From assembly GCA_965214605.1 (NCBI GenBank), contig OZ243961.1, positions 128,001 to 192,000 of the forward strand: a stretch of 64,000 bases of DNA, given 5' to 3'. This document shows, in pieces, positions 1 through 64,000 of the stretch; the stretch's first letter is position 1, and each line of letters starts with the position of its first letter. Below the pieces are notes generated by a model, which was not told the DNA's origin, did no database searches, and saw only the letters and a list, made by a program, of their open reading frames with translations. A program made the translations under genes and the position numbers. This DNA comes from an uncultured Candidatus Binatia bacterium (GTDB taxonomy: Bacteria; Desulfobacterota; Binatia; Bin18).

Positions 1-3387
<3,387 letters not shown>

Positions 3388-3529
3388 TCAAAGGTACGAT
3401 AGTGCGTTGTCATCGATGACAAGGCCGGCTGGAGGTGACTGATGCGAAGGGTAGGGTCAATATCATCGCGAAGTTCGTCGATCTCCAATATGCGGCGGCC
3501 GGCAGGGCAGGGTGAGCGGAGGATGCGGG

Positions 3530-3955
3530 ATGAGCGAGTTTTCGAGGTTCCATCGCATCGGTTTTGGCGGTCCCCATGGTCGTGGCGCTGGGGCTCGTTG
3601 TGAGTTGCTCAAACGTAGATGACGCGATACCGACAGGGGAAGCGACGAGAGAAGTCGAACGGTGGAGATGTGGCGACTACTTCGACGGCTGCGGCTTTCT
3701 CGCAACAGACTGCGTAACGCTGAATGCAAACTTGCTGAATAGCACCGGTGAGGTGAAGTTCAGCGGCTTCAGCGAACGAACTCGGTTTAAAATAGAGGGC
3801 ATTGAGCGTCGGCAGGATTGGTGCCTGACAGATGATTACAGCTACGATTGCGCCTGTATGATCTCCGTTGATGGCACGGGCAAATACTTTGACTTTCGTG
3901 GTTCGGATGGACGGGGGCCAAGCCCCGCGATCTGTTCAAGTGTACAAAAGGCTGA
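3530..3955 (+). pseudogene. Hypothetical Cys-rich lipoprotein, probably frameshifted
   Basis: Hydrophobic stretch plus lipobox-like VVSC. Protein-like sequence to about 3915, then a plausible C-terminus (AKPRDLFKCTKG*) lies in another frame. Confidence 0.4.
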
Positions 3956-4116
3956 GCACGGACTGAAATCAAGAGTGTCTTGGCGAGCGGAAACGGTTTA
4001 CGTTCATCAGGGTCGTTTGCCGTGCTCTGATTTCGCGATGTCCAACTCCGCCCCCGCATCCCATTTTTCGACTTGCGCGGGTTTTTCGTGGTGTGGTTCG
4101 GCTGCTCAAATCACGA

Positions 4117-4850
4117 TCAAACTTTGGGGCGGCCTGCCGTTCTCGGCCTTGGATCACGTAGCCCGCTCTGCGCGGTTCCGGCGGTTTGCAGCATCTTTCG
4201 CGTCGGCTGGCAGCGGCGGGGTTCCGCCCGGTATCCCATGGCACGGGCGATGACGGCCGCAGCCTGTGTGGCAGCATCCCTGAGCGCGCCATCGTCCAGA
4301 TGCGCGTAGATTGCCGTGGTTTCGCGCTGGCGGTGTCCGAGCAGCCGCCCGACGGTGGTGAGCCCGACACTGTTCATGACGCTCTGCGAAGCCCAGGGGT
4401 GCCGGCAATCGTGGATGCGAAGGCCTGGGAGCCCCGCCTCGTCGCGGACATCCACCCAGAACGTGTAGAGCCGAAATGTGACGGTCAATCAGGTGGCAGT
4501 TGCCTTGCCGGGTTGACGGCTGCCAGCGCCGCCCCTGGCGGGGCGTGAACTCGGCGGCGAAATCGGCGAACAGGGGGTTGGTCTCGCGCTTAGCCTTCAC
4601 GGCCGTGCGGGCGATGAGGGCTTTCTCGGCGGTGGTCTCGTCCACCGTGCCGAGGATGAGGTGCTCCGCGCCGCGCTTGTGAGCGCCGCGGACGAAGCAG
4701 GGCTCGGTGCCCTGCTTCGAAACCTTGAGGCCGAAGGTGGGCAGGTCCCTGGCCATGACGGTCAAGGCCGTTTCGTCCGCCCTGCTGCTCGCGAAAGGTG
4801 CGGCGGACCGTCCGTTCGTTGCTGGCGGCGGGGCTGCGCCTGGGCACGGC
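4117..4850 (-). pseudogene. Tyrosine recombinase/integrase remnant, internally deleted and frameshifted
   Basis: C-terminal catalytic motifs LRIHDCRH and LLGHRQRETTAIYAHL. Arm-binding-like N-terminal fragment (DLPTFGLKVSKQG) in another frame. Core-binding region is missing. Confidence 0.8.
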
Positions 4851-5343
4851 TCCGTGGTCTGTTCCCTCGGGCGCCGCCCGTTCGCAGGGAACAGGACTGC
4901 GGTTTGGGACAGACAAGGCGGCCCGCGCGGGGGAGCGTGGCCCTAGACCGGAGCGGGCCTAAGAGACTGTCGCGTAACGGAAAACGTCCGGTGGCGGCGA
5001 ACCGGTTCGGGCTCGCTCAATGCACCATCGGTGCGTGGGGTGTGAGAACCACGCGCCGATGGGCGTTCCTAGCGCGCTTCCTGACCGCTCAATCAGTCGG
5101 GTGTTGAAAGCCGTTGTGCAGTCGGCATTTAGCCCGAGCGGCGCTTGAGCGGCAGCGCCCGCCGCGCATTTGCGGAGACAATCCCCGCACCGCCGCGCGG
5201 CTTCCGAGCAGTACTATAGGAAGCATGAAGTAACAAATCAATGTGCGAAGTCTCGTTCACCGGCAACGTCATTCACTCGGCCCGCACTGCTGGCGGCGGT
5301 GCGGGCTTGTCCGTCACGGTCGACAGCAGGAGCCGTGGCACAC

Positions 5344-5377
5344 GCGCGTACGCCGCTGAACTGAGCGGCGTACGCGC
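5344..5377. promoter_or_regulatory. Perfect 14-bp inverted repeat upstream of higBA (possible antitoxin operator or hairpin)
   Basis: GCGCGTACGCCGCT-gaactg-AGCGGCGTACGCGC, about 50 bp before the higB start. Confidence 0.5.
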
Positions 5378-5424
5378 TACCGGACATTACCGAGGTCGCC
5401 GTGCGTTGTTAACCCGTGGCGCGC

Positions 5425-5698
5425 ATGATATGGAGCTTCCAGGATCGGGAGACGCGCAGCTTCTTCGAGGGGCGACGCGGCATTCCAGGGTTTCGCCAAT
5501 CAGGTGGTGCGCCGACTGGTTCTGCTGGACAGCGCGGAGACGCTCGCAGACCTTGCCGCGTTGCCGAGCAATCGGCTGGAAGCGCTACGGGGCGACCGTA
5601 CCGGTCAGCACAGCATTCGGATCAACGCGCAGCGGCGCGTCTGCTTCCGTTGGACGGACGAAGGACCGTGCGACGTGGAGATCGTGGATTATCACTGA
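5425..5698 (+). pseudogene. higB: HigB (RelE/ParE-family killer) toxin, frameshifted
   Basis: N-terminal MIWSFQDRETRSFFEG and C-terminal LPSNRLEALRGDRTGQHSIRINAQRRVCFRW...VEIVDYH lie in different frames; shift near 5480-5500. Confidence 0.85.
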
Positions 5699-5709
5699 GG
5701 GAGTTTGAC

Positions 5710-6051
5710 ATGAACGCAAGGAACGGCATGAAGCCGATGCATCCCGGAGAAGTCCTGCGCGACGAACTCGACGAACTCGACGAACTCGGGCTGTCGGCCA
5801 ATGCGCTGTCGAGGGCGTTGGGGGTGCCGGTGAACCGGGTGACGATGATCCTGAACGGCCAGCGGGGCCTGAGCGCGGACACGGCGCTGCGGCTTGCGCG
5901 GTACTTCGGGACGACATCGCAACTCTGGCTGAACTTGCAGAAGACGTGGGAGCTTCGCCAAGCGGAGATCGCGGTGGGCCACGAGATCGCGAAGTGCGTG
6001 ACGCCCCGGCAGTCGGTGGCAACAGGCACGGTGGCCGATGCCCGTTCCTGA
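5710..6051 (+). CDS. higA: HigA addiction-module antitoxin (XRE HTH)
   Basis: HPGEVL...ALGVPVNRVTMILNGQRGLSADTALRLARYFGTTSQLWLNLQ; GAGGGAG RBS. Confidence 0.9.
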   Translation: MNARNGMKPMHPGEVLRDELDELDELGLSANALSRALGVPVNRVTMILNGQRGLSADTALRLARYFGTTSQLWLNLQKTWELRQAEIAVGHEIAKCVTPRQSVATGTVADARS

Positions 6052-6967
6052 TTTTCAGTCGCTGATGCTCCCTACCCTCAAGGCGTTCGCCGGCGGTGAG
6101 GAGCTGTCGCTTTCCGAAGTCCGCGGACGGATTGCCGCTGCCGAGAGACTCTCTGCCGAAGATGTCGGGGAAATGTTCCCGAGCAGTCGGCAGGCAGTCT
6201 TCGCGAACCGTGTGAGGTGGGCCGTGTTCTACATGGAGCGCGCCGGGCTGCTGGAGCGGGTCCGTCGCGGCGTCTATCGGTTGACGCAAGAAGGTGAACG
6301 CTTGCTGTCCCGTAAGCCTCCTCGCATCGATATAAACCTGCTTAGAGAGTTCCCCGATTTCGTCGAATGGTCGCAACGGGCGAACGCTCCGCCTTCCAGC
6401 AAGGATGCGGTGTCCAAGCAGGACGAAGATACCTCCGACACGCCGGAGGAAGCAATGGACCGGGCCGCCCGACAGTTGAGCAGCGTTCTGGAAGCCGATG
6501 TGCTGCATCGGGTTCGCAATGCGGCACCCGCGTTTCTCGGACGGGTGGTCGTCGATTTGCTGATCGCGATGGGCTACGGCGGCGGTGATGCCACGATGGG
6601 CCGTATGACGGGACGTCCGGGCGATGACGGGATCGACGGCACGATCCGGGAGGACGCGCTCGGCCTGGACGAAGTTTACGTGCAGGCGAAGAAGTACGTT
6701 GAAGGCAACGCCGTGGGCGAAGGCGATCTGCGCAACTTCGCGGGCGCGATCGACGCTGCGGGCACGACCAAGGGCGTGTTCATCACCACCGCTAGTTTCA
6801 CGCGCGCTGCGAAGGATTACGTGGCGCGGAGTCCGAAGCGGATCGTGTTGATTGACGGCGAAGAACTGGCGCGCCTTATGGTCCGGCATGGAATCGGCGT
6901 GCGAAGGTGGCACTATCACGAGGTCAAGCGAATCAACGAAGACTACTTCGAGCAGGAAGCGCCGTAG
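6038..6967 (+). CDS. mrr: Mrr-family Type IV restriction endonuclease
   Basis: Mrr N-terminus (MPVPDFQSLMLP...NRVRWAVFYMERAGLL) and catalytic GDDGIDG...VYVQAKKY, GVFITT, LIDGEELARLM. Confidence 0.92.
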   Translation: MPVPDFQSLMLPTLKAFAGGEELSLSEVRGRIAAAERLSAEDVGEMFPSSRQAVFANRVRWAVFYMERAGLLERVRRGVYRLTQEGERLLSRKPPRIDINLLREFPDFVEWSQRANAPPSSKDAVSKQDEDTSDTPEEAMDRAARQLSSVLEADVLHRVRNAAPAFLGRVVVDLLIAMGYGGGDATMGRMTGRPGDDGIDGTIREDALGLDEVYVQAKKYVEGNAVGEGDLRNFAGAIDAAGTTKGVFITTASFTRAAKDYVARSPKRIVLIDGEELARLMVRHGIGVRRWHYHEVKRINEDYFEQEAP

Positions 6968-6970
6968 GCC

Positions 6971-7232
6971 GTGCGCCTGTCGCGGAACGAGGTTCGCGTC
7001 CGGGCCGCCGCCTTTCGCGGAGGCCTGACGGGAGGCGGCTTACGAGAAGGGCGAAACGCAGAGCTTCTACCACGCCTTCTTCGACGGGCTCGGAGTGCGG
7101 CGGCGGCGGGGCGGCGCGCGCTACGAGGCGCCTGGCGCCAAGTTGGACAACCGCTCGGGGTTCAGCGCCCTGTTCTGGCCGGGCGTGCGGCTTGGCGAGC
7201 AGAAGAGCGCCGGGCGCGATCTGAAGGCGGCC
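6971..7232 (+). pseudogene. N-terminal fragment of an MmeI-like Type IIL R-M enzyme
   Basis: MRLSRNEVRVRAAAF, then in a shifted frame YEKGETQSFYHAFF...LFWPGVRLGEQKSAGRDL, resembling the MmeI-family nuclease domain. Truncated. Confidence 0.7.
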
Positions 7233-7240
7233 TCCGGTCC

Positions 7241-7276
7241 GGCCCGACCGATGTTGAAATAGTGGACTACCATTGA
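7241..7276 (+). pseudogene. higB: C-terminal stub of a second HigB toxin
   Basis: Encodes GPTDVEIVDYH*, the HigB terminal motif, immediately before the second higA. Confidence 0.7.
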
Positions 7277-7289
7277 GAGGAGGCATGAA

Positions 7290-7682
7290 ATGCGTGACCC
7301 CATCCACCCCGGCGAGACGCTGCGCGAGGATCTCGCCGCGCTCGGCATGAGCGCGGCGGAGTTGGCGCGGCGGATCGAAGTGCCGGTGAACCGCGTCACC
7401 GAGATTCTCAACGGTCGGCGGTCGGTCACCAGCGACACGGCCCTGCGGCTGGGGCGTTTCTTCGGCACCTCGGGGGAGTTCTGGCTCAACCTCCAGAAGC
7501 TCTATGAACTGCGCCTTGCGGAACAGAAGCACGGGACGACGATCGCCCGGCTACCGACACTGGAAGCCGGTACGGATCTGCGCGACCGGTTAAGTGCCGA
7601 CCGCTCACAGGCCGACGATTCAAACGATGGCCAGGTCGCTCGTGGGGTCGCAGAGCGAAGGGTCGGCAGCGCGCATCGCTAA
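7290..7682 (+). CDS. higA: HigA antitoxin (second paralog, extended C-terminus)
   Basis: MRDPIHPGETLREDL...VPVNRVTEILNGRRSVTSDTALRLGRFFGTSGEFWLNLQ; GAGGAGG RBS. Confidence 0.88.
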   Translation: MRDPIHPGETLREDLAALGMSAAELARRIEVPVNRVTEILNGRRSVTSDTALRLGRFFGTSGEFWLNLQKLYELRLAEQKHGTTIARLPTLEAGTDLRDRLSADRSQADDSNDGQVARGVAERRVGSAHR

Positions 7683-7806
7683 AGATGGATGATAAAAATT
7701 GCGATCTACGTCTTGGATACCTTGGGACGATGGGCCTACTGGTGCTCTTTCCGCTTGGCGCTGATTTCGATGAATACGGCGTGGAGCCCCGTCTGGCGTT
7801 GCAGTT

Positions 7807-8505
7807 ATGACTGAAGCGCAGATCAGCCTCGATCTCGCGGGAAGACCGACTGCCCGCGCCATCCTTGACCGTATTCGTTCCGAGAGCCGCGACGAGTCCG
7901 AGAAAGGGCGCTGGTTCGAGCAGTTGTTCATGCGCATCGCGCTTCAAGAGCCCGAGTTCGAAATCGGCGATATCTGGCGCTGGCCCGACTGGCCCGAGCG
8001 GGAGGCACTGATCGGACTCGATGGCCGTGACATGGGCATCGATCTCGTGGCCCGGCGGACCTCAGGGGAATGGGTCGCCATCCAGTGCAAGTGCTATGAC
8101 GACCGGCATATCCTGCGTAAAGGCGAGATTGACAAGTTTCTCGGCGGCTGCAGCCCGTGTTCCGTCTGCGTTGGATCGTGGCGACGTGCCGGTGGGGACC
8201 GATTGCGGAGCGTGCCATCCAGAACGTACATCCGCAGGTCACACAGATCGACTTCCGCCAACATCTTGATGTTCAGGTCGAGGAACGGGACGCCAAACGG
8301 CCAGTGCAGAAGCTTGGCCGCTTCAGGAGGAAGCGGTCGAGGATGCCGTCGGCGGGCTGGCCAATCACGACCGGGGCCGTCTCATGATGGCCTGCGGCAC
8401 CGGCAAGACCTTCACCGCCCTTCGCATCGCCGAGGAGATCGTTCAGGACGGACAGCGAATCCTCTTCGCGGCGCCGACCATCGCGCTGGTCTCTCAGGCG
8501 CGACG
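7807..8505 (+). pseudogene. Type ISP-like R-M enzyme (Mrr-like nuclease + SF2 helicase), frameshifted and truncated
   Basis: EKGRWFEQLF...DMGIDLVA...AIQCKCY nuclease, then MACGTGKTFTALRIAE...ILFAAPTIALVSQ helicase start, spread over three frames. Ends abruptly. Confidence 0.8.
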
Positions 8506-9225
8506 CGATGGCGCCTTCGCGTATGAGCTGCAACTGCGGCATCTCCGGATCGGCCAGCGTCTCGCCGGAGATCGTGCGCCAGGGCTTGAACCACTCACGC
8601 CCTGCCGTCAGCGTACCGATGCGCGCTTCCCCAGCCCGTCCGAGACGATGAGCGCCGCGTTGAAGGCGAACAGCGAGGGGATTTCCGCCTTGTAGGTCTG
8701 CAATTGCCGGAATGCGGCGTCGATCGTGGCATTCTCGTCGACGGGGTTCTTGAGCTCAATCACCCCGAGCGGCAGGCCGTTGACGAACAGTACGATATCG
8801 GGGCGCCGCTCGTGCTTGTTCTCGACCACCGTGAACTGGTTCACGGCCAGCCAGTCGTCATCGGCGGGCTCGTCGAAGTCGATCGCACGGACCTGCGCCC
8901 CCCGGATCAAGCCGTCCGCGATGCGGTGCTCCACCGTCACGCCATCCACGACCATACGGTGAAAGGCCCGGTTACGGGCCTCCAGCGTGGTTCCTTCCGA
9001 ACGGATCAGCTTGCGGAAGGCGTCGTCGAGTGCCGCAGCGGGAAGGTCGGAGTTCAGCCGAGCCAGGGCATCGTGTAGCCGTCTTTGCAGCACGACCGCA
9101 CGGTAGTCCGCGCGTTCGGCGCCGGGCCTGTCGGGGGCGATCTTCGGACCATGGGCGTTGGATCAGCCAGGGGCCTCCAACCATTCCAGCGCGGCGGTTT
9201 CGACGTCGGATTCTGAAAATTTCAC
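8500..9225 (-). pseudogene. hsdR: Type I R-M restriction subunit HsdR, N-terminal remnant
   Basis: MKFSESDVETAALEWLE, then an early stop; WLAVNQFTV...[21 protein letters not shown]...[13 protein letters not shown]; shifted continuation [18 protein letters not shown]. No helicase part. Confidence 0.88.
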
Positions 9226-9839
9226 GCGGTGGCCTCGGCGATGGCATCGAGTAAGACCGCGAAGCTATGGGACCGATTGCGTGCCGGGTCGATATGTCGG
9301 CCGATATCGGTGGCCGCCTGCACCTTCGGTATTCCCTGCTTGAAAAAGCCGTGCCTTTGCAGGACACGCTCGAATGTCTCCCAGGTGCCGCCTGTGATCG
9401 CGTCAGGGTTCCGGTAACGAGCTTGGTTTGGAATATTCGGCGATACGCGCGGATAGGCGCCACATACAGCTTGCCAGTCGCCGAAATACCAAGCCTCAAG
9501 CTCTTCGATCGCGATGCGGATTACGACTTGCCAATCAGGGCCGCCGCCGGCCCGCCTCGACCGCAGCCCGGCACGATCGCAGACCTTCTCAAGTCTGGAC
9601 TTGAGCTCCTCGCAATCGTCTCCGTCGCGGTCCACGATCACCACAATACGGTACTCGTCCGGCATCCATGCCGCATAACCCTTGAGGCGATCTCCGATCT
9701 TTCGCAACAGGGCGTCCTTGCCTGGGTACGGGTAAATTTTAAACGTGCAATTCTCTGGAAGCACCCGTGGCAACCAGGCAGCGAGAAACGCTTCCATGGA
9801 AAGTCCTTCCACGTGAAATTCGAAATGGGAAGCAGACAT
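9222..9839 (-). CDS. DUF4276-family protein (TOPRIM/RloB-like putative nuclease)
   Basis: FHVEGLSMEAFL (TOPRIM Glu), IVDRDGDD (DxD), IEELEAWYFGD, NRSHSF. Intact ORF from the ATG at 9839. Confidence 0.8.
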   Translation of the reverse strand: MSASHFEFHVEGLSMEAFLAAWLPRVLPENCTFKIYPYPGKDALLRKIGDRLKGYAAWMPDEYRIVVIVDRDGDDCEELKSRLEKVCDRAGLRSRRAGGGPDWQVVIRIAIEELEAWYFGDWQAVCGAYPRVSPNIPNQARYRNPDAITGGTWETFERVLQRHGFFKQGIPKVQAATDIGRHIDPARNRSHSFAVLLDAIAEATA

Positions 9840-9841
9840 TC

Positions 9842-11080
9842 TCAGTGGTCGCCTCCTCTCCACGCCGGCATTCCGCCTCCGGTCAACGGATCTCCGACTC
9901 CGAAATGCCCCTCCATCCATAGGTCGCCCAGTTGAGCGCCGGCGTCCATGAACGCCTTTACCTTTTCGTCCCGGTCCAGCGGATGACACCGCGTATAGCC
10001 GGATTCGTCGCGCCACAGCACCCGCACTTCATCTGGGCGCAGCGCGTCGAGAAAGAACGGCGAGTGGGTGGTGACGAGGACCTGCGTGGATCCGGCCGCC
10101 CTTCTGCATTCTTCCGCCAGCCCGTAGAGCAGACGGGGATGCAGGAAGTTCTCCGGCTCCTCGACGCCGATAAATGGAGGCGGAAGCGGGTCGTTCAGCA
10201 ACACGAGATAGGCGAGCATCTTGAGCGTGCCGTCCGATGCGAAGCGGGCCGTAACTGGTTCGGAAAATGGGGCGTCCTTGATTTGCAACAGAAGCCTGCC
10301 GTTAGGCATCTGATCCGCTGTGACGTTCTGAATCTTGGGGACCCGTTCCCTAAGCCTGTTGAAAATGAACTCCAGACGCGCAGGATGCTCTTCCGACAGA
10401 TACTGAATCACGTTGGCGAGATTGTCCCCGGTCTTGCTCAGCCGCTCCTCCGGTCCCGCTTCCGGCTGTTCCCTGGCCTCCTGGGACGAGAGATAGGACA
10501 TATGCCATCCCATGATGAAATTCCTGAGCGCTACGATACGGGGATTCTCCGCCAATTGGCCGAGCGCGTTGACCGCAAGGGTATCGGGAGCACTCAGGGG
10601 AACTTCGATCCGCTCGTCCTGTGCGTCCGGCAGTTCGCCGGAAATGACCCGTCCCTTTCCGTCGGCGTAGTCGAGAAACCTGAAAGGTGCTCCATCGCTT
10701 CCCCGCCTCCATCGAAGCCATTCCCCGGCCACGATGGGGCGACCGTTTCTCTCATCCACTTCGAGGTGATAAGTGATCAGGGAGCTACGTGGTTGTTCGC
10801 GATAAGCAATTTCGATCAGAACAGGACCCTCTCCGCCCCGCGATTTCAACTCCCGCGCCCTGCCACGTCTTTCCCAGGCCCGACGCAAACCGCTCTCGAA
10901 GCATTCAGCCAGAAAGGCAAAAACATCAAACACCGTGGATTTTCCGCTACCGTTGGGACCCAGCAGTGCGGTAAGCGGCGTCAGACGCGTGAACTCGACA
11001 TCTTGCAGCGCACGAAAATTCCCTACCTTGAGGCGCTCGATTCTCGGCGGCGCCTCCCCTTTCGTCGTCATTTCGTTCAT
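9842..11080 (-). CDS. ABC-type (AAA_21/AAA_15) ATPase
   Basis: NFRAL, Walker [10 protein letters not shown], signature-like ASDGTLKML, Walker [12 protein letters not shown]-loop VTTHSP. Start overlaps the hsdS stop (TAATG). Confidence 0.92.
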
Positions 11081-12281
11081 TATGCCATTTCCGTTGATCG
11101 AAAGATGCTGGCCACACGCAGCTTGCCGACAATCAAATTGGGAAGGAGCAGATCGCGGGTCTGAACAAGCGAAGCAGATTGCTTGGTGTTCGTGGCGATA
11201 CGATCGTAAAGTGGGCGAACGACGTCTTCCCATGCGGCGAGGATTTCCTTAGAAGGAATCGTTACCGGAACGGGTCGAAACGCCTTCTTGCTGATTTCGG
11301 CGAATGCGGAGCCGCCCGAGATATCCTTAGATGTAGTCAAGGTTTTCACAGCACCAGAACAGAACGTATAGGTTTGGCAAGCGTTTTTCGCAGGCCATGG
11401 CGATGAAGCCTTGGTTTATGGTAGTTGGCAGCTCGGCAATTGCCAGGTAACCGATAGGAGTGTGCGGTGACAAAAGCACGGTGCCGACCGCAAGGAGGCT
11501 GGAGCTGATCTTCTTCACGCCCGCGCTGGTAATCTTCCCATCCGTTTCCAGCAACACAGGCGACGTCGGCTTCGAAAGGTCCTTCGGCGTGGCCCGGTGC
11601 TGCTTGTCTTCGTGCCAATAGGCGGATTCCTTCATACTTAGGAGTTGCGCCTCCCACAGCATGGACTTCCTTACCAATCTCCGAAACCTCCCCCCCAATC
11701 GGTACGTCCTGGTCGTCGAGGGCGTCGGGGAAAAGATCCGCGATGTCCTGGGGCAGCCCGGTATCGCGGCCTGCCATCTTGGCGCGGACAGGGTCGAAAT
11801 CGACGAACCACGACTTGAACAGGGCGCGCGCCGTCGCCTCCAGCGTCTCGTTCATGCGCCGGTTCAACTCAATCTTGTCGTCCAGGGTGCCGAGGATATG
11901 GGCGATGGCCCGCTGTTGTGACACGTCGGGCACGCGCAAGTCGCACGCGTGCGCTTCTTCACGATTGAGGCCGGGAACCGCGCTCTCGAAGGTTAGGTTT
12001 TGCAACCCTATGGATTGGAGAGCATCGTATTGGAATCCAACGGACTCAGCACCCTCTCCCGTGACATAAAATGTCGTGTCAAGAGGCCAAACTGGTGGGG
12101 ACGAGTAATGAACAGCTCCCACCATTCCTGTGCGTCCGATGAGGACAGGCGGCCCACTTGTGAGTGCGACATCATGATAAGCAATAACACCGTTGGAATC
12201 GAACACGGGCATGTCCCCCGCTGGATTTCTCTTCCCCTTTGGGAAACGCTTGCCATAAGAAAACGGGGCCAATTTCCCCAC
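11080..12281 (-). pseudogene. hsdS: Type I R-M specificity subunit HsdS, multiply frameshifted
   Basis: Conserved linker [47 protein letters not shown]2 pieces ([25 protein letters not shown]) fall in several frames. Confidence 0.88.
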
Positions 12282-12321
12282 GGTTGTCTTAACGGGCCCA
12301 TTGGTCGTGCGTGAGTTGTGC

Positions 12322-12655
12322 TAGGGCGGCCTGCCGCATTCGGTTCTCGGCGCGTACACCACCACATACTCCCGCTTGATCTCGCGGTGGAAGCGCTCCG
12401 GGAGGCCCGCCCAGTCCCTGCGACCAGGAAGGGGATGCTGGATTGGCGCAGCGCCTCCTCGAACGCCGCCAGACGGTCGGCCGGGATTGTCTTCAAGTCC
12501 GGACCGCGCAGCGCGAGGTCGAGATCGCTGCCGGCATGGCTTCGCCCGTTCACGCGGCTGCCATAGGCCCAGACCTCGATACCAGACAGGTGCTCCCGCA
12601 CAAGCATTTCCAGCACCGCCCGATGCCTGGGCAGAAGATGCAGCCTGTCAGTCAT
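12322..12655 (-). pseudogene. Minimal nucleotidyltransferase (MNT) antitoxin, frameshifted
   Basis: VWAYGSRVNG...SDLDLAL motif. The C-terminus DWAGLPERFHREIKREYVV is in another frame after about 12420. Confidence 0.8.
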
Positions 12656-13064
12656 CCGCCGCCTCAAGCACACCGGCCAGCGCCTTCGCGTCCACGATGA
12701 AGGTCGGCAAGAGCTTCATCGTGGATTCGGCGAAGCCTGCGCCATAGTCGTGCGCCGTGCGATTGTCGCGATAGGCAAGCCAGCGTTCTGCGGCATCGGC
12801 TTCGATCAGTCCGTGCCTGGCGGCGTGGCGAAACAGGTCCTTGAAGGTGAGGCGATCCGCCTGCCGGTTGGTCGCGAAGTAGGCGGCAAGACGCTTTCGC
12901 AGAAGCTTGCCGCTCTGCTCCAGCACCAACTCAAACTCCTTGACGCAGGCGGCGCGGTATATGTCATAGACGAAATCGTTCGTCTCCCGGTGCTCGCCGA
13001 TCCCGCCCAAGGCGAGTTCCAATGTGCCGATGCAGCGGCGCAGAGAGGCGGTGTCGATATTCAT
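12648..13064 (-). CDS. HEPN (HI0074 / NTase substrate-binding) toxin-family protein
   Basis: RAACVKEFELVLEQSGKLLRK...FKDLFRHAARHGLI...WLAYRDNRTAHDY; coupled to the MNT gene. Confidence 0.85.
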   Translation of the reverse strand: MNIDTASLRRCIGTLELALGGIGEHRETNDFVYDIYRAACVKEFELVLEQSGKLLRKRLAAYFATNRQADRLTFKDLFRHAARHGLIEADAAERWLAYRDNRTAHDYGAGFAESTMKLLPTFIVDAKALAGVLEAADD

Positions 13065-14015
13065 GATCCGTGTTCCCGGAAGCCTAGCGCCTTGAGGTTT
13101 TCGGCAATCGCCGCGTCGAGCCCGGCCCCCTCCGCCTGCTGTTCTCTCAACTGCGCGACCAGCCGTTGCATTGTGTCCTCGAACGGCTCGGCGGCGTCCT
13201 CCTGCGGCGCGGCGCCGACATAGCGATCGGAGGTGGGCCCATGGCCGTGCCGGCGTATCTCGTCGAGCGATGCGCTCTTGCGGAAGCTGGGCATATCCGC
13301 GTAGTCGGCCACGCCTTCCCCACCCCGCCAGGCATGGTAGGTGTCGGCGACGCGGGCGATGTCCTCGTCCCTCAGCCCGCGATGGTGCGGTCCATCATGC
13401 GGCCGCGCGGGCGGGCGTCGACGAACAGCACCGCGCCGCGGCGGTCGCGAAACCTGCCGCCGCCCCGGTCCCGCGCCACAAACCACAGGCGGGCCGGGAG
13501 CTGGGTCAAGTAGAAGAGCTGACCCGGCAGGGCGACCATCCAGTCCACCAAGCCCGCCTTGATCAAGGCCTTGCGGATCGCCCCCTCGCCGGACTGGGTG
13601 GACGATAGGGAACCGTTGGCCGCCACCAAGCCGGCCGTGCCGCCCGGTGACGGATGATGGACGATGTGTCGTACCTGGGCGAAGTTGGCCTTGCCCTTGG
13701 GCGGGGCGCCAGACTGCCCGCGCTTGTCGTCGGCGAGCCGCCCGCCGCCCCAGTCGGAGACGTTGAACGGCGGGGTGGCGAGGATGAAGTCGGCTTTGAG
13801 GGCGGGGTGGCGGGCGTTGTGGAAGCTGTCGTCGTGGGCGATCTGCCCCTCGATGCCGCCGATGGCGAGGTTCATCTTCGCGAGCCTCCAAGTGGTATAG
13901 TTCGACTCCCGGCCGTAAATCAAGATGTCGGCCCCGGCGCCCCTCGGGACTCTCCCGCCATTGCCGTTGCCGGCGGCATGCGCCCGGATGAACGCGACCG
14001 ACTGGACGAACATGC
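13061..14015 (-). pseudogene. hsdM: Type I R-M methyltransferase HsdM, 5'-truncated and frameshifted
   Basis: [34 protein letters not shown] (NPPF changed to TPPF), ALPGQLFY. C-terminal DIARVADTYHAWR...EPFEDTMQRL is in another frame. Confidence 0.9.
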
Positions 14016-14178
14016 TGGGAAGACGCCTAGGCCGGTCTGGGTTGGGATACGATTCTCGGAGCAACGATCTGCTGCGCAGGCGACCGGTATAGGGCCGCCT
14101 GAAGGGCCGCTTGCCGCCCGACAAAGCAATGTCCAATCAGGTCATCTGGGCTCTAAGACGGCTCCTGGACCGACGGCC

Positions 14179-15387
14179 TCAGGTCCAGGCACCCGAGTCG
14201 CTAGAGCGGTAACCGAGCGCCCGATACACCGCGTCCACCAAGCTCTGGCCACGCTCGTTGAGCGATGCGCCCGCACCCATCCGGTTCATCGTGTAACCAA
14301 AGGACATGCCAGCTTTTGGATCGGCAAAACCAAACGACCCTCCCGCACCAACATGACCAAAAGCCTCTTCAGAGGTCAACACGCTGTCCTGTACCCCCAT
14401 CGGCTCGCCACGATTGTCCATGGTTTTCATAAAACCTAGGGCGAACCGGGTCGGCATGATCAGCACCGCGTCTCGGCCGGTTGATGAGGACACCCGGCCC
14501 ATCTGAGCCAGCGTGTCGGCGTTAACCAGCTCGACTCCGCCTTTTTTGCCGCCCAGGGCAAGGGGTTCGTACATCCCGGCGAGTCCGCGGGCGTTGGTAA
14601 TACCGCCGGCGCCACCAATCTCCGCCGCGTGCGCCGCCCGCGTGTCATACTCTGGTTCGGCGCCCATATAGCCTCCAGAGTTGAGCAGTACAAGGGATTG
14701 AAGCGAGCCGGGGTTGGCGATTTCCCGGAAGAACAGGCTGTTCGGATCCGGCTCGGCCGCAATCATCGGCGCAACCCGTGCCTCTTTGTCCTCGGGCAAA
14801 CCAATCCAAAAGTCTAAACCGAGTGGATTGGCGATTTCGTCCCGAAAGAAACTCCCCAGCGATTTGCCGGACACCCGCCGAACGACCTCGCCAACTAACC
14901 ATCCAAAGGTCAGAGCGTGATAGCCGTTCCGAGTGCCAGGTTCCCAAAACGGTTCTTGTGTGGCCAGCGTATTGACCATGAGATCCCAGTCGGCGTAGGC
15001 TCCCTGGGGCAGGGGGTCGCGTACCGCCGGCAGACCGGCTTGGTGATTGAGCAACATTTTGACTGGAATATTTTCTTTGCCGGACTGGGCAAACTCCGGC
15101 CAGTACCGGGCCACCGGGGCATTGAGGTCGAGCTGACCCCGTGAGGCGAGGATATGGGCACAGATCGCTGTTGCCCCTTTTGTCGAGGAAAAGACAATGC
15201 TGACCGTGTCTTCATTCCAGGCCGCTCCGGTCTCGACGTTGGCCTTGCCGCCCCATAGATCAACAACGGTGTGGCCTTGGACGGTGACGCACACCGAGGC
15301 GCCAACCTCACCACGCTGTTCAAAATTGCGCTCAAACTCCTCACGGACGGCTTGAAACCTTGGCTCACAGCTTCCATGAACTTCCAT
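14179..15387 (-). CDS. Serine hydrolase, beta-lactamase/EstA family
   Basis: VDLWGG, FSSTK (SxxK), [25 protein letters not shown]. Confidence 0.93.
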
Positions 15388-15432
15388 TCTTTCCTCCTTA
15401 ACTCAGCACAGAGTCCCGCTGACGGGAACGTG

Positions 15433-16455
15433 TCAGACATTCTGCTCTTCTTGACCCTCACGGGTATACTGCCGAACGAGCTTGTCCAGCAAATCCTGTC
15501 CGGCACTGACCGGAGCATAGCGGGCCGGATGGGCACGGTCGACGAGTGTCTCAAACGGGGCAATCACGGTGTCGTAGTTAGCGGTCAGGAAAAACGCGAT
15601 GGCTTGGCGGCGGGCCGCCGGGTCGGTCGGCACTAAGACACGGTGCTGGGTTGAGACCCATCTGTTGTTGGTCCACTGTTCCATCATATCGCCGATATTG
15701 ATCTGAATACCGTCCGGCACATAGGGGACGTCTTCCCACTCGCCCGCCCGTGTCTTGACCTGTAGTCCTGGACCGTCGGCAGTCACTAGGGTGAGCGTAC
15801 CGTAGTCGCTGTGTGGGCCAATCCGGAACTGGTTGGAACGCGGTGGCGTGGTGAGGGCAGGGTAATCCAGCACGCGGAGGAAATTCATGCTCTTATCGAG
15901 TTTGTCGGCAAAATAGTGTTGGGGTAAATCCAAGGCCAGGGCAAAGATCTCCATGAGGCTCAGGGCTAAGGCTTCGCCCGCGGCAGAGTACTCGGTCAAT
16001 ATCGACCGGAACCGGGCGGGGCGGCCGGGCCAGATGTTCGGCTGAAACATCTGGCGGCCGGTTTCACAGCTGTAATACGGGTCGCGTTCATCAACGTCCA
16101 TGCGACCCATGGTAAAATTTGCTTTCAGGTCTGGGGCCGACTCGTCATGGTGGGCGTAGGCAACCCGCTCTGCCCCGACCGGATTATAGCCCATAAAGCT
16201 GTGAGGAACCTCGCAGTAGCGAAGCTTTTCGTCTTCCGGCAGATCGAAAAACTCTCGGGCGATCTGTAGGGTACGGGCTTGAAGATCGGGCGCGATGCCG
16301 TGTCCGGTAATGACAAAAAACCCAATGGTTTCAAGCGCCTGTCTGACCTGCTCAATAACGGCGTGCCGACCGTTATCGGGCCGGGGCGACCCGTGCGTTG
16401 CCCCAGCACGAAATAGGGCGATGTCAATAACCGGAACCGTCTCGGATGATCCCAT
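15433..16455 (-). CDS. 2OG-Fe(II) oxygenase, isopenicillin N synthase-like family
   Basis: VPVIDI, GFFVITGHGI, PHSDYGTLTL (HxD), NIGDMMEQWTN, STQHRV. Confidence 0.92.
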   Translation of the reverse strand: MGSSETVPVIDIALFRAGATHGSPRPDNGRHAVIEQVRQALETIGFFVITGHGIAPDLQARTLQIAREFFDLPEDEKLRYCEVPHSFMGYNPVGAERVAYAHHDESAPDLKANFTMGRMDVDERDPYYSCETGRQMFQPNIWPGRPARFRSILTEYSAAGEALALSLMEIFALALDLPQHYFADKLDKSMNFLRVLDYPALTTPPRSNQFRIGPHSDYGTLTLVTADGPGLQVKTRAGEWEDVPYVPDGIQINIGDMMEQWTNNRWVSTQHRVLVPTDPAARRQAIAFFLTANYDTVIAPFETLVDRAHPARYAPVSAGQDLLDKLVRQYTREGQEEQNV

Positions 16456-16481
16456 CGCTAGACCTCCTGTGTCTCAAGATG

Positions 16482-16895
16482 TTAGCGCCACTCGTAGATT
16501 TGGCCGCTGATTTCCATGGTCGAGAAATTCCCCAAGCCTTCAAAGCCGGCTATAGTGGTATTGAGCCAGGCGTAGGTTTGAGAGCGGGTCCTGAACTTGA
16601 CTGTTGTGCCGAAGCGGACCCGTCCGTCCCCGAGCGGCACGCTCATCCCCCCCGATTCGACCAGAATTGTCTCGCCCTGTTTGGTCGTCCAGATGCCGTA
16701 GTATTTTGTAGTGCTTGTCCCGTCCGGGTGGATCTGGACATAGTTGCTGCCGATTGCCGAGGTGTGCAGCCGGCCGGTCGAGGTTCCCGTCTGGGTGACC
16801 TCGTATTTGGCCCCAAACTCGGTGCCCTCAAACGGTAAGACTTTGACCGAAGTGATGGTGCCGGTGTACTCGCACAGTAATTCTCCAAGCGGCAT
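16482..16895 (-). CDS. Hypothetical beta-barrel protein (DUF3237-like)
   Basis: Beta-strand-rich 137 aa with a FRTRSQTYAWLN motif; GGGAGGG RBS; co-oriented with the two downstream genes. Confidence 0.7.
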   Translation of the reverse strand: MPLGELLCEYTGTITSVKVLPFEGTEFGAKYEVTQTGTSTGRLHTSAIGSNYVQIHPDGTSTTKYYGIWTTKQGETILVESGGMSVPLGDGRVRFGTTVKFRTRSQTYAWLNTTIAGFEGLGNFSTMEISGQIYEWR

Positions 16896-17034
16896 AGTCC
16901 GGGCCCCTCCCTATCCTAGGCCATACCACACTCCTGTCACGGCGGCAAAGCCGCTCCCCGCACTAGCCTTGCGTCGCTGGACGCTGTAGCCTGTTATCAC
17001 CTCTCCAGTGAGGACGCAGACGGCACGGTGATCT

Positions 17035-17655
17035 ATGAGCAATCCCCCTAATACAATCGTCTTCCGCCCTATGGTGGCCGCCGATGTCGGCACGGTGCCC
17101 ATCACCCACCAGGGCGAACTCGAAGAGGTGCGTCAGCGCATTGGTGATATCGGTTCCAGTGCGATTCTAGCGTTTGACGGCTCGCAACACGTCGGCCAAC
17201 TCCAGTTTCGCCGCTATGTCCCCGGTACCCGCTCGCCCCAGGGTTTGTGGCATCCCCTGTACTGGGCCGATTTTGGAGACCGGGGTGTAGGTTTGCCTGA
17301 ACAAACCTTGGCCGTATTTTGCTACCATGTGGGCCAGCTTGATGACACGGATGACAGAGACCCTCGTTATCAGGGCCGCGGCATTGGGCTCCGTCTGCTT
17401 GATGTCCTGCTTGACTGGGCGACTCGGGCCGGGTTTGAGGCGCTGGTGGCCAAAGCGGTTCCGGCTCCCCGTTCTATCATGGCTTTCATGGGCGGCCAAA
17501 CCACCCAAGCCTACCAGGGGCGCGGTTTTCAGCCGGTGGCCAGTTGGGTTGATGCCGAACTCAAAACGCTCGTTATTGACAGAGGGCTCGTCCCGTCTGG
17601 TATGAGCCCCGACGAGGCCGCTCGGGTGAGCTGTGTAGTGCGGCGTTTAGGCTAG
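17035..17655 (+). CDS. GNAT-family N-acetyltransferase
   Basis: Acetyl-CoA motif PRYQGRGIGLRLL and YQGRGF. Confidence 0.8.
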   Translation: MSNPPNTIVFRPMVAADVGTVPITHQGELEEVRQRIGDIGSSAILAFDGSQHVGQLQFRRYVPGTRSPQGLWHPLYWADFGDRGVGLPEQTLAVFCYHVGQLDDTDDRDPRYQGRGIGLRLLDVLLDWATRAGFEALVAKAVPAPRSIMAFMGGQTTQAYQGRGFQPVASWVDAELKTLVIDRGLVPSGMSPDEAARVSCVVRRLG

Positions 17656-17850
17656 GCTTGAGCGGTCGTGGTCATGGGGGTTTTAAGTGCGACGTCAAGT
17701 GAAATGACCGTGGGAGCCCGCAGTGCTGAGCGGTCCCGCAAAAAAGTCGCCTGGGGTGGGTCAGCCGCTCGTCTTGAGTCGGGCGCTTGCGTGCCATGAG
17801 AGAAGATGGCACTTATCTTAGCCTCAACATCGCACAGGAGGAATGCTCGT

Positions 17851-19038
17851 ATGAGAGAAGCTGCCATCGTCTCTACCGCCCGGACCCCAATCGGAAAAGC
17901 GTATCGTGGGGCGTTCAATGATACCTCAGCACCGACCATGGCCGCCCCGGTCATCAAAGAAGCCCTCAAACGGGCGAAGGTCGAACCGAGTGAAGTCGAC
18001 GACCTCATTATGGGGGCGGCTCTGCAGGAAGGCACTCAGGGGTTTAATGTCGCTCGCCAGTGCGCTCTAGCGGCCGGACTGCCAGTCAGTGTTTCGGGCC
18101 AGACAATCGACCGCCAGTGTTCTTCAGGTCTGATGAGCGTCTCAATGGCGGCCAAGCAGATCATTGCCGATGGCATGCAGACCGTCCTAGCGGGTGGTAT
18201 TGAGTCAATCAGCCTGGTACAGAACGAACATCAGAACGTCTACCGGAGCGCCGACACCATTGCCCTGGCCAATGCGCCTGACCTGTACATGGCGATGATT
18301 GATACGGCCGAGGTGGTCTCCAAGCGCTACAACATCTCGCGTGAAGCGCAGGACGAGTACGCCCTCCAGAGCCAGATGCGGACGGCCGAGGCACAGCAGG
18401 CTGGGCGTTTTGACGACGAGATTATCCCCGTCAGCGTGACCAAGCTGTTTACCGATAAGGAGACCAGAGAACAGACCCGCCAAGAGGTCACCATCGGCCG
18501 AGACGAGTGTAACCGGCCGTCCACCACCGCGTCGGGCCTGGCAGCGCTGCCGCCGGTCATGGGCGAGGGGGGCTTTATTACGGCCGGCAACGCCAGCCAG
18601 CTGTCAGACGGCACCTCGGCCTGTGTGCTCATGGAACGTCAATATGCCCAGGAACGCGGTCTTGAACCGCTGGGCATGTATCGCGGTATGGCCGTGGCCG
18701 GGTGTGAGCCCGACGAAATGGGCATTGGCCCGATCTTTGCCGTGCCCAAGCTGCTCGAACGCAACGGGCTCACCATGGACGATATTGACCTGTGGGAGCT
18801 GAACGAAGCCTTTGCCTGTCAGGTCATTTACTGCCGTGACCAACTCGGTATTCCTAACGACAAGCTGAACGTGAACGGTGGTGCGATCTCGATCGGGCAT
18901 CCGTACGGTATGAGTGGCTCCCGCATGGTTGGACATGCCCTGATCGAGGGCCGACGGCGTGGGGCACGCTACGTCGTTATCACGATGTGTGTCGGTGGCG
19001 GTATGGGTGCGGCTGGTCTGTTTGAGGTGGCCTTATGA
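17851..19038 (+). CDS. Acetyl-CoA C-acyltransferase (thiolase)
   Basis: [37 protein letters not shown]; AGGAGG RBS. Confidence 0.96.
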
Positions 19039-19224
19039 TTATGCCCCTGAACAAAGGACGCGTCTCTTGCCGACGGGCAGCTGAAGCCCCGTGAGCTGCC
19101 TTATGAAGAAGACTCCTTGGCGTTCCCTCTGGCAGCAAGACCATTGACCCACGCCAGCCCAAAGAGGGTCATAGGGGAGTGGGCACCGTCTCTTGGTGTC
19201 AGGTGAGTTTTTAACCCTGAGCCG

Positions 19225-19257
19225 ATAAGCCGAAGATTTTCTTCGGCTTATTTTTTT
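19225..19257 (+). terminator. Rho-independent terminator
   Basis: Perfect 12-bp stem ATAAGCCGAAGA-ttt-TCTTCGGCTTAT followed by a T run. Confidence 0.85.
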
Positions 19258-19996
19258 ATCGGGTGGTTTTCTTGGAGGTCTGCCTATATCGGCGAGCAAT
19301 TTTCATCGCTAGATATGTCGATGTGTTGACATAAAGAATGAGGAGTCCGGGTGGACTATCCCAAAATTCGTCAATGGGATAGCCACGGCCATTGCAACCA
19401 AAACGTCGCCTGGGCTGGATTTATTCCGGACGCATCACCGCGACGGCCTCCCTTGTAGAGCAGTCCTCTCAGCGACCCTGAAAAGGACCGTTAGGCAAAC
19501 ACTTGTTCCTCAACAGGCTCATATTGAACGTTTTCGGCGAAGAGAAGGCCGGGGAAGCGATAAGCGCGTCCAGTACGAGTATTGGCCCGGCCTCGACTGC
19601 TTACCACGCTCATGCTTCTCCGCTGGATTCTCCCTCAGTTCCAGGCCATCACCCCAGGACCGCTCCTTGGACGATTGAGTACTTTCTGCTTTGTCTTGCC
19701 CGGCAAATTTCTCCCTCTTGGCTCTCTTAGGAATAGCGGACGAGAGCTGTCCTAGAGATGAGAATTTTTCTAGTCGGATGGCTTGCCTGTAGGCTGTATT
19801 TCTCTATCCGCTCGGACCTTCTCTCTCTTAGAGGCTGCCACACTTGCTGTCCTATTGCTTAGGAGAGCTCTCCAGTACGACATCTCTGGCAGTTTTTCGA
19901 GGTCTGGCACTGGCTGAGGGGGGATTTCATGCTCTTGACAGGACTCATGGGTGTCTGCTCCTGTGGGAGCAAACGTTTCTCAAAGGGGGAGCAGGT

Positions 19997-21118
19997 ATGC
20001 GATTCATCGACGGTGATGGGCATTTTATCGAACCATTGGACGTATTTGAGCGGTATACGGATCGAGCCTTCCGCGAGCGGACTATGCGGATGGGGGAAGA
20101 CGCCGAGGGGATCAAGCGGCTCATTGTCGATGGCAAACCCATGCAGACGATTGATGTAGACGAGCTGCTAGCAGCAGTCGTCGGCTACGGCCAGAAAGAG
20201 GCCGGCAAGGACTTGTCCACTTTTGACCGCTACTTGGGGTACTCCGATGCCTGGCAAGATATGGGCAAGCGCGTCACCTATTTAAACGAAGAGGGCTTTG
20301 ATTACCAAGTCATCTATCCGACCCTAGGTCTGTTCTGGGAGGGACAGGTCGAAGACCCGTATTTGGCCGATGCCCTGTGTCGCGCCTATAATACCTGGGC
20401 CTTTGAAATATGCGCCGGCCGCCTTGACCGCCTTATTCCGGCCGCCCATATCTCACTGCGCGACCCAGACTTGGCCGTCCGCGAAATGGAACGGGTGGCC
20501 AAGCTCGGGTGTCGGACGATCTTTATTGCGGCCGCTCCGATCAACGGCAAAAGCTTTGGGCATCCGGATTTTGATCCGGCCTGGGCCACTGCCCAGAGCC
20601 TAGACCTCAGTATCGGCCTCCACCTGGTCATCCACGGGAAATACACCGGCAGTGAGTATTACGAAGGGGTGAATCCGGGCTTCATGTACGTAACCATGAA
20701 CATTATCCAGGACCCGCGTCAGGCCCTGACCACGCTGGTGTATGACGGGGTGTTCGAGCGTTTTCCCAAACTGCGCGTGGCCACTATTGAAGCCATGGTC
20801 GGCTGGGTCGGCGAATGGCTGGAGCGGCTCGATTATCGCTTCAAGTACATGGGCCACACTTCGCAGATGAAGCGACCGGCGAGCGAATATCTGGCCCGCA
20901 ATATCTGGATCAATGGGGACCCGGAAGAGAAGATGTTTCCTTTGATGGTGCAGTTTCTGGGCGACGACCGCTTTTTTACCGGCTCGGACTATCCCCACGC
21001 GGAAGGCTTTGTGCAGCCGATTCAGAAAATCCGCAAGGTGCTGTCGTCACTGCCGACCGCGTCGGTGGATAAGGTCTTGGGCGATAACGGGAGGAAGTTC
21101 TACGGGATTCGTTCCTAG
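19997..21118 (+). CDS. Amidohydrolase_2-family protein
   Basis: IDGDGHFIEP, VIYPTLG, RAYNTW, FERFPKLR, GSDYPHAEG. Confidence 0.92.
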   Translation: MRFIDGDGHFIEPLDVFERYTDRAFRERTMRMGEDAEGIKRLIVDGKPMQTIDVDELLAAVVGYGQKEAGKDLSTFDRYLGYSDAWQDMGKRVTYLNEEGFDYQVIYPTLGLFWEGQVEDPYLADALCRAYNTWAFEICAGRLDRLIPAAHISLRDPDLAVREMERVAKLGCRTIFIAAAPINGKSFGHPDFDPAWATAQSLDLSIGLHLVIHGKYTGSEYYEGVNPGFMYVTMNIIQDPRQALTTLVYDGVFERFPKLRVATIEAMVGWVGEWLERLDYRFKYMGHTSQMKRPASEYLARNIWINGDPEEKMFPLMVQFLGDDRFFTGSDYPHAEGFVQPIQKIRKVLSSLPTASVDKVLGDNGRKFYGIRS

Positions 21119-21154
21119 CACCCGCTCCAAGCGGCTGTTTGAAGACGCCCGCTC

Positions 21155-22180
21155 TCAGTTCGCTCGGGGCCACATCGCCGCTCCCGATGTGGCCAGCCAC
21201 TTCACTAAAGCCGCGCTGACCTCGACCGGCTTCTCTTGCGCCATCCAGTGTCCTGTTCGCAGCGTGACCTCGGTGAGATTGCGACAGTAGTGGCGCATGG
21301 GTTCGGCAAGCCGGGAGTGCGTGCACTCACACACATAGTCGTAGCGAGCATTCAGAAATAAGACCGGCAGGTCGAGGTAGCCGTCGTTCTGAGCGGTCAG
21401 GGCGTAGGCCGCGTTGGCCGCGTGGTTCATATACCACGAACTGGGTCCAAAAAAGCCGTTGCGCTCCAGGGCTGAGACATAGCTGCTCAACTCTTCGGCG
21501 CTGACAATATCGTCATCCCGGGGCAGATCAGGAATCTCTTGCCGGCCAATCATGCCGCGCTCACGCCGCGCCGTTGCCGTCATCGCCCGTTGCCCCTCGC
21601 CATCCGGGTTGCCTTTGCGAAACAGCAGTTTGACAAAGGCCGAGACATTGGCGTCCATGGGGGCGATTGCTTCATCAAAGCTCTCTTCATAGTAGCGCAT
21701 ATAGTCCCATTGAGCGGCCGGGAATTCGTCCTCGGGATACAGCTCGCGGTCGGCCAAACTCAGGGTATGAGCCAGCCCCCGCTCAAGTGTGTAGTAGGGC
21801 ACACAGAGATTTGAGACCGCGTGGCAACGATCCGGGTGGTGGCTGGCGAGGTTCCACACCACCGGACTTCCCCAATCGTGGCCGACCCACACCGCTTTGT
21901 CCGTGCCTAAGGAGTCCAGCAGGCCAAGCATGTCGCCAACGATCTTCTCCTGGGCGTAGTCATTGTGCTGGGTATACACGGATGAGCGCCCATAGCCGCG
22001 CATATCCGGGGCAATAGCGCGAAAGCCCAGCGCGGCAAGGACGGGCAGCTGATGGCGCCAGCTAATCGAGAGTTCCGGCCAGCCGTGGACAAAGATGATC
22101 ACCGGACCGTCTTCAGGACCGGCGGCGAGATAGAATGTTGTATGGGTGTCCGTTTTGACCGTGTGTTCGGTGATTGCCAT
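21155..22180 (-). CDS. Alpha/beta hydrolase, epoxide hydrolase type
   Basis: HGWPE, PDMRGYG, VGHDWGS (Asp nucleophile), GHWMAQE. Confidence 0.92.
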   Translation of the reverse strand: MAITEHTVKTDTHTTFYLAAGPEDGPVIIFVHGWPELSISWRHQLPVLAALGFRAIAPDMRGYGRSSVYTQHNDYAQEKIVGDMLGLLDSLGTDKAVWVGHDWGSPVVWNLASHHPDRCHAVSNLCVPYYTLERGLAHTLSLADRELYPEDEFPAAQWDYMRYYEESFDEAIAPMDANVSAFVKLLFRKGNPDGEGQRAMTATARRERGMIGRQEIPDLPRDDDIVSAEELSSYVSALERNGFFGPSSWYMNHAANAAYALTAQNDGYLDLPVLFLNARYDYVCECTHSRLAEPMRHYCRNLTEVTLRTGHWMAQEKPVEVSAALVKWLATSGAAMWPRAN

Positions 22181-22203
22181 GTTTTGTCTCCTTGGTGAAA
22201 AGC

Positions 22204-23397
22204 TCAAAAGAGCGCGCCACCCTTTAACTCCTGCCCTAATAACAGCCGCCCATAGGACTCGAGTTTGCCGTCGAGATCAAAGACAAAGTGACACGCCAAG
22301 GTGTTTAGGTCGCGTTGCGTACGCTGTAGCGGATTGTTCTGAAAATGGACGTGCGCGCCGCTCGCTTCGACGATGTCTTGAACAATTTTTTTACACTGCT
22401 GGACGGCCAGCGCCAGCTGGGTGGCCCAGCGAGCCCGGTCTTCAAGCGTGGCCGTGTTGCGCTTGGTGCATATGTCTTCAACTAAATGCCGCAGCAGCAG
22501 CTCGGTCTCACACACCTCGATTTCGGCTCGGGCGAGCCGCATCTGTGAGGCAGGCCGCTCGGCCTGTTTGTTGGTGTCGAGCAACACTCGCTCGGTCAGC
22601 CGTTCTCGAAACAGCCGGAGCGCCGTTTTCGCCTGGCCCAGGGCGGGCATGGTCGCGGCCAGGGTTAGGATCGGCATCATTGGTGTCCGGTACAGCGGAC
22701 CGGCATGGATGCGGGAGCCAGGCCCATGGCCGCTCATCATCTCCCGCATTGACACCGCCCGCTCTTCAGGGATGAAGACGTTATCAATGACCACATCGTT
22801 GCTCCCCGTGCCGATCATGCCATCGACATACCAGGTGTCTTCCACCCTGACCTCAGAGACCGGCAAGGCGAACCAGCGCGGCTCGGGTCGGCCGTCAGGC
22901 CGTATCTCAGTGGCAGCCGGGATCACCCAGTCGCCGTGCATCACGCCCGTCCCCCATTGCCAGCGGCCGTTAATACGAAATCCGCCCTTTTCCGGACTGA
23001 CCGTGGCGGTCGGCGAAATCATGGCCGGGGCAAGAACGTAGGTGCGCGTGGCAAACAGATCTTTTTGAAACGACTCGGGAAACTGGCTAAAGATCCAGTT
23101 GTGCTCAATGTAAAAATTAGACACCCAGGCGGTTGAGGCGTCACCCTCGCCCAGGGCCACCCCTACATCGAAGAAGGTATCCATATCCAGCTCCAGCCCA
23201 CCGTAGCATTTAGGCACCATCAGCTTGTAAATCTCGGCCTTCTCTATGGCGTTGATAACGCTATCGACCGGCTTACGCTGCCGTTCGGCTTCGGCCGCGT
23301 GTTCGGCCAGCAGCGGAATCAGGGCTCGGGCACGTTTGACTAGCTCCGGACCGGTTGGAGAGGACGGATGGGTATCGTGGCGTCCGGCTGTTGACAT
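22204..23397 (-). CDS. Flavin-dependent monooxygenase, acyl-CoA dehydrogenase fold (HsaA/HpaB-like)
   Basis: GDASTAW, GRWQWGTG, DTWYVDGMIGTGSND, NPLQRTQRD. Confidence 0.88.
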   Translation of the reverse strand: MSTAGRHDTHPSSPTGPELVKRARALIPLLAEHAAEAERQRKPVDSVINAIEKAEIYKLMVPKCYGGLELDMDTFFDVGVALGEGDASTAWVSNFYIEHNWIFSQFPESFQKDLFATRTYVLAPAMISPTATVSPEKGGFRINGRWQWGTGVMHGDWVIPAATEIRPDGRPEPRWFALPVSEVRVEDTWYVDGMIGTGSNDVVIDNVFIPEERAVSMREMMSGHGPGSRIHAGPLYRTPMMPILTLAATMPALGQAKTALRLFRERLTERVLLDTNKQAERPASQMRLARAEIEVCETELLLRHLVEDICTKRNTATLEDRARWATQLALAVQQCKKIVQDIVEASGAHVHFQNNPLQRTQRDLNTLACHFVFDLDGKLESYGRLLLGQELKGGALF

Positions 23398-23548
23398 GAG
23401 TCTGTCCTTTCCCTTGACAGGGTGGTCGTGTAGGTTGTCTATATACCATCAGGCTCGGGCGTACGCCTAGCCCTCAGGAGTTTTCTTGGTGAAGGGTTTG
23501 GCCTAGAATACACGGCCCGTTGTCTGAGAGGATGCAAGGAGGAACGGC

Positions 23549-24838
23549 ATGACAAGAACCGTCACAAACGGCTCTGTAACGAGGATAAATGGCGAGGCTG
23601 AGAGCTTGAAATGGCACGATCGCTATCCACATCTTGACCGGGGGCCGGTCGCGGCCGAGGTCTTCACCTCCCCTGAGCAGTTTGAGCTGGAGCGGGAGCA
23701 TATCTTTAAGAAGGTCTGGCTCAACGTTGGCCGGGTTGAGCAGATTCCCAATCCGGGTGACTATCTGGTGAGAGATATTGCTATGTGTCAGACCTCAATC
23801 CTGGTCGTGCGCGACCAAGAAGGTCAGGTACACGCCTTCCACAATATGTGCTCCCACCGCGGCAATAAGATCGCCTGGAATGAGCGGGGCCAGTGTCAGA
23901 TGTTCACCTGCAAGTTTCACGGTTGGTCGTACGCTTTGGACGGCGCGCTCAAATTCGTTCCTGATGAAGAGAATTTTTTTGATCTGCAAAAAGACCAACT
24001 CGGCCTGACAGCGGTCGCCTGCGAGGTGTGGCAGGGATTCATTTTCATCAACCTCGCTCCTCAGCCTCAGGAGACCCTTTCGGAATATCTGGGGGAATTG
24101 GGCAGCGGCTTGGACGGCTATCCGTTTGACGAAGTTTCGGCCACCAGCGCTTCGTGGACAACCGAGGTGCGGGCTAACTGGAAAGTGGTGAAGGACGCCT
24201 TTCAGGAGATCTACCACGTTGGCTTTCTCCACCGTCGTTCCGCTCCCGATTCTTTTACTAGCAAGACCAATCCGTACGGGCACGCTCTCGACTTTCGGCT
24301 CTATCCCCGCCACGGCAGCGCTTCGGTCTTTGGCAACATGGAGGTTGAGCCGACTCCGGTGGCGTCCTTGGCGTTCAAGCATGGGACCTTTCTCATCCGC
24401 AAAGATTTTAACATGGACGCGCTGCCGGCCGGGGTGAATCCCCTCCGACACGACCAGTGGACCTTGGATCTCAACGTCATTTTTCCGTGCTTTTTTGTCG
24501 ATGTGTCCGAGGGTTCGTATTTCACCCATAATTTCTGGCCGATCGCGGTCGATCGGACGATCTGGCACTCCACCCAGTACTTTCCTCGGGCAAAAACCGT
24601 GGGGCAGCGTTTTATGCAGGAGGACGGCCACGTGTTGTTCCGTGATATTATCTTGGAAGACGGTCGGACTTTGGAAGAAACCCAGCGGATGCTTGGCTCA
24701 GGGGCCAAAAAGGGATTCTATCTGCAGGATGAAGAAATCCTGGTCCGCCATAGTCACCACGTGGTTGAACAGATGATCGCCGATCAGCCCGTTTCGGCCG
24801 TTTCTGAAGGGAACGGAAAAGAGGCCGCCCATGCCTGA
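23549..24838 (+). CDS. Rieske aromatic ring-hydroxylating oxygenase alpha subunit
   Basis: Rieske CSHRG...CKFHGW; mononuclear Fe ligands EIYHVGFLH...ED; ANWK. Confidence 0.95.
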   Translation: MTRTVTNGSVTRINGEAESLKWHDRYPHLDRGPVAAEVFTSPEQFELEREHIFKKVWLNVGRVEQIPNPGDYLVRDIAMCQTSILVVRDQEGQVHAFHNMCSHRGNKIAWNERGQCQMFTCKFHGWSYALDGALKFVPDEENFFDLQKDQLGLTAVACEVWQGFIFINLAPQPQETLSEYLGELGSGLDGYPFDEVSATSASWTTEVRANWKVVKDAFQEIYHVGFLHRRSAPDSFTSKTNPYGHALDFRLYPRHGSASVFGNMEVEPTPVASLAFKHGTFLIRKDFNMDALPAGVNPLRHDQWTLDLNVIFPCFFVDVSEGSYFTHNFWPIAVDRTIWHSTQYFPRAKTVGQRFMQEDGHVLFRDIILEDGRTLEETQRMLGSGAKKGFYLQDEEILVRHSHHVVEQMIADQPVSAVSEGNGKEAAHA

Positions 24839-25166
24839 GCCTGGTCTGCCCGAGGCTTTCCGCGACCTGGAGCCGTGGCTGGCCTGGTGCTTAGCAACTG
24901 AGAAGGAACGCAGTGACAAGCGTCAGGTCAGCAGCCTGGCCGAGCTGCAGGCGTTTTATGACAGCGTGTTGACCCGGATGGAAGACATCTTTGCCTATGT
25001 AGAGCAATTCCCGCTGGATGATCTGCCCGCTGAGGCTCACCGTCTCTTCTTGTTGACGCTCTCTTTAGCTGAGGTTGCGCCGGCGATCGAACAGTTTGGT
25101 CAGCCGCAGGTAATTGACGGCTACGATATACAGCGGGTGACCGCGGTCCGGCGAGGAATCAGCTAA
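24831..25166 (+). CDS. Small helical hypothetical protein coupled to the Rieske gene
   Basis: 8-bp overlap with the Rieske stop; protein-like acidic helical sequence; host-like codon use. Confidence 0.8.
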   Translation: MPEPGLPEAFRDLEPWLAWCLATEKERSDKRQVSSLAELQAFYDSVLTRMEDIFAYVEQFPLDDLPAEAHRLFLLTLSLAEVAPAIEQFGQPQVIDGYDIQRVTAVRRGIS

Positions 25167-25277
25167 ATGAGTACTTGTCGTTTGCTCCTCTTTTCTTGAG
25201 GCGACGGTGAGGATAATAGAAAAATATCCCAGGTACACCCAAAAGCTGGGAGAAGCTGCAAGTGAGGAGGATAGCGT

Positions 25278-26627
25278 ATGCATTTTATGTGGTTTACTGA
25301 ACGGGCCTATCATTATGATCCTGAAGAGGATCCGGCCAGATACAATGAACTTGAAACCGACATCGTCCGTAGACGAAGCTTCTTTGGCGCGCCCAACCGT
25401 CTGTTTGATCCCAAACACGGCGCCCGGCTCCTGAACCAGTATTTGGACGAGAAGATTTATACCGATCAAGAGCTGCTGAATTTTGACGGTGTGATGCTCA
25501 ATGAGCACCACGGGACGCCGTTCTGCTTGGGCGCGGTTATGGACGTTGAGGCCTCCATTCTGGCCAAGGCCACCAAGCGGGTCAAAATTGCCCTGCTTGG
25601 CAATCCCGTACCGACCGTGTCCAACGCCCTGCGTTTAGCCGAAGAGCTGGCCATGATTGATCTCGTTTCAGAGGGACGTATGGTTACCGGCTGGGTACGC
25701 GGCGCTGGCTCTGAGCAACTCGCCAACAACGCCAATCCCGCCCTCAACCGAGAGTATTTCGAGGAAGGTATTGACTTTATCATCAAAGCTTGGACGACCC
25801 CTGGTCCGTTCCGCTATGAGGGCAAACACTTCCACTTCCGCCATGTCAATCCGTGGGTGTTGCCCCATCAGCAGCCCCATCCACAGATGTGGATTCCCGG
25901 CCTGATCAGTCCCGACACAGTCTTCTGGTGCGCCAAGCGGCGCTACCCCTACGTTGCGCTCGCCACCCGTCTGGAACCAACGCTGGAGTTGTGGGATTTT
26001 TACGCCAAGGCGGCAGCCCGCGAGGGCTACCAAGCCGGGCCCGAGAACTTTGGCTATCTGCAGCCGGTGATGGTTGCCGATACCCAGGAACGGGCCGAGG
26101 AACTAGGCAAACGCATTCTGTACGGCGGGGCTTTTGCCCACTTTGCCCGTCCGGAATGGATGTTCCCGCCGGGCTATAATTCAAAGGCGGCGACCCGCCG
26201 TTTGGCCCAGAGCAATTTTGGCATCAATGCGTCCGCCAAGCCCCTGTACGGCGACGGCTTCGAAGAGACCGATGAAGAGGTCGAAGGGGTCAAGGAGACG
26301 ATCTATAATAGCTATCCCGATGTGCTCAAAGATATGGTCATGATCGCTGGGACGCCGGACGATGTCATTCCCAAACTCAAGAAGATTCAGGATATTCTGC
26401 GGCCCGGTATCTTTTCCTTTTGGCTCGACGGTCCGGTCTCGGCCAAGGACCGCAGGCGGTGCTTGGAGTTGATCAACCGCGATGTCATTCCGGCCATGCG
26501 TGAGCACGGCAAATCGCTCGGTCTCGTGAGCCCGTATGAGCGGGTCCCCGGTTCGGTCCCGTTGAACGGCAGCGAGCCGGCTCCGGTGAGCGACCCGCAG
26601 GCTTTGGCCGAGCTGATGGCGGCCTGA
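25278..26627 (+). CDS. LLM-class (luciferase-like) flavin-dependent oxidoreductase
   Basis: LNEHHGTP, RLAEELAMIDLVSEGR, PHQQPHPQMW; GAGGAGG RBS. Confidence 0.93.
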   Translation: MHFMWFTERAYHYDPEEDPARYNELETDIVRRRSFFGAPNRLFDPKHGARLLNQYLDEKIYTDQELLNFDGVMLNEHHGTPFCLGAVMDVEASILAKATKRVKIALLGNPVPTVSNALRLAEELAMIDLVSEGRMVTGWVRGAGSEQLANNANPALNREYFEEGIDFIIKAWTTPGPFRYEGKHFHFRHVNPWVLPHQQPHPQMWIPGLISPDTVFWCAKRRYPYVALATRLEPTLELWDFYAKAAAREGYQAGPENFGYLQPVMVADTQERAEELGKRILYGGAFAHFARPEWMFPPGYNSKAATRRLAQSNFGINASAKPLYGDGFEETDEEVEGVKETIYNSYPDVLKDMVMIAGTPDDVIPKLKKIQDILRPGIFSFWLDGPVSAKDRRRCLELINRDVIPAMREHGKSLGLVSPYERVPGSVPLNGSEPAPVSDPQALAELMAA

Positions 26628-26674
26628 GGCTTTCTTTCCTGGCAGGGCGAGAGTCTTGCCAGACAGAAAACCTC
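26626..26674. terminator. Stem-loop directly after the LLM gene
   Basis: CTGGCAGGGC-GAGA-GTCTTGCCAG (G-U pairs) with outer GAGG..TTTCT/AGAAA..CCTC pairing. Confidence 0.55.
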
Positions 26675-27294
26675 AGATACTCCCCTTCGATACATCCACT
26701 TCCCGTTTGAGTCCTGGAAGCCGACGGGTTTAATACCGTCTAGGCTGAAGCCCCGGGGGGCCGTGTTGCGTGAGGGCAATCCTGGGCTTTCCCAAGTAAG
26801 GTCCTAGTATGAACCGGTAGGAAGTCTGCACCCGCCCGGAATGATAAAACCTCTCCTCTAAAATTGCGCTCTCTGGACAGGAGAAGGAGCCTCCCACCAA
26901 AGAGTCTACCATGCCGTGCTCTCAGGAACGATTGCCGTTCTCTTAGGTCGGCCCGGAGACGTCAGGCCCGACACAGTCTTATGGGACAATTCTCACCGAA
27001 CGCGTACTCTGGAGCTCCTCGGGGACAAAAGTGACCGTTGGGGCCTGGGCCTCAGCAGAGCCCCGCCATCAGACCAGGGACGAAGCAGAATGCTCGGTCG
27101 CTTCCGGCGTCTGTGTGGAAATCCTGTCTCTGAGCAATACCTGAGGAAGAAGTTCAGGAGAAAAAAGCGTGGACAGGAGAACCGGCGAAAAGAGTTCCGA
27201 CGCTATAACCGGACTCTCTTGAGTATTTTGACCGCTCAGGACCCATTGCTCGGTCTGCCGTCTTCCCCGATTTTCCGCCGTACAAGTTGGATGT

Positions 27295-28317
27295 TTAATG
27301 TAACCCCGGCATTACCTCTTTGGCAAACAGCTCCATCGACTGCTGACTCTTGGTCGGATCCAAGCCGGGTAGATGCATGCCCATGACGATATGGGTCGTC
27401 CGGATAGTGTTGGTCATACTTTCGATCTCGCGGCCGACTTCTTCTGGGGTGCCAACAAGTGGTGCGCCGATGAGTTGATCGGTGACATTGCGCAGTTCTG
27501 AGGCGGGCGGGAGCTGGGCGAATTTTTCGGCTCCGGCAAAGTCTTTGGCCTCGGCCAGCCAGCGGCCGTACCAGCTCAACATATAGTGCAAGTGGTCTTG
27601 GACGTTGTCCCAGGCTTGATCGTGGGTCGAGCCGACGTGTACCCAGCGGAGCTGGGCAGCGTGAAAATCTTCGGGGTCATGGCCGTGAGTGCGGAGCGCA
27701 CTGTCGTAGATGTCTTGGGCGGTAGGATCCGAAGTCCCCAAGAAGTGGCACCCCATCCGGGCTGCCCGCTCAACGGCTTTTTTCTGCCCAGCTCCAATCC
27801 AAATTGGCGGGTGCGGGGTTTGGGCCGGTTTAGGCACTAAACTGATGTTCTTCAAGTCGTAATGTCGGCCTTGGTAGGAGAACGGATCTTGGGTCCACAT
27901 GCCCCGAATAACCTCAATGCCTTCTTCTAGCCGCGAGGCACGCTCTCTGCGGGGAATGCCGTAGCCCTCAAACTCTGAGGGGGCATAGCCCTGTCCGAAG
28001 CCCATATCAAAACGACCGTTGGAGATAACATCGACGGTCGCCGCATCTTCGCCAACCCGCACGGCGTTGTGCAAGGGGAGTAGTAACAGAAAGGTGCCGA
28101 TCCGCACCCGGCTCGTCATGGTCGCAATCGCGCCAGCAATTGGCAGCAAGGATGGCGAATAGCCGTCCTCGGCAAAATGGTGTTCGGTTAGCCAAATGGT
28201 GTCATAACCGAGTTCCTCGGCAATCTGGGTCTGTTTGAGCTGTTCGGCGTAGAACTCGGGGAAGGGTTTGCGCCACTGGGGGGGATTGCGAAAGGGAAAC
28301 AGTAAGCCAACGTCCAT
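27295..28317 (-). CDS. LLM-class flavin-dependent oxidoreductase
   Basis: AEELGYDTIWLTEHHF, VDVISNGRF, PKPAQTPHPPIWIG. Confidence 0.94.
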   Translation of the reverse strand: MDVGLLFPFRNPPQWRKPFPEFYAEQLKQTQIAEELGYDTIWLTEHHFAEDGYSPSLLPIAGAIATMTSRVRIGTFLLLLPLHNAVRVGEDAATVDVISNGRFDMGFGQGYAPSEFEGYGIPRRERASRLEEGIEVIRGMWTQDPFSYQGRHYDLKNISLVPKPAQTPHPPIWIGAGQKKAVERAARMGCHFLGTSDPTAQDIYDSALRTHGHDPEDFHAAQLRWVHVGSTHDQAWDNVQDHLHYMLSWYGRWLAEAKDFAGAEKFAQLPPASELRNVTDQLIGAPLVGTPEEVGREIESMTNTIRTTHIVMGMHLPGLDPTKSQQSMELFAKEVMPGLH

Positions 28318-28377
28318 ATCATCCTCCTTCAGCTTGGAGACGGTCTGTGAGATACTGATCCGTCCGCTGTTCTGAGC

Positions 28378-29349
28378 CTAGCCGCCGAAATAACTCTTTG
28401 GGTTCTCAACTGTCATGGCTTGGATTGTGCCTTCGCTGACCCCGGCTTTACTCAGGGTTGGAATAATGTTTTTCAGAATATGGGTGTAGTTGTTGTTGGG
28501 GCAGGCGGCCACAAAATCGTCCCAGGTTTTGCTGGGCCGACCCATCAGACAGTGTACGGCGTCATGGGAGAGCATGATCCGGTCATAGCCGACCGCCAAT
28601 AATCCAATCAGGGAGGCGAGCCGCATTTTATCCGGTGCAATCACGTCGATTCCAAACCGGTCAAAGCCCAACCATGCCCCGCGCTCCAAAATATCGAAGT
28701 AATAGCGCATATTGCCGACCCCGCAGGCGTGACCGATCAACACCCGGTTAAAATCGACCCCTTCCTCTTCAAACACGTCTAGCGTCTCACGACCGAACGG
28801 TCCAAGTTCATCGTTGTGGCACAGAATCGGAACACCGGTCGCGGTGTGCGCCCGGGCGGCGGCGCGCAAACAGTTCTCCTCGTGTTTGCCAATCGTGGTG
28901 GCGGTTTCGGTCATCCCTGGAATTCCGCCTGTAGCGGTCTTGATCAGGCCGGCTTTGATCCCCGTTTTATCCATCCCTTCGGTAATCTCGCGAACGTAAA
29001 CCTCGGCAATGTCGTCGGGCGCCAGACTGCGGAAGTGGGGTGGGATCCCCAGCGCTTCGTTGTAGAGGCCGGTCGCCATAATAACGTTTAGGCCGGCTTT
29101 TTCTGCGCATTCCGCGGCAAACTCAGGATCGCGGCCCAGCTCCATGGGACACGGGTCAACAAACGACGTGACACCTAGAGATTTGATCTCTCTCAGTTTT
29201 TCGACCGCTCCGGCGATCTCTTTTTTGCGGTCAAAGCGCCAGTTATCCCACTCATAACCGGGGAAACCAACAGTGAGATGTTCGTGGATGAGGGTGAAAC
29301 CTAGATCGTCCGTTGTTTTATCGCCCAGGACTGTTTGAACCGTTGCCAT
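28378..29349 (-). CDS. Phosphotriesterase-family protein
   Basis: VQTVLG, TLIHEHL, ATGLY, IKAGLIK, IGHA, FDRFG, LSHD. Confidence 0.93.
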   Translation of the reverse strand: MATVQTVLGDKTTDDLGFTLIHEHLTVGFPGYEWDNWRFDRKKEIAGAVEKLREIKSLGVTSFVDPCPMELGRDPEFAAECAEKAGLNVIMATGLYNEALGIPPHFRSLAPDDIAEVYVREITEGMDKTGIKAGLIKTATGGIPGMTETATTIGKHEENCLRAAARAHTATGVPILCHNDELGPFGRETLDVFEEEGVDFNRVLIGHACGVGNMRYYFDILERGAWLGFDRFGIDVIAPDKMRLASLIGLLAVGYDRIMLSHDAVHCLMGRPSKTWDDFVAACPNNNYTHILKNIIPTLSKAGVSEGTIQAMTVENPKSYFGG

Positions 29350-29498
29350 ACGTTGCTCCTTTCGTCTGGTCGCTCTCCGCCAGATCATACATGCCTCGAT
29401 TTCAACCGCAAGGAGCCGGCGTGTGCTCAGTCCTTGCCGAGAGCCAGGAGGATGGCCATAATAATAGAACCCACAATGTCAGCTCAGGAGTAAACTTC

Positions 29499-30734
29499 AT
29501 GCCAGTCCCCTCAACTGAACGACAGCAACGCTTCCTTGATATCGCAGCCGCCCACGCCAAAGACTTTAAAACACGTGTTGCCGAACACGACCGTGACAGT
29601 AGTTTCCCGCACGAGAACGTCGAGGCGATGAAAGCGTCCGGTTATACGGCGTTGATCGTCCCCGAGGAGTTAGGTGGGGGAGGGGCTAGCCCGCTAGACG
29701 TTACGCTGGCCCAAGAACGTCTGTCCCAGGGTGACCTACCAATGGCGATCGCGGTGAATATGCACCATATTGTTGTTGCCCTGCTAGCCGACCTGTGGCG
29801 CCTCAATCAGCGGGGCGAGGGTCCCCAGCTGGACGCGACTGAAAAGCTGCTCCGTGCAACGGTCAGTGAAAAGCTTATCTTTTGTGGACCGGTCAGTGAC
29901 CCCAAGATGAACAGCTCAATCGGCTTTGCCGGGATCAACGATACGACCCGCCGAGCGACTAGGGTGGACGGCGGCTATCGACTTAACGGCCGCAGCGGGT
30001 TTGGCACGATGTCCGCGGGGGCGGACTATGTCCTGACCACTGCCCGCTGTGATGACGACGATCCGGATAAGGGGCCGCAGTGTCTGCTGTGTTTCTTTGA
30101 GGCTTCGGCCCCGGGCGTCCAGGTTCAGGACAACTGGGATACGATGAGTATCCGTTCGTCGCAGAGCAACGATGTGGTCTGGGACAATGTGTTTGTGGCG
30201 GACGACGCGGCGGTGCTACGCCCAGCCCAGAGCTGGGATGTCTTGGCTAATATCACCGCCTCGTGGTGGGTCGCCTCAGGCCCGGCCTGTTACCTCGGGC
30301 TGGCCCAGGCCGCGCGGGATTATGCCATGGACTGGGTGTCGGGGCGGAGCCAAGAGCCGTTTGAGCAGCCGATGACCCACTATCCCAGTAACCAACTGTT
30401 GGCGGCCGAGATGGAGATTGGTCTGCGCTCGGCACGCGCCATGCTGTATCAAGCGATTGCCCCCCACGCCGATCTAGGCCTGCGTATTCAGGACGACTTA
30501 GTCGGCCTGATCTCGTGCTATCAGTTTGTGATGGAGAGCTGTGTGCGGGTAGTGGATCAAGCCATGCGTATGGTCGGTGGCGCGGCCCTGTTCAAGAAGA
30601 ATCCGCTCGAACAGATGTACCGTGATGTCCGGGCCGCCGTTATTCACCAGCCATTTGCCGGTCTGGACGGCAAGGCCTTGCTGGGTCGGCGGACCTTTGG
30701 GTTGCCGGTCTACACCCGACCGCGTTTTATTTAG
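29499..30734 (+). CDS. Acyl-CoA dehydrogenase-family protein / monooxygenase
   Basis: VPEELGGGG, NMHH, DNWDTMSIRSSQSND, PLEQMYRDVRA; AGGAG RBS before the ATG at 29499. Confidence 0.88.
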   Translation: MPVPSTERQQRFLDIAAAHAKDFKTRVAEHDRDSSFPHENVEAMKASGYTALIVPEELGGGGASPLDVTLAQERLSQGDLPMAIAVNMHHIVVALLADLWRLNQRGEGPQLDATEKLLRATVSEKLIFCGPVSDPKMNSSIGFAGINDTTRRATRVDGGYRLNGRSGFGTMSAGADYVLTTARCDDDDPDKGPQCLLCFFEASAPGVQVQDNWDTMSIRSSQSNDVVWDNVFVADDAAVLRPAQSWDVLANITASWWVASGPACYLGLAQAARDYAMDWVSGRSQEPFEQPMTHYPSNQLLAAEMEIGLRSARAMLYQAIAPHADLGLRIQDDLVGLISCYQFVMESCVRVVDQAMRMVGGAALFKKNPLEQMYRDVRAAVIHQPFAGLDGKALLGRRTFGLPVYTRPRFI

Positions 30735-30778
30735 AGCACAAATGAGCGAGCAAAAGACACAGAATTAAGGAGGAAGCT

Positions 30779-31111
30779 ATGGCAGACACCGCAGCGGTTG
30801 TCAGCGCGGCCCGGGAAAAAGCGCGCAAGGTTGCCCCTAAGCTCATAGAACTGAGTGAGAAGGTGGTGTATGGCGACGTCTGGGAGCGAGCGGGTTTGTC
30901 CAAACGTGACCGGAGTTTGATTACCGTCGCCACCCTGATGTCGCTGTACCGGCCCGAGCAGCTGCGCCTCCATTTGCAACGCGCCCTAGATAACGGCGTG
31001 ACCCAAGAGGAAATTGGAGAACTCATTACCCATCTGGCGTTCTACTCTGGTTGGCCGACCGCAATGACCGCGGCCACGCTGGCCAATGAGGTTTTTGAGG
31101 CCCAAGATTAG
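30779..31111 (+). CDS. Carboxymuconolactone decarboxylase (CMD)-family protein
   Basis: YGDVWERAGLSKRDRSLIT...HLAFYSGWP. Confidence 0.93.
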   Translation: MADTAAVVSAAREKARKVAPKLIELSEKVVYGDVWERAGLSKRDRSLITVATLMSLYRPEQLRLHLQRALDNGVTQEEIGELITHLAFYSGWPTAMTAATLANEVFEAQD

Positions 31112-31128
31112 CGGCCGGGTCAATAGAG

Positions 31129-31172
31129 GCCAAGAGGGCAGCCTAGCCTCGGGGGCCGGGCTACCTTTTGGC
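31129..31172. terminator. Imperfect hairpin between convergent genes
   Basis: GCCAAGAGGGCAGCCTAGCCTC pairs with GGGGCCGGGCTACCTTTTGGC using G-U pairs. Confidence 0.55.
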
Positions 31173-31262
31173 TCCTCGTCACGAGGTACGCCCCGGCCGC
31201 TATCAAGCGGGGTGCCCCGGTCGAGAACGGACTGCGGGCAATGGTTGAGGAATGGGCACGTT

Positions 31263-31838
31263 TCAGCGGCTTCGTCCCATACTATAAAACTCGTCGTTGG
31301 GCCGCATGTCGGTCAGGTGTGCCATTCGGTTAGACAGGGCAAAGAAGGCGGCAATGGCACCGACATCCCAAATGTCCTCCTCGCTCAGGCCGTGGCGCTG
31401 GAGCTGGGCGCGGTCGGCGTCCTCAATCTCTTGGGGCCGCAGGGCGATTTTTACGGCGAAATCGAGCACCGCGCGCTGACGTGGCGTGAGATCGGCCCGG
31501 CGATAATTGACCGCAATTTGGTCGGCGATCAGAGGATTCTTTTCGTAAATCCGTAGAATCGCTCCATGCGCGATCACACAGTAGTGACAATCATTGGCGG
31601 CGCTGGTGGCCACGACAATCATCTCTCGTTCGGCTTTTGACAGGCCACTGTCTTTGAGCATCAGGGCGTCGTGATAATCAAAAAACGCCCGGAACTCGGC
31701 TGGCCGGCGGGCTAGAGCTAAAAATACATTAGGGATAAACCCGGCCTTGGCCTGCACCTTGGTGATCCGGGTACGGATGTCTTGGGGTAAATCTTCCAGC
31801 CGGGCGACTGGGTAACGGCTAATCGGACGGTCTGACAT
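31263..31838 (-). CDS. AhpD-like peroxidase-related enzyme
   Basis: GFIPNVF, EREMIVVATSAANDCHYCVIAHGA. Confidence 0.93.
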   Translation of the reverse strand: MSDRPISRYPVARLEDLPQDIRTRITKVQAKAGFIPNVFLALARRPAEFRAFFDYHDALMLKDSGLSKAEREMIVVATSAANDCHYCVIAHGAILRIYEKNPLIADQIAVNYRRADLTPRQRAVLDFAVKIALRPQEIEDADRAQLQRHGLSEEDIWDVGAIAAFFALSNRMAHLTDMRPNDEFYSMGRSR

Positions 31839-31863
31839 AGGCGGGTGCCCTTTCGTTAGAGTC

Positions 31864-32247
31864 TCAGTTCTTGTCGGTCACAAAGGTCACCACTTCGATG
31901 CGATTACCGTCGGGGTCGCGGATAAACGCGGCATAATAGCTGTCGTGGTACTCGGGCCGAAAACCCGGCTCACCATCAGACTGCGCTCCGGCTTGCAGGG
32001 CGGCCTCATAGCAGCGATCGACTGCCTCCTTACGGTTGGCGCGCAGCGCGATATGGACCCCGCTGTCCTCACTCACCCGTTCCATTTGGGAGCGGAGGTT
32101 GAGCCAGAACTCAGGATATTTTTTCCCAAAGCCGGTCGTGTCCCGGCGTTCGACCAGTTTGTTGAAGCCGATCGCGGCAAGAACGGTATGATAAAAGCTG
32201 GTGCTGCGTACCAGGTCACCCACGCTAATCGAGATATGGTCAATCAT
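31864..32247 (-). CDS. VOC/glyoxalase-family protein
   Basis: MIDHISI...HIAL...YYAAFIRDPDGNRIEVV. Confidence 0.93.
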   Translation of the reverse strand: MIDHISISVGDLVRSTSFYHTVLAAIGFNKLVERRDTTGFGKKYPEFWLNLRSQMERVSEDSGVHIALRANRKEAVDRCYEAALQAGAQSDGEPGFRPEYHDSYYAAFIRDPDGNRIEVVTFVTDKN

Positions 32248-32265
32248 GTTTTCCTCCCCGGATAT

Positions 32266-32559
32266 CTAGGTGGTAGACCCAGCGGTAGGTGGGCGGACGG
32301 GTGTCGGAAACGGGGCTTCGAGTATCTTACGGCCCGTCCGCTCTTCAAACACGTCGACCCACTCCACGAGCCGCTCAGGACGAATAGAAAAACCCTCGAC
32401 CCCGATCGCTTTGGCCACCTGGCGAGCGATGCTGCCGGCGCTCAGCGGCCGCTCCGGCCTGCCGCGATAGGCGACCGTCACAGAGTGGGAGATGTCGTCT
32501 TCAACGGTCCGATACAGGGCTCCAAAATGCAGTTGAATTGCTCTGTCAGCTCTACACAT
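32266..32559 (-). CDS. Hypothetical protein
   Basis: GGAGGG RBS before the ATG; co-oriented with the VOC gene; no recognisable motif. Confidence 0.5.
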   Translation of the reverse strand: MCRADRAIQLHFGALYRTVEDDISHSVTVAYRGRPERPLSAGSIARQVAKAIGVEGFSIRPERLVEWVDVFEERTGRKILEAPFPTPVRPPTAGSTT

Positions 32560-32713
32560 TGTCCGCCCTCCGGTGACGGCTGTGTCTGTTGACTTCTCTG
32601 TCCGGCCAGTCTATGCCTGCGGGCAGACTTCGTATAATATCAGAAATGATACGAAAAAGCCTAGGTGAGCCATGTACCGATCGAAACGGCACGGCAGCCA
32701 AAGGAGGAAGAGC

Positions 32714-33901
32714 ATGAACGGTTATACCATTATCGACGTTGATACCCATGTCACGGAACTGCCCGATCTGTGGACAAGCCGGGTACCCGAGCGGATGAAG
32801 GACGCTGTGCCCCGTGTGGACACCGATGCTAAAGGCCGGCTGTGGTGGTTCATCGGTGACCGACGTATTGCCAATCCGGGTTTGACCGCAACGGCTGGGG
32901 TAGGCGACATGATGAGTTGGCCTAGAAGCTACGAAGAGATGCACCCCGGGGCCTACGACGCCAAGGAACGCCTGAAATACATGGATAAAATGGGCATTTG
33001 GGCGATGGTCATGTATCCCAACGTTGGCGGGTTTGGCAGCCAGGAGTTTCTGAGACTCGAAGATGCCGAGCTGAAACTTACCTGTGTGAAAGCCTACAAT
33101 GACTGGCAGACCGAGTGGGCTTCGGCCGATTCGCGTCGCCTGCTGCCAATTACCTCGACCCCGTTCTGGGATGTGACCGAGGCGGTCAAAGAAGTGCGTC
33201 GCTGTGCCGCTATGGGACACAAGGGTATTCTGTTCACTGGCGAGCCACAATCCCTGGGCCAGCCCTTGTTAGGTGACGAGCACTGGAATCCGCTGTGGGA
33301 AGTTGCCGTTGAGCTTGATTTGCCGATTAGTTTTCACATCGGATCCGGTAATATGGACGGGGGGCTGCGCCGCGATAAAGTTGCCAAGTATGGAAAAATG
33401 ACTGCCTTTGCCGAGCTGTCGGTCGATATTTTTATGCGTAACGGCATCCAGCTCAGCGACTTGCTCGTCTCCGGGGTACTGCCACGCTATCCGGACATTA
33501 AGTTTGTCTCGGTCGAGAGTGGTATCGGCTGGATTCCGTTTGCCCTTGAGGCGCTCGATTATCAGTTCCTGGGTAATCGTGTGCCGGAAGAACGGCCCGA
33601 TCTTGACATGTTGCCCTCCGAGTATTTTGCCCGTAACATCTACGCCTGTTACTGGTTCGAGCAAATTGCGCCCCGGCGCCTGATCGATAAGGTTGGGGCT
33701 GACAAGATCCTGTTTGAGACCGACTTTCCGCATCCGACCTCGCTGTACGGAGATGAGGTCCATGATCGGATCAAACACGGTCTTGATGACTGTGACGAAG
33801 CAATCCGCCGCAAGATCCTGTGGGACAACGGACAAAAACTCTACAAGGTTGAAGAGCCGACGGCCGACGATGAGGCCAAACGCGCGGCTGCTGTGGCCTA
33901 A
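32714..33901 (+). CDS. Amidohydrolase_2-family protein
   Basis: IDVDTHVTE, VMYPNV, AYNDW, FHIGSG, VESGIGW, FETDFPHP; AGGAGG RBS. Confidence 0.93.
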   Translation: MNGYTIIDVDTHVTELPDLWTSRVPERMKDAVPRVDTDAKGRLWWFIGDRRIANPGLTATAGVGDMMSWPRSYEEMHPGAYDAKERLKYMDKMGIWAMVMYPNVGGFGSQEFLRLEDAELKLTCVKAYNDWQTEWASADSRRLLPITSTPFWDVTEAVKEVRRCAAMGHKGILFTGEPQSLGQPLLGDEHWNPLWEVAVELDLPISFHIGSGNMDGGLRRDKVAKYGKMTAFAELSVDIFMRNGIQLSDLLVSGVLPRYPDIKFVSVESGIGWIPFALEALDYQFLGNRVPEERPDLDMLPSEYFARNIYACYWFEQIAPRRLIDKVGADKILFETDFPHPTSLYGDEVHDRIKHGLDDCDEAIRRKILWDNGQKLYKVEEPTADDEAKRAAAVA

Positions 33902-35539
33902 GCCCAGAAATGATCGCCCGAGTGCGCGGGCTGACACGAACAAGCATTGCAACGCCCGCGTGCACAAAGCGAGCATCAGATAATCACTGGATGGGCTCAG
34001 GTTAGAGGGGGACTGAACAAACACCACCTGTCCCGGTCCGGGTTCCGTAAAATCGGGGACGAAGGGAATTGCTCTCAGGAGCAAACTTTGCGGAAAGCTC
34101 AATCAACCGAGAAATAACGGAAGGAGACGCAAGGGAGTCTCGCAGGATGACGCAGACTATGAGCGGCTGCTACACATAATTAAAGATACCACTAAGCAAG
34201 ACCCGGCTTGGGCTACTTCTCTTACTGCACTGCCTTCATCACGGCTTTGGAGGAGGCGGCCCCCTTGGTGCGCCAATGCCCTAGTCGAGCGCTGATATGC
34301 CTACCTTGTCTTGCATCCCTGCGTTTATCCTCGCCTAGCATCCGAACAGCGGCAGCGTCTCCGATCGTGGCAGATCCCATTACGGGGTTTCGCCCGGTGG
34401 AGAACCTACGTTGACATAGGCCCCTTTGGTCAGGCACCGCTAAACGCTGGAGAGACCTTAGTGGGCGACAAAGGGGAACACGGTTAAACTTGATGACTAG
34501 AATGCCAACGTAGCAGTGTCTCATTTGTCCTCCCTACGGACATCTTGCCGTAACACCGACCCCTTAGGCGTCCGACGCTGGCGACATTTGCCCATCTTGA
34601 TTGCTTTCTCCACATCATAGAGCAGGCCGATACCATGTCCGCTCCTGAGGTTGCGGGTGCCGTAGGGGTCGACTGCAAGCAGTAAGGCAAGGAGCGGGGA
34701 CGCATGGCATATCTCCTATGGGAAGGAAGGCCGATCTTCCAAGACCTCCCCGATCCAATCAAATCTTGGCACTGCTGACGATAACGACGTGTAGCTCACA
34801 TTCCTGATCGTCGATTTTGCTGTTCAAACGAAAAAAACCACCAAAAACGAAAAGAGTGTGAAACGCGCAGACCTCCCGTCCATATCCGGCACTCCTCAAG
34901 AACTGGCCAGAACAGTCTTTTGGATTCATGGTCGGACCGGAAACGTCCCGCTGTAAAGACAAAGGTCTCACACTAACGAGGCACCTCTAAAGTTATTGCT
35001 ATAGTTCGGCGTATCTCTCGTCGATTGTCCAGAGAGTCCGACAGGCTTACGCTTGAGTACGCCTGGTCACGAAAATAGTGGGAAAACCGCTAGGTTCCGA
35101 CCAAATCCGCATCTCCTCGTTTCGTGTTTGTCTTCCCGCCTTCGATACCCTTGACCCGGGACAATGGAGCCGCCCTCGCCGACGGCGCCCGCTGGAAAAT
35201 GGAAAACACAACCCGCCACGTCCTCAAGCTGCCTAGCGACCACCGGGCAGCCAATGTCGGCCCTGGTCAGGCCTCCCTCGCCCGCGGGCTCGGCGGCCTC
35301 ACCCGCCTCACCTCGGCCCTCCAGCGCGCCCACGCGCGGAAGGGGAGGCCGAGGAGCGGCAGCGAGCGCGCCGTGGCGACCGGGGAGAACCGGGCCGCGG
35401 CGAACGGCGAAGCCACCAGGAAGAGGAACCAGAGCACGAGGTAGGGGGGGCGGCAAAGCCGAGCAGCCACCGCGTCCCGAGGCGGCTGCGAGGGCGGTCC
35501 GGCAGAGCAGGAGCCGGGAGAACACTGCGTTGGGAAACC

Positions 35540-35947
35540 GCGCACGTCATGGCCCGAGCGTTGGTTGGAGGTCCGTCTTCGATCCAGGATTGTGGCGGCA
35601 AGGGCTCATCGCCGGGCCGGCGGGCGCCGTCTTGATGGCGATACCTGCCTGCGCGGTCGCGCTGGTGCGCGACACCACCGGGCATGATTGGGTAGACCGC
35701 GGCCAAGCTCACGGTCGCCGACGTTATGATCGGCGCTGGCTTCGACGCGGACGGCGCCGTTGAAACCGTCACCCGCTCCAGGCTGCCCGACAGTTACAGG
35801 GTGCGGTGGGCGCGGGAGAACATCCGGGAGGCAGCATGGAAGGGCGTGACGCTTGGCGCGGTGTCCGGGTTCGGCGGCGCGCTGCTGTGTCTCGTGCTGG
35901 TCTGGAAGTTCATGGACGATCGCCAGCGCGGGCGTGCCGCATACTGA
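35540..35947 (+). pseudogene. Remnant resembling the membrane N-terminus of a conjugative coupling protein (TraD-like)
   Basis: Two hydrophobic segments flanking TTGHDW..AAKLTVADVMIGAGF, broken by a frameshift, in a very GC-rich patch next to a TA pair. Family call is tentative. Confidence 0.35.
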
Positions 35948-36516
35948 CGGTGCCCGGACAGCGATCCGAGGCTGGGGAGCGACTTGCGCCGACGCAGGAG
36001 AGGCCGATGTCCGCATCGACTCCATGCCACAGTCCTCGCCGCCATCGTCCGTGACCGCCATGCCGACCCATGTTCCAGCGGAAAGATTGGCAGTCTCCGA
36101 ACCTCCCCGCCCGTGAATCCGGAACTCACCATCGCGCGTAAAGGCGGGAGCGCCGCCGAAGAAATGCACCGGGAACGTGTCCGCCGTGTTGCCGGGTATC
36201 GCCATTGCTGCCGTCATGCTGCTGTCTCCATCTGCTGGTGGTCGGGAACGGCGGCAGTGCCTCTGTCCCAAGCGCCGCCCAGCTCCCGGCCGGACTCCGA
36301 CTCTCGGCGGCGCGGGACGTATCGGCCTGGGCAAGGCCGCAAGGGAGGCCACTGGCAGCCGCCGAAGACCTTTCGCCATACAGGGTGCCCGGTCGGCGCC
36401 CGCACCCGGATCGCTGCGATCCGGTCGAAATTCCGCAGCCCGGAAGTCGGTGGTGATCACGCGCTCACCAGATTCGCTCACCTGAAAACATAGAGCGGAT
36501 GCGCTATATGGTAGAG

Positions 36517-36838
36517 ATGGATTGGACGGTCGAAACCGTGTCGGCCGTCGACGCCGAAATCGCAGCCTTGCCCGTGGCGTTGCGCGCCCCGGCTGCTTAG
36601 GCTGCTTGAGACGGTGGAGAATGTCGGGCTGATCCTCCGTGCACCGCATGTCAGGCCTCTTGAAGGGAAGCTGTGGGAGCTTGCGGGTGCTGGCCGAGGG
36701 TGGCCTCGCGCGAGGGATCCACCTGACGGCGGCGGGCCGGCGGGTGGGGTGGTGCACGTCTTTGCGAAGAAGGCGCGCAAGACGCTGCGCCATGCGCTCG
36801 CAACCGCCTGAGAGCGGATGAGGTAGGTGACGCCATGA
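36517..36838 (+). pseudogene. RelE/ParE (Gp49-like) toxin, frameshifted
   Basis: MDWTVETVSAVDAEIAALP...PHVRPLEGKLWELR...HVFAKK spread over different frames, with internal stops. Confidence 0.82.
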
Positions 36839-37098
36839 CGAAGCTGAAAGACCTGAAGGCACGCTTTGAGGAATACGTGCGCGTCGACGAGGAGTATGCG
36901 CTCACTGAGGCGCTGGTCCGCGCCCGCGCGGCGGCGAAGCTGACGCAGGCGGAGCTTGTCCCGCGTCTTGGCACGACGCAGTCCGCAGTCGCGCGGCTGG
37001 AAGGCGGGCGGATGTCGCCGTCCTTCGCGACGCTTCGCCGCTACGCCGAAGCCACCGGCACGCGGCTGACCATGGGCCTTGTCCCGGCGGACGACTGA
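36835..37098 (+). CDS. XRE-family HTH antitoxin
   Basis: ARAAAKLTQAELVPRLGTTQSAVARLEGG...TLRRYAEATG. Confidence 0.85.
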   Translation: MTKLKDLKARFEEYVRVDEEYALTEALVRARAAAKLTQAELVPRLGTTQSAVARLEGGRMSPSFATLRRYAEATGTRLTMGLVPADD

Positions 37099-37244
37099 GG
37101 CGGGCGGGCGAGGTTGCCGACTGGGCCTAACGGCCTGGAGGCCCCAATGCCGCCGGTCGCAGCGCCGACCGGGCCTACGTGGGGATACGCGTGGCTTGGA
37201 ACGAATCCGCTTTCAGAATGATGACGGGATTTTCAGAGAACCAA

Positions 37245-38999
37245 TTATCCTATGTTGATGCATATCCACAGCAAGGTCATCATGCCAGCCAGTAAGAACT
37301 GGCCGTCAACAAAAATCTCCCCTGGAGCACCTTTGGGCAGTAAGCGCTGATGATACACCCAGCTGACCGCACAGCTATACGGAATCACGACAAATAAACA
37401 CGCGGCGAGGGGGAGGCCTTGCCAGGGGAGGGTCAGGACCAGCAGTAAGATACTCAGAGTTACCACTACTCCGACTAGCACGGCTTTGGTGCGACGCTTA
37501 CCCACAACCTTGAAGATCGTTTCCATCCCCATGATCTTATCGCCCTGCACATCGCGCACGCCAATCAGGGCGGCACGCAAAAACACCAGTAGAAAGACAA
37601 AGGCAAGCACGCCAGCGGCCCGCCAAATCGAACTAGTGCCGACCGTGATCAGCGGAACCACAGCGCAGGCGACCGTCCAACCCAGGGCGGCGGCCAGATC
37701 TTTGGAGGCCGGGAGGTCCTTGATACTACGGAGACCCATTATATGCCTCGCCCACGACAACGGGATGAGCTTCATGCCGTAGATTGCGCCTAAACCGCCG
37801 AAGATGGCCAGGGCCAAAAACTGTCCGAAACCCAGGGTGGCGGCCAGACCCAGGGCAGTAGTCAGGGAAATCGTCGCTACTCCCAACATCGCCTGCTGAA
37901 AGCGTTGAAAGGTACGCGGCGAGAAGCTGCCCCAGCCGCTGTAGTGCGAGCGTTCTTGGTAGCGGTTGACTGTATGCATGGCCAGGATGAAAAAGCCGGC
38001 CGTTGACATCAGCGGGATGAGGATGTTGCGGGACAGGTGTGGAATGAACAACAGACTGGCCGCTAGGGCGAGACAGGCAGCGCCTAGACCAACATATACA
38101 TTGCTGGCGACCAGGACACCCATCAGGTGTTTGAGCCAGGTGTTGAGCCGGTTGACCGGTTCTTGACTGAAGGACTCCAGTTTGTCGACCACCCGGTTGA
38201 TCATCCACTCGGGCGTTGATGCCCCGGCAGTGACGCCCACCGACTGATAGGGGCTGAAATCGTGGTCTTGGAGTTCAGCATCGGTCTCAATGTGTAGAAC
38301 TTGGGGGCCTTCTTTGGCAGCTAAATCGGCCAGACGGCAGGTGTTGGCGCTGTGATGACCGCCGACAACAACCATGAGATCGACCTGGCGGGCCAGCTCA
38401 ATCGTCTCGCTCTGGTGATCCCGAGTAGGTTCACACACCGTGTTCGCCGCCCGGATAACCGTGGCTTTAGGTTTGATGGCCTCGACCGTGCGGGCAAATG
38501 TATCGTCGTTCTGAGTTGTCTGAGAGACCACACACACCCGCTCAAACTCGGGCAGCTGGGCAGCTTGATGTTCATCGGTAACAACAAAACAGCGGGTTGA
38601 GGCATAGCCCTTCAGACCTGTGACTTCGGCGTGGTGATCATCTCCAACAATAACGATGTCATACGCGTCGTTGCTGTACTTGGTGATGATCTTTTGCACT
38701 TTTCGTACTAACGGGCAGGTCGCATCGTACACATCTGCGCCACCGGCCCGGAGTTGTGTAAACGTCTCTGGACGAACCCCATGGGCTCGAACCAAGACTG
38801 TGCCGCCATGGATGTCGCCTGGCTGCTCAAAGGCGTGAATATTCTGCTCTGTGAGCTCTTCCATGACCTGGGCGTTGTGAATCAGCGGACCGAAGGTCTG
38901 GACTGGGCCATCGGTCTTTTTGGCCAGATCAAGCGCCTGATCTAAGGCTCGCCGTACCCCCCAACAAAATCCGGCTGTTTCGGCCACAAGAATTTTCAT
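37245..38999 (-). CDS. ispH: 4-hydroxy-3-methylbut-2-enyl diphosphate reductase fused to a UbiA-like membrane domain
   Basis: IspH 4Fe-4S Cys motifs GFCWGV, DATCPLV, NTVC; HSANT; TAGASTP. C-terminal ~290 aa multi-TM domain with RDVQGD. Confidence 0.93.
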   Translation of the reverse strand: MKILVAETAGFCWGVRRALDQALDLAKKTDGPVQTFGPLIHNAQVMEELTEQNIHAFEQPGDIHGGTVLVRAHGVRPETFTQLRAGGADVYDATCPLVRKVQKIITKYSNDAYDIVIVGDDHHAEVTGLKGYASTRCFVVTDEHQAAQLPEFERVCVVSQTTQNDDTFARTVEAIKPKATVIRAANTVCEPTRDHQSETIELARQVDLMVVVGGHHSANTCRLADLAAKEGPQVLHIETDAELQDHDFSPYQSVGVTAGASTPEWMINRVVDKLESFSQEPVNRLNTWLKHLMGVLVASNVYVGLGAACLALAASLLFIPHLSRNILIPLMSTAGFFILAMHTVNRYQERSHYSGWGSFSPRTFQRFQQAMLGVATISLTTALGLAATLGFGQFLALAIFGGLGAIYGMKLIPLSWARHIMGLRSIKDLPASKDLAAALGWTVACAVVPLITVGTSSIWRAAGVLAFVFLLVFLRAALIGVRDVQGDKIMGMETIFKVVGKRRTKAVLVGVVVTLSILLLVLTLPWQGLPLAACLFVVIPYSCAVSWVYHQRLLPKGAPGEIFVDGQFLLAGMMTLLWICINIG

Positions 39000-39151
39000 G
39001 GGCTGTCTATCCCCTTGTCTGCACCTTGTGAGGCGTATTATAGCAGTCGGATTTTTGGTCGCAAAATTGAGGGTGGTATTTGTGCGTGATGGGGGGATGG
39101 AAAACGGGCGAGCAACACCCTACAAGAGGAGGGGAGAGGGAGGAGGTCCAA

Positions 39152-39823
39152 ATGATCCATCTACTGTACTTTATCACCCGTAAGCCGTCGCTCAGGGAGG
39201 CTGAGTTCCACAGCTACTGGCGTGAGACACACGGTCCTATTGCGGCTAAAATTCCCCAGCTGGTGCGCTATGAACAGAGCCACCGTATTCCGTTTGCGGG
39301 CACGAATTCGGCCTACGACGGAGCGGCTGAAGTTTGGCTGGAGAACGAAGCCGCGTTTCACGCTCTGCGTGAAACGCCGGAATACGTGGACGGGGCCTTG
39401 GCCGACGAGTCCAATTTTATTGACAGAAACCGGGTCGAGTGGCTGGTGACCCAAGATCACGTCATTCTGGACGGCCCACAGACACCCCAGCTGACCAAGG
39501 GGATTTTTCAGCTCAGGCGCAAACCCGGCATGTCGCTGGCCGATTTTCGCCAATACTGGGTGGAAGTGCACGGGCCGATTGTGAAGCGGCTGCCTGGTCT
39601 ACGCCGCTATGTTCAGTGTCATACCGTTGATGCCGCCTACCAGTACGCCGAACCTCGGTGGGACGGCGTGGCCCAGCTGTGGTTGGACAGCCCTGAGGCC
39701 TATCAGGCGATGCTTGACTCCTCGGAGTTTCAAAACGAATCGTGGCCGGACGGGGGCAAGTTCCTCGACCTGGACTTAGTGACCAGCTTTGTCGCCCAAG
39801 AACATCAGGTCACGTGGGATTGA
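39152..39823 (+). CDS. Tandem EthD-domain protein
   Basis: Two repeats of RKP....F..YW...HGP.....P.L.RY.Q.H...DG.A..W. Confidence 0.9.
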   Translation: MIHLLYFITRKPSLREAEFHSYWRETHGPIAAKIPQLVRYEQSHRIPFAGTNSAYDGAAEVWLENEAAFHALRETPEYVDGALADESNFIDRNRVEWLVTQDHVILDGPQTPQLTKGIFQLRRKPGMSLADFRQYWVEVHGPIVKRLPGLRRYVQCHTVDAAYQYAEPRWDGVAQLWLDSPEAYQAMLDSSEFQNESWPDGGKFLDLDLVTSFVAQEHQVTWD

Positions 39824-41486
39824 GGTCGGCCTCGGCCTGTGCCTTGGCCCGCTTATACTCGCTACGCAGCTCCGATTGGAGTCGGCCCAGTCGGTAGGTA
39901 TTCCAGTCCAGGAATTTTGCGCTTGTGGCCAGCAGGGGGTGCACTTTCCCAATCTCGCGCCAGATATCCTGAACAATCAGCCGATAGTCTGGATGACCCT
40001 GGGGCATGGTTCGTAGCTCGCCGATATGCACGGCTTCGCGCAGGTTCATCTTCATGGTCCAGCGGATACGGTAGGCAAACGGCACGACGTACTGGGCCTG
40101 GAAGGGCAGCTCAGGGTAGATCTGCTCGTACAGTTCAGCCGCGTGGTCCATACTGCGCACAAAGTCGGCCTTGAAGCCAGCTTCCTCTATCTCTTGGGGA
40201 ATGTCGTAACCGTGGACGGTGGTAAAATCTTGGCGTTCTTGGGTCAGGATACGGTGACGGTGGAGGTCCCGATACAGCCCGAGGTTGGCGATAATATCAA
40301 AGGTGTAATACGCCTGCTCTAAGGCACGGCCGGGTTTCTCACGCCGATGGCGGCGACGACGGATGTACTCGTCGAAGAGCCCGGCGCGCTGCTCTGAAGA
40401 CAGGCTTTTGACCACGCCGCGCACCTGGCTCAAAGGGTGACGAAGGTGGGGGTAGAGGATGGCGGCCAAGACTTTATCTTCGGCGTCGACATCATAATCA
40501 AGCAGCTGAACCGACCGGTTGGCTTCGACCGGCGTGGCGGCAAAGAGACGGGCGGCGACCGCATGAACCGCGGCAGAGGTGTCGGCCAAATAGGGATTTT
40601 TTTGGGCACGTTTGACAAACGAGGGGATCAACTCGTTCAGTGCACAGTGCATGGCCCGGGCGATGGTACGGCCCTCCTCAAGCGGCTGCGAGTACAGTTT
40701 GTTGAGCAGATGTTCAAAGGCTTGACCAATACCAAAGAGGCCGACATTGGTCAGCGTGGCCGCCGGAAGGTATTGACGCAACACATCGCAGGCTTGGGCG
40801 CGTACGGTTGAACGGTAGGCCCCCTCGGCCCAGCGTCGCAGCCTGGCGTCGGATGCGGTATCTTGATAGGTGAGCGCTTCGCCGCTCTGCGGATGTGTCC
40901 ACTCCACGGTTTCGATTGGCAGGCTGCGTCGCATAAAGGCGATCATTGGCTCCATTTGATCCGCATAGGTCTGGAACAAGCGGCGGATGCCCGTGAGATA
41001 GGCATCCTGATGCGATGAGGCCATGATGGCCACTTCTTTGGCAAACAGAAAATCGCCGGTGTGATCGGTCGTATCAAAACGGACGTAGCGGGTCGATTTT
41101 TCCAGCGGCGCGATTCCGATACGGGCGTCTTCGAGCAGCTTGGCGGCGACGTTTGAGACGTTCTCGCAGGCAAGGTGGGCAGCACCGAGCTGGGCAACCG
41201 AGTCGTCGCCATAGCCGATCAACACCCGCTCATAAAACGCCCTGGCTTTTTTGACCGCGTCGGTCCGATCATCGTGGCCGCCGGGGAGCATGCCGAACGG
41301 CCAATCGGCATTGCCCAGAAATTCGTCTAAGAAAATTTTGCGTAGGCTTTTGGACGAACGGCTGTAGCGTGAGAATAAAGCCCCGGCGACTTCTTGGGGT
41401 AATTTCAGGCCAAAAATCGGCTCGCTGAGATTGGTAAAAAAAGGAGCTAGACGGTCTTGCTCGGTGACGGAGAGGGCGTTGCGCAT
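39810..41486 (-). CDS. thyX: FAD-dependent thymidylate synthase, tandem-domain type
   Basis: RYSRS, GYGDDSVAQL, EKSTRY, YRDLHRHR, ELRTMPQGHPDYR; about twice the single Thy1 length. Confidence 0.88.
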   Translation of the reverse strand: MRNALSVTEQDRLAPFFTNLSEPIFGLKLPQEVAGALFSRYSRSSKSLRKIFLDEFLGNADWPFGMLPGGHDDRTDAVKKARAFYERVLIGYGDDSVAQLGAAHLACENVSNVAAKLLEDARIGIAPLEKSTRYVRFDTTDHTGDFLFAKEVAIMASSHQDAYLTGIRRLFQTYADQMEPMIAFMRRSLPIETVEWTHPQSGEALTYQDTASDARLRRWAEGAYRSTVRAQACDVLRQYLPAATLTNVGLFGIGQAFEHLLNKLYSQPLEEGRTIARAMHCALNELIPSFVKRAQKNPYLADTSAAVHAVAARLFAATPVEANRSVQLLDYDVDAEDKVLAAILYPHLRHPLSQVRGVVKSLSSEQRAGLFDEYIRRRRHRREKPGRALEQAYYTFDIIANLGLYRDLHRHRILTQERQDFTTVHGYDIPQEIEEAGFKADFVRSMDHAAELYEQIYPELPFQAQYVVPFAYRIRWTMKMNLREAVHIGELRTMPQGHPDYRLIVQDIWREIGKVHPLLATSAKFLDWNTYRLGRLQSELRSEYKRAKAQAEADLNPT

Positions 41487-41989
41487 CACTCCAGCTCAAC
41501 CAATAACTCACCCGCCTCGACAGCTTGACCTGTGGCGACGAGGATCGCTTTGACCGTACCGGCCGTCGACGCCTGGACCTCGTTTTCCATTTTCATGGCT
41601 TCAACGATGAGGATGCCCTGGTCTTTTTCAACCGTATCGCCGACGGCAACCAAAACCTCAACGACCTTTCCCGGCATAAGCGAGCGGATCTCACTCTCGC
41701 CCACCCCGGTGCTAGTGCTTTCCCCAGGGCGCAGGGCACGCCGCTCGTCAAGCAGCCTGAACCGAAACGTCTTGCCCTCACACGACACCGTGTACTGATC
41801 GTCTTTTTCGGTCACGTCGATGGTAAACGATTGATCCTCAACCAGCAGCGAGTACATATGGGCCGACAGCTGACGGCCGTCAACGATCCGTTCTTTCCCA
41901 TCTATGACAATCCGGTACACATGGTCGGCTTCCAGCTCCTGGACCTCAATCGTATGTGTCTGGTCATCAAGGGTTGCAATATACGCCAT
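41486..41989 (-). CDS. Biotin carboxyl carrier protein (with N-terminal BT-like domain)
   Basis: MPGKV...EAMKMENE biotinylation motif. Confidence 0.94.
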   Translation of the reverse strand: MAYIATLDDQTHTIEVQELEADHVYRIVIDGKERIVDGRQLSAHMYSLLVEDQSFTIDVTEKDDQYTVSCEGKTFRFRLLDERRALRPGESTSTGVGESEIRSLMPGKVVEVLVAVGDTVEKDQGILIVEAMKMENEVQASTAGTVKAILVATGQAVEAGELLVELE

Positions 41990-42036
41990 AGCCAGTCCGT
42001 GTCGGGAGAGGGGGGGCCTCTATCCGCCCAAATGTT

Positions 42037-43542
42037 TTACCGTAAAGCCTCACGCCAGCTCGTCGAACGCCAGGCCGACATCTGACTCCCCTTGCTGTCG
42101 GTGTCGGGCACGCTGCGCTGAACGGTCTGGTCCTTATGATAAGCGGCCAGCGCCGCGGCCGACAGCAGGACTTCCTGATGCAGCGCGTCTTCTTCAAAGG
42201 CCAGGCCGTGGTATTCCTGGGGAATAAAGCCGGTGTCCAGATCGCCCCGGACAAAACGGGGATGCTGGAGCGCCCAACGATGAAACGGAATATTGGTAAT
42301 AATGCCCTCGACAGTATATTCTTGCAGGGCGCGGAGCATGCGCTGAATGGCCTCCTGACGAGTGCTGCCGTGGGTACAGAGCTTGGAGATCATCGGATCG
42401 TAAAAGATCGGCACCTCCCAGCCCTCATAGACACCGCTGTCATCGCGAATGCCGCTCCCGCCCGGCGTCCGTAAGACCTCAATTTTGCCCGGTGAGGGAA
42501 AGAAGTCGCGGGCTGGATCTTCAGCATAAATACGGCACTCGATTGCCCAGCCGTGCTGCCTGATATCTGCTTGCTGCAGGGCGAGACGTTCTCCAGCAGC
42601 GATCTCAATCTGGGCTTTGACCAGATCCACGCCGGTCACTAACTCGGTGACCGGATGCTCGACCTGGATACGCGTGTTCATTTCAAGAAAATAAAAATTC
42701 TGCTGCGCATCAACCAAAAACTCAACCGTGCCAGCCCCGACATAATTGACCGCTTTGGCCGCCTCAACCGCAACCCGACCCATGTGTTCTCGTACCTCGG
42801 TGTTGATCGCGGTCGAGGGCGCTTCTTCAATAACTTTCTGGTGGCGACGTTGCAGCGAGCACTCCCTTTCGTACAGGTGGAGGGTGTGACCATAGTTATC
42901 GGCCAAGACCTGAACCTCAACGTGACGCGGCTTATCGACAAACTTTTCCATATACATGCGGTCATCGCCAAATGAAGACTTGGCTTCGGAACGCACGCCG
43001 CGCAGGGCAGACACGACCTCGTCTTCGGAGCTGACTAGCCGCATGCCTTTCCCACCACCGCCGGCCGAGGCCTTGAACATGACCGGGAAGCCGATGTCTC
43101 GCGCGGCAGCAACGACCTCGTCCTCATCGCCGAGCACATCGGTGCCGGGAACGACCGGGACCTTGGCCTGCTGCATAATGCTACGGGCGGTGACCTTGTC
43201 ACCCATTTGTTCAATCGCTTCAGGACCGGGGCCGATAAAGGTGATATCGGCCTTCTGACACGCGCGGGCAAACGTGGCCCGTTCGGACAGAAAGCCATAG
43301 CCTGGGTGGATAGCCTCGACCCCGCTCTTTTTAGCGACCTCGATAATCTTGTCGATGACCAGATAACTCTCAGCGGACGGTGAGGGACCAATCGGGTAGG
43401 CATAGTCGGCGTATTGGACGTGCAGTGCGGTGCGGTCGGCTTCGGAATACACCGCGACCGTTTCCACACCGAGCTCACGACAGGCGCGAATTACCCGGAC
43501 GGCGATCTCGCCTCGATTGGCAATGAGAATACGTTTGAACAT
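42037..43542 (-). CDS. accC: Biotin carboxylase subunit of acyl-CoA carboxylase
   Basis: LIANRGEIA, HPGYGFLSE, GGGGKGMR, QRRHQK, EMNTRIQVEH, YDPMISK. Confidence 0.95.
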   Translation of the reverse strand: MFKRILIANRGEIAVRVIRACRELGVETVAVYSEADRTALHVQYADYAYPIGPSPSAESYLVIDKIIEVAKKSGVEAIHPGYGFLSERATFARACQKADITFIGPGPEAIEQMGDKVTARSIMQQAKVPVVPGTDVLGDEDEVVAAARDIGFPVMFKASAGGGGKGMRLVSSEDEVVSALRGVRSEAKSSFGDDRMYMEKFVDKPRHVEVQVLADNYGHTLHLYERECSLQRRHQKVIEEAPSTAINTEVREHMGRVAVEAAKAVNYVGAGTVEFLVDAQQNFYFLEMNTRIQVEHPVTELVTGVDLVKAQIEIAAGERLALQQADIRQHGWAIECRIYAEDPARDFFPSPGKIEVLRTPGGSGIRDDSGVYEGWEVPIFYDPMISKLCTHGSTRQEAIQRMLRALQEYTVEGIITNIPFHRWALQHPRFVRGDLDTGFIPQEYHGLAFEEDALHQEVLLSAAALAAYHKDQTVQRSVPDTDSKGSQMSAWRSTSWREALR

Positions 43543-43561
43543 GCTTCTTTCCCCCACTCTT

Positions 43562-45112
43562 CTAGAGCGGAACGTTCCCGTGTTTCTTGGGCGGATTTTT
43601 GTCCCGCTTGTCATGCAGCATGTCGAGCGAGCGGATCAGATGGGGACGGGTATCGGCGGGCATGATGATTTCGTCAATATAGCCCATCTCTGCCGCCTTG
43701 AACGGGTTGGCAAAGGTCCGGCGGTATTCGTCAACGAGCTTTTCGCGCTCGCCATCGGGGTCGTCCGCTTTGCGGATCGCGTTGCGATGAATAATGTTGA
43801 CTGCTCCGTCTGGGCCCATCACGGCGATCTCCGCGGCGGGATAGGCAAAGTTAATATCGCCACCGATTTCTTTGCTCGACATCACGACATAGGCCCCGCC
43901 GTAGGCTTTGCGGGTAATGACCGAGACGAGTGGAACAGTGGCCTCGCAGTAGGCGTACAGCAGTTTGGCCCCGTGGCGAATGATGCCGCCATACTCCTGG
44001 GAGGTGCCCGGCAGGAAACCCGGCACATCGATCAGGGTCACAATCGGAATATTGAAGCAATCACAGAAACGGACAAAACGACCGCCTTTGACCGAGGCGT
44101 CGATGTCGAGCACGCCGGCCAAAAAGGCCGGTTGGTTGGCGACAATGCCAACTGTGCGCCCTCCGAGACGGGCAAAACCGATGACGATATTGCGGGCGTA
44201 GTCTTTTTGCACCTCCAGGAAATAGTTTTCGTCTACCACAGTCGTAATGATGTTTTTGATGTCGTAGGGTTTGTTCGGATTATCTGGAACGAGGCTGTTC
44301 AGCTTTTCATCGCGCCGGTTGGGGTCGTCGTTGGTCGGTCGGATTGGGCTGTCTTCCATATTGTTGCTGGGTAGAAAGCTCAGCAGCTCGCGTATAGTAT
44401 GCAGGCTCTCGCGCTCGTTCGACGAGGCAAAGTGGGCCACCCCGCTCTTGGCATTATGGGTGGAAGCCCCGCCGAGTTCCTGCATGCTGACTTCTTCGTG
44501 GGTCACTGTCCGAATCACCTCCGGGCCGGTAATAAACATATAGCTAGTGTCTTCGACCATAAAGATGAAATCGGTCATGGCCGGAGAGTAGACCGCGCCC
44601 CCGGCGCATGGGCCCATGATGGCTGAAATCTGGGGGATGACGCCCGACGATGAGACGTTGCGGTGAAAGATATTGGCGTAACCGGCCAGACTGGCTACGC
44701 CTTCTTGAATACGCGCCCCGCCCGAGTCGTTAATGCCGATGATTGGGCAGCCGGTCTTGACCGCGAGGTCCATGACCTTGCAGACTTTCTCGGAAAACGC
44801 ACCTGACAGACTGCCCCCAAACACCGTAAAATCCTGGGAGAAGACAAAGACCTGCCGGCCATCAACGTTGCCGTAGCCGGTCACGACCCCGTCGCCCGGT
44901 ATCTTCTGCTTGTCCATGTCAAAGTCGGTGCAGCGGTGAGTTTTAAACCGATCAAGCTCAACAAAGCTGCCTGGGTCGAGGAGCAGATCGATCCGTTCCC
45001 GAGCCGTGAGCTTGCCGAGATCATGTTGGCGCTGAATCCGTGACGGACCGCCTCCCTGAAGAGCTTGTTCGTTACGACGGGTCAATTCGTGTAAGTTTTC
45101 CTGCAAGTCCAT
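43562..45112 (-). CDS. pccB: Acyl-CoA (propionyl-/methylmalonyl-CoA) carboxyltransferase beta subunit
   Basis: [48 protein letters not shown]. Confidence 0.93.
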
Positions 45113-45244
45113 ACCATCATCCTGCTTTTCTCCCTGCTAAGCTGAGACCCAGATCTTGTAATATGAGGGACGCAAAAGATCAAGGAAGGGTAGGAAAAAG
45201 ACTGAATACTAATGAAGAAGGGGTCTAGCGTTCTCCGTGCAGAT

Positions 45245-45730
45245 TCAGCGTCTCAGCGGGGTGGGGACCCGAACAAACTCTACCCGAGCGCCACGGCTGA
45301 TATCGTGCTGCTCACAAAATCCGGCCTTGACCTCAAGGACAAACTGGGCGGCCTCTCCGGAGGGAATCAGTGTTTCGGAAAACGGGGTGGTGTGTGGGGC
45401 GATGTGAACGATACGACGGGCGGCGTTGATAAAAATAATATCGAGCGACAGGGGGGTGTTTTTCATCCAAAAGGACAGGGCGGCTTCGCTCGGAAATATA
45501 AACAGCATGCCATGTTGGTCGGGCATAGCTGTCCGGTACATCAAGCCGTAGCTGCGTTTTTCCGGGGTATCGGCGATTTCTACACTCACCCGGATCGGGG
45601 CTCTGGTCTGTGAATAGAGGACGACCTCGGGCGACGAGGTGCAGGCGGCGGCCAGGACAAAGATAATGATGCATGGTGAATGACGAACGATGAACGGCGG
45701 AAAAACTTTCGTTTTCCGTTCATCATTCAT
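45245..45730 (-). CDS. DUF192-family (lipo)protein; start uncertain
   Basis: VEIADT..KRSYGLMYR...GMLFIF...FWMKNTPLSLDIIF...VLEV. Confidence 0.9.
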   Translation of the reverse strand: MNDERKTKVFPPFIVRHSPCIIIFVLAAACTSSPEVVLYSQTRAPIRVSVEIADTPEKRSYGLMYRTAMPDQHGMLFIFPSEAALSFWMKNTPLSLDIIFINAARRIVHIAPHTTPFSETLIPSGEAAQFVLEVKAGFCEQHDISRGARVEFVRVPTPLRR

Positions 45731-45735
45731 CGTTT
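45678..45735. repeat. Palindromic element built from ~7-bp GATGAAC/GAATGAC-type units
   Basis: GAATGACGAACGATGAACGG ... CCGTTCATCATTCATCGTTT; a half-unit (CATCGTTCATC) recurs near 46969. Confidence 0.55.
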
Positions 45736-45749
45736 TGCATGCATCATGT

Positions 45750-46946
45750 TTAGACGGCCTTCTCTTCTTTGAGTCCGGCCAAATCGGCCTGCGTCAGACC
45801 CAACAGCTTGCCTAAGATGTCGGCGTTGTGTTCGCCCAACAGCGGAGCCGGTTTCACTTCGGTTGGCGAGTCTGACAGTTGTACGGCGCAGCCGGGCATG
45901 GTGAAGCTCCCCCGGGTGGGATGTTCGATGGTGGTGATCATGCCGCGCTCTTTCAGCTGCGCGTTCTCCAGAATATCGCCACTATCGAGCACCGCACCGC
46001 ACGGGACGCCCGCCTCGCCCAAGGCTTTCATGACCTCATGCTTGGTGCGCTGAGTGGTCCAGGCCGAGATAATCTCGGTGAGTTCGGCGCCGTGTTTGTT
46101 GCGACTCGACTGATCGGCGAATCTGGGATCGTTCAACAAATCCTCGCGCCCAATAGTTTTGGCTAGAATCTCCCACATCGCTGGAGTGGTGGTAATGATA
46201 AAGGCGTAGTCGTTCGTGCCACCTGGTGCACACGGATACAGATCGGTTGGGGCCAGAGTCGAGACTCGATTGCCGGTGCGGGGAGCCGGGACGCTGCCGT
46301 AATAATGGCCCATCATGCCGATACGGCTGAGATTGACGACCGCGTCTTGCATGGCGACCTCAAGTCGCTGGCCTTTGCCCGTTTTCTCACGTTGTAGCAG
46401 CGCAGCTAGAATGCCGACGGCACAGTGAACACCGGTGCCCGTATCACCGATCGTGGGGCCGGGTCGCAGCGGTGGAGTTTCTGAGGTGCCGGTGATGCTC
46501 ATGGCTCCACCGGTTGCCTGCGCGATCATGTCAAAACTTTTGAAACTCGAATAGGGGCCGTAGGTGCCAAAGCCTTTCACTTGAGCATAGATTATACGGG
46601 GGTTGATCTGAGACACCACATCATAGCCAAGGCCCAGCCCTTGGAGAGCTCCCGGACCGTAGTTTTCGACTAGCACGTCGAAATGGGGAAGGAGTTTTTT
46701 GCACAGCTCCTTGCCTTTTTCGCTTTTCAGGTTGAGCGTTATGCTTTTTTTATTCGCGTTTAACAGCAAAAAGTAGGGCGAATCCAGGCCCGGTTTATCG
46801 GTGATCAGGTAGCGCCCCTGGTCCCCACCTTTGGGCGGTTCAAGCTTGACGACATCCGCCCCAAGAAAGGCCAAAATCTCGGTACACGACGGACCAGCCT
46901 CGAACTGTGTCAGGTCAAGAACTCTAATGTGATCTAAGGCCTGCAT
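45750..46946 (-). CDS. Class III CoA transferase (formyl-CoA transferase/CaiB family)
   Basis: RVLDLTQFEAGP, NANKKSITLNLK, VLVENY, FDMIAQATGG, APLLGEH. Confidence 0.94.
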   Translation of the reverse strand: MQALDHIRVLDLTQFEAGPSCTEILAFLGADVVKLEPPKGGDQGRYLITDKPGLDSPYFLLLNANKKSITLNLKSEKGKELCKKLLPHFDVLVENYGPGALQGLGLGYDVVSQINPRIIYAQVKGFGTYGPYSSFKSFDMIAQATGGAMSITGTSETPPLRPGPTIGDTGTGVHCAVGILAALLQREKTGKGQRLEVAMQDAVVNLSRIGMMGHYYGSVPAPRTGNRVSTLAPTDLYPCAPGGTNDYAFIITTTPAMWEILAKTIGREDLLNDPRFADQSSRNKHGAELTEIISAWTTQRTKHEVMKALGEAGVPCGAVLDSGDILENAQLKERGMITTIEHPTRGSFTMPGCAVQLSDSPTEVKPAPLLGEHNADILGKLLGLTQADLAGLKEEKAV

Positions 46947-47050
46947 GGCTTTCCTCCTTATAGTCACTCATCGTTCATCTCTCCTGACATAGTGGCACAG
47001 CAGGCGGACGTGATGCAAGCAAAGCTTCAACTGTGCTATGCACCCACCCT

Positions 47051-47518
47051 ATGCCAAAAGGGAAGCGCAAATCGGTCCGTTCGCAGTCTGCTCCTCGCCG
47101 TAGACCTCCCCCACGTCATCAGCTCACTCTAGAGGAGGCGCTTACCCGTTTGGGAGTGCCGGGTGTCACCAGTAAAGCGATGTTTGGCGGCCGCTGTTAC
47201 TATGTGGATGCAAAGCCGTTTTCTTTCGTGCTAGGCGATGCCCTAGCCCTGCGCGTATCGCTCCAGCAGTTAGCGGCTGCGCGTAAGCGGGGCGATGGAC
47301 AGATCTTTCATCCAGGCGGCGGTGACTTCATCATGCGTGAGTACCTGGAACTCAGCCCTCACGCCCTGTCTGACGAAGAAAAAATCGACGGCTACGTCCA
47401 GGCCAGCATTCACTTTATGGGCGGGCGGGAAGCGCCACAAGAGGGCCTGACCTGGGAGGATCTGCGCCACGGCCGAGAGAGGCTGTATAAGCAGAAAAAC
47501 GTGAAACCTGAAACATAA
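47051..47518 (+). CDS. TfoX/Sxy N-terminal domain protein
   Basis: KAMFGG..YYVD.KPF...LALR; MREY. Confidence 0.75.
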   Translation: MPKGKRKSVRSQSAPRRRPPPRHQLTLEEALTRLGVPGVTSKAMFGGRCYYVDAKPFSFVLGDALALRVSLQQLAAARKRGDGQIFHPGGGDFIMREYLELSPHALSDEEKIDGYVQASIHFMGGREAPQEGLTWEDLRHGRERLYKQKNVKPET

Positions 47519-47545
47519 CTCCCCCCCTGCAAGTGCGGGTGACGC

Positions 47546-48230
47546 CTACGGAATCCTCAACATTTCCCGCGCCTCTGCCGGCGTCGCCACCTCACGCCCC
47601 ATATCTCGCGCTAGCTGGACGAGGCGAGCAACGAGGTGGGCGTTGGTGGGCAACTCCATTTCACGGTAGTTATAGTCGCCTAGGCCGATGGAGACGTGTC
47701 CGCCACGTTCCATGGCCGCGGCTGCACTGGGGAAGAGGTTGCCGCCGTAGGACATAACCGACCACTGCCACGTGTCCGTCTCGGGGATGAAGTCGAGAAA
47801 CGCATTCATCCCCTTGATTGTCCCTGGATGACCGGCCAGAATCCCGCCCTCGGTCAACGCGATTTCGTGTAGAGCGGCTCTTCAAAGAGGCCCATTTCGA
47901 CAAAAGCCTGGGTGTGGCGGACCGAGCTAATATTCCACAGGGCTTGGACGGGTTTGACTCCTGCGTCACGAATCGTGGTGGCGAAATACTGCCGGGTTTT
48001 GGTGGTGTTCAGATAGACGGTGTCGTCGGTTTTGAAGCGTTTGGCCGCGGCGTCGTAGATATCGACGTTGCTGGCGGCCATATCGATCGGCGCACAGTCG
48101 GGTTTGGTAGCGGGGTCTTTGGCCATCTCGACAATGTGCAAGATCCGCTCTTCGGACGACGGCATCCACAATCTGGCCAGTCGCGCCGTAGCACATGATG
48201 CAATCAAGCTGCGACCGCTCAGTATCGACC
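47546..48230 (-). pseudogene. Beta-keto acid cleavage enzyme (BKACE/Kce family), frameshifted and 5'-truncated
   Basis: GGHVSIGLGD...PTNAHLVARLVQLARDMGREVATPAEAREML C-terminus; frameshift near 47855; N-terminal HxH region absent. Confidence 0.85.
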
Positions 48231-48443
48231 TCGCCTCCGTTAGAGGTGAACCGCCATCAGTTCTTTGTGCGCCTTGCTCCCTGAGAGACGTCTGGGAGCC
48301 ACCAGGGCGTCTTGCTCCTCCGCTTGGTTGATTTCCATGTCCAAAGAGAATTTGGATGTTGCAATTGATCAATTTTAGCCCTACATATCCTCAGTAAGAA
48401 AATCAAAAAATCATTGTAATATAAATATTTATCGGGTATACAA

Positions 48444-48512
48444 ACCAGTTCTGAAGGGGAATTAGAGGCGGCTTTCCGAAGACCATGACCAGTTCTGAAG
48501 GGGAATTAGAGG
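48444..48512 (+). repeat. Two identical 25-bp direct repeats (CRISPR-like relic)
   Basis: ACCAGTTCTGAAGGGGAATTAGAGG at 48444-48468 and 48488-48512, with 19 bp between them, after an AT-rich tract. Confidence 0.85.
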
Positions 48513-48521
48513 TCGTCAGCC

Positions 48522-49346
48522 ATGGAGAGCGGGGTCAGTCGAACAGTTCTGGGCACAGTTGGCGGCGCGGTAGCGGCCGCCTTGCTGTCCCTCTTCGGTA
48601 CGCCGCTCGAATGGCTGAAGAACAGCTTGGTCTTTCATCCCGACTCCAGGCTGACGACCTCGCCGGCCGAGTACGGCTTTCAATATGAGGACGTCTGGTT
48701 TGGCGGACCTAACGGCCGTGTCTTACATGGCTGGTATCTCCCCGGCGGATCGGCTCTGTTTGTGTGGTTTCACGGCAATGCTGGAAATATCGGGGACCGG
48801 CTCGATCACGCCCGTCGTTTATCCGACCACCTGGGCGTTGGGCACTTTCTGTTCGATTATCGGGGCTATGGAAACAGCCGAGGCAGGCCGACGATTCCCG
48901 GTTTTCTGGCCGACAGTCGGGCGGCCGTTAGACTGGTCAAGGAAAAAGGCTGGACAGACGGAAAGCAACTCGTGTACATCGGTGAATCGCTCGGCTGTGC
49001 TGCGGTCATTGAGCTTGGCATTGAACAGCCGCCGGACCGGGCGATTCTCCTGGCCCCGTTCTATTCGTTACGGGCAATGGGCGATCTAATACTACCGCCC
49101 CTGGCTTTTGTGGTTGAGAACGATCTGAACACCGCCCGGACGATCACAGACTTCAACCGCCCTCTGCTGGTCATTCACGGCACCGACGATTGGACCATTC
49201 CGTATCATCAAGGTCGGGATTTGTTCGCCTTGGCCAACCCGCCCAAACGGTTCCACCGCGTAGTGGACGGGGGCCATGTCAATTTACACCTGGTCGGTGG
49301 CGAAGCGTACTTTCAAGCGATTGGGGCGTTTCTGGCCGAGTCCTGA
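48522..49346 (+). CDS. Alpha/beta hydrolase (ABHD13/BEM46-like)
   Basis: FHGNAGN, DYRGYGNS, GESLG, IHGTDD, GGHVN. Confidence 0.92.
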   Translation: MESGVSRTVLGTVGGAVAAALLSLFGTPLEWLKNSLVFHPDSRLTTSPAEYGFQYEDVWFGGPNGRVLHGWYLPGGSALFVWFHGNAGNIGDRLDHARRLSDHLGVGHFLFDYRGYGNSRGRPTIPGFLADSRAAVRLVKEKGWTDGKQLVYIGESLGCAAVIELGIEQPPDRAILLAPFYSLRAMGDLILPPLAFVVENDLNTARTITDFNRPLLVIHGTDDWTIPYHQGRDLFALANPPKRFHRVVDGGHVNLHLVGGEAYFQAIGAFLAES

Positions 49347-49349
49347 AGC

Positions 49350-51002
49350 TCAGTCCGCCTCAACTCGGGCGTCGGGTCGCGGGCTCAGAGTCTCTCCTTC
49401 ACTTGTGGCTACAGCCGCAGTGACTGCCAGGTCTCCTGTGACATTGACCGCCGTCCGACACATGTCCAGCAGCCGGTCGATGCCCAGAATAAGAGCGAGG
49501 CCGGCCATCGGTACCCCGATGGTGGTCAGCACCAGGGCCAGGGTAATCATCCCAGCTCCGGGTACGCCAGCCGCTCCGATGGACGCCATAGTCGCGGTCA
49601 GGACAATGCTGAGCTGAGCTTGTAGAGAGAGGTCGAGTTGAAACACCTGGGCGATAAACACTGCGGCCACGCCCTGATACATAGCCGTGCCGTCCATGTT
49701 GACGGTTGAACCCAGGGGCAGCACAAAGCTCGCGACCGGATTGCTCACCCCCAGCCGCTCTTCGGCGCAGTGAAGTGAAATGGGCAGGGTGGCCGCGGAC
49801 GATGAGGTTGAGAAGGCGATCATCTGGGCTTGGCGGATGGACCGCATAAAAGTGAGCCACGGCAGCCTGACCAGAAAATGGACGAGCCCACCATAGATGA
49901 TCCCGGCGTGGATAGCCAGGCCAAGCACGACGGTTAGGCCATAGGCCAGCAGGGCCTGGAGGATGCTCAAGCCGCTCAGGCCGACCACCTCCGCCACCAG
50001 GGCGGCGACCCCGAATGGGGCCAGCCGCATCACCTGTTCGATGACAATGATCATAGCGTCCTGGACTCGCTCAAAAAAGCTAACGACCGGTTGTGATTTG
50101 TGTTCCTGTGTCTCTTCAGCCCGTCCGAGCAGGGTCAGAGCAATGCCAAATACAATGGCAAAGAAGATAATCTGCAACATATCGCCCTCGGTCATTGAGG
50201 TGACCGGATTGGTCGGAATAATGGACAGCACAGTGTCAACGGTTGAGGGCGCTTCGGCTGCGGCCGAAACCCGGCTGCCGGCGGCTGAATCAAACTGAGC
50301 CAGGAGAGACACACGGTCGGCCTCGTTCAGAAAGTTGCCAGGCTGGATGGTATTGGCGCAAATCAGGCCAATGGTCACGGCTATGGCGGTCGTGGCCAGA
50401 TACAGACCCAGGGTCTTGCTGCCCAGGCGGCCGAGTTTGCGGACATCGCCCAGGCTGGCGACGCCGACGAGGAGGGAGGCGAACACCAGCGGCACGATAA
50501 CCATGCGGATGAGCCGCAGAAAGAGGGCGCCGACCGGACGCAGCCAGGCGAGGACTGTGTCACCAAAGGCGCTGATCGGCTGGGGAGACAGGACAAAGCC
50601 GCCGCCGGCCAGCGGCTGAGCCTCGATCCGTAACCAGCCTTTGACCGGCTGGCCTATTGGCGGTTTGCCGAGGGCGGTGTGGATTGCGCCCGAGGTGTCG
50701 TGCAAGGCGAGCGAGCGGGTATACACAAAATGACCTCTGACCCAGACCGGGATGTCGCTCGCCCGTCCGTTCTCATCTAGGCGGGCCTCGGTCACCGTTT
50801 CCTCAGCCATGAAGCGCAGCTCAGCCCCACTGGGCAGACCAACTGCCGAGTCTGCGTCGTCGCGGTCACGCTGAAAATGGGCCTGGGAAGCGTCGGCGAC
50901 TTTATAGAGATTGGGGCTGAGGAGGGGAGAGTTTGGTCCTAGTGTGAGGCCGATGACTACTCCCACCACCATACCGATAAGAATTTTAGTGTACAGCTGC
51001 AT
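49350..51002 (-). CDS. Dicarboxylate/amino acid:cation symporter (GltP/GltPh family) with an inserted domain
   Basis: FSTSSSAATLP, GSTVNMDGT, GAAGVPGAG, DRLLDMCRTAVNVTGD. Confidence 0.94.
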   Translation of the reverse strand: MQLYTKILIGMVVGVVIGLTLGPNSPLLSPNLYKVADASQAHFQRDRDDADSAVGLPSGAELRFMAEETVTEARLDENGRASDIPVWVRGHFVYTRSLALHDTSGAIHTALGKPPIGQPVKGWLRIEAQPLAGGGFVLSPQPISAFGDTVLAWLRPVGALFLRLIRMVIVPLVFASLLVGVASLGDVRKLGRLGSKTLGLYLATTAIAVTIGLICANTIQPGNFLNEADRVSLLAQFDSAAGSRVSAAAEAPSTVDTVLSIIPTNPVTSMTEGDMLQIIFFAIVFGIALTLLGRAEETQEHKSQPVVSFFERVQDAMIIVIEQVMRLAPFGVAALVAEVVGLSGLSILQALLAYGLTVVLGLAIHAGIIYGGLVHFLVRLPWLTFMRSIRQAQMIAFSTSSSAATLPISLHCAEERLGVSNPVASFVLPLGSTVNMDGTAMYQGVAAVFIAQVFQLDLSLQAQLSIVLTATMASIGAAGVPGAGMITLALVLTTIGVPMAGLALILGIDRLLDMCRTAVNVTGDLAVTAAVATSEGETLSPRPDARVEAD

Positions 51003-51422
51003 AGTGCTGCAGCATACTTGGCGGCTCGGCGTGCGCAAGGTCCCGGGTGTTTTTCAGAGCGTCACGTTCTTTTTGAGGAAGCAAGCGTCGTAAAAAGCCA
51101 AAGATCTGGGGTCGTGACAGAACTGATTGCGGCAGTTCCACAGACAGCCGCAGCAACTCACCTCTCCTGGACCGCCATCTCCTCCGCCGCACCTGTACCG
51201 TTATCTCCTCGGTCACTCGGAGCACCTCTTGCAAGTGCCCACCCACACCTGCGGACATGGTCTGCCCCATCTGGTAGATCACCAAACAGGACCAAAGCGG
51301 GCTCTCTATTGCAGCGTGGTATCATCAGCCCTCAAAGCCTTGTCTTCTCACACTGAGGCCAGCGCTGGCCCCCTCTAGGAGGATACACAAGAGGCAGAGC
51401 CACAAGTGCTGAGTCCCCGCTC

Positions 51423-52154
51423 TTAGGCCAACGCTCTTCCCCCATCAACGTGGAAGCTTGCTCCGGTACTATAGTCCGACTCGGCGACAAAGACGACGAC
51501 TTGGGCTACGTCTTCCGGGCTGCCCGCTCGTTTGACCAAGGTTTTCTCAATTTCTCGCTGCCGAACGCTGTTGGGCGTCTCCTCCTGAAATAAGACTGGA
51601 CCGGGAATAATCGCGTTGACCATCACCTGGGGGGCGAGTTCCATGGCTAAGCCTTGAGTAAAGGTCAGCACACAAGCTTTTGATACCGAATAGGGAATGT
51701 AATCGGCCCAGGGTCGCAGACCCGCCACGTCCGCGATATTGATAATATGTCCCCAGCCCCATTCCCGCATGCGCAGGCCAATTTTATGGGCGCACAGAAA
51801 GGTCCCAGTCAGATTCACGTCCATAATCCGCTCCCAGTCTTCTATACTGAGCGTCTCAACCGGGGTGCGATAGAACAGCGCGGCATTGTTGACTAAGATA
51901 TCAATGCGGCCGAAGCGCGAGATCGCCGCTTCAATCATGTCTTCAACTTGGTTTTCCTTGGAGACATCAGCCTGAAGCGCGAGTGCCTGATGGCCGGCGG
52001 CCCGGAGCTGGCGAACGGTGTCCTCGGCCTGGGTTTGCGAGCGATGGTAGTGGACAATGACGTGACAGCCCCGGGCGGCTAGCGCCTCAACGATCGCCTT
52101 ACCGACCCGTTTTGCGCCGCCGGTGACAAGAGCGATTTTACCGGAAATGTCCAT
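51423..52154 (-). CDS. SDR oxidoreductase, pteridine reductase/FolM-like
   Basis: VTGGAKRVG, VHYHRS, NNAA, YSVSK. Confidence 0.88.
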   Translation of the reverse strand: MDISGKIALVTGGAKRVGKAIVEALAARGCHVIVHYHRSQTQAEDTVRQLRAAGHQALALQADVSKENQVEDMIEAAISRFGRIDILVNNAALFYRTPVETLSIEDWERIMDVNLTGTFLCAHKIGLRMREWGWGHIINIADVAGLRPWADYIPYSVSKACVLTFTQGLAMELAPQVMVNAIIPGPVLFQEETPNSVRQREIEKTLVKRAGSPEDVAQVVVFVAESDYSTGASFHVDGGRALA

Positions 52155-52892
52155 TTACGCCTTGAAGGGATCGTGTTGGGGGTGCAGGACGAGTTCGACC
52201 GGACAGCAGCCCGGGGGCAACATCACGACCTGATAGACGGCTTCGGCCACATCGTCGGGGCTGAGCATTTTGCGGCGCGTGAGCCGTTTATTAGCTGGGA
52301 TCATAGCCGTGTCGACATAGCCTGGATAGATCGTTGAGACCTTGATCCCTTTTTCCCGGACTTCTTCGAGCAGAGCTTGGCCAAAGCCTCTGACTCCAAA
52401 CTTAGCCGCCGCGTACGCGGCTTCGCCAGCTCTGCCAACCAGACCGGCCTGCGAGCAGATATTGATGATCGTTCCCTGCTGTCGGGCGATCATGACGGGC
52501 AGCACGAGCTTCGAGACCAGCATCGTTGCCCATAAATTGGTCCGTAGCGTGACGTCCCAGTCGGCTCGCCGCGCTTTGACAACCGGGGTGCGCGGTGGGC
52601 CGCCGCCGGCATTGTTCACGACAATATCAAGGTGCCCGAAACGCGAGAGCGCGGTTTCGACCAGGGCTTTGGTCTGGCCGTCCTCGGTCAGGTCGGTTGG
52701 GAGAGGCAGAGTGTCAACGCCGCACTGCTGGACAAGACTCACCGTCTCGCCCAGCTGGCTTGCGGTACGGGCCGCCAGAACAAGTGCGATACCGGCCCGC
52801 GCGAAGCGGCACGCAATCGCTCGGCCTATCCCCCGTCCCGCACCCGTAATCAGAGCAACCTGCCCGGTCGCTTTGTGCGCTGCAGCGGACAT
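52155..52892 (-). CDS. SDR family oxidoreductase
   Basis: TGAGRGIG, NNAG, YAAAK, PGYVDT; likely start MSAAAHK. Confidence 0.9.
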   Translation of the reverse strand: MSAAAHKATGQVALITGAGRGIGRAIACRFARAGIALVLAARTASQLGETVSLVQQCGVDTLPLPTDLTEDGQTKALVETALSRFGHLDIVVNNAGGGPPRTPVVKARRADWDVTLRTNLWATMLVSKLVLPVMIARQQGTIINICSQAGLVGRAGEAAYAAAKFGVRGFGQALLEEVREKGIKVSTIYPGYVDTAMIPANKRLTRRKMLSPDDVAEAVYQVVMLPPGCCPVELVLHPQHDPFKA

Positions 52893-52990
52893 TTTATTGC
52901 TTTTAGCATGGGAGGACGCTAGTATCCAAGCCGTGCTGCGCATGACGCAGTCTGTGAACATTTCAGGGTATGTACTATTAAGGAGGAAGT

Positions 52991-53770
52991 ATGGCCTACG
53001 AGTATGTGATTTATGAAAAAAAAGATCATATTGCGACAATTACGCTAAACCGCCCGGCAGTCATGAATGCAGTCCATCCGCCAGCCACGGCCGAGCTCTC
53101 GGGTATTTGGGATGATGCCATTGCCGATGATGAGGTGTGGGTGATCCTGCTGACAGGAGCCGGAGAACGTGCGTTCTCAGCCGGCAATGATCTGAAATAC
53201 ACCGCTTCTAGGGGAATGCCGACCGGACCGCCTCCAAAAGGTGGGTTTGGTGGTCTGACCGACCGCACCGATATTGATAAGCCAATGATTGCCGCGGTCA
53301 ACGGATTTGCGCTCGGCGGTGGATTTGAGATGGCGCTGGCCTGTGACATTATCATTGCCGCCGATCATGCCAGACTTGGCCTGCCCGAGCCACGAGTCGG
53401 GTTAGCCGCCGCCGCCGGTGGGGTGCATCGTCTGCCGCGTCAGATCCCGCTTAAAATAGCTATGGGCTATCTGCTGACCGGCAAACACATGACCGCCCAA
53501 CAGGCCCTCGATTTGGGTATTGTGAATGAGGTCGTCCCGCTCAAAGATCTGATGGCCACGGCCCGCCGCTGGGCCAATGAAATTCTCGAATGTGCCCCTC
53601 TGTCGGTCCGAGCGACTAAACAGTGTGCGATGCAAGGCCTCGGGCTGCCGCTCGATCAAGCGCTGGCCGACTCCTATCCGGCCCTCAAACAGATGTTCCA
53701 CTCCGAAGATGTCAAAGAGGGCCCCCGGGCATTTGCCGAGAAGCGCAAACCGAATTGGCAGGGAAGATAG
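52991..53770 (+). CDS. Enoyl-CoA hydratase/crotonase (CaiD-like)
   Basis: TLNRP, FSAGNDL, AAVNGFALGGGFE, LPEPRVG, EKRKPNWQGR; AGGAGG RBS. Confidence 0.95.
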   Translation: MAYEYVIYEKKDHIATITLNRPAVMNAVHPPATAELSGIWDDAIADDEVWVILLTGAGERAFSAGNDLKYTASRGMPTGPPPKGGFGGLTDRTDIDKPMIAAVNGFALGGGFEMALACDIIIAADHARLGLPEPRVGLAAAAGGVHRLPRQIPLKIAMGYLLTGKHMTAQQALDLGIVNEVVPLKDLMATARRWANEILECAPLSVRATKQCAMQGLGLPLDQALADSYPALKQMFHSEDVKEGPRAFAEKRKPNWQGR

Positions 53771-53823
53771 GGAGAGCGCGGTCGGCTATCAGCCAGGAAC
53801 GCACCTTCCATGGGACGCTGACA

Positions 53824-54243
53824 GTGTCGGATGAATCGCTCGTTCCCCAGGCGCATAGCCACACCGTCCGCGTCCGCTATGCGGAGACAGACCAAGCCGG
53901 TATGGCCCATCACTCGGCGTTTTTACCGTGGTTTGAAGAGGGGAGGGTGGAGCTGCTGCGCGGTCTGGGAAGGCCGTATCAGCAGTTTGAGGCTGAAGGG
54001 ATTCATTTCCCGGTTCGTGAAGCGTACTGTCGCTATTGGCTACCAGCTCGTTTTGACCAGCTGCTCGCGGTTGGGACCTGGGTCGAGTGGGTGAAGGGGG
54101 CGAGCATCCGTTTTGGCTACCGCATTGTACGGGAGGCCGACCAGGCCCTGATTGCCGAGGGGTATACCGTGCACGCGTGTGTTAATGATGCGGGAAGGGT
54201 TACCCGTTTGCCGCAGGCGGTGCGGCGCCTGTTGGGTTCCTAG
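53824..54243 (+). CDS. Acyl-CoA thioesterase (YbgC/FadM hotdog fold); start uncertain
   Basis: VRVRYAETDQAGMAHH...WFEEGR. Confidence 0.9.
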   Translation: MSDESLVPQAHSHTVRVRYAETDQAGMAHHSAFLPWFEEGRVELLRGLGRPYQQFEAEGIHFPVREAYCRYWLPARFDQLLAVGTWVEWVKGASIRFGYRIVREADQALIAEGYTVHACVNDAGRVTRLPQAVRRLLGS

Positions 54244-54782
54244 CGAGTGCCGGACGATTTGCGGAGCTGTTCGAGGTAGCGCTGGCGCAGCCGTTTCAAA
54301 AATACCTGCGTCTGCGGCCAGCAGTAGTCCGGATAGGTATAGTCGAAGGGGTGAAACGCGCCGTGGTGATAACGCAGTGTAACCTCGGCGTAGATCCCCT
54401 GGGATAGGTAGATCCGATGAGCTTGGTCTTTTGTTGAGGCGAGGATAAGTTTATTGGCGTCAAGATAGCCTGGGTCAATATTCAGACGACGAGCGCCATC
54501 GACTGTCGGAGGAGAGGCGAACGACCATTCAAGGCGGTTCGTGTCTAGCTTAAGATGGGCTAGCGCTGCGGGTGAGATGAGCCGCTCAAAGCTCATAAAT
54601 TGGCGCAGCAGATGCGCTCCCATCTCCTTCTCATAGTACCGAGTCATTTTCCACTGAAGGATCTCACTTCTCAAGTCGACTGGGCCGTGGTCGCGCGCAA
54701 GTGCTCGTTCGACCGCGCTAAACAGAGCCGGGTCGGCTGACAGCAACCCGATCAGGAGCTTGCTAGGTTTGGGCGCAGACAT
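54240..54782 (-). CDS. DUF4416-family protein
   Basis: YYEKEMG, RRLNIDPGYL, LASTKD..HRIYL..GIYAEVTL, TYPDY. Confidence 0.88.
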   Translation of the reverse strand: MSAPKPSKLLIGLLSADPALFSAVERALARDHGPVDLRSEILQWKMTRYYEKEMGAHLLRQFMSFERLISPAALAHLKLDTNRLEWSFASPPTVDGARRLNIDPGYLDANKLILASTKDQAHRIYLSQGIYAEVTLRYHHGAFHPFDYTYPDYCWPQTQVFLKRLRQRYLEQLRKSSGTR

Positions 54783-54801
54783 GAGAAGAAAATGCTGAAC
54801 G

Positions 54802-55989
54802 CTATTTCAGCGCGAGCAGTCTGTCGTAAATAGCGTGTGCAACCGCGTCCTTGCTCATTTGCGAGAGGGGCTCGACCCGACCGGTGCGGTCAATCAGCGT
54901 CACAATATTGGTATCGTAGGCAAAGCCTGCGCCTTCTTGGGTTACGTCATTGGCTACGATCATGTCCAAATTTTTGCTTTTGAGTTTCCGTTCGGCGTTG
55001 CGCAGCACATCTTCCGTTTCAGTAGCAAAGCCGACCAGCCGCCGCTGGCCCTTTTGTTGGCCGAGGCCAGCTAGGATATCCGGGTTGCGGGCTAGTTCGA
55101 TGACAAACTCTCCGGCGGCTTTTTTGATTTTTTGCGTTGCGACGGTAGCCGGACGATAGTCGGCAATAGCGGCAGCGGAGACAACTATGGTTGCTCGCGG
55201 GTAGGCTGCTAAGACCGCGTGCTGCATCTCGCAGGCAGTCCGCACCGGATAAAAATCAACCCCGCGTGGAGGACGCAGAGAGGTCGGACCGCTCACCAGG
55301 CTAACCTGCGCGCCCCGCCGCTGGGCTGCGCGCGCCATGGCATAGCCCATTTTTCCGGTTGAACGGTTGGTAATATATCGGACAGGATCAATCGGCTCAC
55401 AGTTGGGACCGGCGGTGACAATAACGCGCTCGTGGCTGAGATCTTTTTTGCTCAGGACAGATCGGACTTCCTCTACAATATCGGCCGGTTCGGCCAAACG
55501 GCCCTGGCCCTCATAGCCGCAGGCCAGCTCTCCAGCGCTGGGCTCAACAAGGTGATAGCCGATGGTGGCCAGTTTTTGCAGATTCTCCTGAACCAGCGGG
55601 TGGGCGTACATATGGACGTTCATGGCTGGAGCGACCAGGACCGGAGCGGTAGTGGCCAGCAGGACAGTAGTCAGCAGGTCGTCGGCTAAGCCGTTAGCGA
55701 GTTTGGCGAGTATGTTGGCCGTGGCTGGGGCAATCAGCACGAGATCGGCCATATCGGCTAGACGGATATGGCCGATCTCGGACTCTTGGGTCAGGTCAAA
55801 GGTATCGGTTGAGACCGGGTTGTTCGATAGGGTCTGGAGGGTCAGCGGCGTCATAAACTCTTGGGCGTTTTTGGTCATAATGACCCGAACGTTGACCTCG
55901 GCTTTGACCAGCTGGCGAACGAGTTCTGCCGCCTTGTAGGCGGCAATACCGCCGCTGACACCTAAGACAATCTGCTTTCCTTCCAGCAT
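54802..55989 (-). CDS. coaBC: Bifunctional phosphopantothenoylcysteine decarboxylase/synthase
   Basis: GGIAAYK, APATAN, PAMN, TAGP..EPIDPVRYITNRSTGKMG, GFATET, VAND. Confidence 0.97.
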   Translation of the reverse strand: MLEGKQIVLGVSGGIAAYKAAELVRQLVKAEVNVRVIMTKNAQEFMTPLTLQTLSNNPVSTDTFDLTQESEIGHIRLADMADLVLIAPATANILAKLANGLADDLLTTVLLATTAPVLVAPAMNVHMYAHPLVQENLQKLATIGYHLVEPSAGELACGYEGQGRLAEPADIVEEVRSVLSKKDLSHERVIVTAGPNCEPIDPVRYITNRSTGKMGYAMARAAQRRGAQVSLVSGPTSLRPPRGVDFYPVRTACEMQHAVLAAYPRATIVVSAAAIADYRPATVATQKIKKAAGEFVIELARNPDILAGLGQQKGQRRLVGFATETEDVLRNAERKLKSKNLDMIVANDVTQEGAGFAYDTNIVTLIDRTGRVEPLSQMSKDAVAHAIYDRLLALK

Positions 55990-56493
55990 ACGTCACCGCC
56001 TTTGCTGCTATGAGCCCTGTCCGCTCAGATAACCCGTTTGCTCCCTTCTGCCGGGCTAAGACAGAAACTTTGGGGTAAAGTCAGCCCAGTTGGGCCGTTT
56101 GATGGTATGCGTTTCCTTCCACTCAAGTACCATCTGCAAGGTACCTAGCACCAGCTTCCCTTGAAGCAGCCTCCCTCGACTTCCACTGGAATTTCTTGGT
56201 CCTGATGGTGAGCGAGGACGTGAGTGGACTGAGGATATAAGAATCTTTCCCCTCCCTCCATACCGGTGATTTGATAGAAAGGAATCGAATTACCTCTAAG
56301 GTCATCTCTCTGTGCCCGGCGTCGCTTGTGGTAAGCGTGCAAACGCGCCTCACGCGTTGTTTATCCCAGCAGTTTGCTCGGGGGTGAGGGGTCTTTTCAA
56401 AAGAGCTTCAGTGGCGCTTTTCGCCCTCGTAATCGCCCAAGAGTCATCATCCACACATCGAAATTCTTCGCCGCGTCAAGATCGGTCATTTCA

Positions 56494-57314
56494 TCACTGC
56501 TCGGGATTTGTCGGGACAATGCCTCTTTCTTCGAGCAGTGGCCACAGCTTCCCTAAGGCAGCTTCTTTGTTGGCGTAGAAAGCTGATTGATGCGCGAACC
56601 CGAAAGAATTCCCAACCGTACCGTTCCAATTGCCGCTGATGATGCAGGTCCTCCTCGTATCGCTCCGCGCCCTGCCATGTATCTCCGTCACACTCGACCG
56701 CCAAGCGGGCCCCACCTGCAACCACAAGGTCAATCCGCCTGTTCGCGACTTTATGCTGAGGAAGAACGGTGAAGCCCTTCCTCGTCAGCTCTAGCGCAGT
56801 GTCAACCTCGAACCAGCTATCAAAGGGTGGGGGAGGCTTGAGAAGCGTCCGATTATCCTCCAAGTGGCGTTGGATACGCTGGGCGGCCGTCGGCGTCTGC
56901 CAATGCCTTCCGAACTTCAGGGTGATCGTCGAGGCATTCTCGGCGAGAGTCGGGCTGGTAGGACTCCTCTTGCCGGACAGGATTTTTGACCTGCTTCGTA
57001 ATTTCAGGCAGGAGATCGGGCCTGTCGTTTTTGTTTCGGAGGGAAGCTTTTTCAATCCAATCTTCGCATTCGGGAGGAACTTTGGGCAAGGCTGGTTCCT
57101 GCCGATTTTGGACTTCAATCCACACGTCCGGGTCAAAATTCTCCTCGCGACCCCACGCCCGCGTAAAACACTTTTTTTGCTTTGGAATATCATGTAACCA
57201 AAGGATGTCCTGATACTGGCTGATGTTCTTAATGACCTTGGTGCGCAGCAATGCTAGTCGGGTCAACTACTCGACAAGACGAATGACTTTTGATCGTTCC
57301 GCGGATTGTCTCAT
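56494..57314 (-). pseudogene. Remnant of a large helicase-nuclease gene: N-terminus joined to a C-terminal DUF559/Vsr-like REase domain
   Basis: FDSWFEVD...RIDLVV...LAVECDGDTW...QRQLERYGWEFFRVR; early in-frame stop and frameshifts; no helicase motifs between the two parts. Confidence 0.75.
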
Positions 57315-58266
57315 AGCGTTAACGTTTGCTGTTCCGTTCCTGAATAGTCGGGTTCACCACTATGCCAGCTAGTCTCCTCAGGGTATACCAATGACGCTTC
57401 GGTAGTAAGGGAAAGACAGGACAAGGCCGATGGCCAGGCTTGCGGAATGTGTCGGGTTACCCCATGCATCTGATGAAGTGATTAGGCACTCTGGCCGCCA
57501 CAGAGGATGGCGTCCTCTGAGCCCAGGACAAGGCTTCTTGATGCCTACGATTTGGTTGACCGCATGTGCCAGATGTTGACAGTGCTGCTTCTAACCGAAG
57601 ATCCGAGACGACGTTATTGCTAACGCGCTGTATGGCCGGCGTGTCCACGAGCTACCGGGCGAGGGGCACAGGGCGATAAGGAGTATGGCGGTATCTGCAT
57701 ACCTCGTGGAGCATGTCTGATGAAGAGGACGGCTGTATCGCCCGTCTGAACTTGGAGGATTATCCTTGACGGCGACCACGGGCATCACCGTTTCTCCTTG
57801 CATTCGGGCGATTTCATCCGTACGGAAGTTTCGGGTAGCCGAGATCCGGGTGTTCGCCGGGTATTGCTCTCGGCCTTGCCGAACGACAATGCCGCACTGT
57901 CGCTCGCAATGGCGTTCGGCATTGAGCGGGCTTTTGACCTAAGGATGGCCCCGCCGTGGCTGCAGGCCTAGTCCGCTGCCGTGCAGAGGTGCCCCTGAGC
58001 AGAGAAACTCAAGGGCCAGCGCTACGAATCCGCCGGACCGATAATTTCTGGCTTGATCTTGTTGCGGCTCGCCCCTATTTGGAGCTTCGCCAGTATGCCA
58101 GCCAGCCTACTCCCAGCAGGACTAATCCGACCAGCATCACACCGACTCCGCTCGACTGGTAAGAGGTGTCGAGTACAATACCCGCGCCTAGCATTATCAC
58201 TAGGCTGCCGAGGAAACGCTCAGCCTGGCCCGGCAGAGGGGGCGTTTTCATCGCTGGTCCTCATCT

Positions 58267-58986
58267 TTATAGAGCTGATGAGATATTCCGCGCCCGAGAC
58301 AGGGCGGTCAGATTGGTTGAAACGGCCATGAAGACGAGACTGGCGCTCAGGATGAGGTGGGAAGATGAACATAACAGATGGTTCATCGCCACACTCAGAA
58401 AAGAGGACAGGCTCAGGAGAACATAGCGCTCGCCGCGTTGCATCAGCCCCCCACGGCACTCTACTCCCAAGCCCTCCGCCCGAGCCCGAGTGTAGCTGAC
58501 CATGAGGGAGCCGAAAAGCCCGAATACCACGATAAACACGAGCCACGAGCCACCGAAAAAAACGCCTAATCCTAGAAAGGTCACAAACTCAGCATAGCGA
58601 TCAATGACCGAATCAAGAAACGCCCCGCGGCGCGAGACCTGGTTGGTCCGGCGAGCGAGGCCGCCGTCGAGCAGATCAAGAATACCGCTGGCCAGGACAC
58701 ACCACCCCCCCACAAAGACCGCGCCCCGCGCGTAGGCCAGCCCGGCCAGTGCGCTGCAACCGATCTGGCTATACGTGAGGGTCAGCGGAGACAGCTCCAG
58801 ACGCTCGAGGCTGGGTTCAAGCGAAGCCATCTCTGCCCGCATCCAGCCAATAATGCTCTCTCGTCGTGACTGGGAGGACGGACCGACCCGCCGCAAAAAG
58901 CCTCGCATGCTGAGGGCTACGGCGCCGATCACATAGATGATAAGAGCCGACCCGAGCCACGGGTGACAGCTGGAGAGAGGGGCCAT
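58267..58986 (-). CDS. CDP-alcohol phosphatidyltransferase
   Basis: Signature DLLDGGLARRTNQVSRRGAFLDSVIDRY; SYTRARAE; QRGER. Confidence 0.92.
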   Translation of the reverse strand: MAPLSSCHPWLGSALIIYVIGAVALSMRGFLRRVGPSSQSRRESIIGWMRAEMASLEPSLERLELSPLTLTYSQIGCSALAGLAYARGAVFVGGWCVLASGILDLLDGGLARRTNQVSRRGAFLDSVIDRYAEFVTFLGLGVFFGGSWLVFIVVFGLFGSLMVSYTRARAEGLGVECRGGLMQRGERYVLLSLSSFLSVAMNHLLCSSSHLILSASLVFMAVSTNLTALSRARNISSAL

Positions 58987-59206
58987 AGGTATTAAAGATA
59001 GGCGAGGTCTGGTATGTCCCGCCCGTGGGGATTCCTTCTGCAGCCAAGACTCTAAGCACAGGCCTAGGGTCAAGTAAAGGACAGAGGCCGACCGCCCTTG
59101 CTTGTGGCCGGGTTCGCTCTCCTTGACCTTTTCCCCCCCTTTGGCATTATGGGAGCTGATCTGCGGAGTTTTTTCTTCAGGAACGCTGCCTGTTTTGAGT
59201 ACGCAT

Positions 59207-60205
59207 GTGTCTATAAAAACATCCCCTTCTCCCGACTCCCAGTTCGATCCCCGACTTGCTCCGCACATCTTGGTTGGGGAAGAATTAGCCCAGGTTGAAC
59301 AGCGTCTGGCCACACTCCTAGATTCTCGGGAACCCCTGCTGAGCGAGATTGGGCATTATTTGATTGACGCGGGTGGTAAGCGAGCGCGACCGGGGGTGAC
59401 CCTGCTGGTTTTTCGCGCCTGTGGAGGCACTGATCCACACGATATCGTTGATATCGCGACTGCCCTGGAACTCATTCATTCCGCCTCGCTGTTGCACGAT
59501 GACATTATCGACGGGGGAGGAATCCGTCGGGGAAAGCTCTCTGCGCTGGAGCGCTTTGGTCTGTCGGATACCCTGGTGGCCGGAGATTTTTTGTTTGGAC
59601 GGGCGTTTGCTCTGTGTGGACGCTTTGAGGAGCGGATCATTTCCTGGGCGACCGAGGCGTGTATCAACCTGACCGAGGGGGAGGTCATGCAGGGCCGGTT
59701 TCGCCGGAATCCGGCGGTGACGGCTGAGGATTACCTGGAGATTATCTCGCGGAAGACGGCCTCCCTGTTTTCACAGGCTGCCCGGCTAGGCGCCTATCTG
59801 GCCGGTGCCTCGACCGATATTGTCGAGAGGCTGGCCTCGTGTGGCTATTGTGTCGGCATGGCGTTCCAAATTGTGGACGATCTGCTCGACGTTGAGGGAG
59901 ATGATAAGCTGACCGGTAAGCCGGTTGGGATCGATCTCAAAGAGGGCAACCCTTCTTTGCCCGTGGTGCTGGCCATCGACTCGAACGCCGAGGTCAAGCA
60001 GGTCTTCCAAAATGTTCAGGCGACGAATCAAGAGATCACCTCGGCCCTTGAACAGATCCGGCTGTCCGGGGTATTGACCGAAGTCAAGCTCCAGGCACGG
60101 ACCTACGGCCAGCAAGCCCTGGCGTCTCTAGCCGACCTGCAGGCCTCAGCCTATGTGGACAGTTTACGGTGTTTTATTCGTCAGCTGGTCGAGCGGTCCA
60201 CCTAG
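59207..60205 (+). CDS. Polyprenyl diphosphate synthase; start uncertain
   Basis: GGKRARP, LLHDDIID...RRG, KTASLF, FQIVDDLLD, GKPVGIDL. Confidence 0.94.
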   Translation: MSIKTSPSPDSQFDPRLAPHILVGEELAQVEQRLATLLDSREPLLSEIGHYLIDAGGKRARPGVTLLVFRACGGTDPHDIVDIATALELIHSASLLHDDIIDGGGIRRGKLSALERFGLSDTLVAGDFLFGRAFALCGRFEERIISWATEACINLTEGEVMQGRFRRNPAVTAEDYLEIISRKTASLFSQAARLGAYLAGASTDIVERLASCGYCVGMAFQIVDDLLDVEGDDKLTGKPVGIDLKEGNPSLPVVLAIDSNAEVKQVFQNVQATNQEITSALEQIRLSGVLTEVKLQARTYGQQALASLADLQASAYVDSLRCFIRQLVERST

Positions 60206-60219
60206 GGACGAGCGAGACC

Positions 60220-61002
60220 ATGGCTGCCGACGCGTCCTACGCCCAGCTTCGTCAGATAACCGACTCCTTGCAGCGCTACGTCGAGGTTCTTAAAGAGGGT
60301 GGGGTCGACGGGCTGCCGCAAGCCCAACATGTCTCCAAGCCCGAAACGCACGGCCCACCATCCCCCTCCCAGCCCATCCAGGCGGAGGGCTCGGCCAAAG
60401 ACGGAGTTTCCGTGCAACACGCCCATACTGATATCGACAGGCAACAGCTTGACAGTCTCCCGGCCCTGCGTGAAGCGATTGGCGACTGCCAACGCTGCAA
60501 GCTGTGCGAGCACAGGACCCAGATTGTGTTCGGTGTTGGCGACCCGCACGCCGAACTCGTCTTTGTCGGTGAAGGACCGGGCTATGATGAGGACCTCAAG
60601 GGCGAGCCGTTTGTCGGGCGCGCCGGGCAGTTACTGACCGAGATTATTACCAAAGGGATGAAGATGCGCCGGGAGGAGGTCTATATTGCCAATGTGGTGA
60701 AATGTCGGCCGCCCAACAACCGTGACCCCGAGGCGGACGAAATTGCTGCCTGTGAACCGTTCCTGCGCAAGCAGATCGAACTTATTGAGCCGCGGATCAT
60801 TATCGCCTTAGGCGCATTTGCCGCCCGCACCTTGCTTCAGACAAAAACCCCGATTTCGCAACTGCGCGGAGTGTGGCACACTTATCAAGGAACCAAACTC
60901 ATGCCCACGCTGCATCCAGCCTACCTGCTGCGTACCCCAAGGGCTAAACGTTTGGTGTGGCAGGATATAAAGGCGGTGCTGCGGGAGATAGGGAGGCTCT
61001 GA
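60220..61002 (+). CDS. Uracil-DNA glycosylase family 4
   Basis: CQRCKLC, VGEGPG, PFVGRAG, NVVKCRPP, HPAYLLR. Confidence 0.95.
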   Translation: MAADASYAQLRQITDSLQRYVEVLKEGGVDGLPQAQHVSKPETHGPPSPSQPIQAEGSAKDGVSVQHAHTDIDRQQLDSLPALREAIGDCQRCKLCEHRTQIVFGVGDPHAELVFVGEGPGYDEDLKGEPFVGRAGQLLTEIITKGMKMRREEVYIANVVKCRPPNNRDPEADEIAACEPFLRKQIELIEPRIIIALGAFAARTLLQTKTPISQLRGVWHTYQGTKLMPTLHPAYLLRTPRAKRLVWQDIKAVLREIGRL

Positions 61003-61072
61003 AAAGTCAAAGGACAAAGGTCAGATGTTAAAACGACAAGAGATACAGGCTTTTGGAAAGGATCGCTGAGCA

Positions 61073-62488
61073 GTGCAAAAATACACTGTTGGATCGCTGT
61101 ATCTCGTCCTGTGTGCTGTGCTGCTGCTAAGCTTGAAGCACGGCGAGACGCTCATGGCACAAGAAGCCGCGTCGGAGGCCGGACAAGCCGCCGATCAAGA
61201 AGACAGGCGGCAGACTCGGAGCATGGCGCAGGCTGATATGCGTCGAACGCATATCAGCCTGATCGTGGTAGACGCCACCATTAACCCGGCGGTGGCGGAT
61301 TTTATCAGGGAGAGCATTGAGCAGGCCGCGCACCAGGGGGCGCTCGCCCTGATTGTCCAGCTTGATACACCCGGCGGTCTGTTGTCGTCGACCAAGACGA
61401 TTGTCAAGGATTTATTGGACGCCCCGTTGCCGGTGATTGTGTATGTGGCCCCCGGCGGCTCGGGCGCGATTTCGGCTGGGGTATTTATCACCATGGCCGG
61501 AACGATTGCGGCCATGGCTCCCGGCACGACGATTGGGGCGGCCCATCCGGTTGCCGGGGGGGGGCAGAACATTGAAGGCGATATGCGGGAGAAGGCCGAA
61601 AACTTCACCGCCTCGTTTAGCGAGTCGATCGCCCGGCGGCGGGGGCGGAATATCGAGTGGGCAGAGCAGGCGGTGCGTGAGAGTGTGGCGATTACCGAGA
61701 CCGAAGCACTGGAAAAACAGGTCATTGACCTAGTCGCCAACGATGTTCAGGATCTGTTGCGTCAGGCATCGGGCCGGACGGTTGAGGTCAGGAGTACCAA
61801 GCAAACGCTGAATTTTTCCGCCGCCCAGGGGGCTGGCCGTTCGTTCTATGTCGTCCGCCAAGAAATGCGGCTCAAACACAAGGTTCTAAATGTCTTAGCC
61901 CACCCCCAGGTCGCGTATCTGTTGATGATGGCCGGAATTCTGGGACTGTACCTAGAGTTTTCGAACCCCGGCCTTTTGTTTCCAGGCTTGGTCGGGGCGC
62001 TATGCTTAATTATGGCTCTAACCGCGTTTCAGGTCTTACCGATTAATTACACCGGTCTCGTGCTGATTTTCCTCGGCTTAGCGCTCTTGGTGACTGAGTT
62101 GTTCTTGCCCAGTTTTGGCATTCTGGGGGTGAGCGGGATTGTCGCTTTTGTGATGGGGTCGTTGTTTCTGTTTGATTCGCCTGACGCCGAGTTGGCGCTG
62201 GACCGGGGGGTGATTTTTGGCGCCGCTCTGAGTGTCGGATTGTTTATGTTGATTGCCGGGAGCCTGTCGATGAAGGCCTATCGCCGACGTCCAGTCACGG
62301 GCACGGAGGGGCTGATCGGCGAGGTTGGGGAGGTACGGGTACGTCTTGCGCCGCGTGGCAAGGTGTGGCTGCACGGCGAGTACTGGAATGCGGAGAGCGA
62401 AGAGGACGAGATTGAGACAGGTCAGCGAGTCCGGGTTGTTGATGTCGTCCATATGGTCCTGAAGGTGCACAGGGCAAACTGGGGATAA
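61073..62488 (+). CDS. nfeD: NfeD membrane-bound serine protease (long form)
   Basis: LDTPGG, AISAG, IGAAHPV, TM block, C-terminal GEYWNA OB-fold. Confidence 0.93.
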
Positions 62489-62501
62489 AGGAGACGAGGC
62501 A

Positions 62502-63299
62502 ATGTTTGGTTTTGGATCAATGGCGACATTTCTCCTGATCGCGCTTGTCATTCTGATTAGCGGGATCAAGATTTTATCCGAGTATGAGCGGGCGGTGATA
62601 TTTCGCTTAGGCCGCTTAGTGCCGTACCGGGGACCGGGCATTATCTACGTGATCCCCTTTATCGAACGCATGGTTCGGGTTGATATGCGGACGCTGACCC
62701 TTGATGTCCCGGCCCAAGACGTCATTACCCGTGACAACGTTTCGGTGAAGGTCAACGCGGTGCTCTATTTTCGCGTGCTCGACCCCAGTAAAGCTCTGGT
62801 CGAGATTGAAAACTATTTGTTTGCCACCTCACAGTTGGCCCAGACCACGTTACGCAGCGTGTGCGGGCAGGCCGAGCTGGACGACCTGCTGTCCGAGCGG
62901 GATAAGATTAATACCGATCTCCAGGAAATTGTGGATACCCAAACCGATCCCTGGGGTATTAAGGTATCGCTGGTCGAGGTCAAACACATCGACCTCCCCC
63001 AGGAGATGCAGCGTGCCCTAGCTCGTCAGGCCGAGGCCGAGCGTGAACGCCGGGCTAAGGTGATTAACGCCGAGGGCGAGTTTCAGGCCGCCCAACGGCT
63101 GGCCGAGGCGTCTGCAATCATTGAGCAACATCCGGTTGCTCTCCAGCTGCGCTATCTCCAGACCTTGTCCGAGGTCGCAACCGAGAATAATTCAACGACC
63201 TTATTCCCGGTTCCAATCGACCTCCTCCAGCCCTTCCTCGGCAGGGCCGGCGGTGGTGGCCAGGAGCAGCCCGGCGACGGCCAAGGGCGAACCACCTAG
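62502..63299 (+). CDS. SPFH/stomatin-like (slipin) protein
   Basis: [46 protein letters not shown]. Confidence 0.96.
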
Positions 63300-63323
63300 G
63301 GTGAAGCCTGCTGAGCCCGGGCC

Positions 63324-64000
63324 ATGTGGCTGTCCGATTTTGACTACCAGCTTCCGCCCGAGCTGATTGCCCAAGAGCCCGTGCGGGAGCGCAGCAGCGC
63401 GCGGCTGCTGCGTCTTGACCGGGGTCAAGGGACGTGTTCTCATCACCACTTTGCCGACCTGCCCTCTCTCCTGCCGCCCCACAGTCTGCTGGTACTGAAC
63501 GATACCCAGGTAGTACCGGCCCGCCTGCTGGGCCGGAAAGAGACCGGCGGACAACTCGAAGTCTTGCTTGTTCGTCGTGAACCGGGCCAGGCTGAGGTGT
63601 GGGACGTTCTGTGCAAGGGGGGACAACACCTTCGGGCTGGGGCCCAGGTTCTCTTTTCGGCCGAGTTGCAGGCCGAGTGGAAGACCCCGCCGCAGGCCGG
63701 GCGTGGCAGGCTGGAGTTTTTTCCTAGAGATGATTTTCACCGGCTGCTTGAGCGCTACGGGCAGCTGCCGTTGCCTCCATACATCAAACGCCCTGCGGGC
63801 AGCCGCGCTGCAGACCGTGAACAGTATCAGACGGTGTACGCGCGTACGCCCGGAGCGCTTGCCGCTCCAACCGCAGGACTGCATTTCACCAAGGCGTTGC
63901 TCGACCGCCTCGTCCAACAGAGCATCGAAACCGCCTTCCTAACGCTGCACGTCGGCGTTGGCACCTTTCAGCCGGTGCGGGTCGAGCAGGTGGAGAAGCA
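63324..64000 (+). CDS. queA: tRNA preQ1 S-adenosylmethionine ribosyltransferase-isomerase, partial (runs off window; absent from the ORF track)
   Basis: MWLSDFDYQLPPELIAQEP, LNDTQVVPARL, PLPPYI, YQTVYA, AAPTAGLHF, TLHVGVGTFQPV. Confidence 0.96.
   Translation, partial: MWLSDFDYQLPPELIAQEPVRERSSARLLRLDRGQGTCSHHHFADLPSLLPPHSLLVLNDTQVVPARLLGRKETGGQLEVLLVRREPGQAEVWDVLCKGGQHLRAGAQVLFSAELQAEWKTPPQAGRGRLEFFPRDDFHRLLERYGQLPLPPYIKRPAGSRAADREQYQTVYARTPGALAAPTAGLHFTKALLDRLVQQSIETAFLTLHVGVGTFQPVRVEQVEK

Follow-up and report, generated by a model that had tools for sequence, protein, structure and literature searches.

An intact HEC-01 gene pair within a decayed Type I restriction-modification operon of an uncultured Candidatus Binatia bacterium

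Gene content of the locus

The window analysed here is a 64,000-nt stretch of contig OZ243961.1 (positions 128,001 to 192,000; assembly GCA_965214605.1) from an uncultured Candidatus Binatia bacterium. Within it, two complete genes, encoding an ABC-type ATPase and a DUF4276 protein, lie between the remnants of hsdS and hsdR of a Type I restriction-modification (R-M) operon. The features of this region are:

7807..8500, plus strand, Type IIG restriction-methyltransferase, N-terminal ~15%, frameshifted and truncated (Pfam Mrr_cat_2, ResIII)
8498..9225, minus strand, hsdR remnant (Pfam HSDR_N, 9.6e-35; PADLOC REase_I, 1.6e-42)
9222..9839, minus strand, HEC-01B, candidate DUF4276 TOPRIM-like nuclease, 205 aa, intact (translation)
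9842..11080, minus strand, HEC-01A, ABC-type ATPase, 412 aa, intact (ORF and translation)
11083..12293, minus strand, hsdS remnant in three frames (Pfam Methylase_S; PADLOC Specificity_I, 1.8e-44)
12422..12673, minus strand, nucleotidyltransferase (MNT-like) partner, C-terminal end tentative (Pfam NTP_transf_2, 1.8e-4, a weak match)
12648..13064, minus strand, NTase_sub_bind (HEPN-like) ORF, 138 aa, open, between hsdM and hsdS (Pfam PF08780, 4.4e-12)
13079..14013, minus strand, hsdM remnant (Pfam N6_Mtase, 6.6e-44; PADLOC MTase_I, 1.6e-67)

The ATPase gene, HEC-01A, reads from the ATG at 11080 to the TGA at 9844-9842 on the minus strand, and its product matches AAA_21 (1.2e-29) and AAA_15 (6.6e-16), with no further Pfam domain beyond the ATPase families. 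The PADLOC profile HEC-01A (PDLC04182) was matched at 5e-156 (517.8 bits), residues 12-397 aligning with profile positions 2-404 of 406. The protein has the Walker A residues G41, N43, G44, S45, G46 and K47, as well as Q175, S282/G284/T285, the Walker-B region E307/E308/P309/E310 and the H-loop T337/H339/S340/P341. In the fold search its AF2 model (pLDDT 79.6) was most alike PtuA, Thermus OLD and SMC heads, the top structural matches being PtuA chains (E ~1e-13). A sequence match in the PDB was found to 8ee4 (2.8e-10), and the ATPase of Ts OLD was matched in both the model and the sequence searches.

The smaller gene, HEC-01B, also on the minus strand, reads from the ATG at 9839 to the TGA at 9224-9222. 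Its product covers positions 1-191 of the 192 of Pfam DUF4276 (2.9e-26), which was the only Pfam family found at E<=0.01, DUF4435 not being among the matches, and it aligns through residues 5-203 with positions 2-200 of 204 of the PADLOC profile HEC-01B (PDLC04202; 2.1e-79, 264.3 bits). The acidic residues E11, D70-x-D72 and E113-x-E115 are invariant in 68 sequences. A phmmer search against PDB sequences returned nothing at E<=1; the AF2 model (pLDDT 91.3) had as its best PDB matches the C-terminal regions of OLD proteins, 6njw and 6nk8 (E 5e-5 to 7e-4, TM 0.45-0.53). The motif residues given for both proteins are columns invariant across 68 aligned homologues, and all the catalytic residues that are invariant in the family are kept in both. 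An earlier note on this DNA had described two uninterrupted ORFs with their catalytic motifs present, and had read their domain logic as that of an ABC ATPase with a TOPRIM-type partner other than the DUF4435 of PARIS; both descriptions hold with the profile matches and the 68-homologue alignment.

The tight packing described in the same note is exact at each of the three junctions. The last hsdS frame closes with a TAA (11082-11080) whose second A is also the first letter of the ATPase ATG (TAATG), a 2-nt gap (9841-9840) separates this gene from the DUF4276 gene on the same strand, and the TGA of the latter overlaps the GTG of hsdR (GTGA, 9225-9223). Complex predictions for the two proteins, with a 68-row alignment for each, gave scores of 0.36, 0.06 and 0.09, the mark being 0.32. 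As both PADLOC profiles were matched by adjacent and co-oriented genes, the pair is, at the sequence level, a copy of the catalogued candidate anti-phage module HEC-01 (Hma-embedded candidate 01, PADLOC-DB v2), as named in the available text of Payne et al. (10.1101/2024.01.29.577857). The novelty that had been supposed for the pair is thus lost, and it represents no new class of system.

The R-M genes around the pair carry several lesions each, as the earlier note had also reported. The hsdM remnant lacks about 218 N-terminal codons, its homology beginning at homologue residue ~219, and the loss of this 5' end presumably took the operon promoter along. A sigma-70 consensus scan of 8400-15600 gave 0 promoter-like sites, with 1.7 expected by chance, a result too thin to be informative. 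Read-through into the pair might come from the co-oriented gene at 14179-15387. In hsdM there is also a frameshift near 13384, so that blastx places homologue residues 219-424 in one frame and 425-526 in another, and the catalytic NPPF is TPPF in the translation. Two frameshifts, near 11636 and 11340, divide hsdS into the blastx segments 12293-11634, 11638-11330 and 11346-11113. In the hsdR remnant, codon 21 is an in-frame TGA (9165-9163) and the reading frame shifts near 8626-8630; against the intact HsdR of the related locus L091, blastx returned 9225-8623 in one frame, 8629-8498 in another and nothing beyond. The stub reaches only to ~8498 (about residue 289 of ~1090) and there meets the broken Type IIG gene of the opposite strand. 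The Type IIG fragment, which converges on the stub, matches Mrr_cat_2 and ResIII in two frames that overlap and covers only positions 6-102 and 192-246 of the 1646 of the PADLOC profile REase_MTase_IIG. In the HEPN/MNT pair, the HEPN-like ORF has 76% identity and a dN/dS of 0.13 to its counterpart in the related locus L015, and the MNT-like gene is matched by blastx at 12646-12422 with 73% to L091.

At the lesion sites, metagenome contigs from runs X1 and X5, which belong to two different studies, show 0 differences, and the remainder of the window is filled with long intact ORFs; the lesions are therefore local and real, and no artefact of assembly. With no full-length open HsdM with NPPF, HsdS or HsdR, the host operon, as read from its DNA, is not a functional Type I R-M system.

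Related loci and selection on the pair

More than 558 relatives, with 58-85% identity, were found across many phyla, and 10 plasmid records hold one, which shows strong horizontal mobility. In 80 related loci that were compared, the B match follows directly after A in 73, and both genes are full ORFs in 67, the spacing between them ranging from -4 to +33 nt. The module is also seen to break: A or B is split or truncated in 5/80 loci, including L013 and L014 (broken B), which are among the closest relatives, B is missing though sequence is available in 6 further loci of the 80, and a same-genus genome has the ATPase gene in three frames.

The R-M neighbourhood of these loci was surveyed by tblastn, the queries being intact HsdM, HsdS and HsdR of the loci themselves. 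No Type I R-M match lies nearby in 60 of the 80, a count blind to R-M systems of other types and to Type I families too diverged for the search, and the neighbours in loci without Type I R-M are often housekeeping genes. Neighbour typing by the single longest ORF was noisy, with HSDR_N in 9/76 downstream picks and many picks without a family. Where relatives are embedded in R-M genes, the pair sits between hsdS and hsdR in every case (15/15), so that the position noted for the window copy proved to be its regular slot. Additionally, in five of the 80 loci, from unrelated taxa, the pair is intact and the R-M genes next to it are represented only by short matches to hsdS or hsdR. The locus L015, in a gammaproteobacterial MAG, has the same layout as the window, with comparable synonymous distances (dS of 0.86 for A, 1.21 for B, 0.66-0.99 for hsdM and 1.12 for the HEPN-like gene), which is in favour of the pair having arrived within one block.

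The pair is under purifying selection family-wide, with a dN/dS to the nearest relatives of 0.10-0.17 for A and 0.12-0.19 for B. HEC-01A is changed at 2/168 and HEC-01B at 2/45 of the columns conserved at >=95%, all four changes being conservative and within the range of the family. A comparison with hsdM was made at columns invariant in 10 intact homologues in the case of hsdM, and over the same loci: hsdM is changed at 20/111 of them, with radical changes, versus 5/199 for A and 3/53 for B, which are all conservative (8/252 for the pair; Fisher P=4e-6). However, the dead hsdR stub, with a change in 1/59 invariant columns, is as clean as the pair, so that clean conserved columns are no proof of selection. 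When all lesions are counted, the R-M remnant has 5 point lesions in 2,874 nt, by which 3.2 would be expected in the pair and 0 were seen (P=0.039); on a conservative count, with the first lesion per R-M gene set aside as ascertainment, the expectation is 1.3 (P=0.27). Pairwise dN/dS gave no clear separation between the R-M remnants (0.19-0.39) and intact controls (0.16-0.38), and on this scale of comparison the R-M genes decayed recently. Of the earlier claim that the pair stayed under selection once the R-M genes had died, the low dN/dS and the contrast with hsdM speak in favour, while the clean hsdR stub and the conservative lesion count do not; the case for continued selection is moderate and mixed.

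Comparison with known systems

The HEC-01 models were matched almost end to end and in the same two-gene order, the ABC ATPase gene coming first and the gene of the TOPRIM-like protein second. The setting, an operon for defence by DNA modification, is also alike; for the family it was the Hma operons that served to define it, for the window copy it is a Type I R-M operon that has since decayed.

The closest characterised analogue, and the only characterised ABC-ATPase/DUF4276 pair, is MAD3-MAD4 of the MADS system of Pseudomonas aeruginosa, DUF4276 corresponding to Mad4 (PMC12065111). As in the window, MADS has an ABC/P-loop ATPase and a separate DUF4276 TOPRIM-like protein. In the available text of its description, MAD3-MAD4 is a 2:2 heterotetramer with ATPase activity and Mg2+/Mn2+-dependent nicking and cleavage of plasmid, and its structural neighbours, PtuA and SMC for the ATPase and Xcc and Ts OLD for the nuclease, are shared with the pair (PMC13662399). 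The E / DxD / ExE pattern of HEC-01B would resemble the acidic pocket of MAD4, a likeness drawn from the pattern and not from an alignment. The analogy is distant, since HEC-01A reached 111.5 bits against the MAD3 equivalog NF047739 (NCBIfam), with a cut-off of 420, and 83 bits against PADLOC mad3, versus 518 for the HEC-01A model, and no mad4 model was among the PADLOC matches of HEC-01B at E<=0.01. Also, the eight-gene mad1-mad8 operon is absent, the flanks being the hsdM, hsdS and hsdR remnants, the HEPN/MNT pair and the Type IIG fragment; the sole mad match there was a weak one (33 bits, PADLOC) of the hsdM remnant to mad2.

PARIS is likewise a two-gene system of an ABC ATPase (AAA_15/AAA_21) and a TOPRIM effector, and in the available text of PMC11464382 PARIS and DUF4276-linked systems share one AAA15/21 tree. 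HEC-01A matched the PARIS AriA profile (PDLC02980) at 1.2e-27 and 95.7 bits, which reflects the shared AAA_21 superfamily only and is far below its HEC-01A score, whereas no AriB model was among the 8 PADLOC matches of HEC-01B, AriB being a DUF4435 and HEC-01B a DUF4276 protein. On these scores the pair is not a member of PARIS; the earlier note had called it PARIS-like, with a different TOPRIM family. The trigger of PARIS is Ocr and its target is tRNA.

The HEC-01B model is most like the C-terminal TOPRIM-plus-helical region of OLD. In Class 1 OLD nucleases (P2 Old, Xcc/Bp/Ts OLD) and in Gabija GajA a single polypeptide carries both ATPase and TOPRIM, while in the window they are two ORFs with a stop codon and 2 nt between. 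The ATPase model is likest the PtuA chains of Septu and of retron-associated PtuA-PtuB, with a score of 45 bits against NCBIfam PtuA (cut-off 500), but PtuB is an HNH nuclease and the HEC-01 partner a TOPRIM protein. PrrC, also an ABC-type ATPase-bearing defence gene, occupies the hsdS-hsdR slot of EcoprrI and is kept silent by EcoprrI, according to the available text of Payne et al. (10.1101/2024.01.29.577857). It is a single protein with its own C-terminal anticodon-nuclease domain, in place of which the window has a separate TOPRIM partner, and, unlike PrrC, most HEC-01 relatives lie outside R-M and the window copy outlived its R-M system.

Proposed function and alternative readings

Here it is proposed, with a probability of about 0.7, that the segment is an intact HEC-01 of the split-OLD kind that arrived with the R-M block, outlived its decay and works on its own. 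The block would have arrived in the order hsdM, HEPN/MNT pair, hsdS, HEC-01A/B and hsdR, after which the Type I R-M operon would have decayed while the pair kept all its invariant residues. By analogy with MAD3-MAD4, HEC-01A and HEC-01B, if still expressed, would assemble, probably as A2B2, with HEC-01A as sensor and scaffold, and upon sensing a phage cue the TOPRIM subunit HEC-01B would cut nucleic acid in a Mg2+-dependent manner. The module would be autonomous, neither needing HsdMSR nor being held in check by it. In favour of a defence role is one HEC-01 representative that protected from one or more of the phages T4, T5 and T7 (10.1101/2024.09.26.614923); against it is the representative tested by the discoverers of HEC-01, which gave no protection from any phage tried (10.1101/2024.01.29.577857). 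Other points against the proposal are the clean hsdR stub, the conservative lesion count, the R-M dN/dS near that of controls, the broken copies in the family, the lost 5' end of hsdM and the low MAD3 score. An intact HEC-01 whose Type I R-M operon has thoroughly decayed, together with the five loci that keep R-M fragments, makes a natural experiment. It argues that HEC-01 neither requires nor is restrained by the surrounding restriction complex, and among the models it favours a split-OLD nuclease that acts autonomously over a masked guard in the style of PrrC. The find mainly confirms HEC-01, a widespread candidate defence module, as real, mobile and conserved.

An unlikely alternative, yet one with some weight, is that the pair is a passenger that has been useless since the loss of the R-M operon, or of its promoter, and is intact only from shortness of time. 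The missing 5' end of hsdM would fit this, as would the zero lesions of the pair on the conservative count, the equally clean hsdR stub, the dN/dS of the R-M remnants near that of intact controls and the broken B of L013 and L014. Against a passenger stand the radical changes of hsdM in the same operon, the all-lesion count and the intact pairs that persist beside hsdS or hsdR fragments in the five other loci. Quite improbable is a restriction guard of the PARIS or PrrC type, in which the ATPase would sense anti-restriction proteins or the loss of HsdMSR and release the nuclease as a back-up defence. The invariable hsdS-hsdR position of embedded pairs, which is the PrrC slot in EcoprrI, and the same ATPase and TOPRIM logic in PARIS (available text of PMC11464382) would agree with such a guard, but the 60 loci without a Type I R-M match and their frequent housekeeping neighbours would not, nor would the weak AriA match and the lack of an AriB match. 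An intact pair after R-M death is also hard to square with a nuclease that needs HsdMSR to stay inactive, and argues against a PrrC-style module silenced by HsdMSR; the earlier view of the pair as guarding R-M is therefore not upheld.

A direct sensor of phage anti-restriction proteins, acting in PARIS-like fashion and not via HsdMSR, would require no R-M partner. This form of the guard is rather doubtful; if true, it would explain the constant hsdS-hsdR slot as well as persisting selection and the repeated outliving of R-M in the window and the five loci, and the window would be a natural knock-out with a module that is autonomous and not silenced by the restriction complex. Least probable, and very much so, is a selfish or addictive module, whose assembled complex would be toxic and whose cassette would persist and spread for itself and not for host defence. 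The wide spread of the relatives over phyla and plasmids would suit it, as would the toxicity of MAD3-MAD4 when co-expressed, neither protein being toxic alone in the available text of PMC13662399. However, that toxicity takes both partners, antitoxin-like logic is absent, and broken and B-less copies occur without apparent penalty. The phage protection given by one HEC-01 representative (10.1101/2024.09.26.614923) also speaks against a selfish role.

The gene pair and its family

The pair consists of two uninterrupted genes, which are tightly packed between hsdS and hsdR of a Type I restriction-modification (R-M) operon:

11080-9842, minus strand: ABC ATPase ORF, uninterrupted, 412 codons
9839-9222, minus strand: small-protein (DUF4276, TOPRIM-like) ORF, uninterrupted, 205 codons

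The ATG of the ATPase gene and the TAA of the last hsdS frame (11082-11080) have one A in common (TAATG), the gap between the ATPase TGA and the ATG of the small ORF is 2 nt, and the TGA of the latter overlaps the hsdR GTG as GTGA. The open frames, coordinates and junctions agree with those of the earlier note, and the catalytic motifs it had recognized were recovered in invariant alignment columns of both proteins. These columns are Walker A G41 and N43-K47, Q175, S282/G284/T285, E307-E310 and T337/H339-P341 in the ATPase, and E11, D70, D72, E113 and E115 in the small protein.

In agreement with the families named in that note, the Pfam matches of the ATPase were AAA_21 (1.2e-29) and AAA_15, and the small protein matched DUF4276 (2.9e-26, profile 1-191 of 192). 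In PADLOC-DB, both proteins matched HEC-01 models nearly over their full length, the ATPase HEC-01A (PDLC04182, 5e-156, 517.8 bits) and the small protein HEC-01B (PDLC04202, 2.1e-79, 264.3 bits). By sequence, the pair is thus a further member of the known, catalogued candidate family HEC-01; the ATPase/TOPRIM logic proposed earlier holds, and the proposed novelty does not. HEC-01 was defined, and its PADLOC model made, by Payne et al., as an ABC ATPase together with a TOPRIM-like protein embedded in Hma operons; their representative is described as protecting against 0 of the phages tried (10.1101/2024.01.29.577857). A later preprint describes one representative as protective against one or more of the phages T4, T5 and T7 (10.1101/2024.09.26.614923). 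DUF4276 has been equated with Mad4 and counted among the members of the Toprim superfamily (PMC12065111), and a figure legend of the PARIS paper gives DUF4276 as one partner class in the AAA15/21 tree (PMC11464382).

The pair differs from PARIS, since AriA reaches 95.7 bits against the ATPase, compared with 517.8 for HEC-01A, and the small protein matches no AriB model in PADLOC-DB. It also differs from MADS, where the ATPase has 83 bits to mad3 and the small protein matches no mad4 model of PADLOC-DB, and where the NCBIfam MAD3 equivalog gives 111.5 bits with a cut-off of 420. For the small protein, a 68-row alignment gave an AlphaFold2 model (mean pLDDT 91.3, pTM 0.89) in which helices come after a four-stranded alpha/beta core. 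Five PDB matches of this model were significant, each of them to the C-terminal TOPRIM region of a Xanthomonas or Burkholderia OLD nuclease (E 5e-5 to 7e-4, TM 0.45-0.53). The ATPase model (pLDDT 79.6) is nearest to PtuA of Septu/retron systems, Thermus OLD and SMC heads. The structural neighbors described for MAD3 and MAD4 (PMC13662399) are the same as those of the two models.

The decayed operon and its island

Lesions of the R-M genes were mapped by blastx against intact homologs from related loci. The features around the pair are as follows:

4117-4765 (minus), 5504-6051 (plus), 6971-7682 (plus): remnants of a phage-type integrase (broken) and of two HigB/HigA-like pairs
6038-6967, plus: Type IV Mrr-like enzyme (Mrr_N and Mrr_cat; PADLOC mREase_IV 2.5e-75, profile 1-317 of 317), full length and intact
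7807-8500, plus: Type IIG restriction-methyltransferase fragment (PADLOC), first ~15% of the gene, frameshifted
9225-8498, minus: hsdR remnant, its start being the GTG within the GTGA overlap
Frame changes near 11636 and 11340, minus: hsdS remnant, in three frames
12008-12673 (end uncertain), minus: nucleotidyltransferase ORF, partner of the next
12648-13064, minus: NTase_sub_bind (HEPN-like) ORF, open, 138 aa
From 14013, frame change near 13384, minus: hsdM remnant

The hsdM match begins at homolog residue ~219 and has TPPF in place of the catalytic NPPF. The hsdR remnant is interrupted by an in-frame TGA (codon 21) and shifts frame near 8626-8630. Its match extends to ~8498, which corresponds to about residue 289 of ~1090, and there it runs into the antisense of the Type IIG fragment. 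The several lesions which the earlier note had reported in each R-M gene are therefore confirmed as frame changes, a stop codon and losses of gene ends. The lesions are real, since contigs of the organism itself in two metagenome runs from two studies (X1 and X5, one of which may be the window's source sample) have 0 differences across all of them, and long open ORFs fill the remainder of the window. The Type I R-M operon is dead.

The Type IIG gene and hsdR are convergent and both are without their 3' parts, which suggests that one deletion took both ends. The hsdM remnant (13001-14000) is richer in G+C (0.67-0.69) than the pair and hsdS (0.56-0.61), and many of the substitutions it has at invariant residues (Q>R, N>T, W>G, L>P, C>R, D>A) belong to the type that requires A/T to become G/C. 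The HEPN-like/nucleotidyltransferase insert between hsdM and hsdS is also present in L015, a locus of a gammaproteobacterial MAG, and the HEPN-like ORF has a dN/dS of 0.13 to its counterpart there. Of each HigB in the HigB/HigA-like pairs only a part is present, and the ORFs of the HTH antitoxins are open. Because of the broken integrase and these remnants, 3.5-14.2 kb looks like a decaying genomic island; a tRNA gene search of window positions 1-20000 found none. Both methyltransferase-bearing systems of the island (Type I and Type IIG) are dead and the Type IV enzyme is intact; as a speculation, m6A methylases may have conflicted with this methyl-directed nuclease, which may have favored the loss of the two systems.

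Related loci

At least 558 relatives were confirmed, and the best 80 (58-85% identity), drawn from many phyla, were used; records with a relative include 10 plasmids and one phage. Among these 80, a small-protein match lies directly 3' of the ATPase in 73, and both genes are full ORFs in 67, where the spacing between them is -4 to +33 nt. A gene is split or shortened in five loci (L013, L014, L032, L039, L081), the small gene is absent despite available sequence in six, and one reaches a contig end.

Searches at E<=1e-6 with the intact HsdM, HsdS and HsdR of these loci found Type I R-M in largely complete form in 15 of the 80. The gene order there was hsdS, pair, hsdR in every case, with hsdR present in 13 and the locus ending before it in the other two. 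Five more (L024, L029, L062, L077, L086) have an intact pair with only short hsdS-tail or hsdR-head matches alongside, indicating either repeated erosion of the host R-M or a cassette moving with flank pieces. The remaining 60 have no Type I R-M match, with queries that would miss divergent R-M types, and the role of R-M guard assigned to the pair in the earlier note is left unsupported. In a cruder survey, the downstream ORF had HSDR_N in 9/76, and those of other loci included housekeeping genes, DarT, Macro, a methylase and TPR proteins.

L015 has the full layout of the window (hsdM, HEPN, hsdS, pair, hsdR). Every part has a dS to the window of similar magnitude (0.66-1.21), and R-M and pair were therefore most likely inherited together as a block. 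Just 3' of its intact pair, an open frame of 181 codons (L015:11053-11595) begins with the N-terminal ~50 residues of an AAA_21 ATPase and continues with the final two thirds of a DUF4276 protein; it looks like a second HEC-01 copy shrunk by internal deletion. In the same genus, two genomes have ATPase copies of 60-73% identity, one in three frames (G003:C140:10047-11257) and one cut to its last ~170 residues (G005:C8:4458189-4458707).

Selection and mode of action

Purifying selection on the window pair probably continues (probability about 0.7). The dN/dS to the nearest relatives is 0.10-0.17 for the ATPase and 0.12-0.19 for the small protein, at dS of 0.7-1.0 and above, and the departures at columns at least 95% conserved (2/168 and 2/45, respectively) are V>I, D>N, Y>F and L>I, inside the family spread. 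In loci also carrying hsdM, at columns invariant in the 10 others, the hsdM remnant is altered at 20/111 (0-9 changes in the 10 others), including the N>T of NPPF, the loss of W twice and L>P twice, whereas the ATPase is altered at 5/199 and the small protein at 3/53 (Fisher P=4e-6).

Also in favor of selection, five point lesions in the 2,874 nt of R-M remnant predict 3.2 in the 1,859-nt pair, where none was found (P(0)=0.039). Alternatively, but less probably, the pair may no longer be selected and be intact because it has had too little time to decay; when the first lesion of each R-M gene is excluded, the count gives P(0)=0.27. The dead hsdR stub is also nearly unchanged (1/59 invariant columns; P=0.001 versus hsdM), the dN/dS ranges of R-M remnants (0.19-0.39) and intact controls (0.16-0.38) overlap, and the family decays elsewhere, among others in two of the nearest relatives and in the same-genus genome with the three-frame ATPase. 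The earlier claim that the pair stayed under selection is thus favored by its low dN/dS and the contrast with hsdM, and weakened by the hsdR stub and the lesion count without first lesions.

MAD3-MAD4 of MADS is presented as the sole characterized ABC-ATPase/DUF4276 pair, a 2:2 heterotetramer in which MAD4 by itself is insoluble and MAD3 by itself inactive; the complex has ATPase activity and nicks and linearizes plasmids with Mg2+/Mn2+, toxicity requires co-expression, and that source does not settle how ATP hydrolysis is tied to cleavage (PMC13662399). Among the papers listed in the literature searches, none was a mechanistic study of HEC-01. By analogy with MAD3-MAD4, to whose MAD3 the sequence relation is distant, HEC-01A and HEC-01B would assemble into an ATPase-nuclease complex, which would sense a phage cue and then cut nucleic acid. 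The persistence of an intact pair where the R-M operon is dead amounts to a natural experiment of modest use, adding one constraint on this mechanism, namely that the pair is intact without a working HsdMSR. A PrrC-like nuclease silenced by the restriction complex is hard to square with it, because the pair outlived HsdMSR; a PARIS-like direct sensor of anti-restriction proteins is possible.
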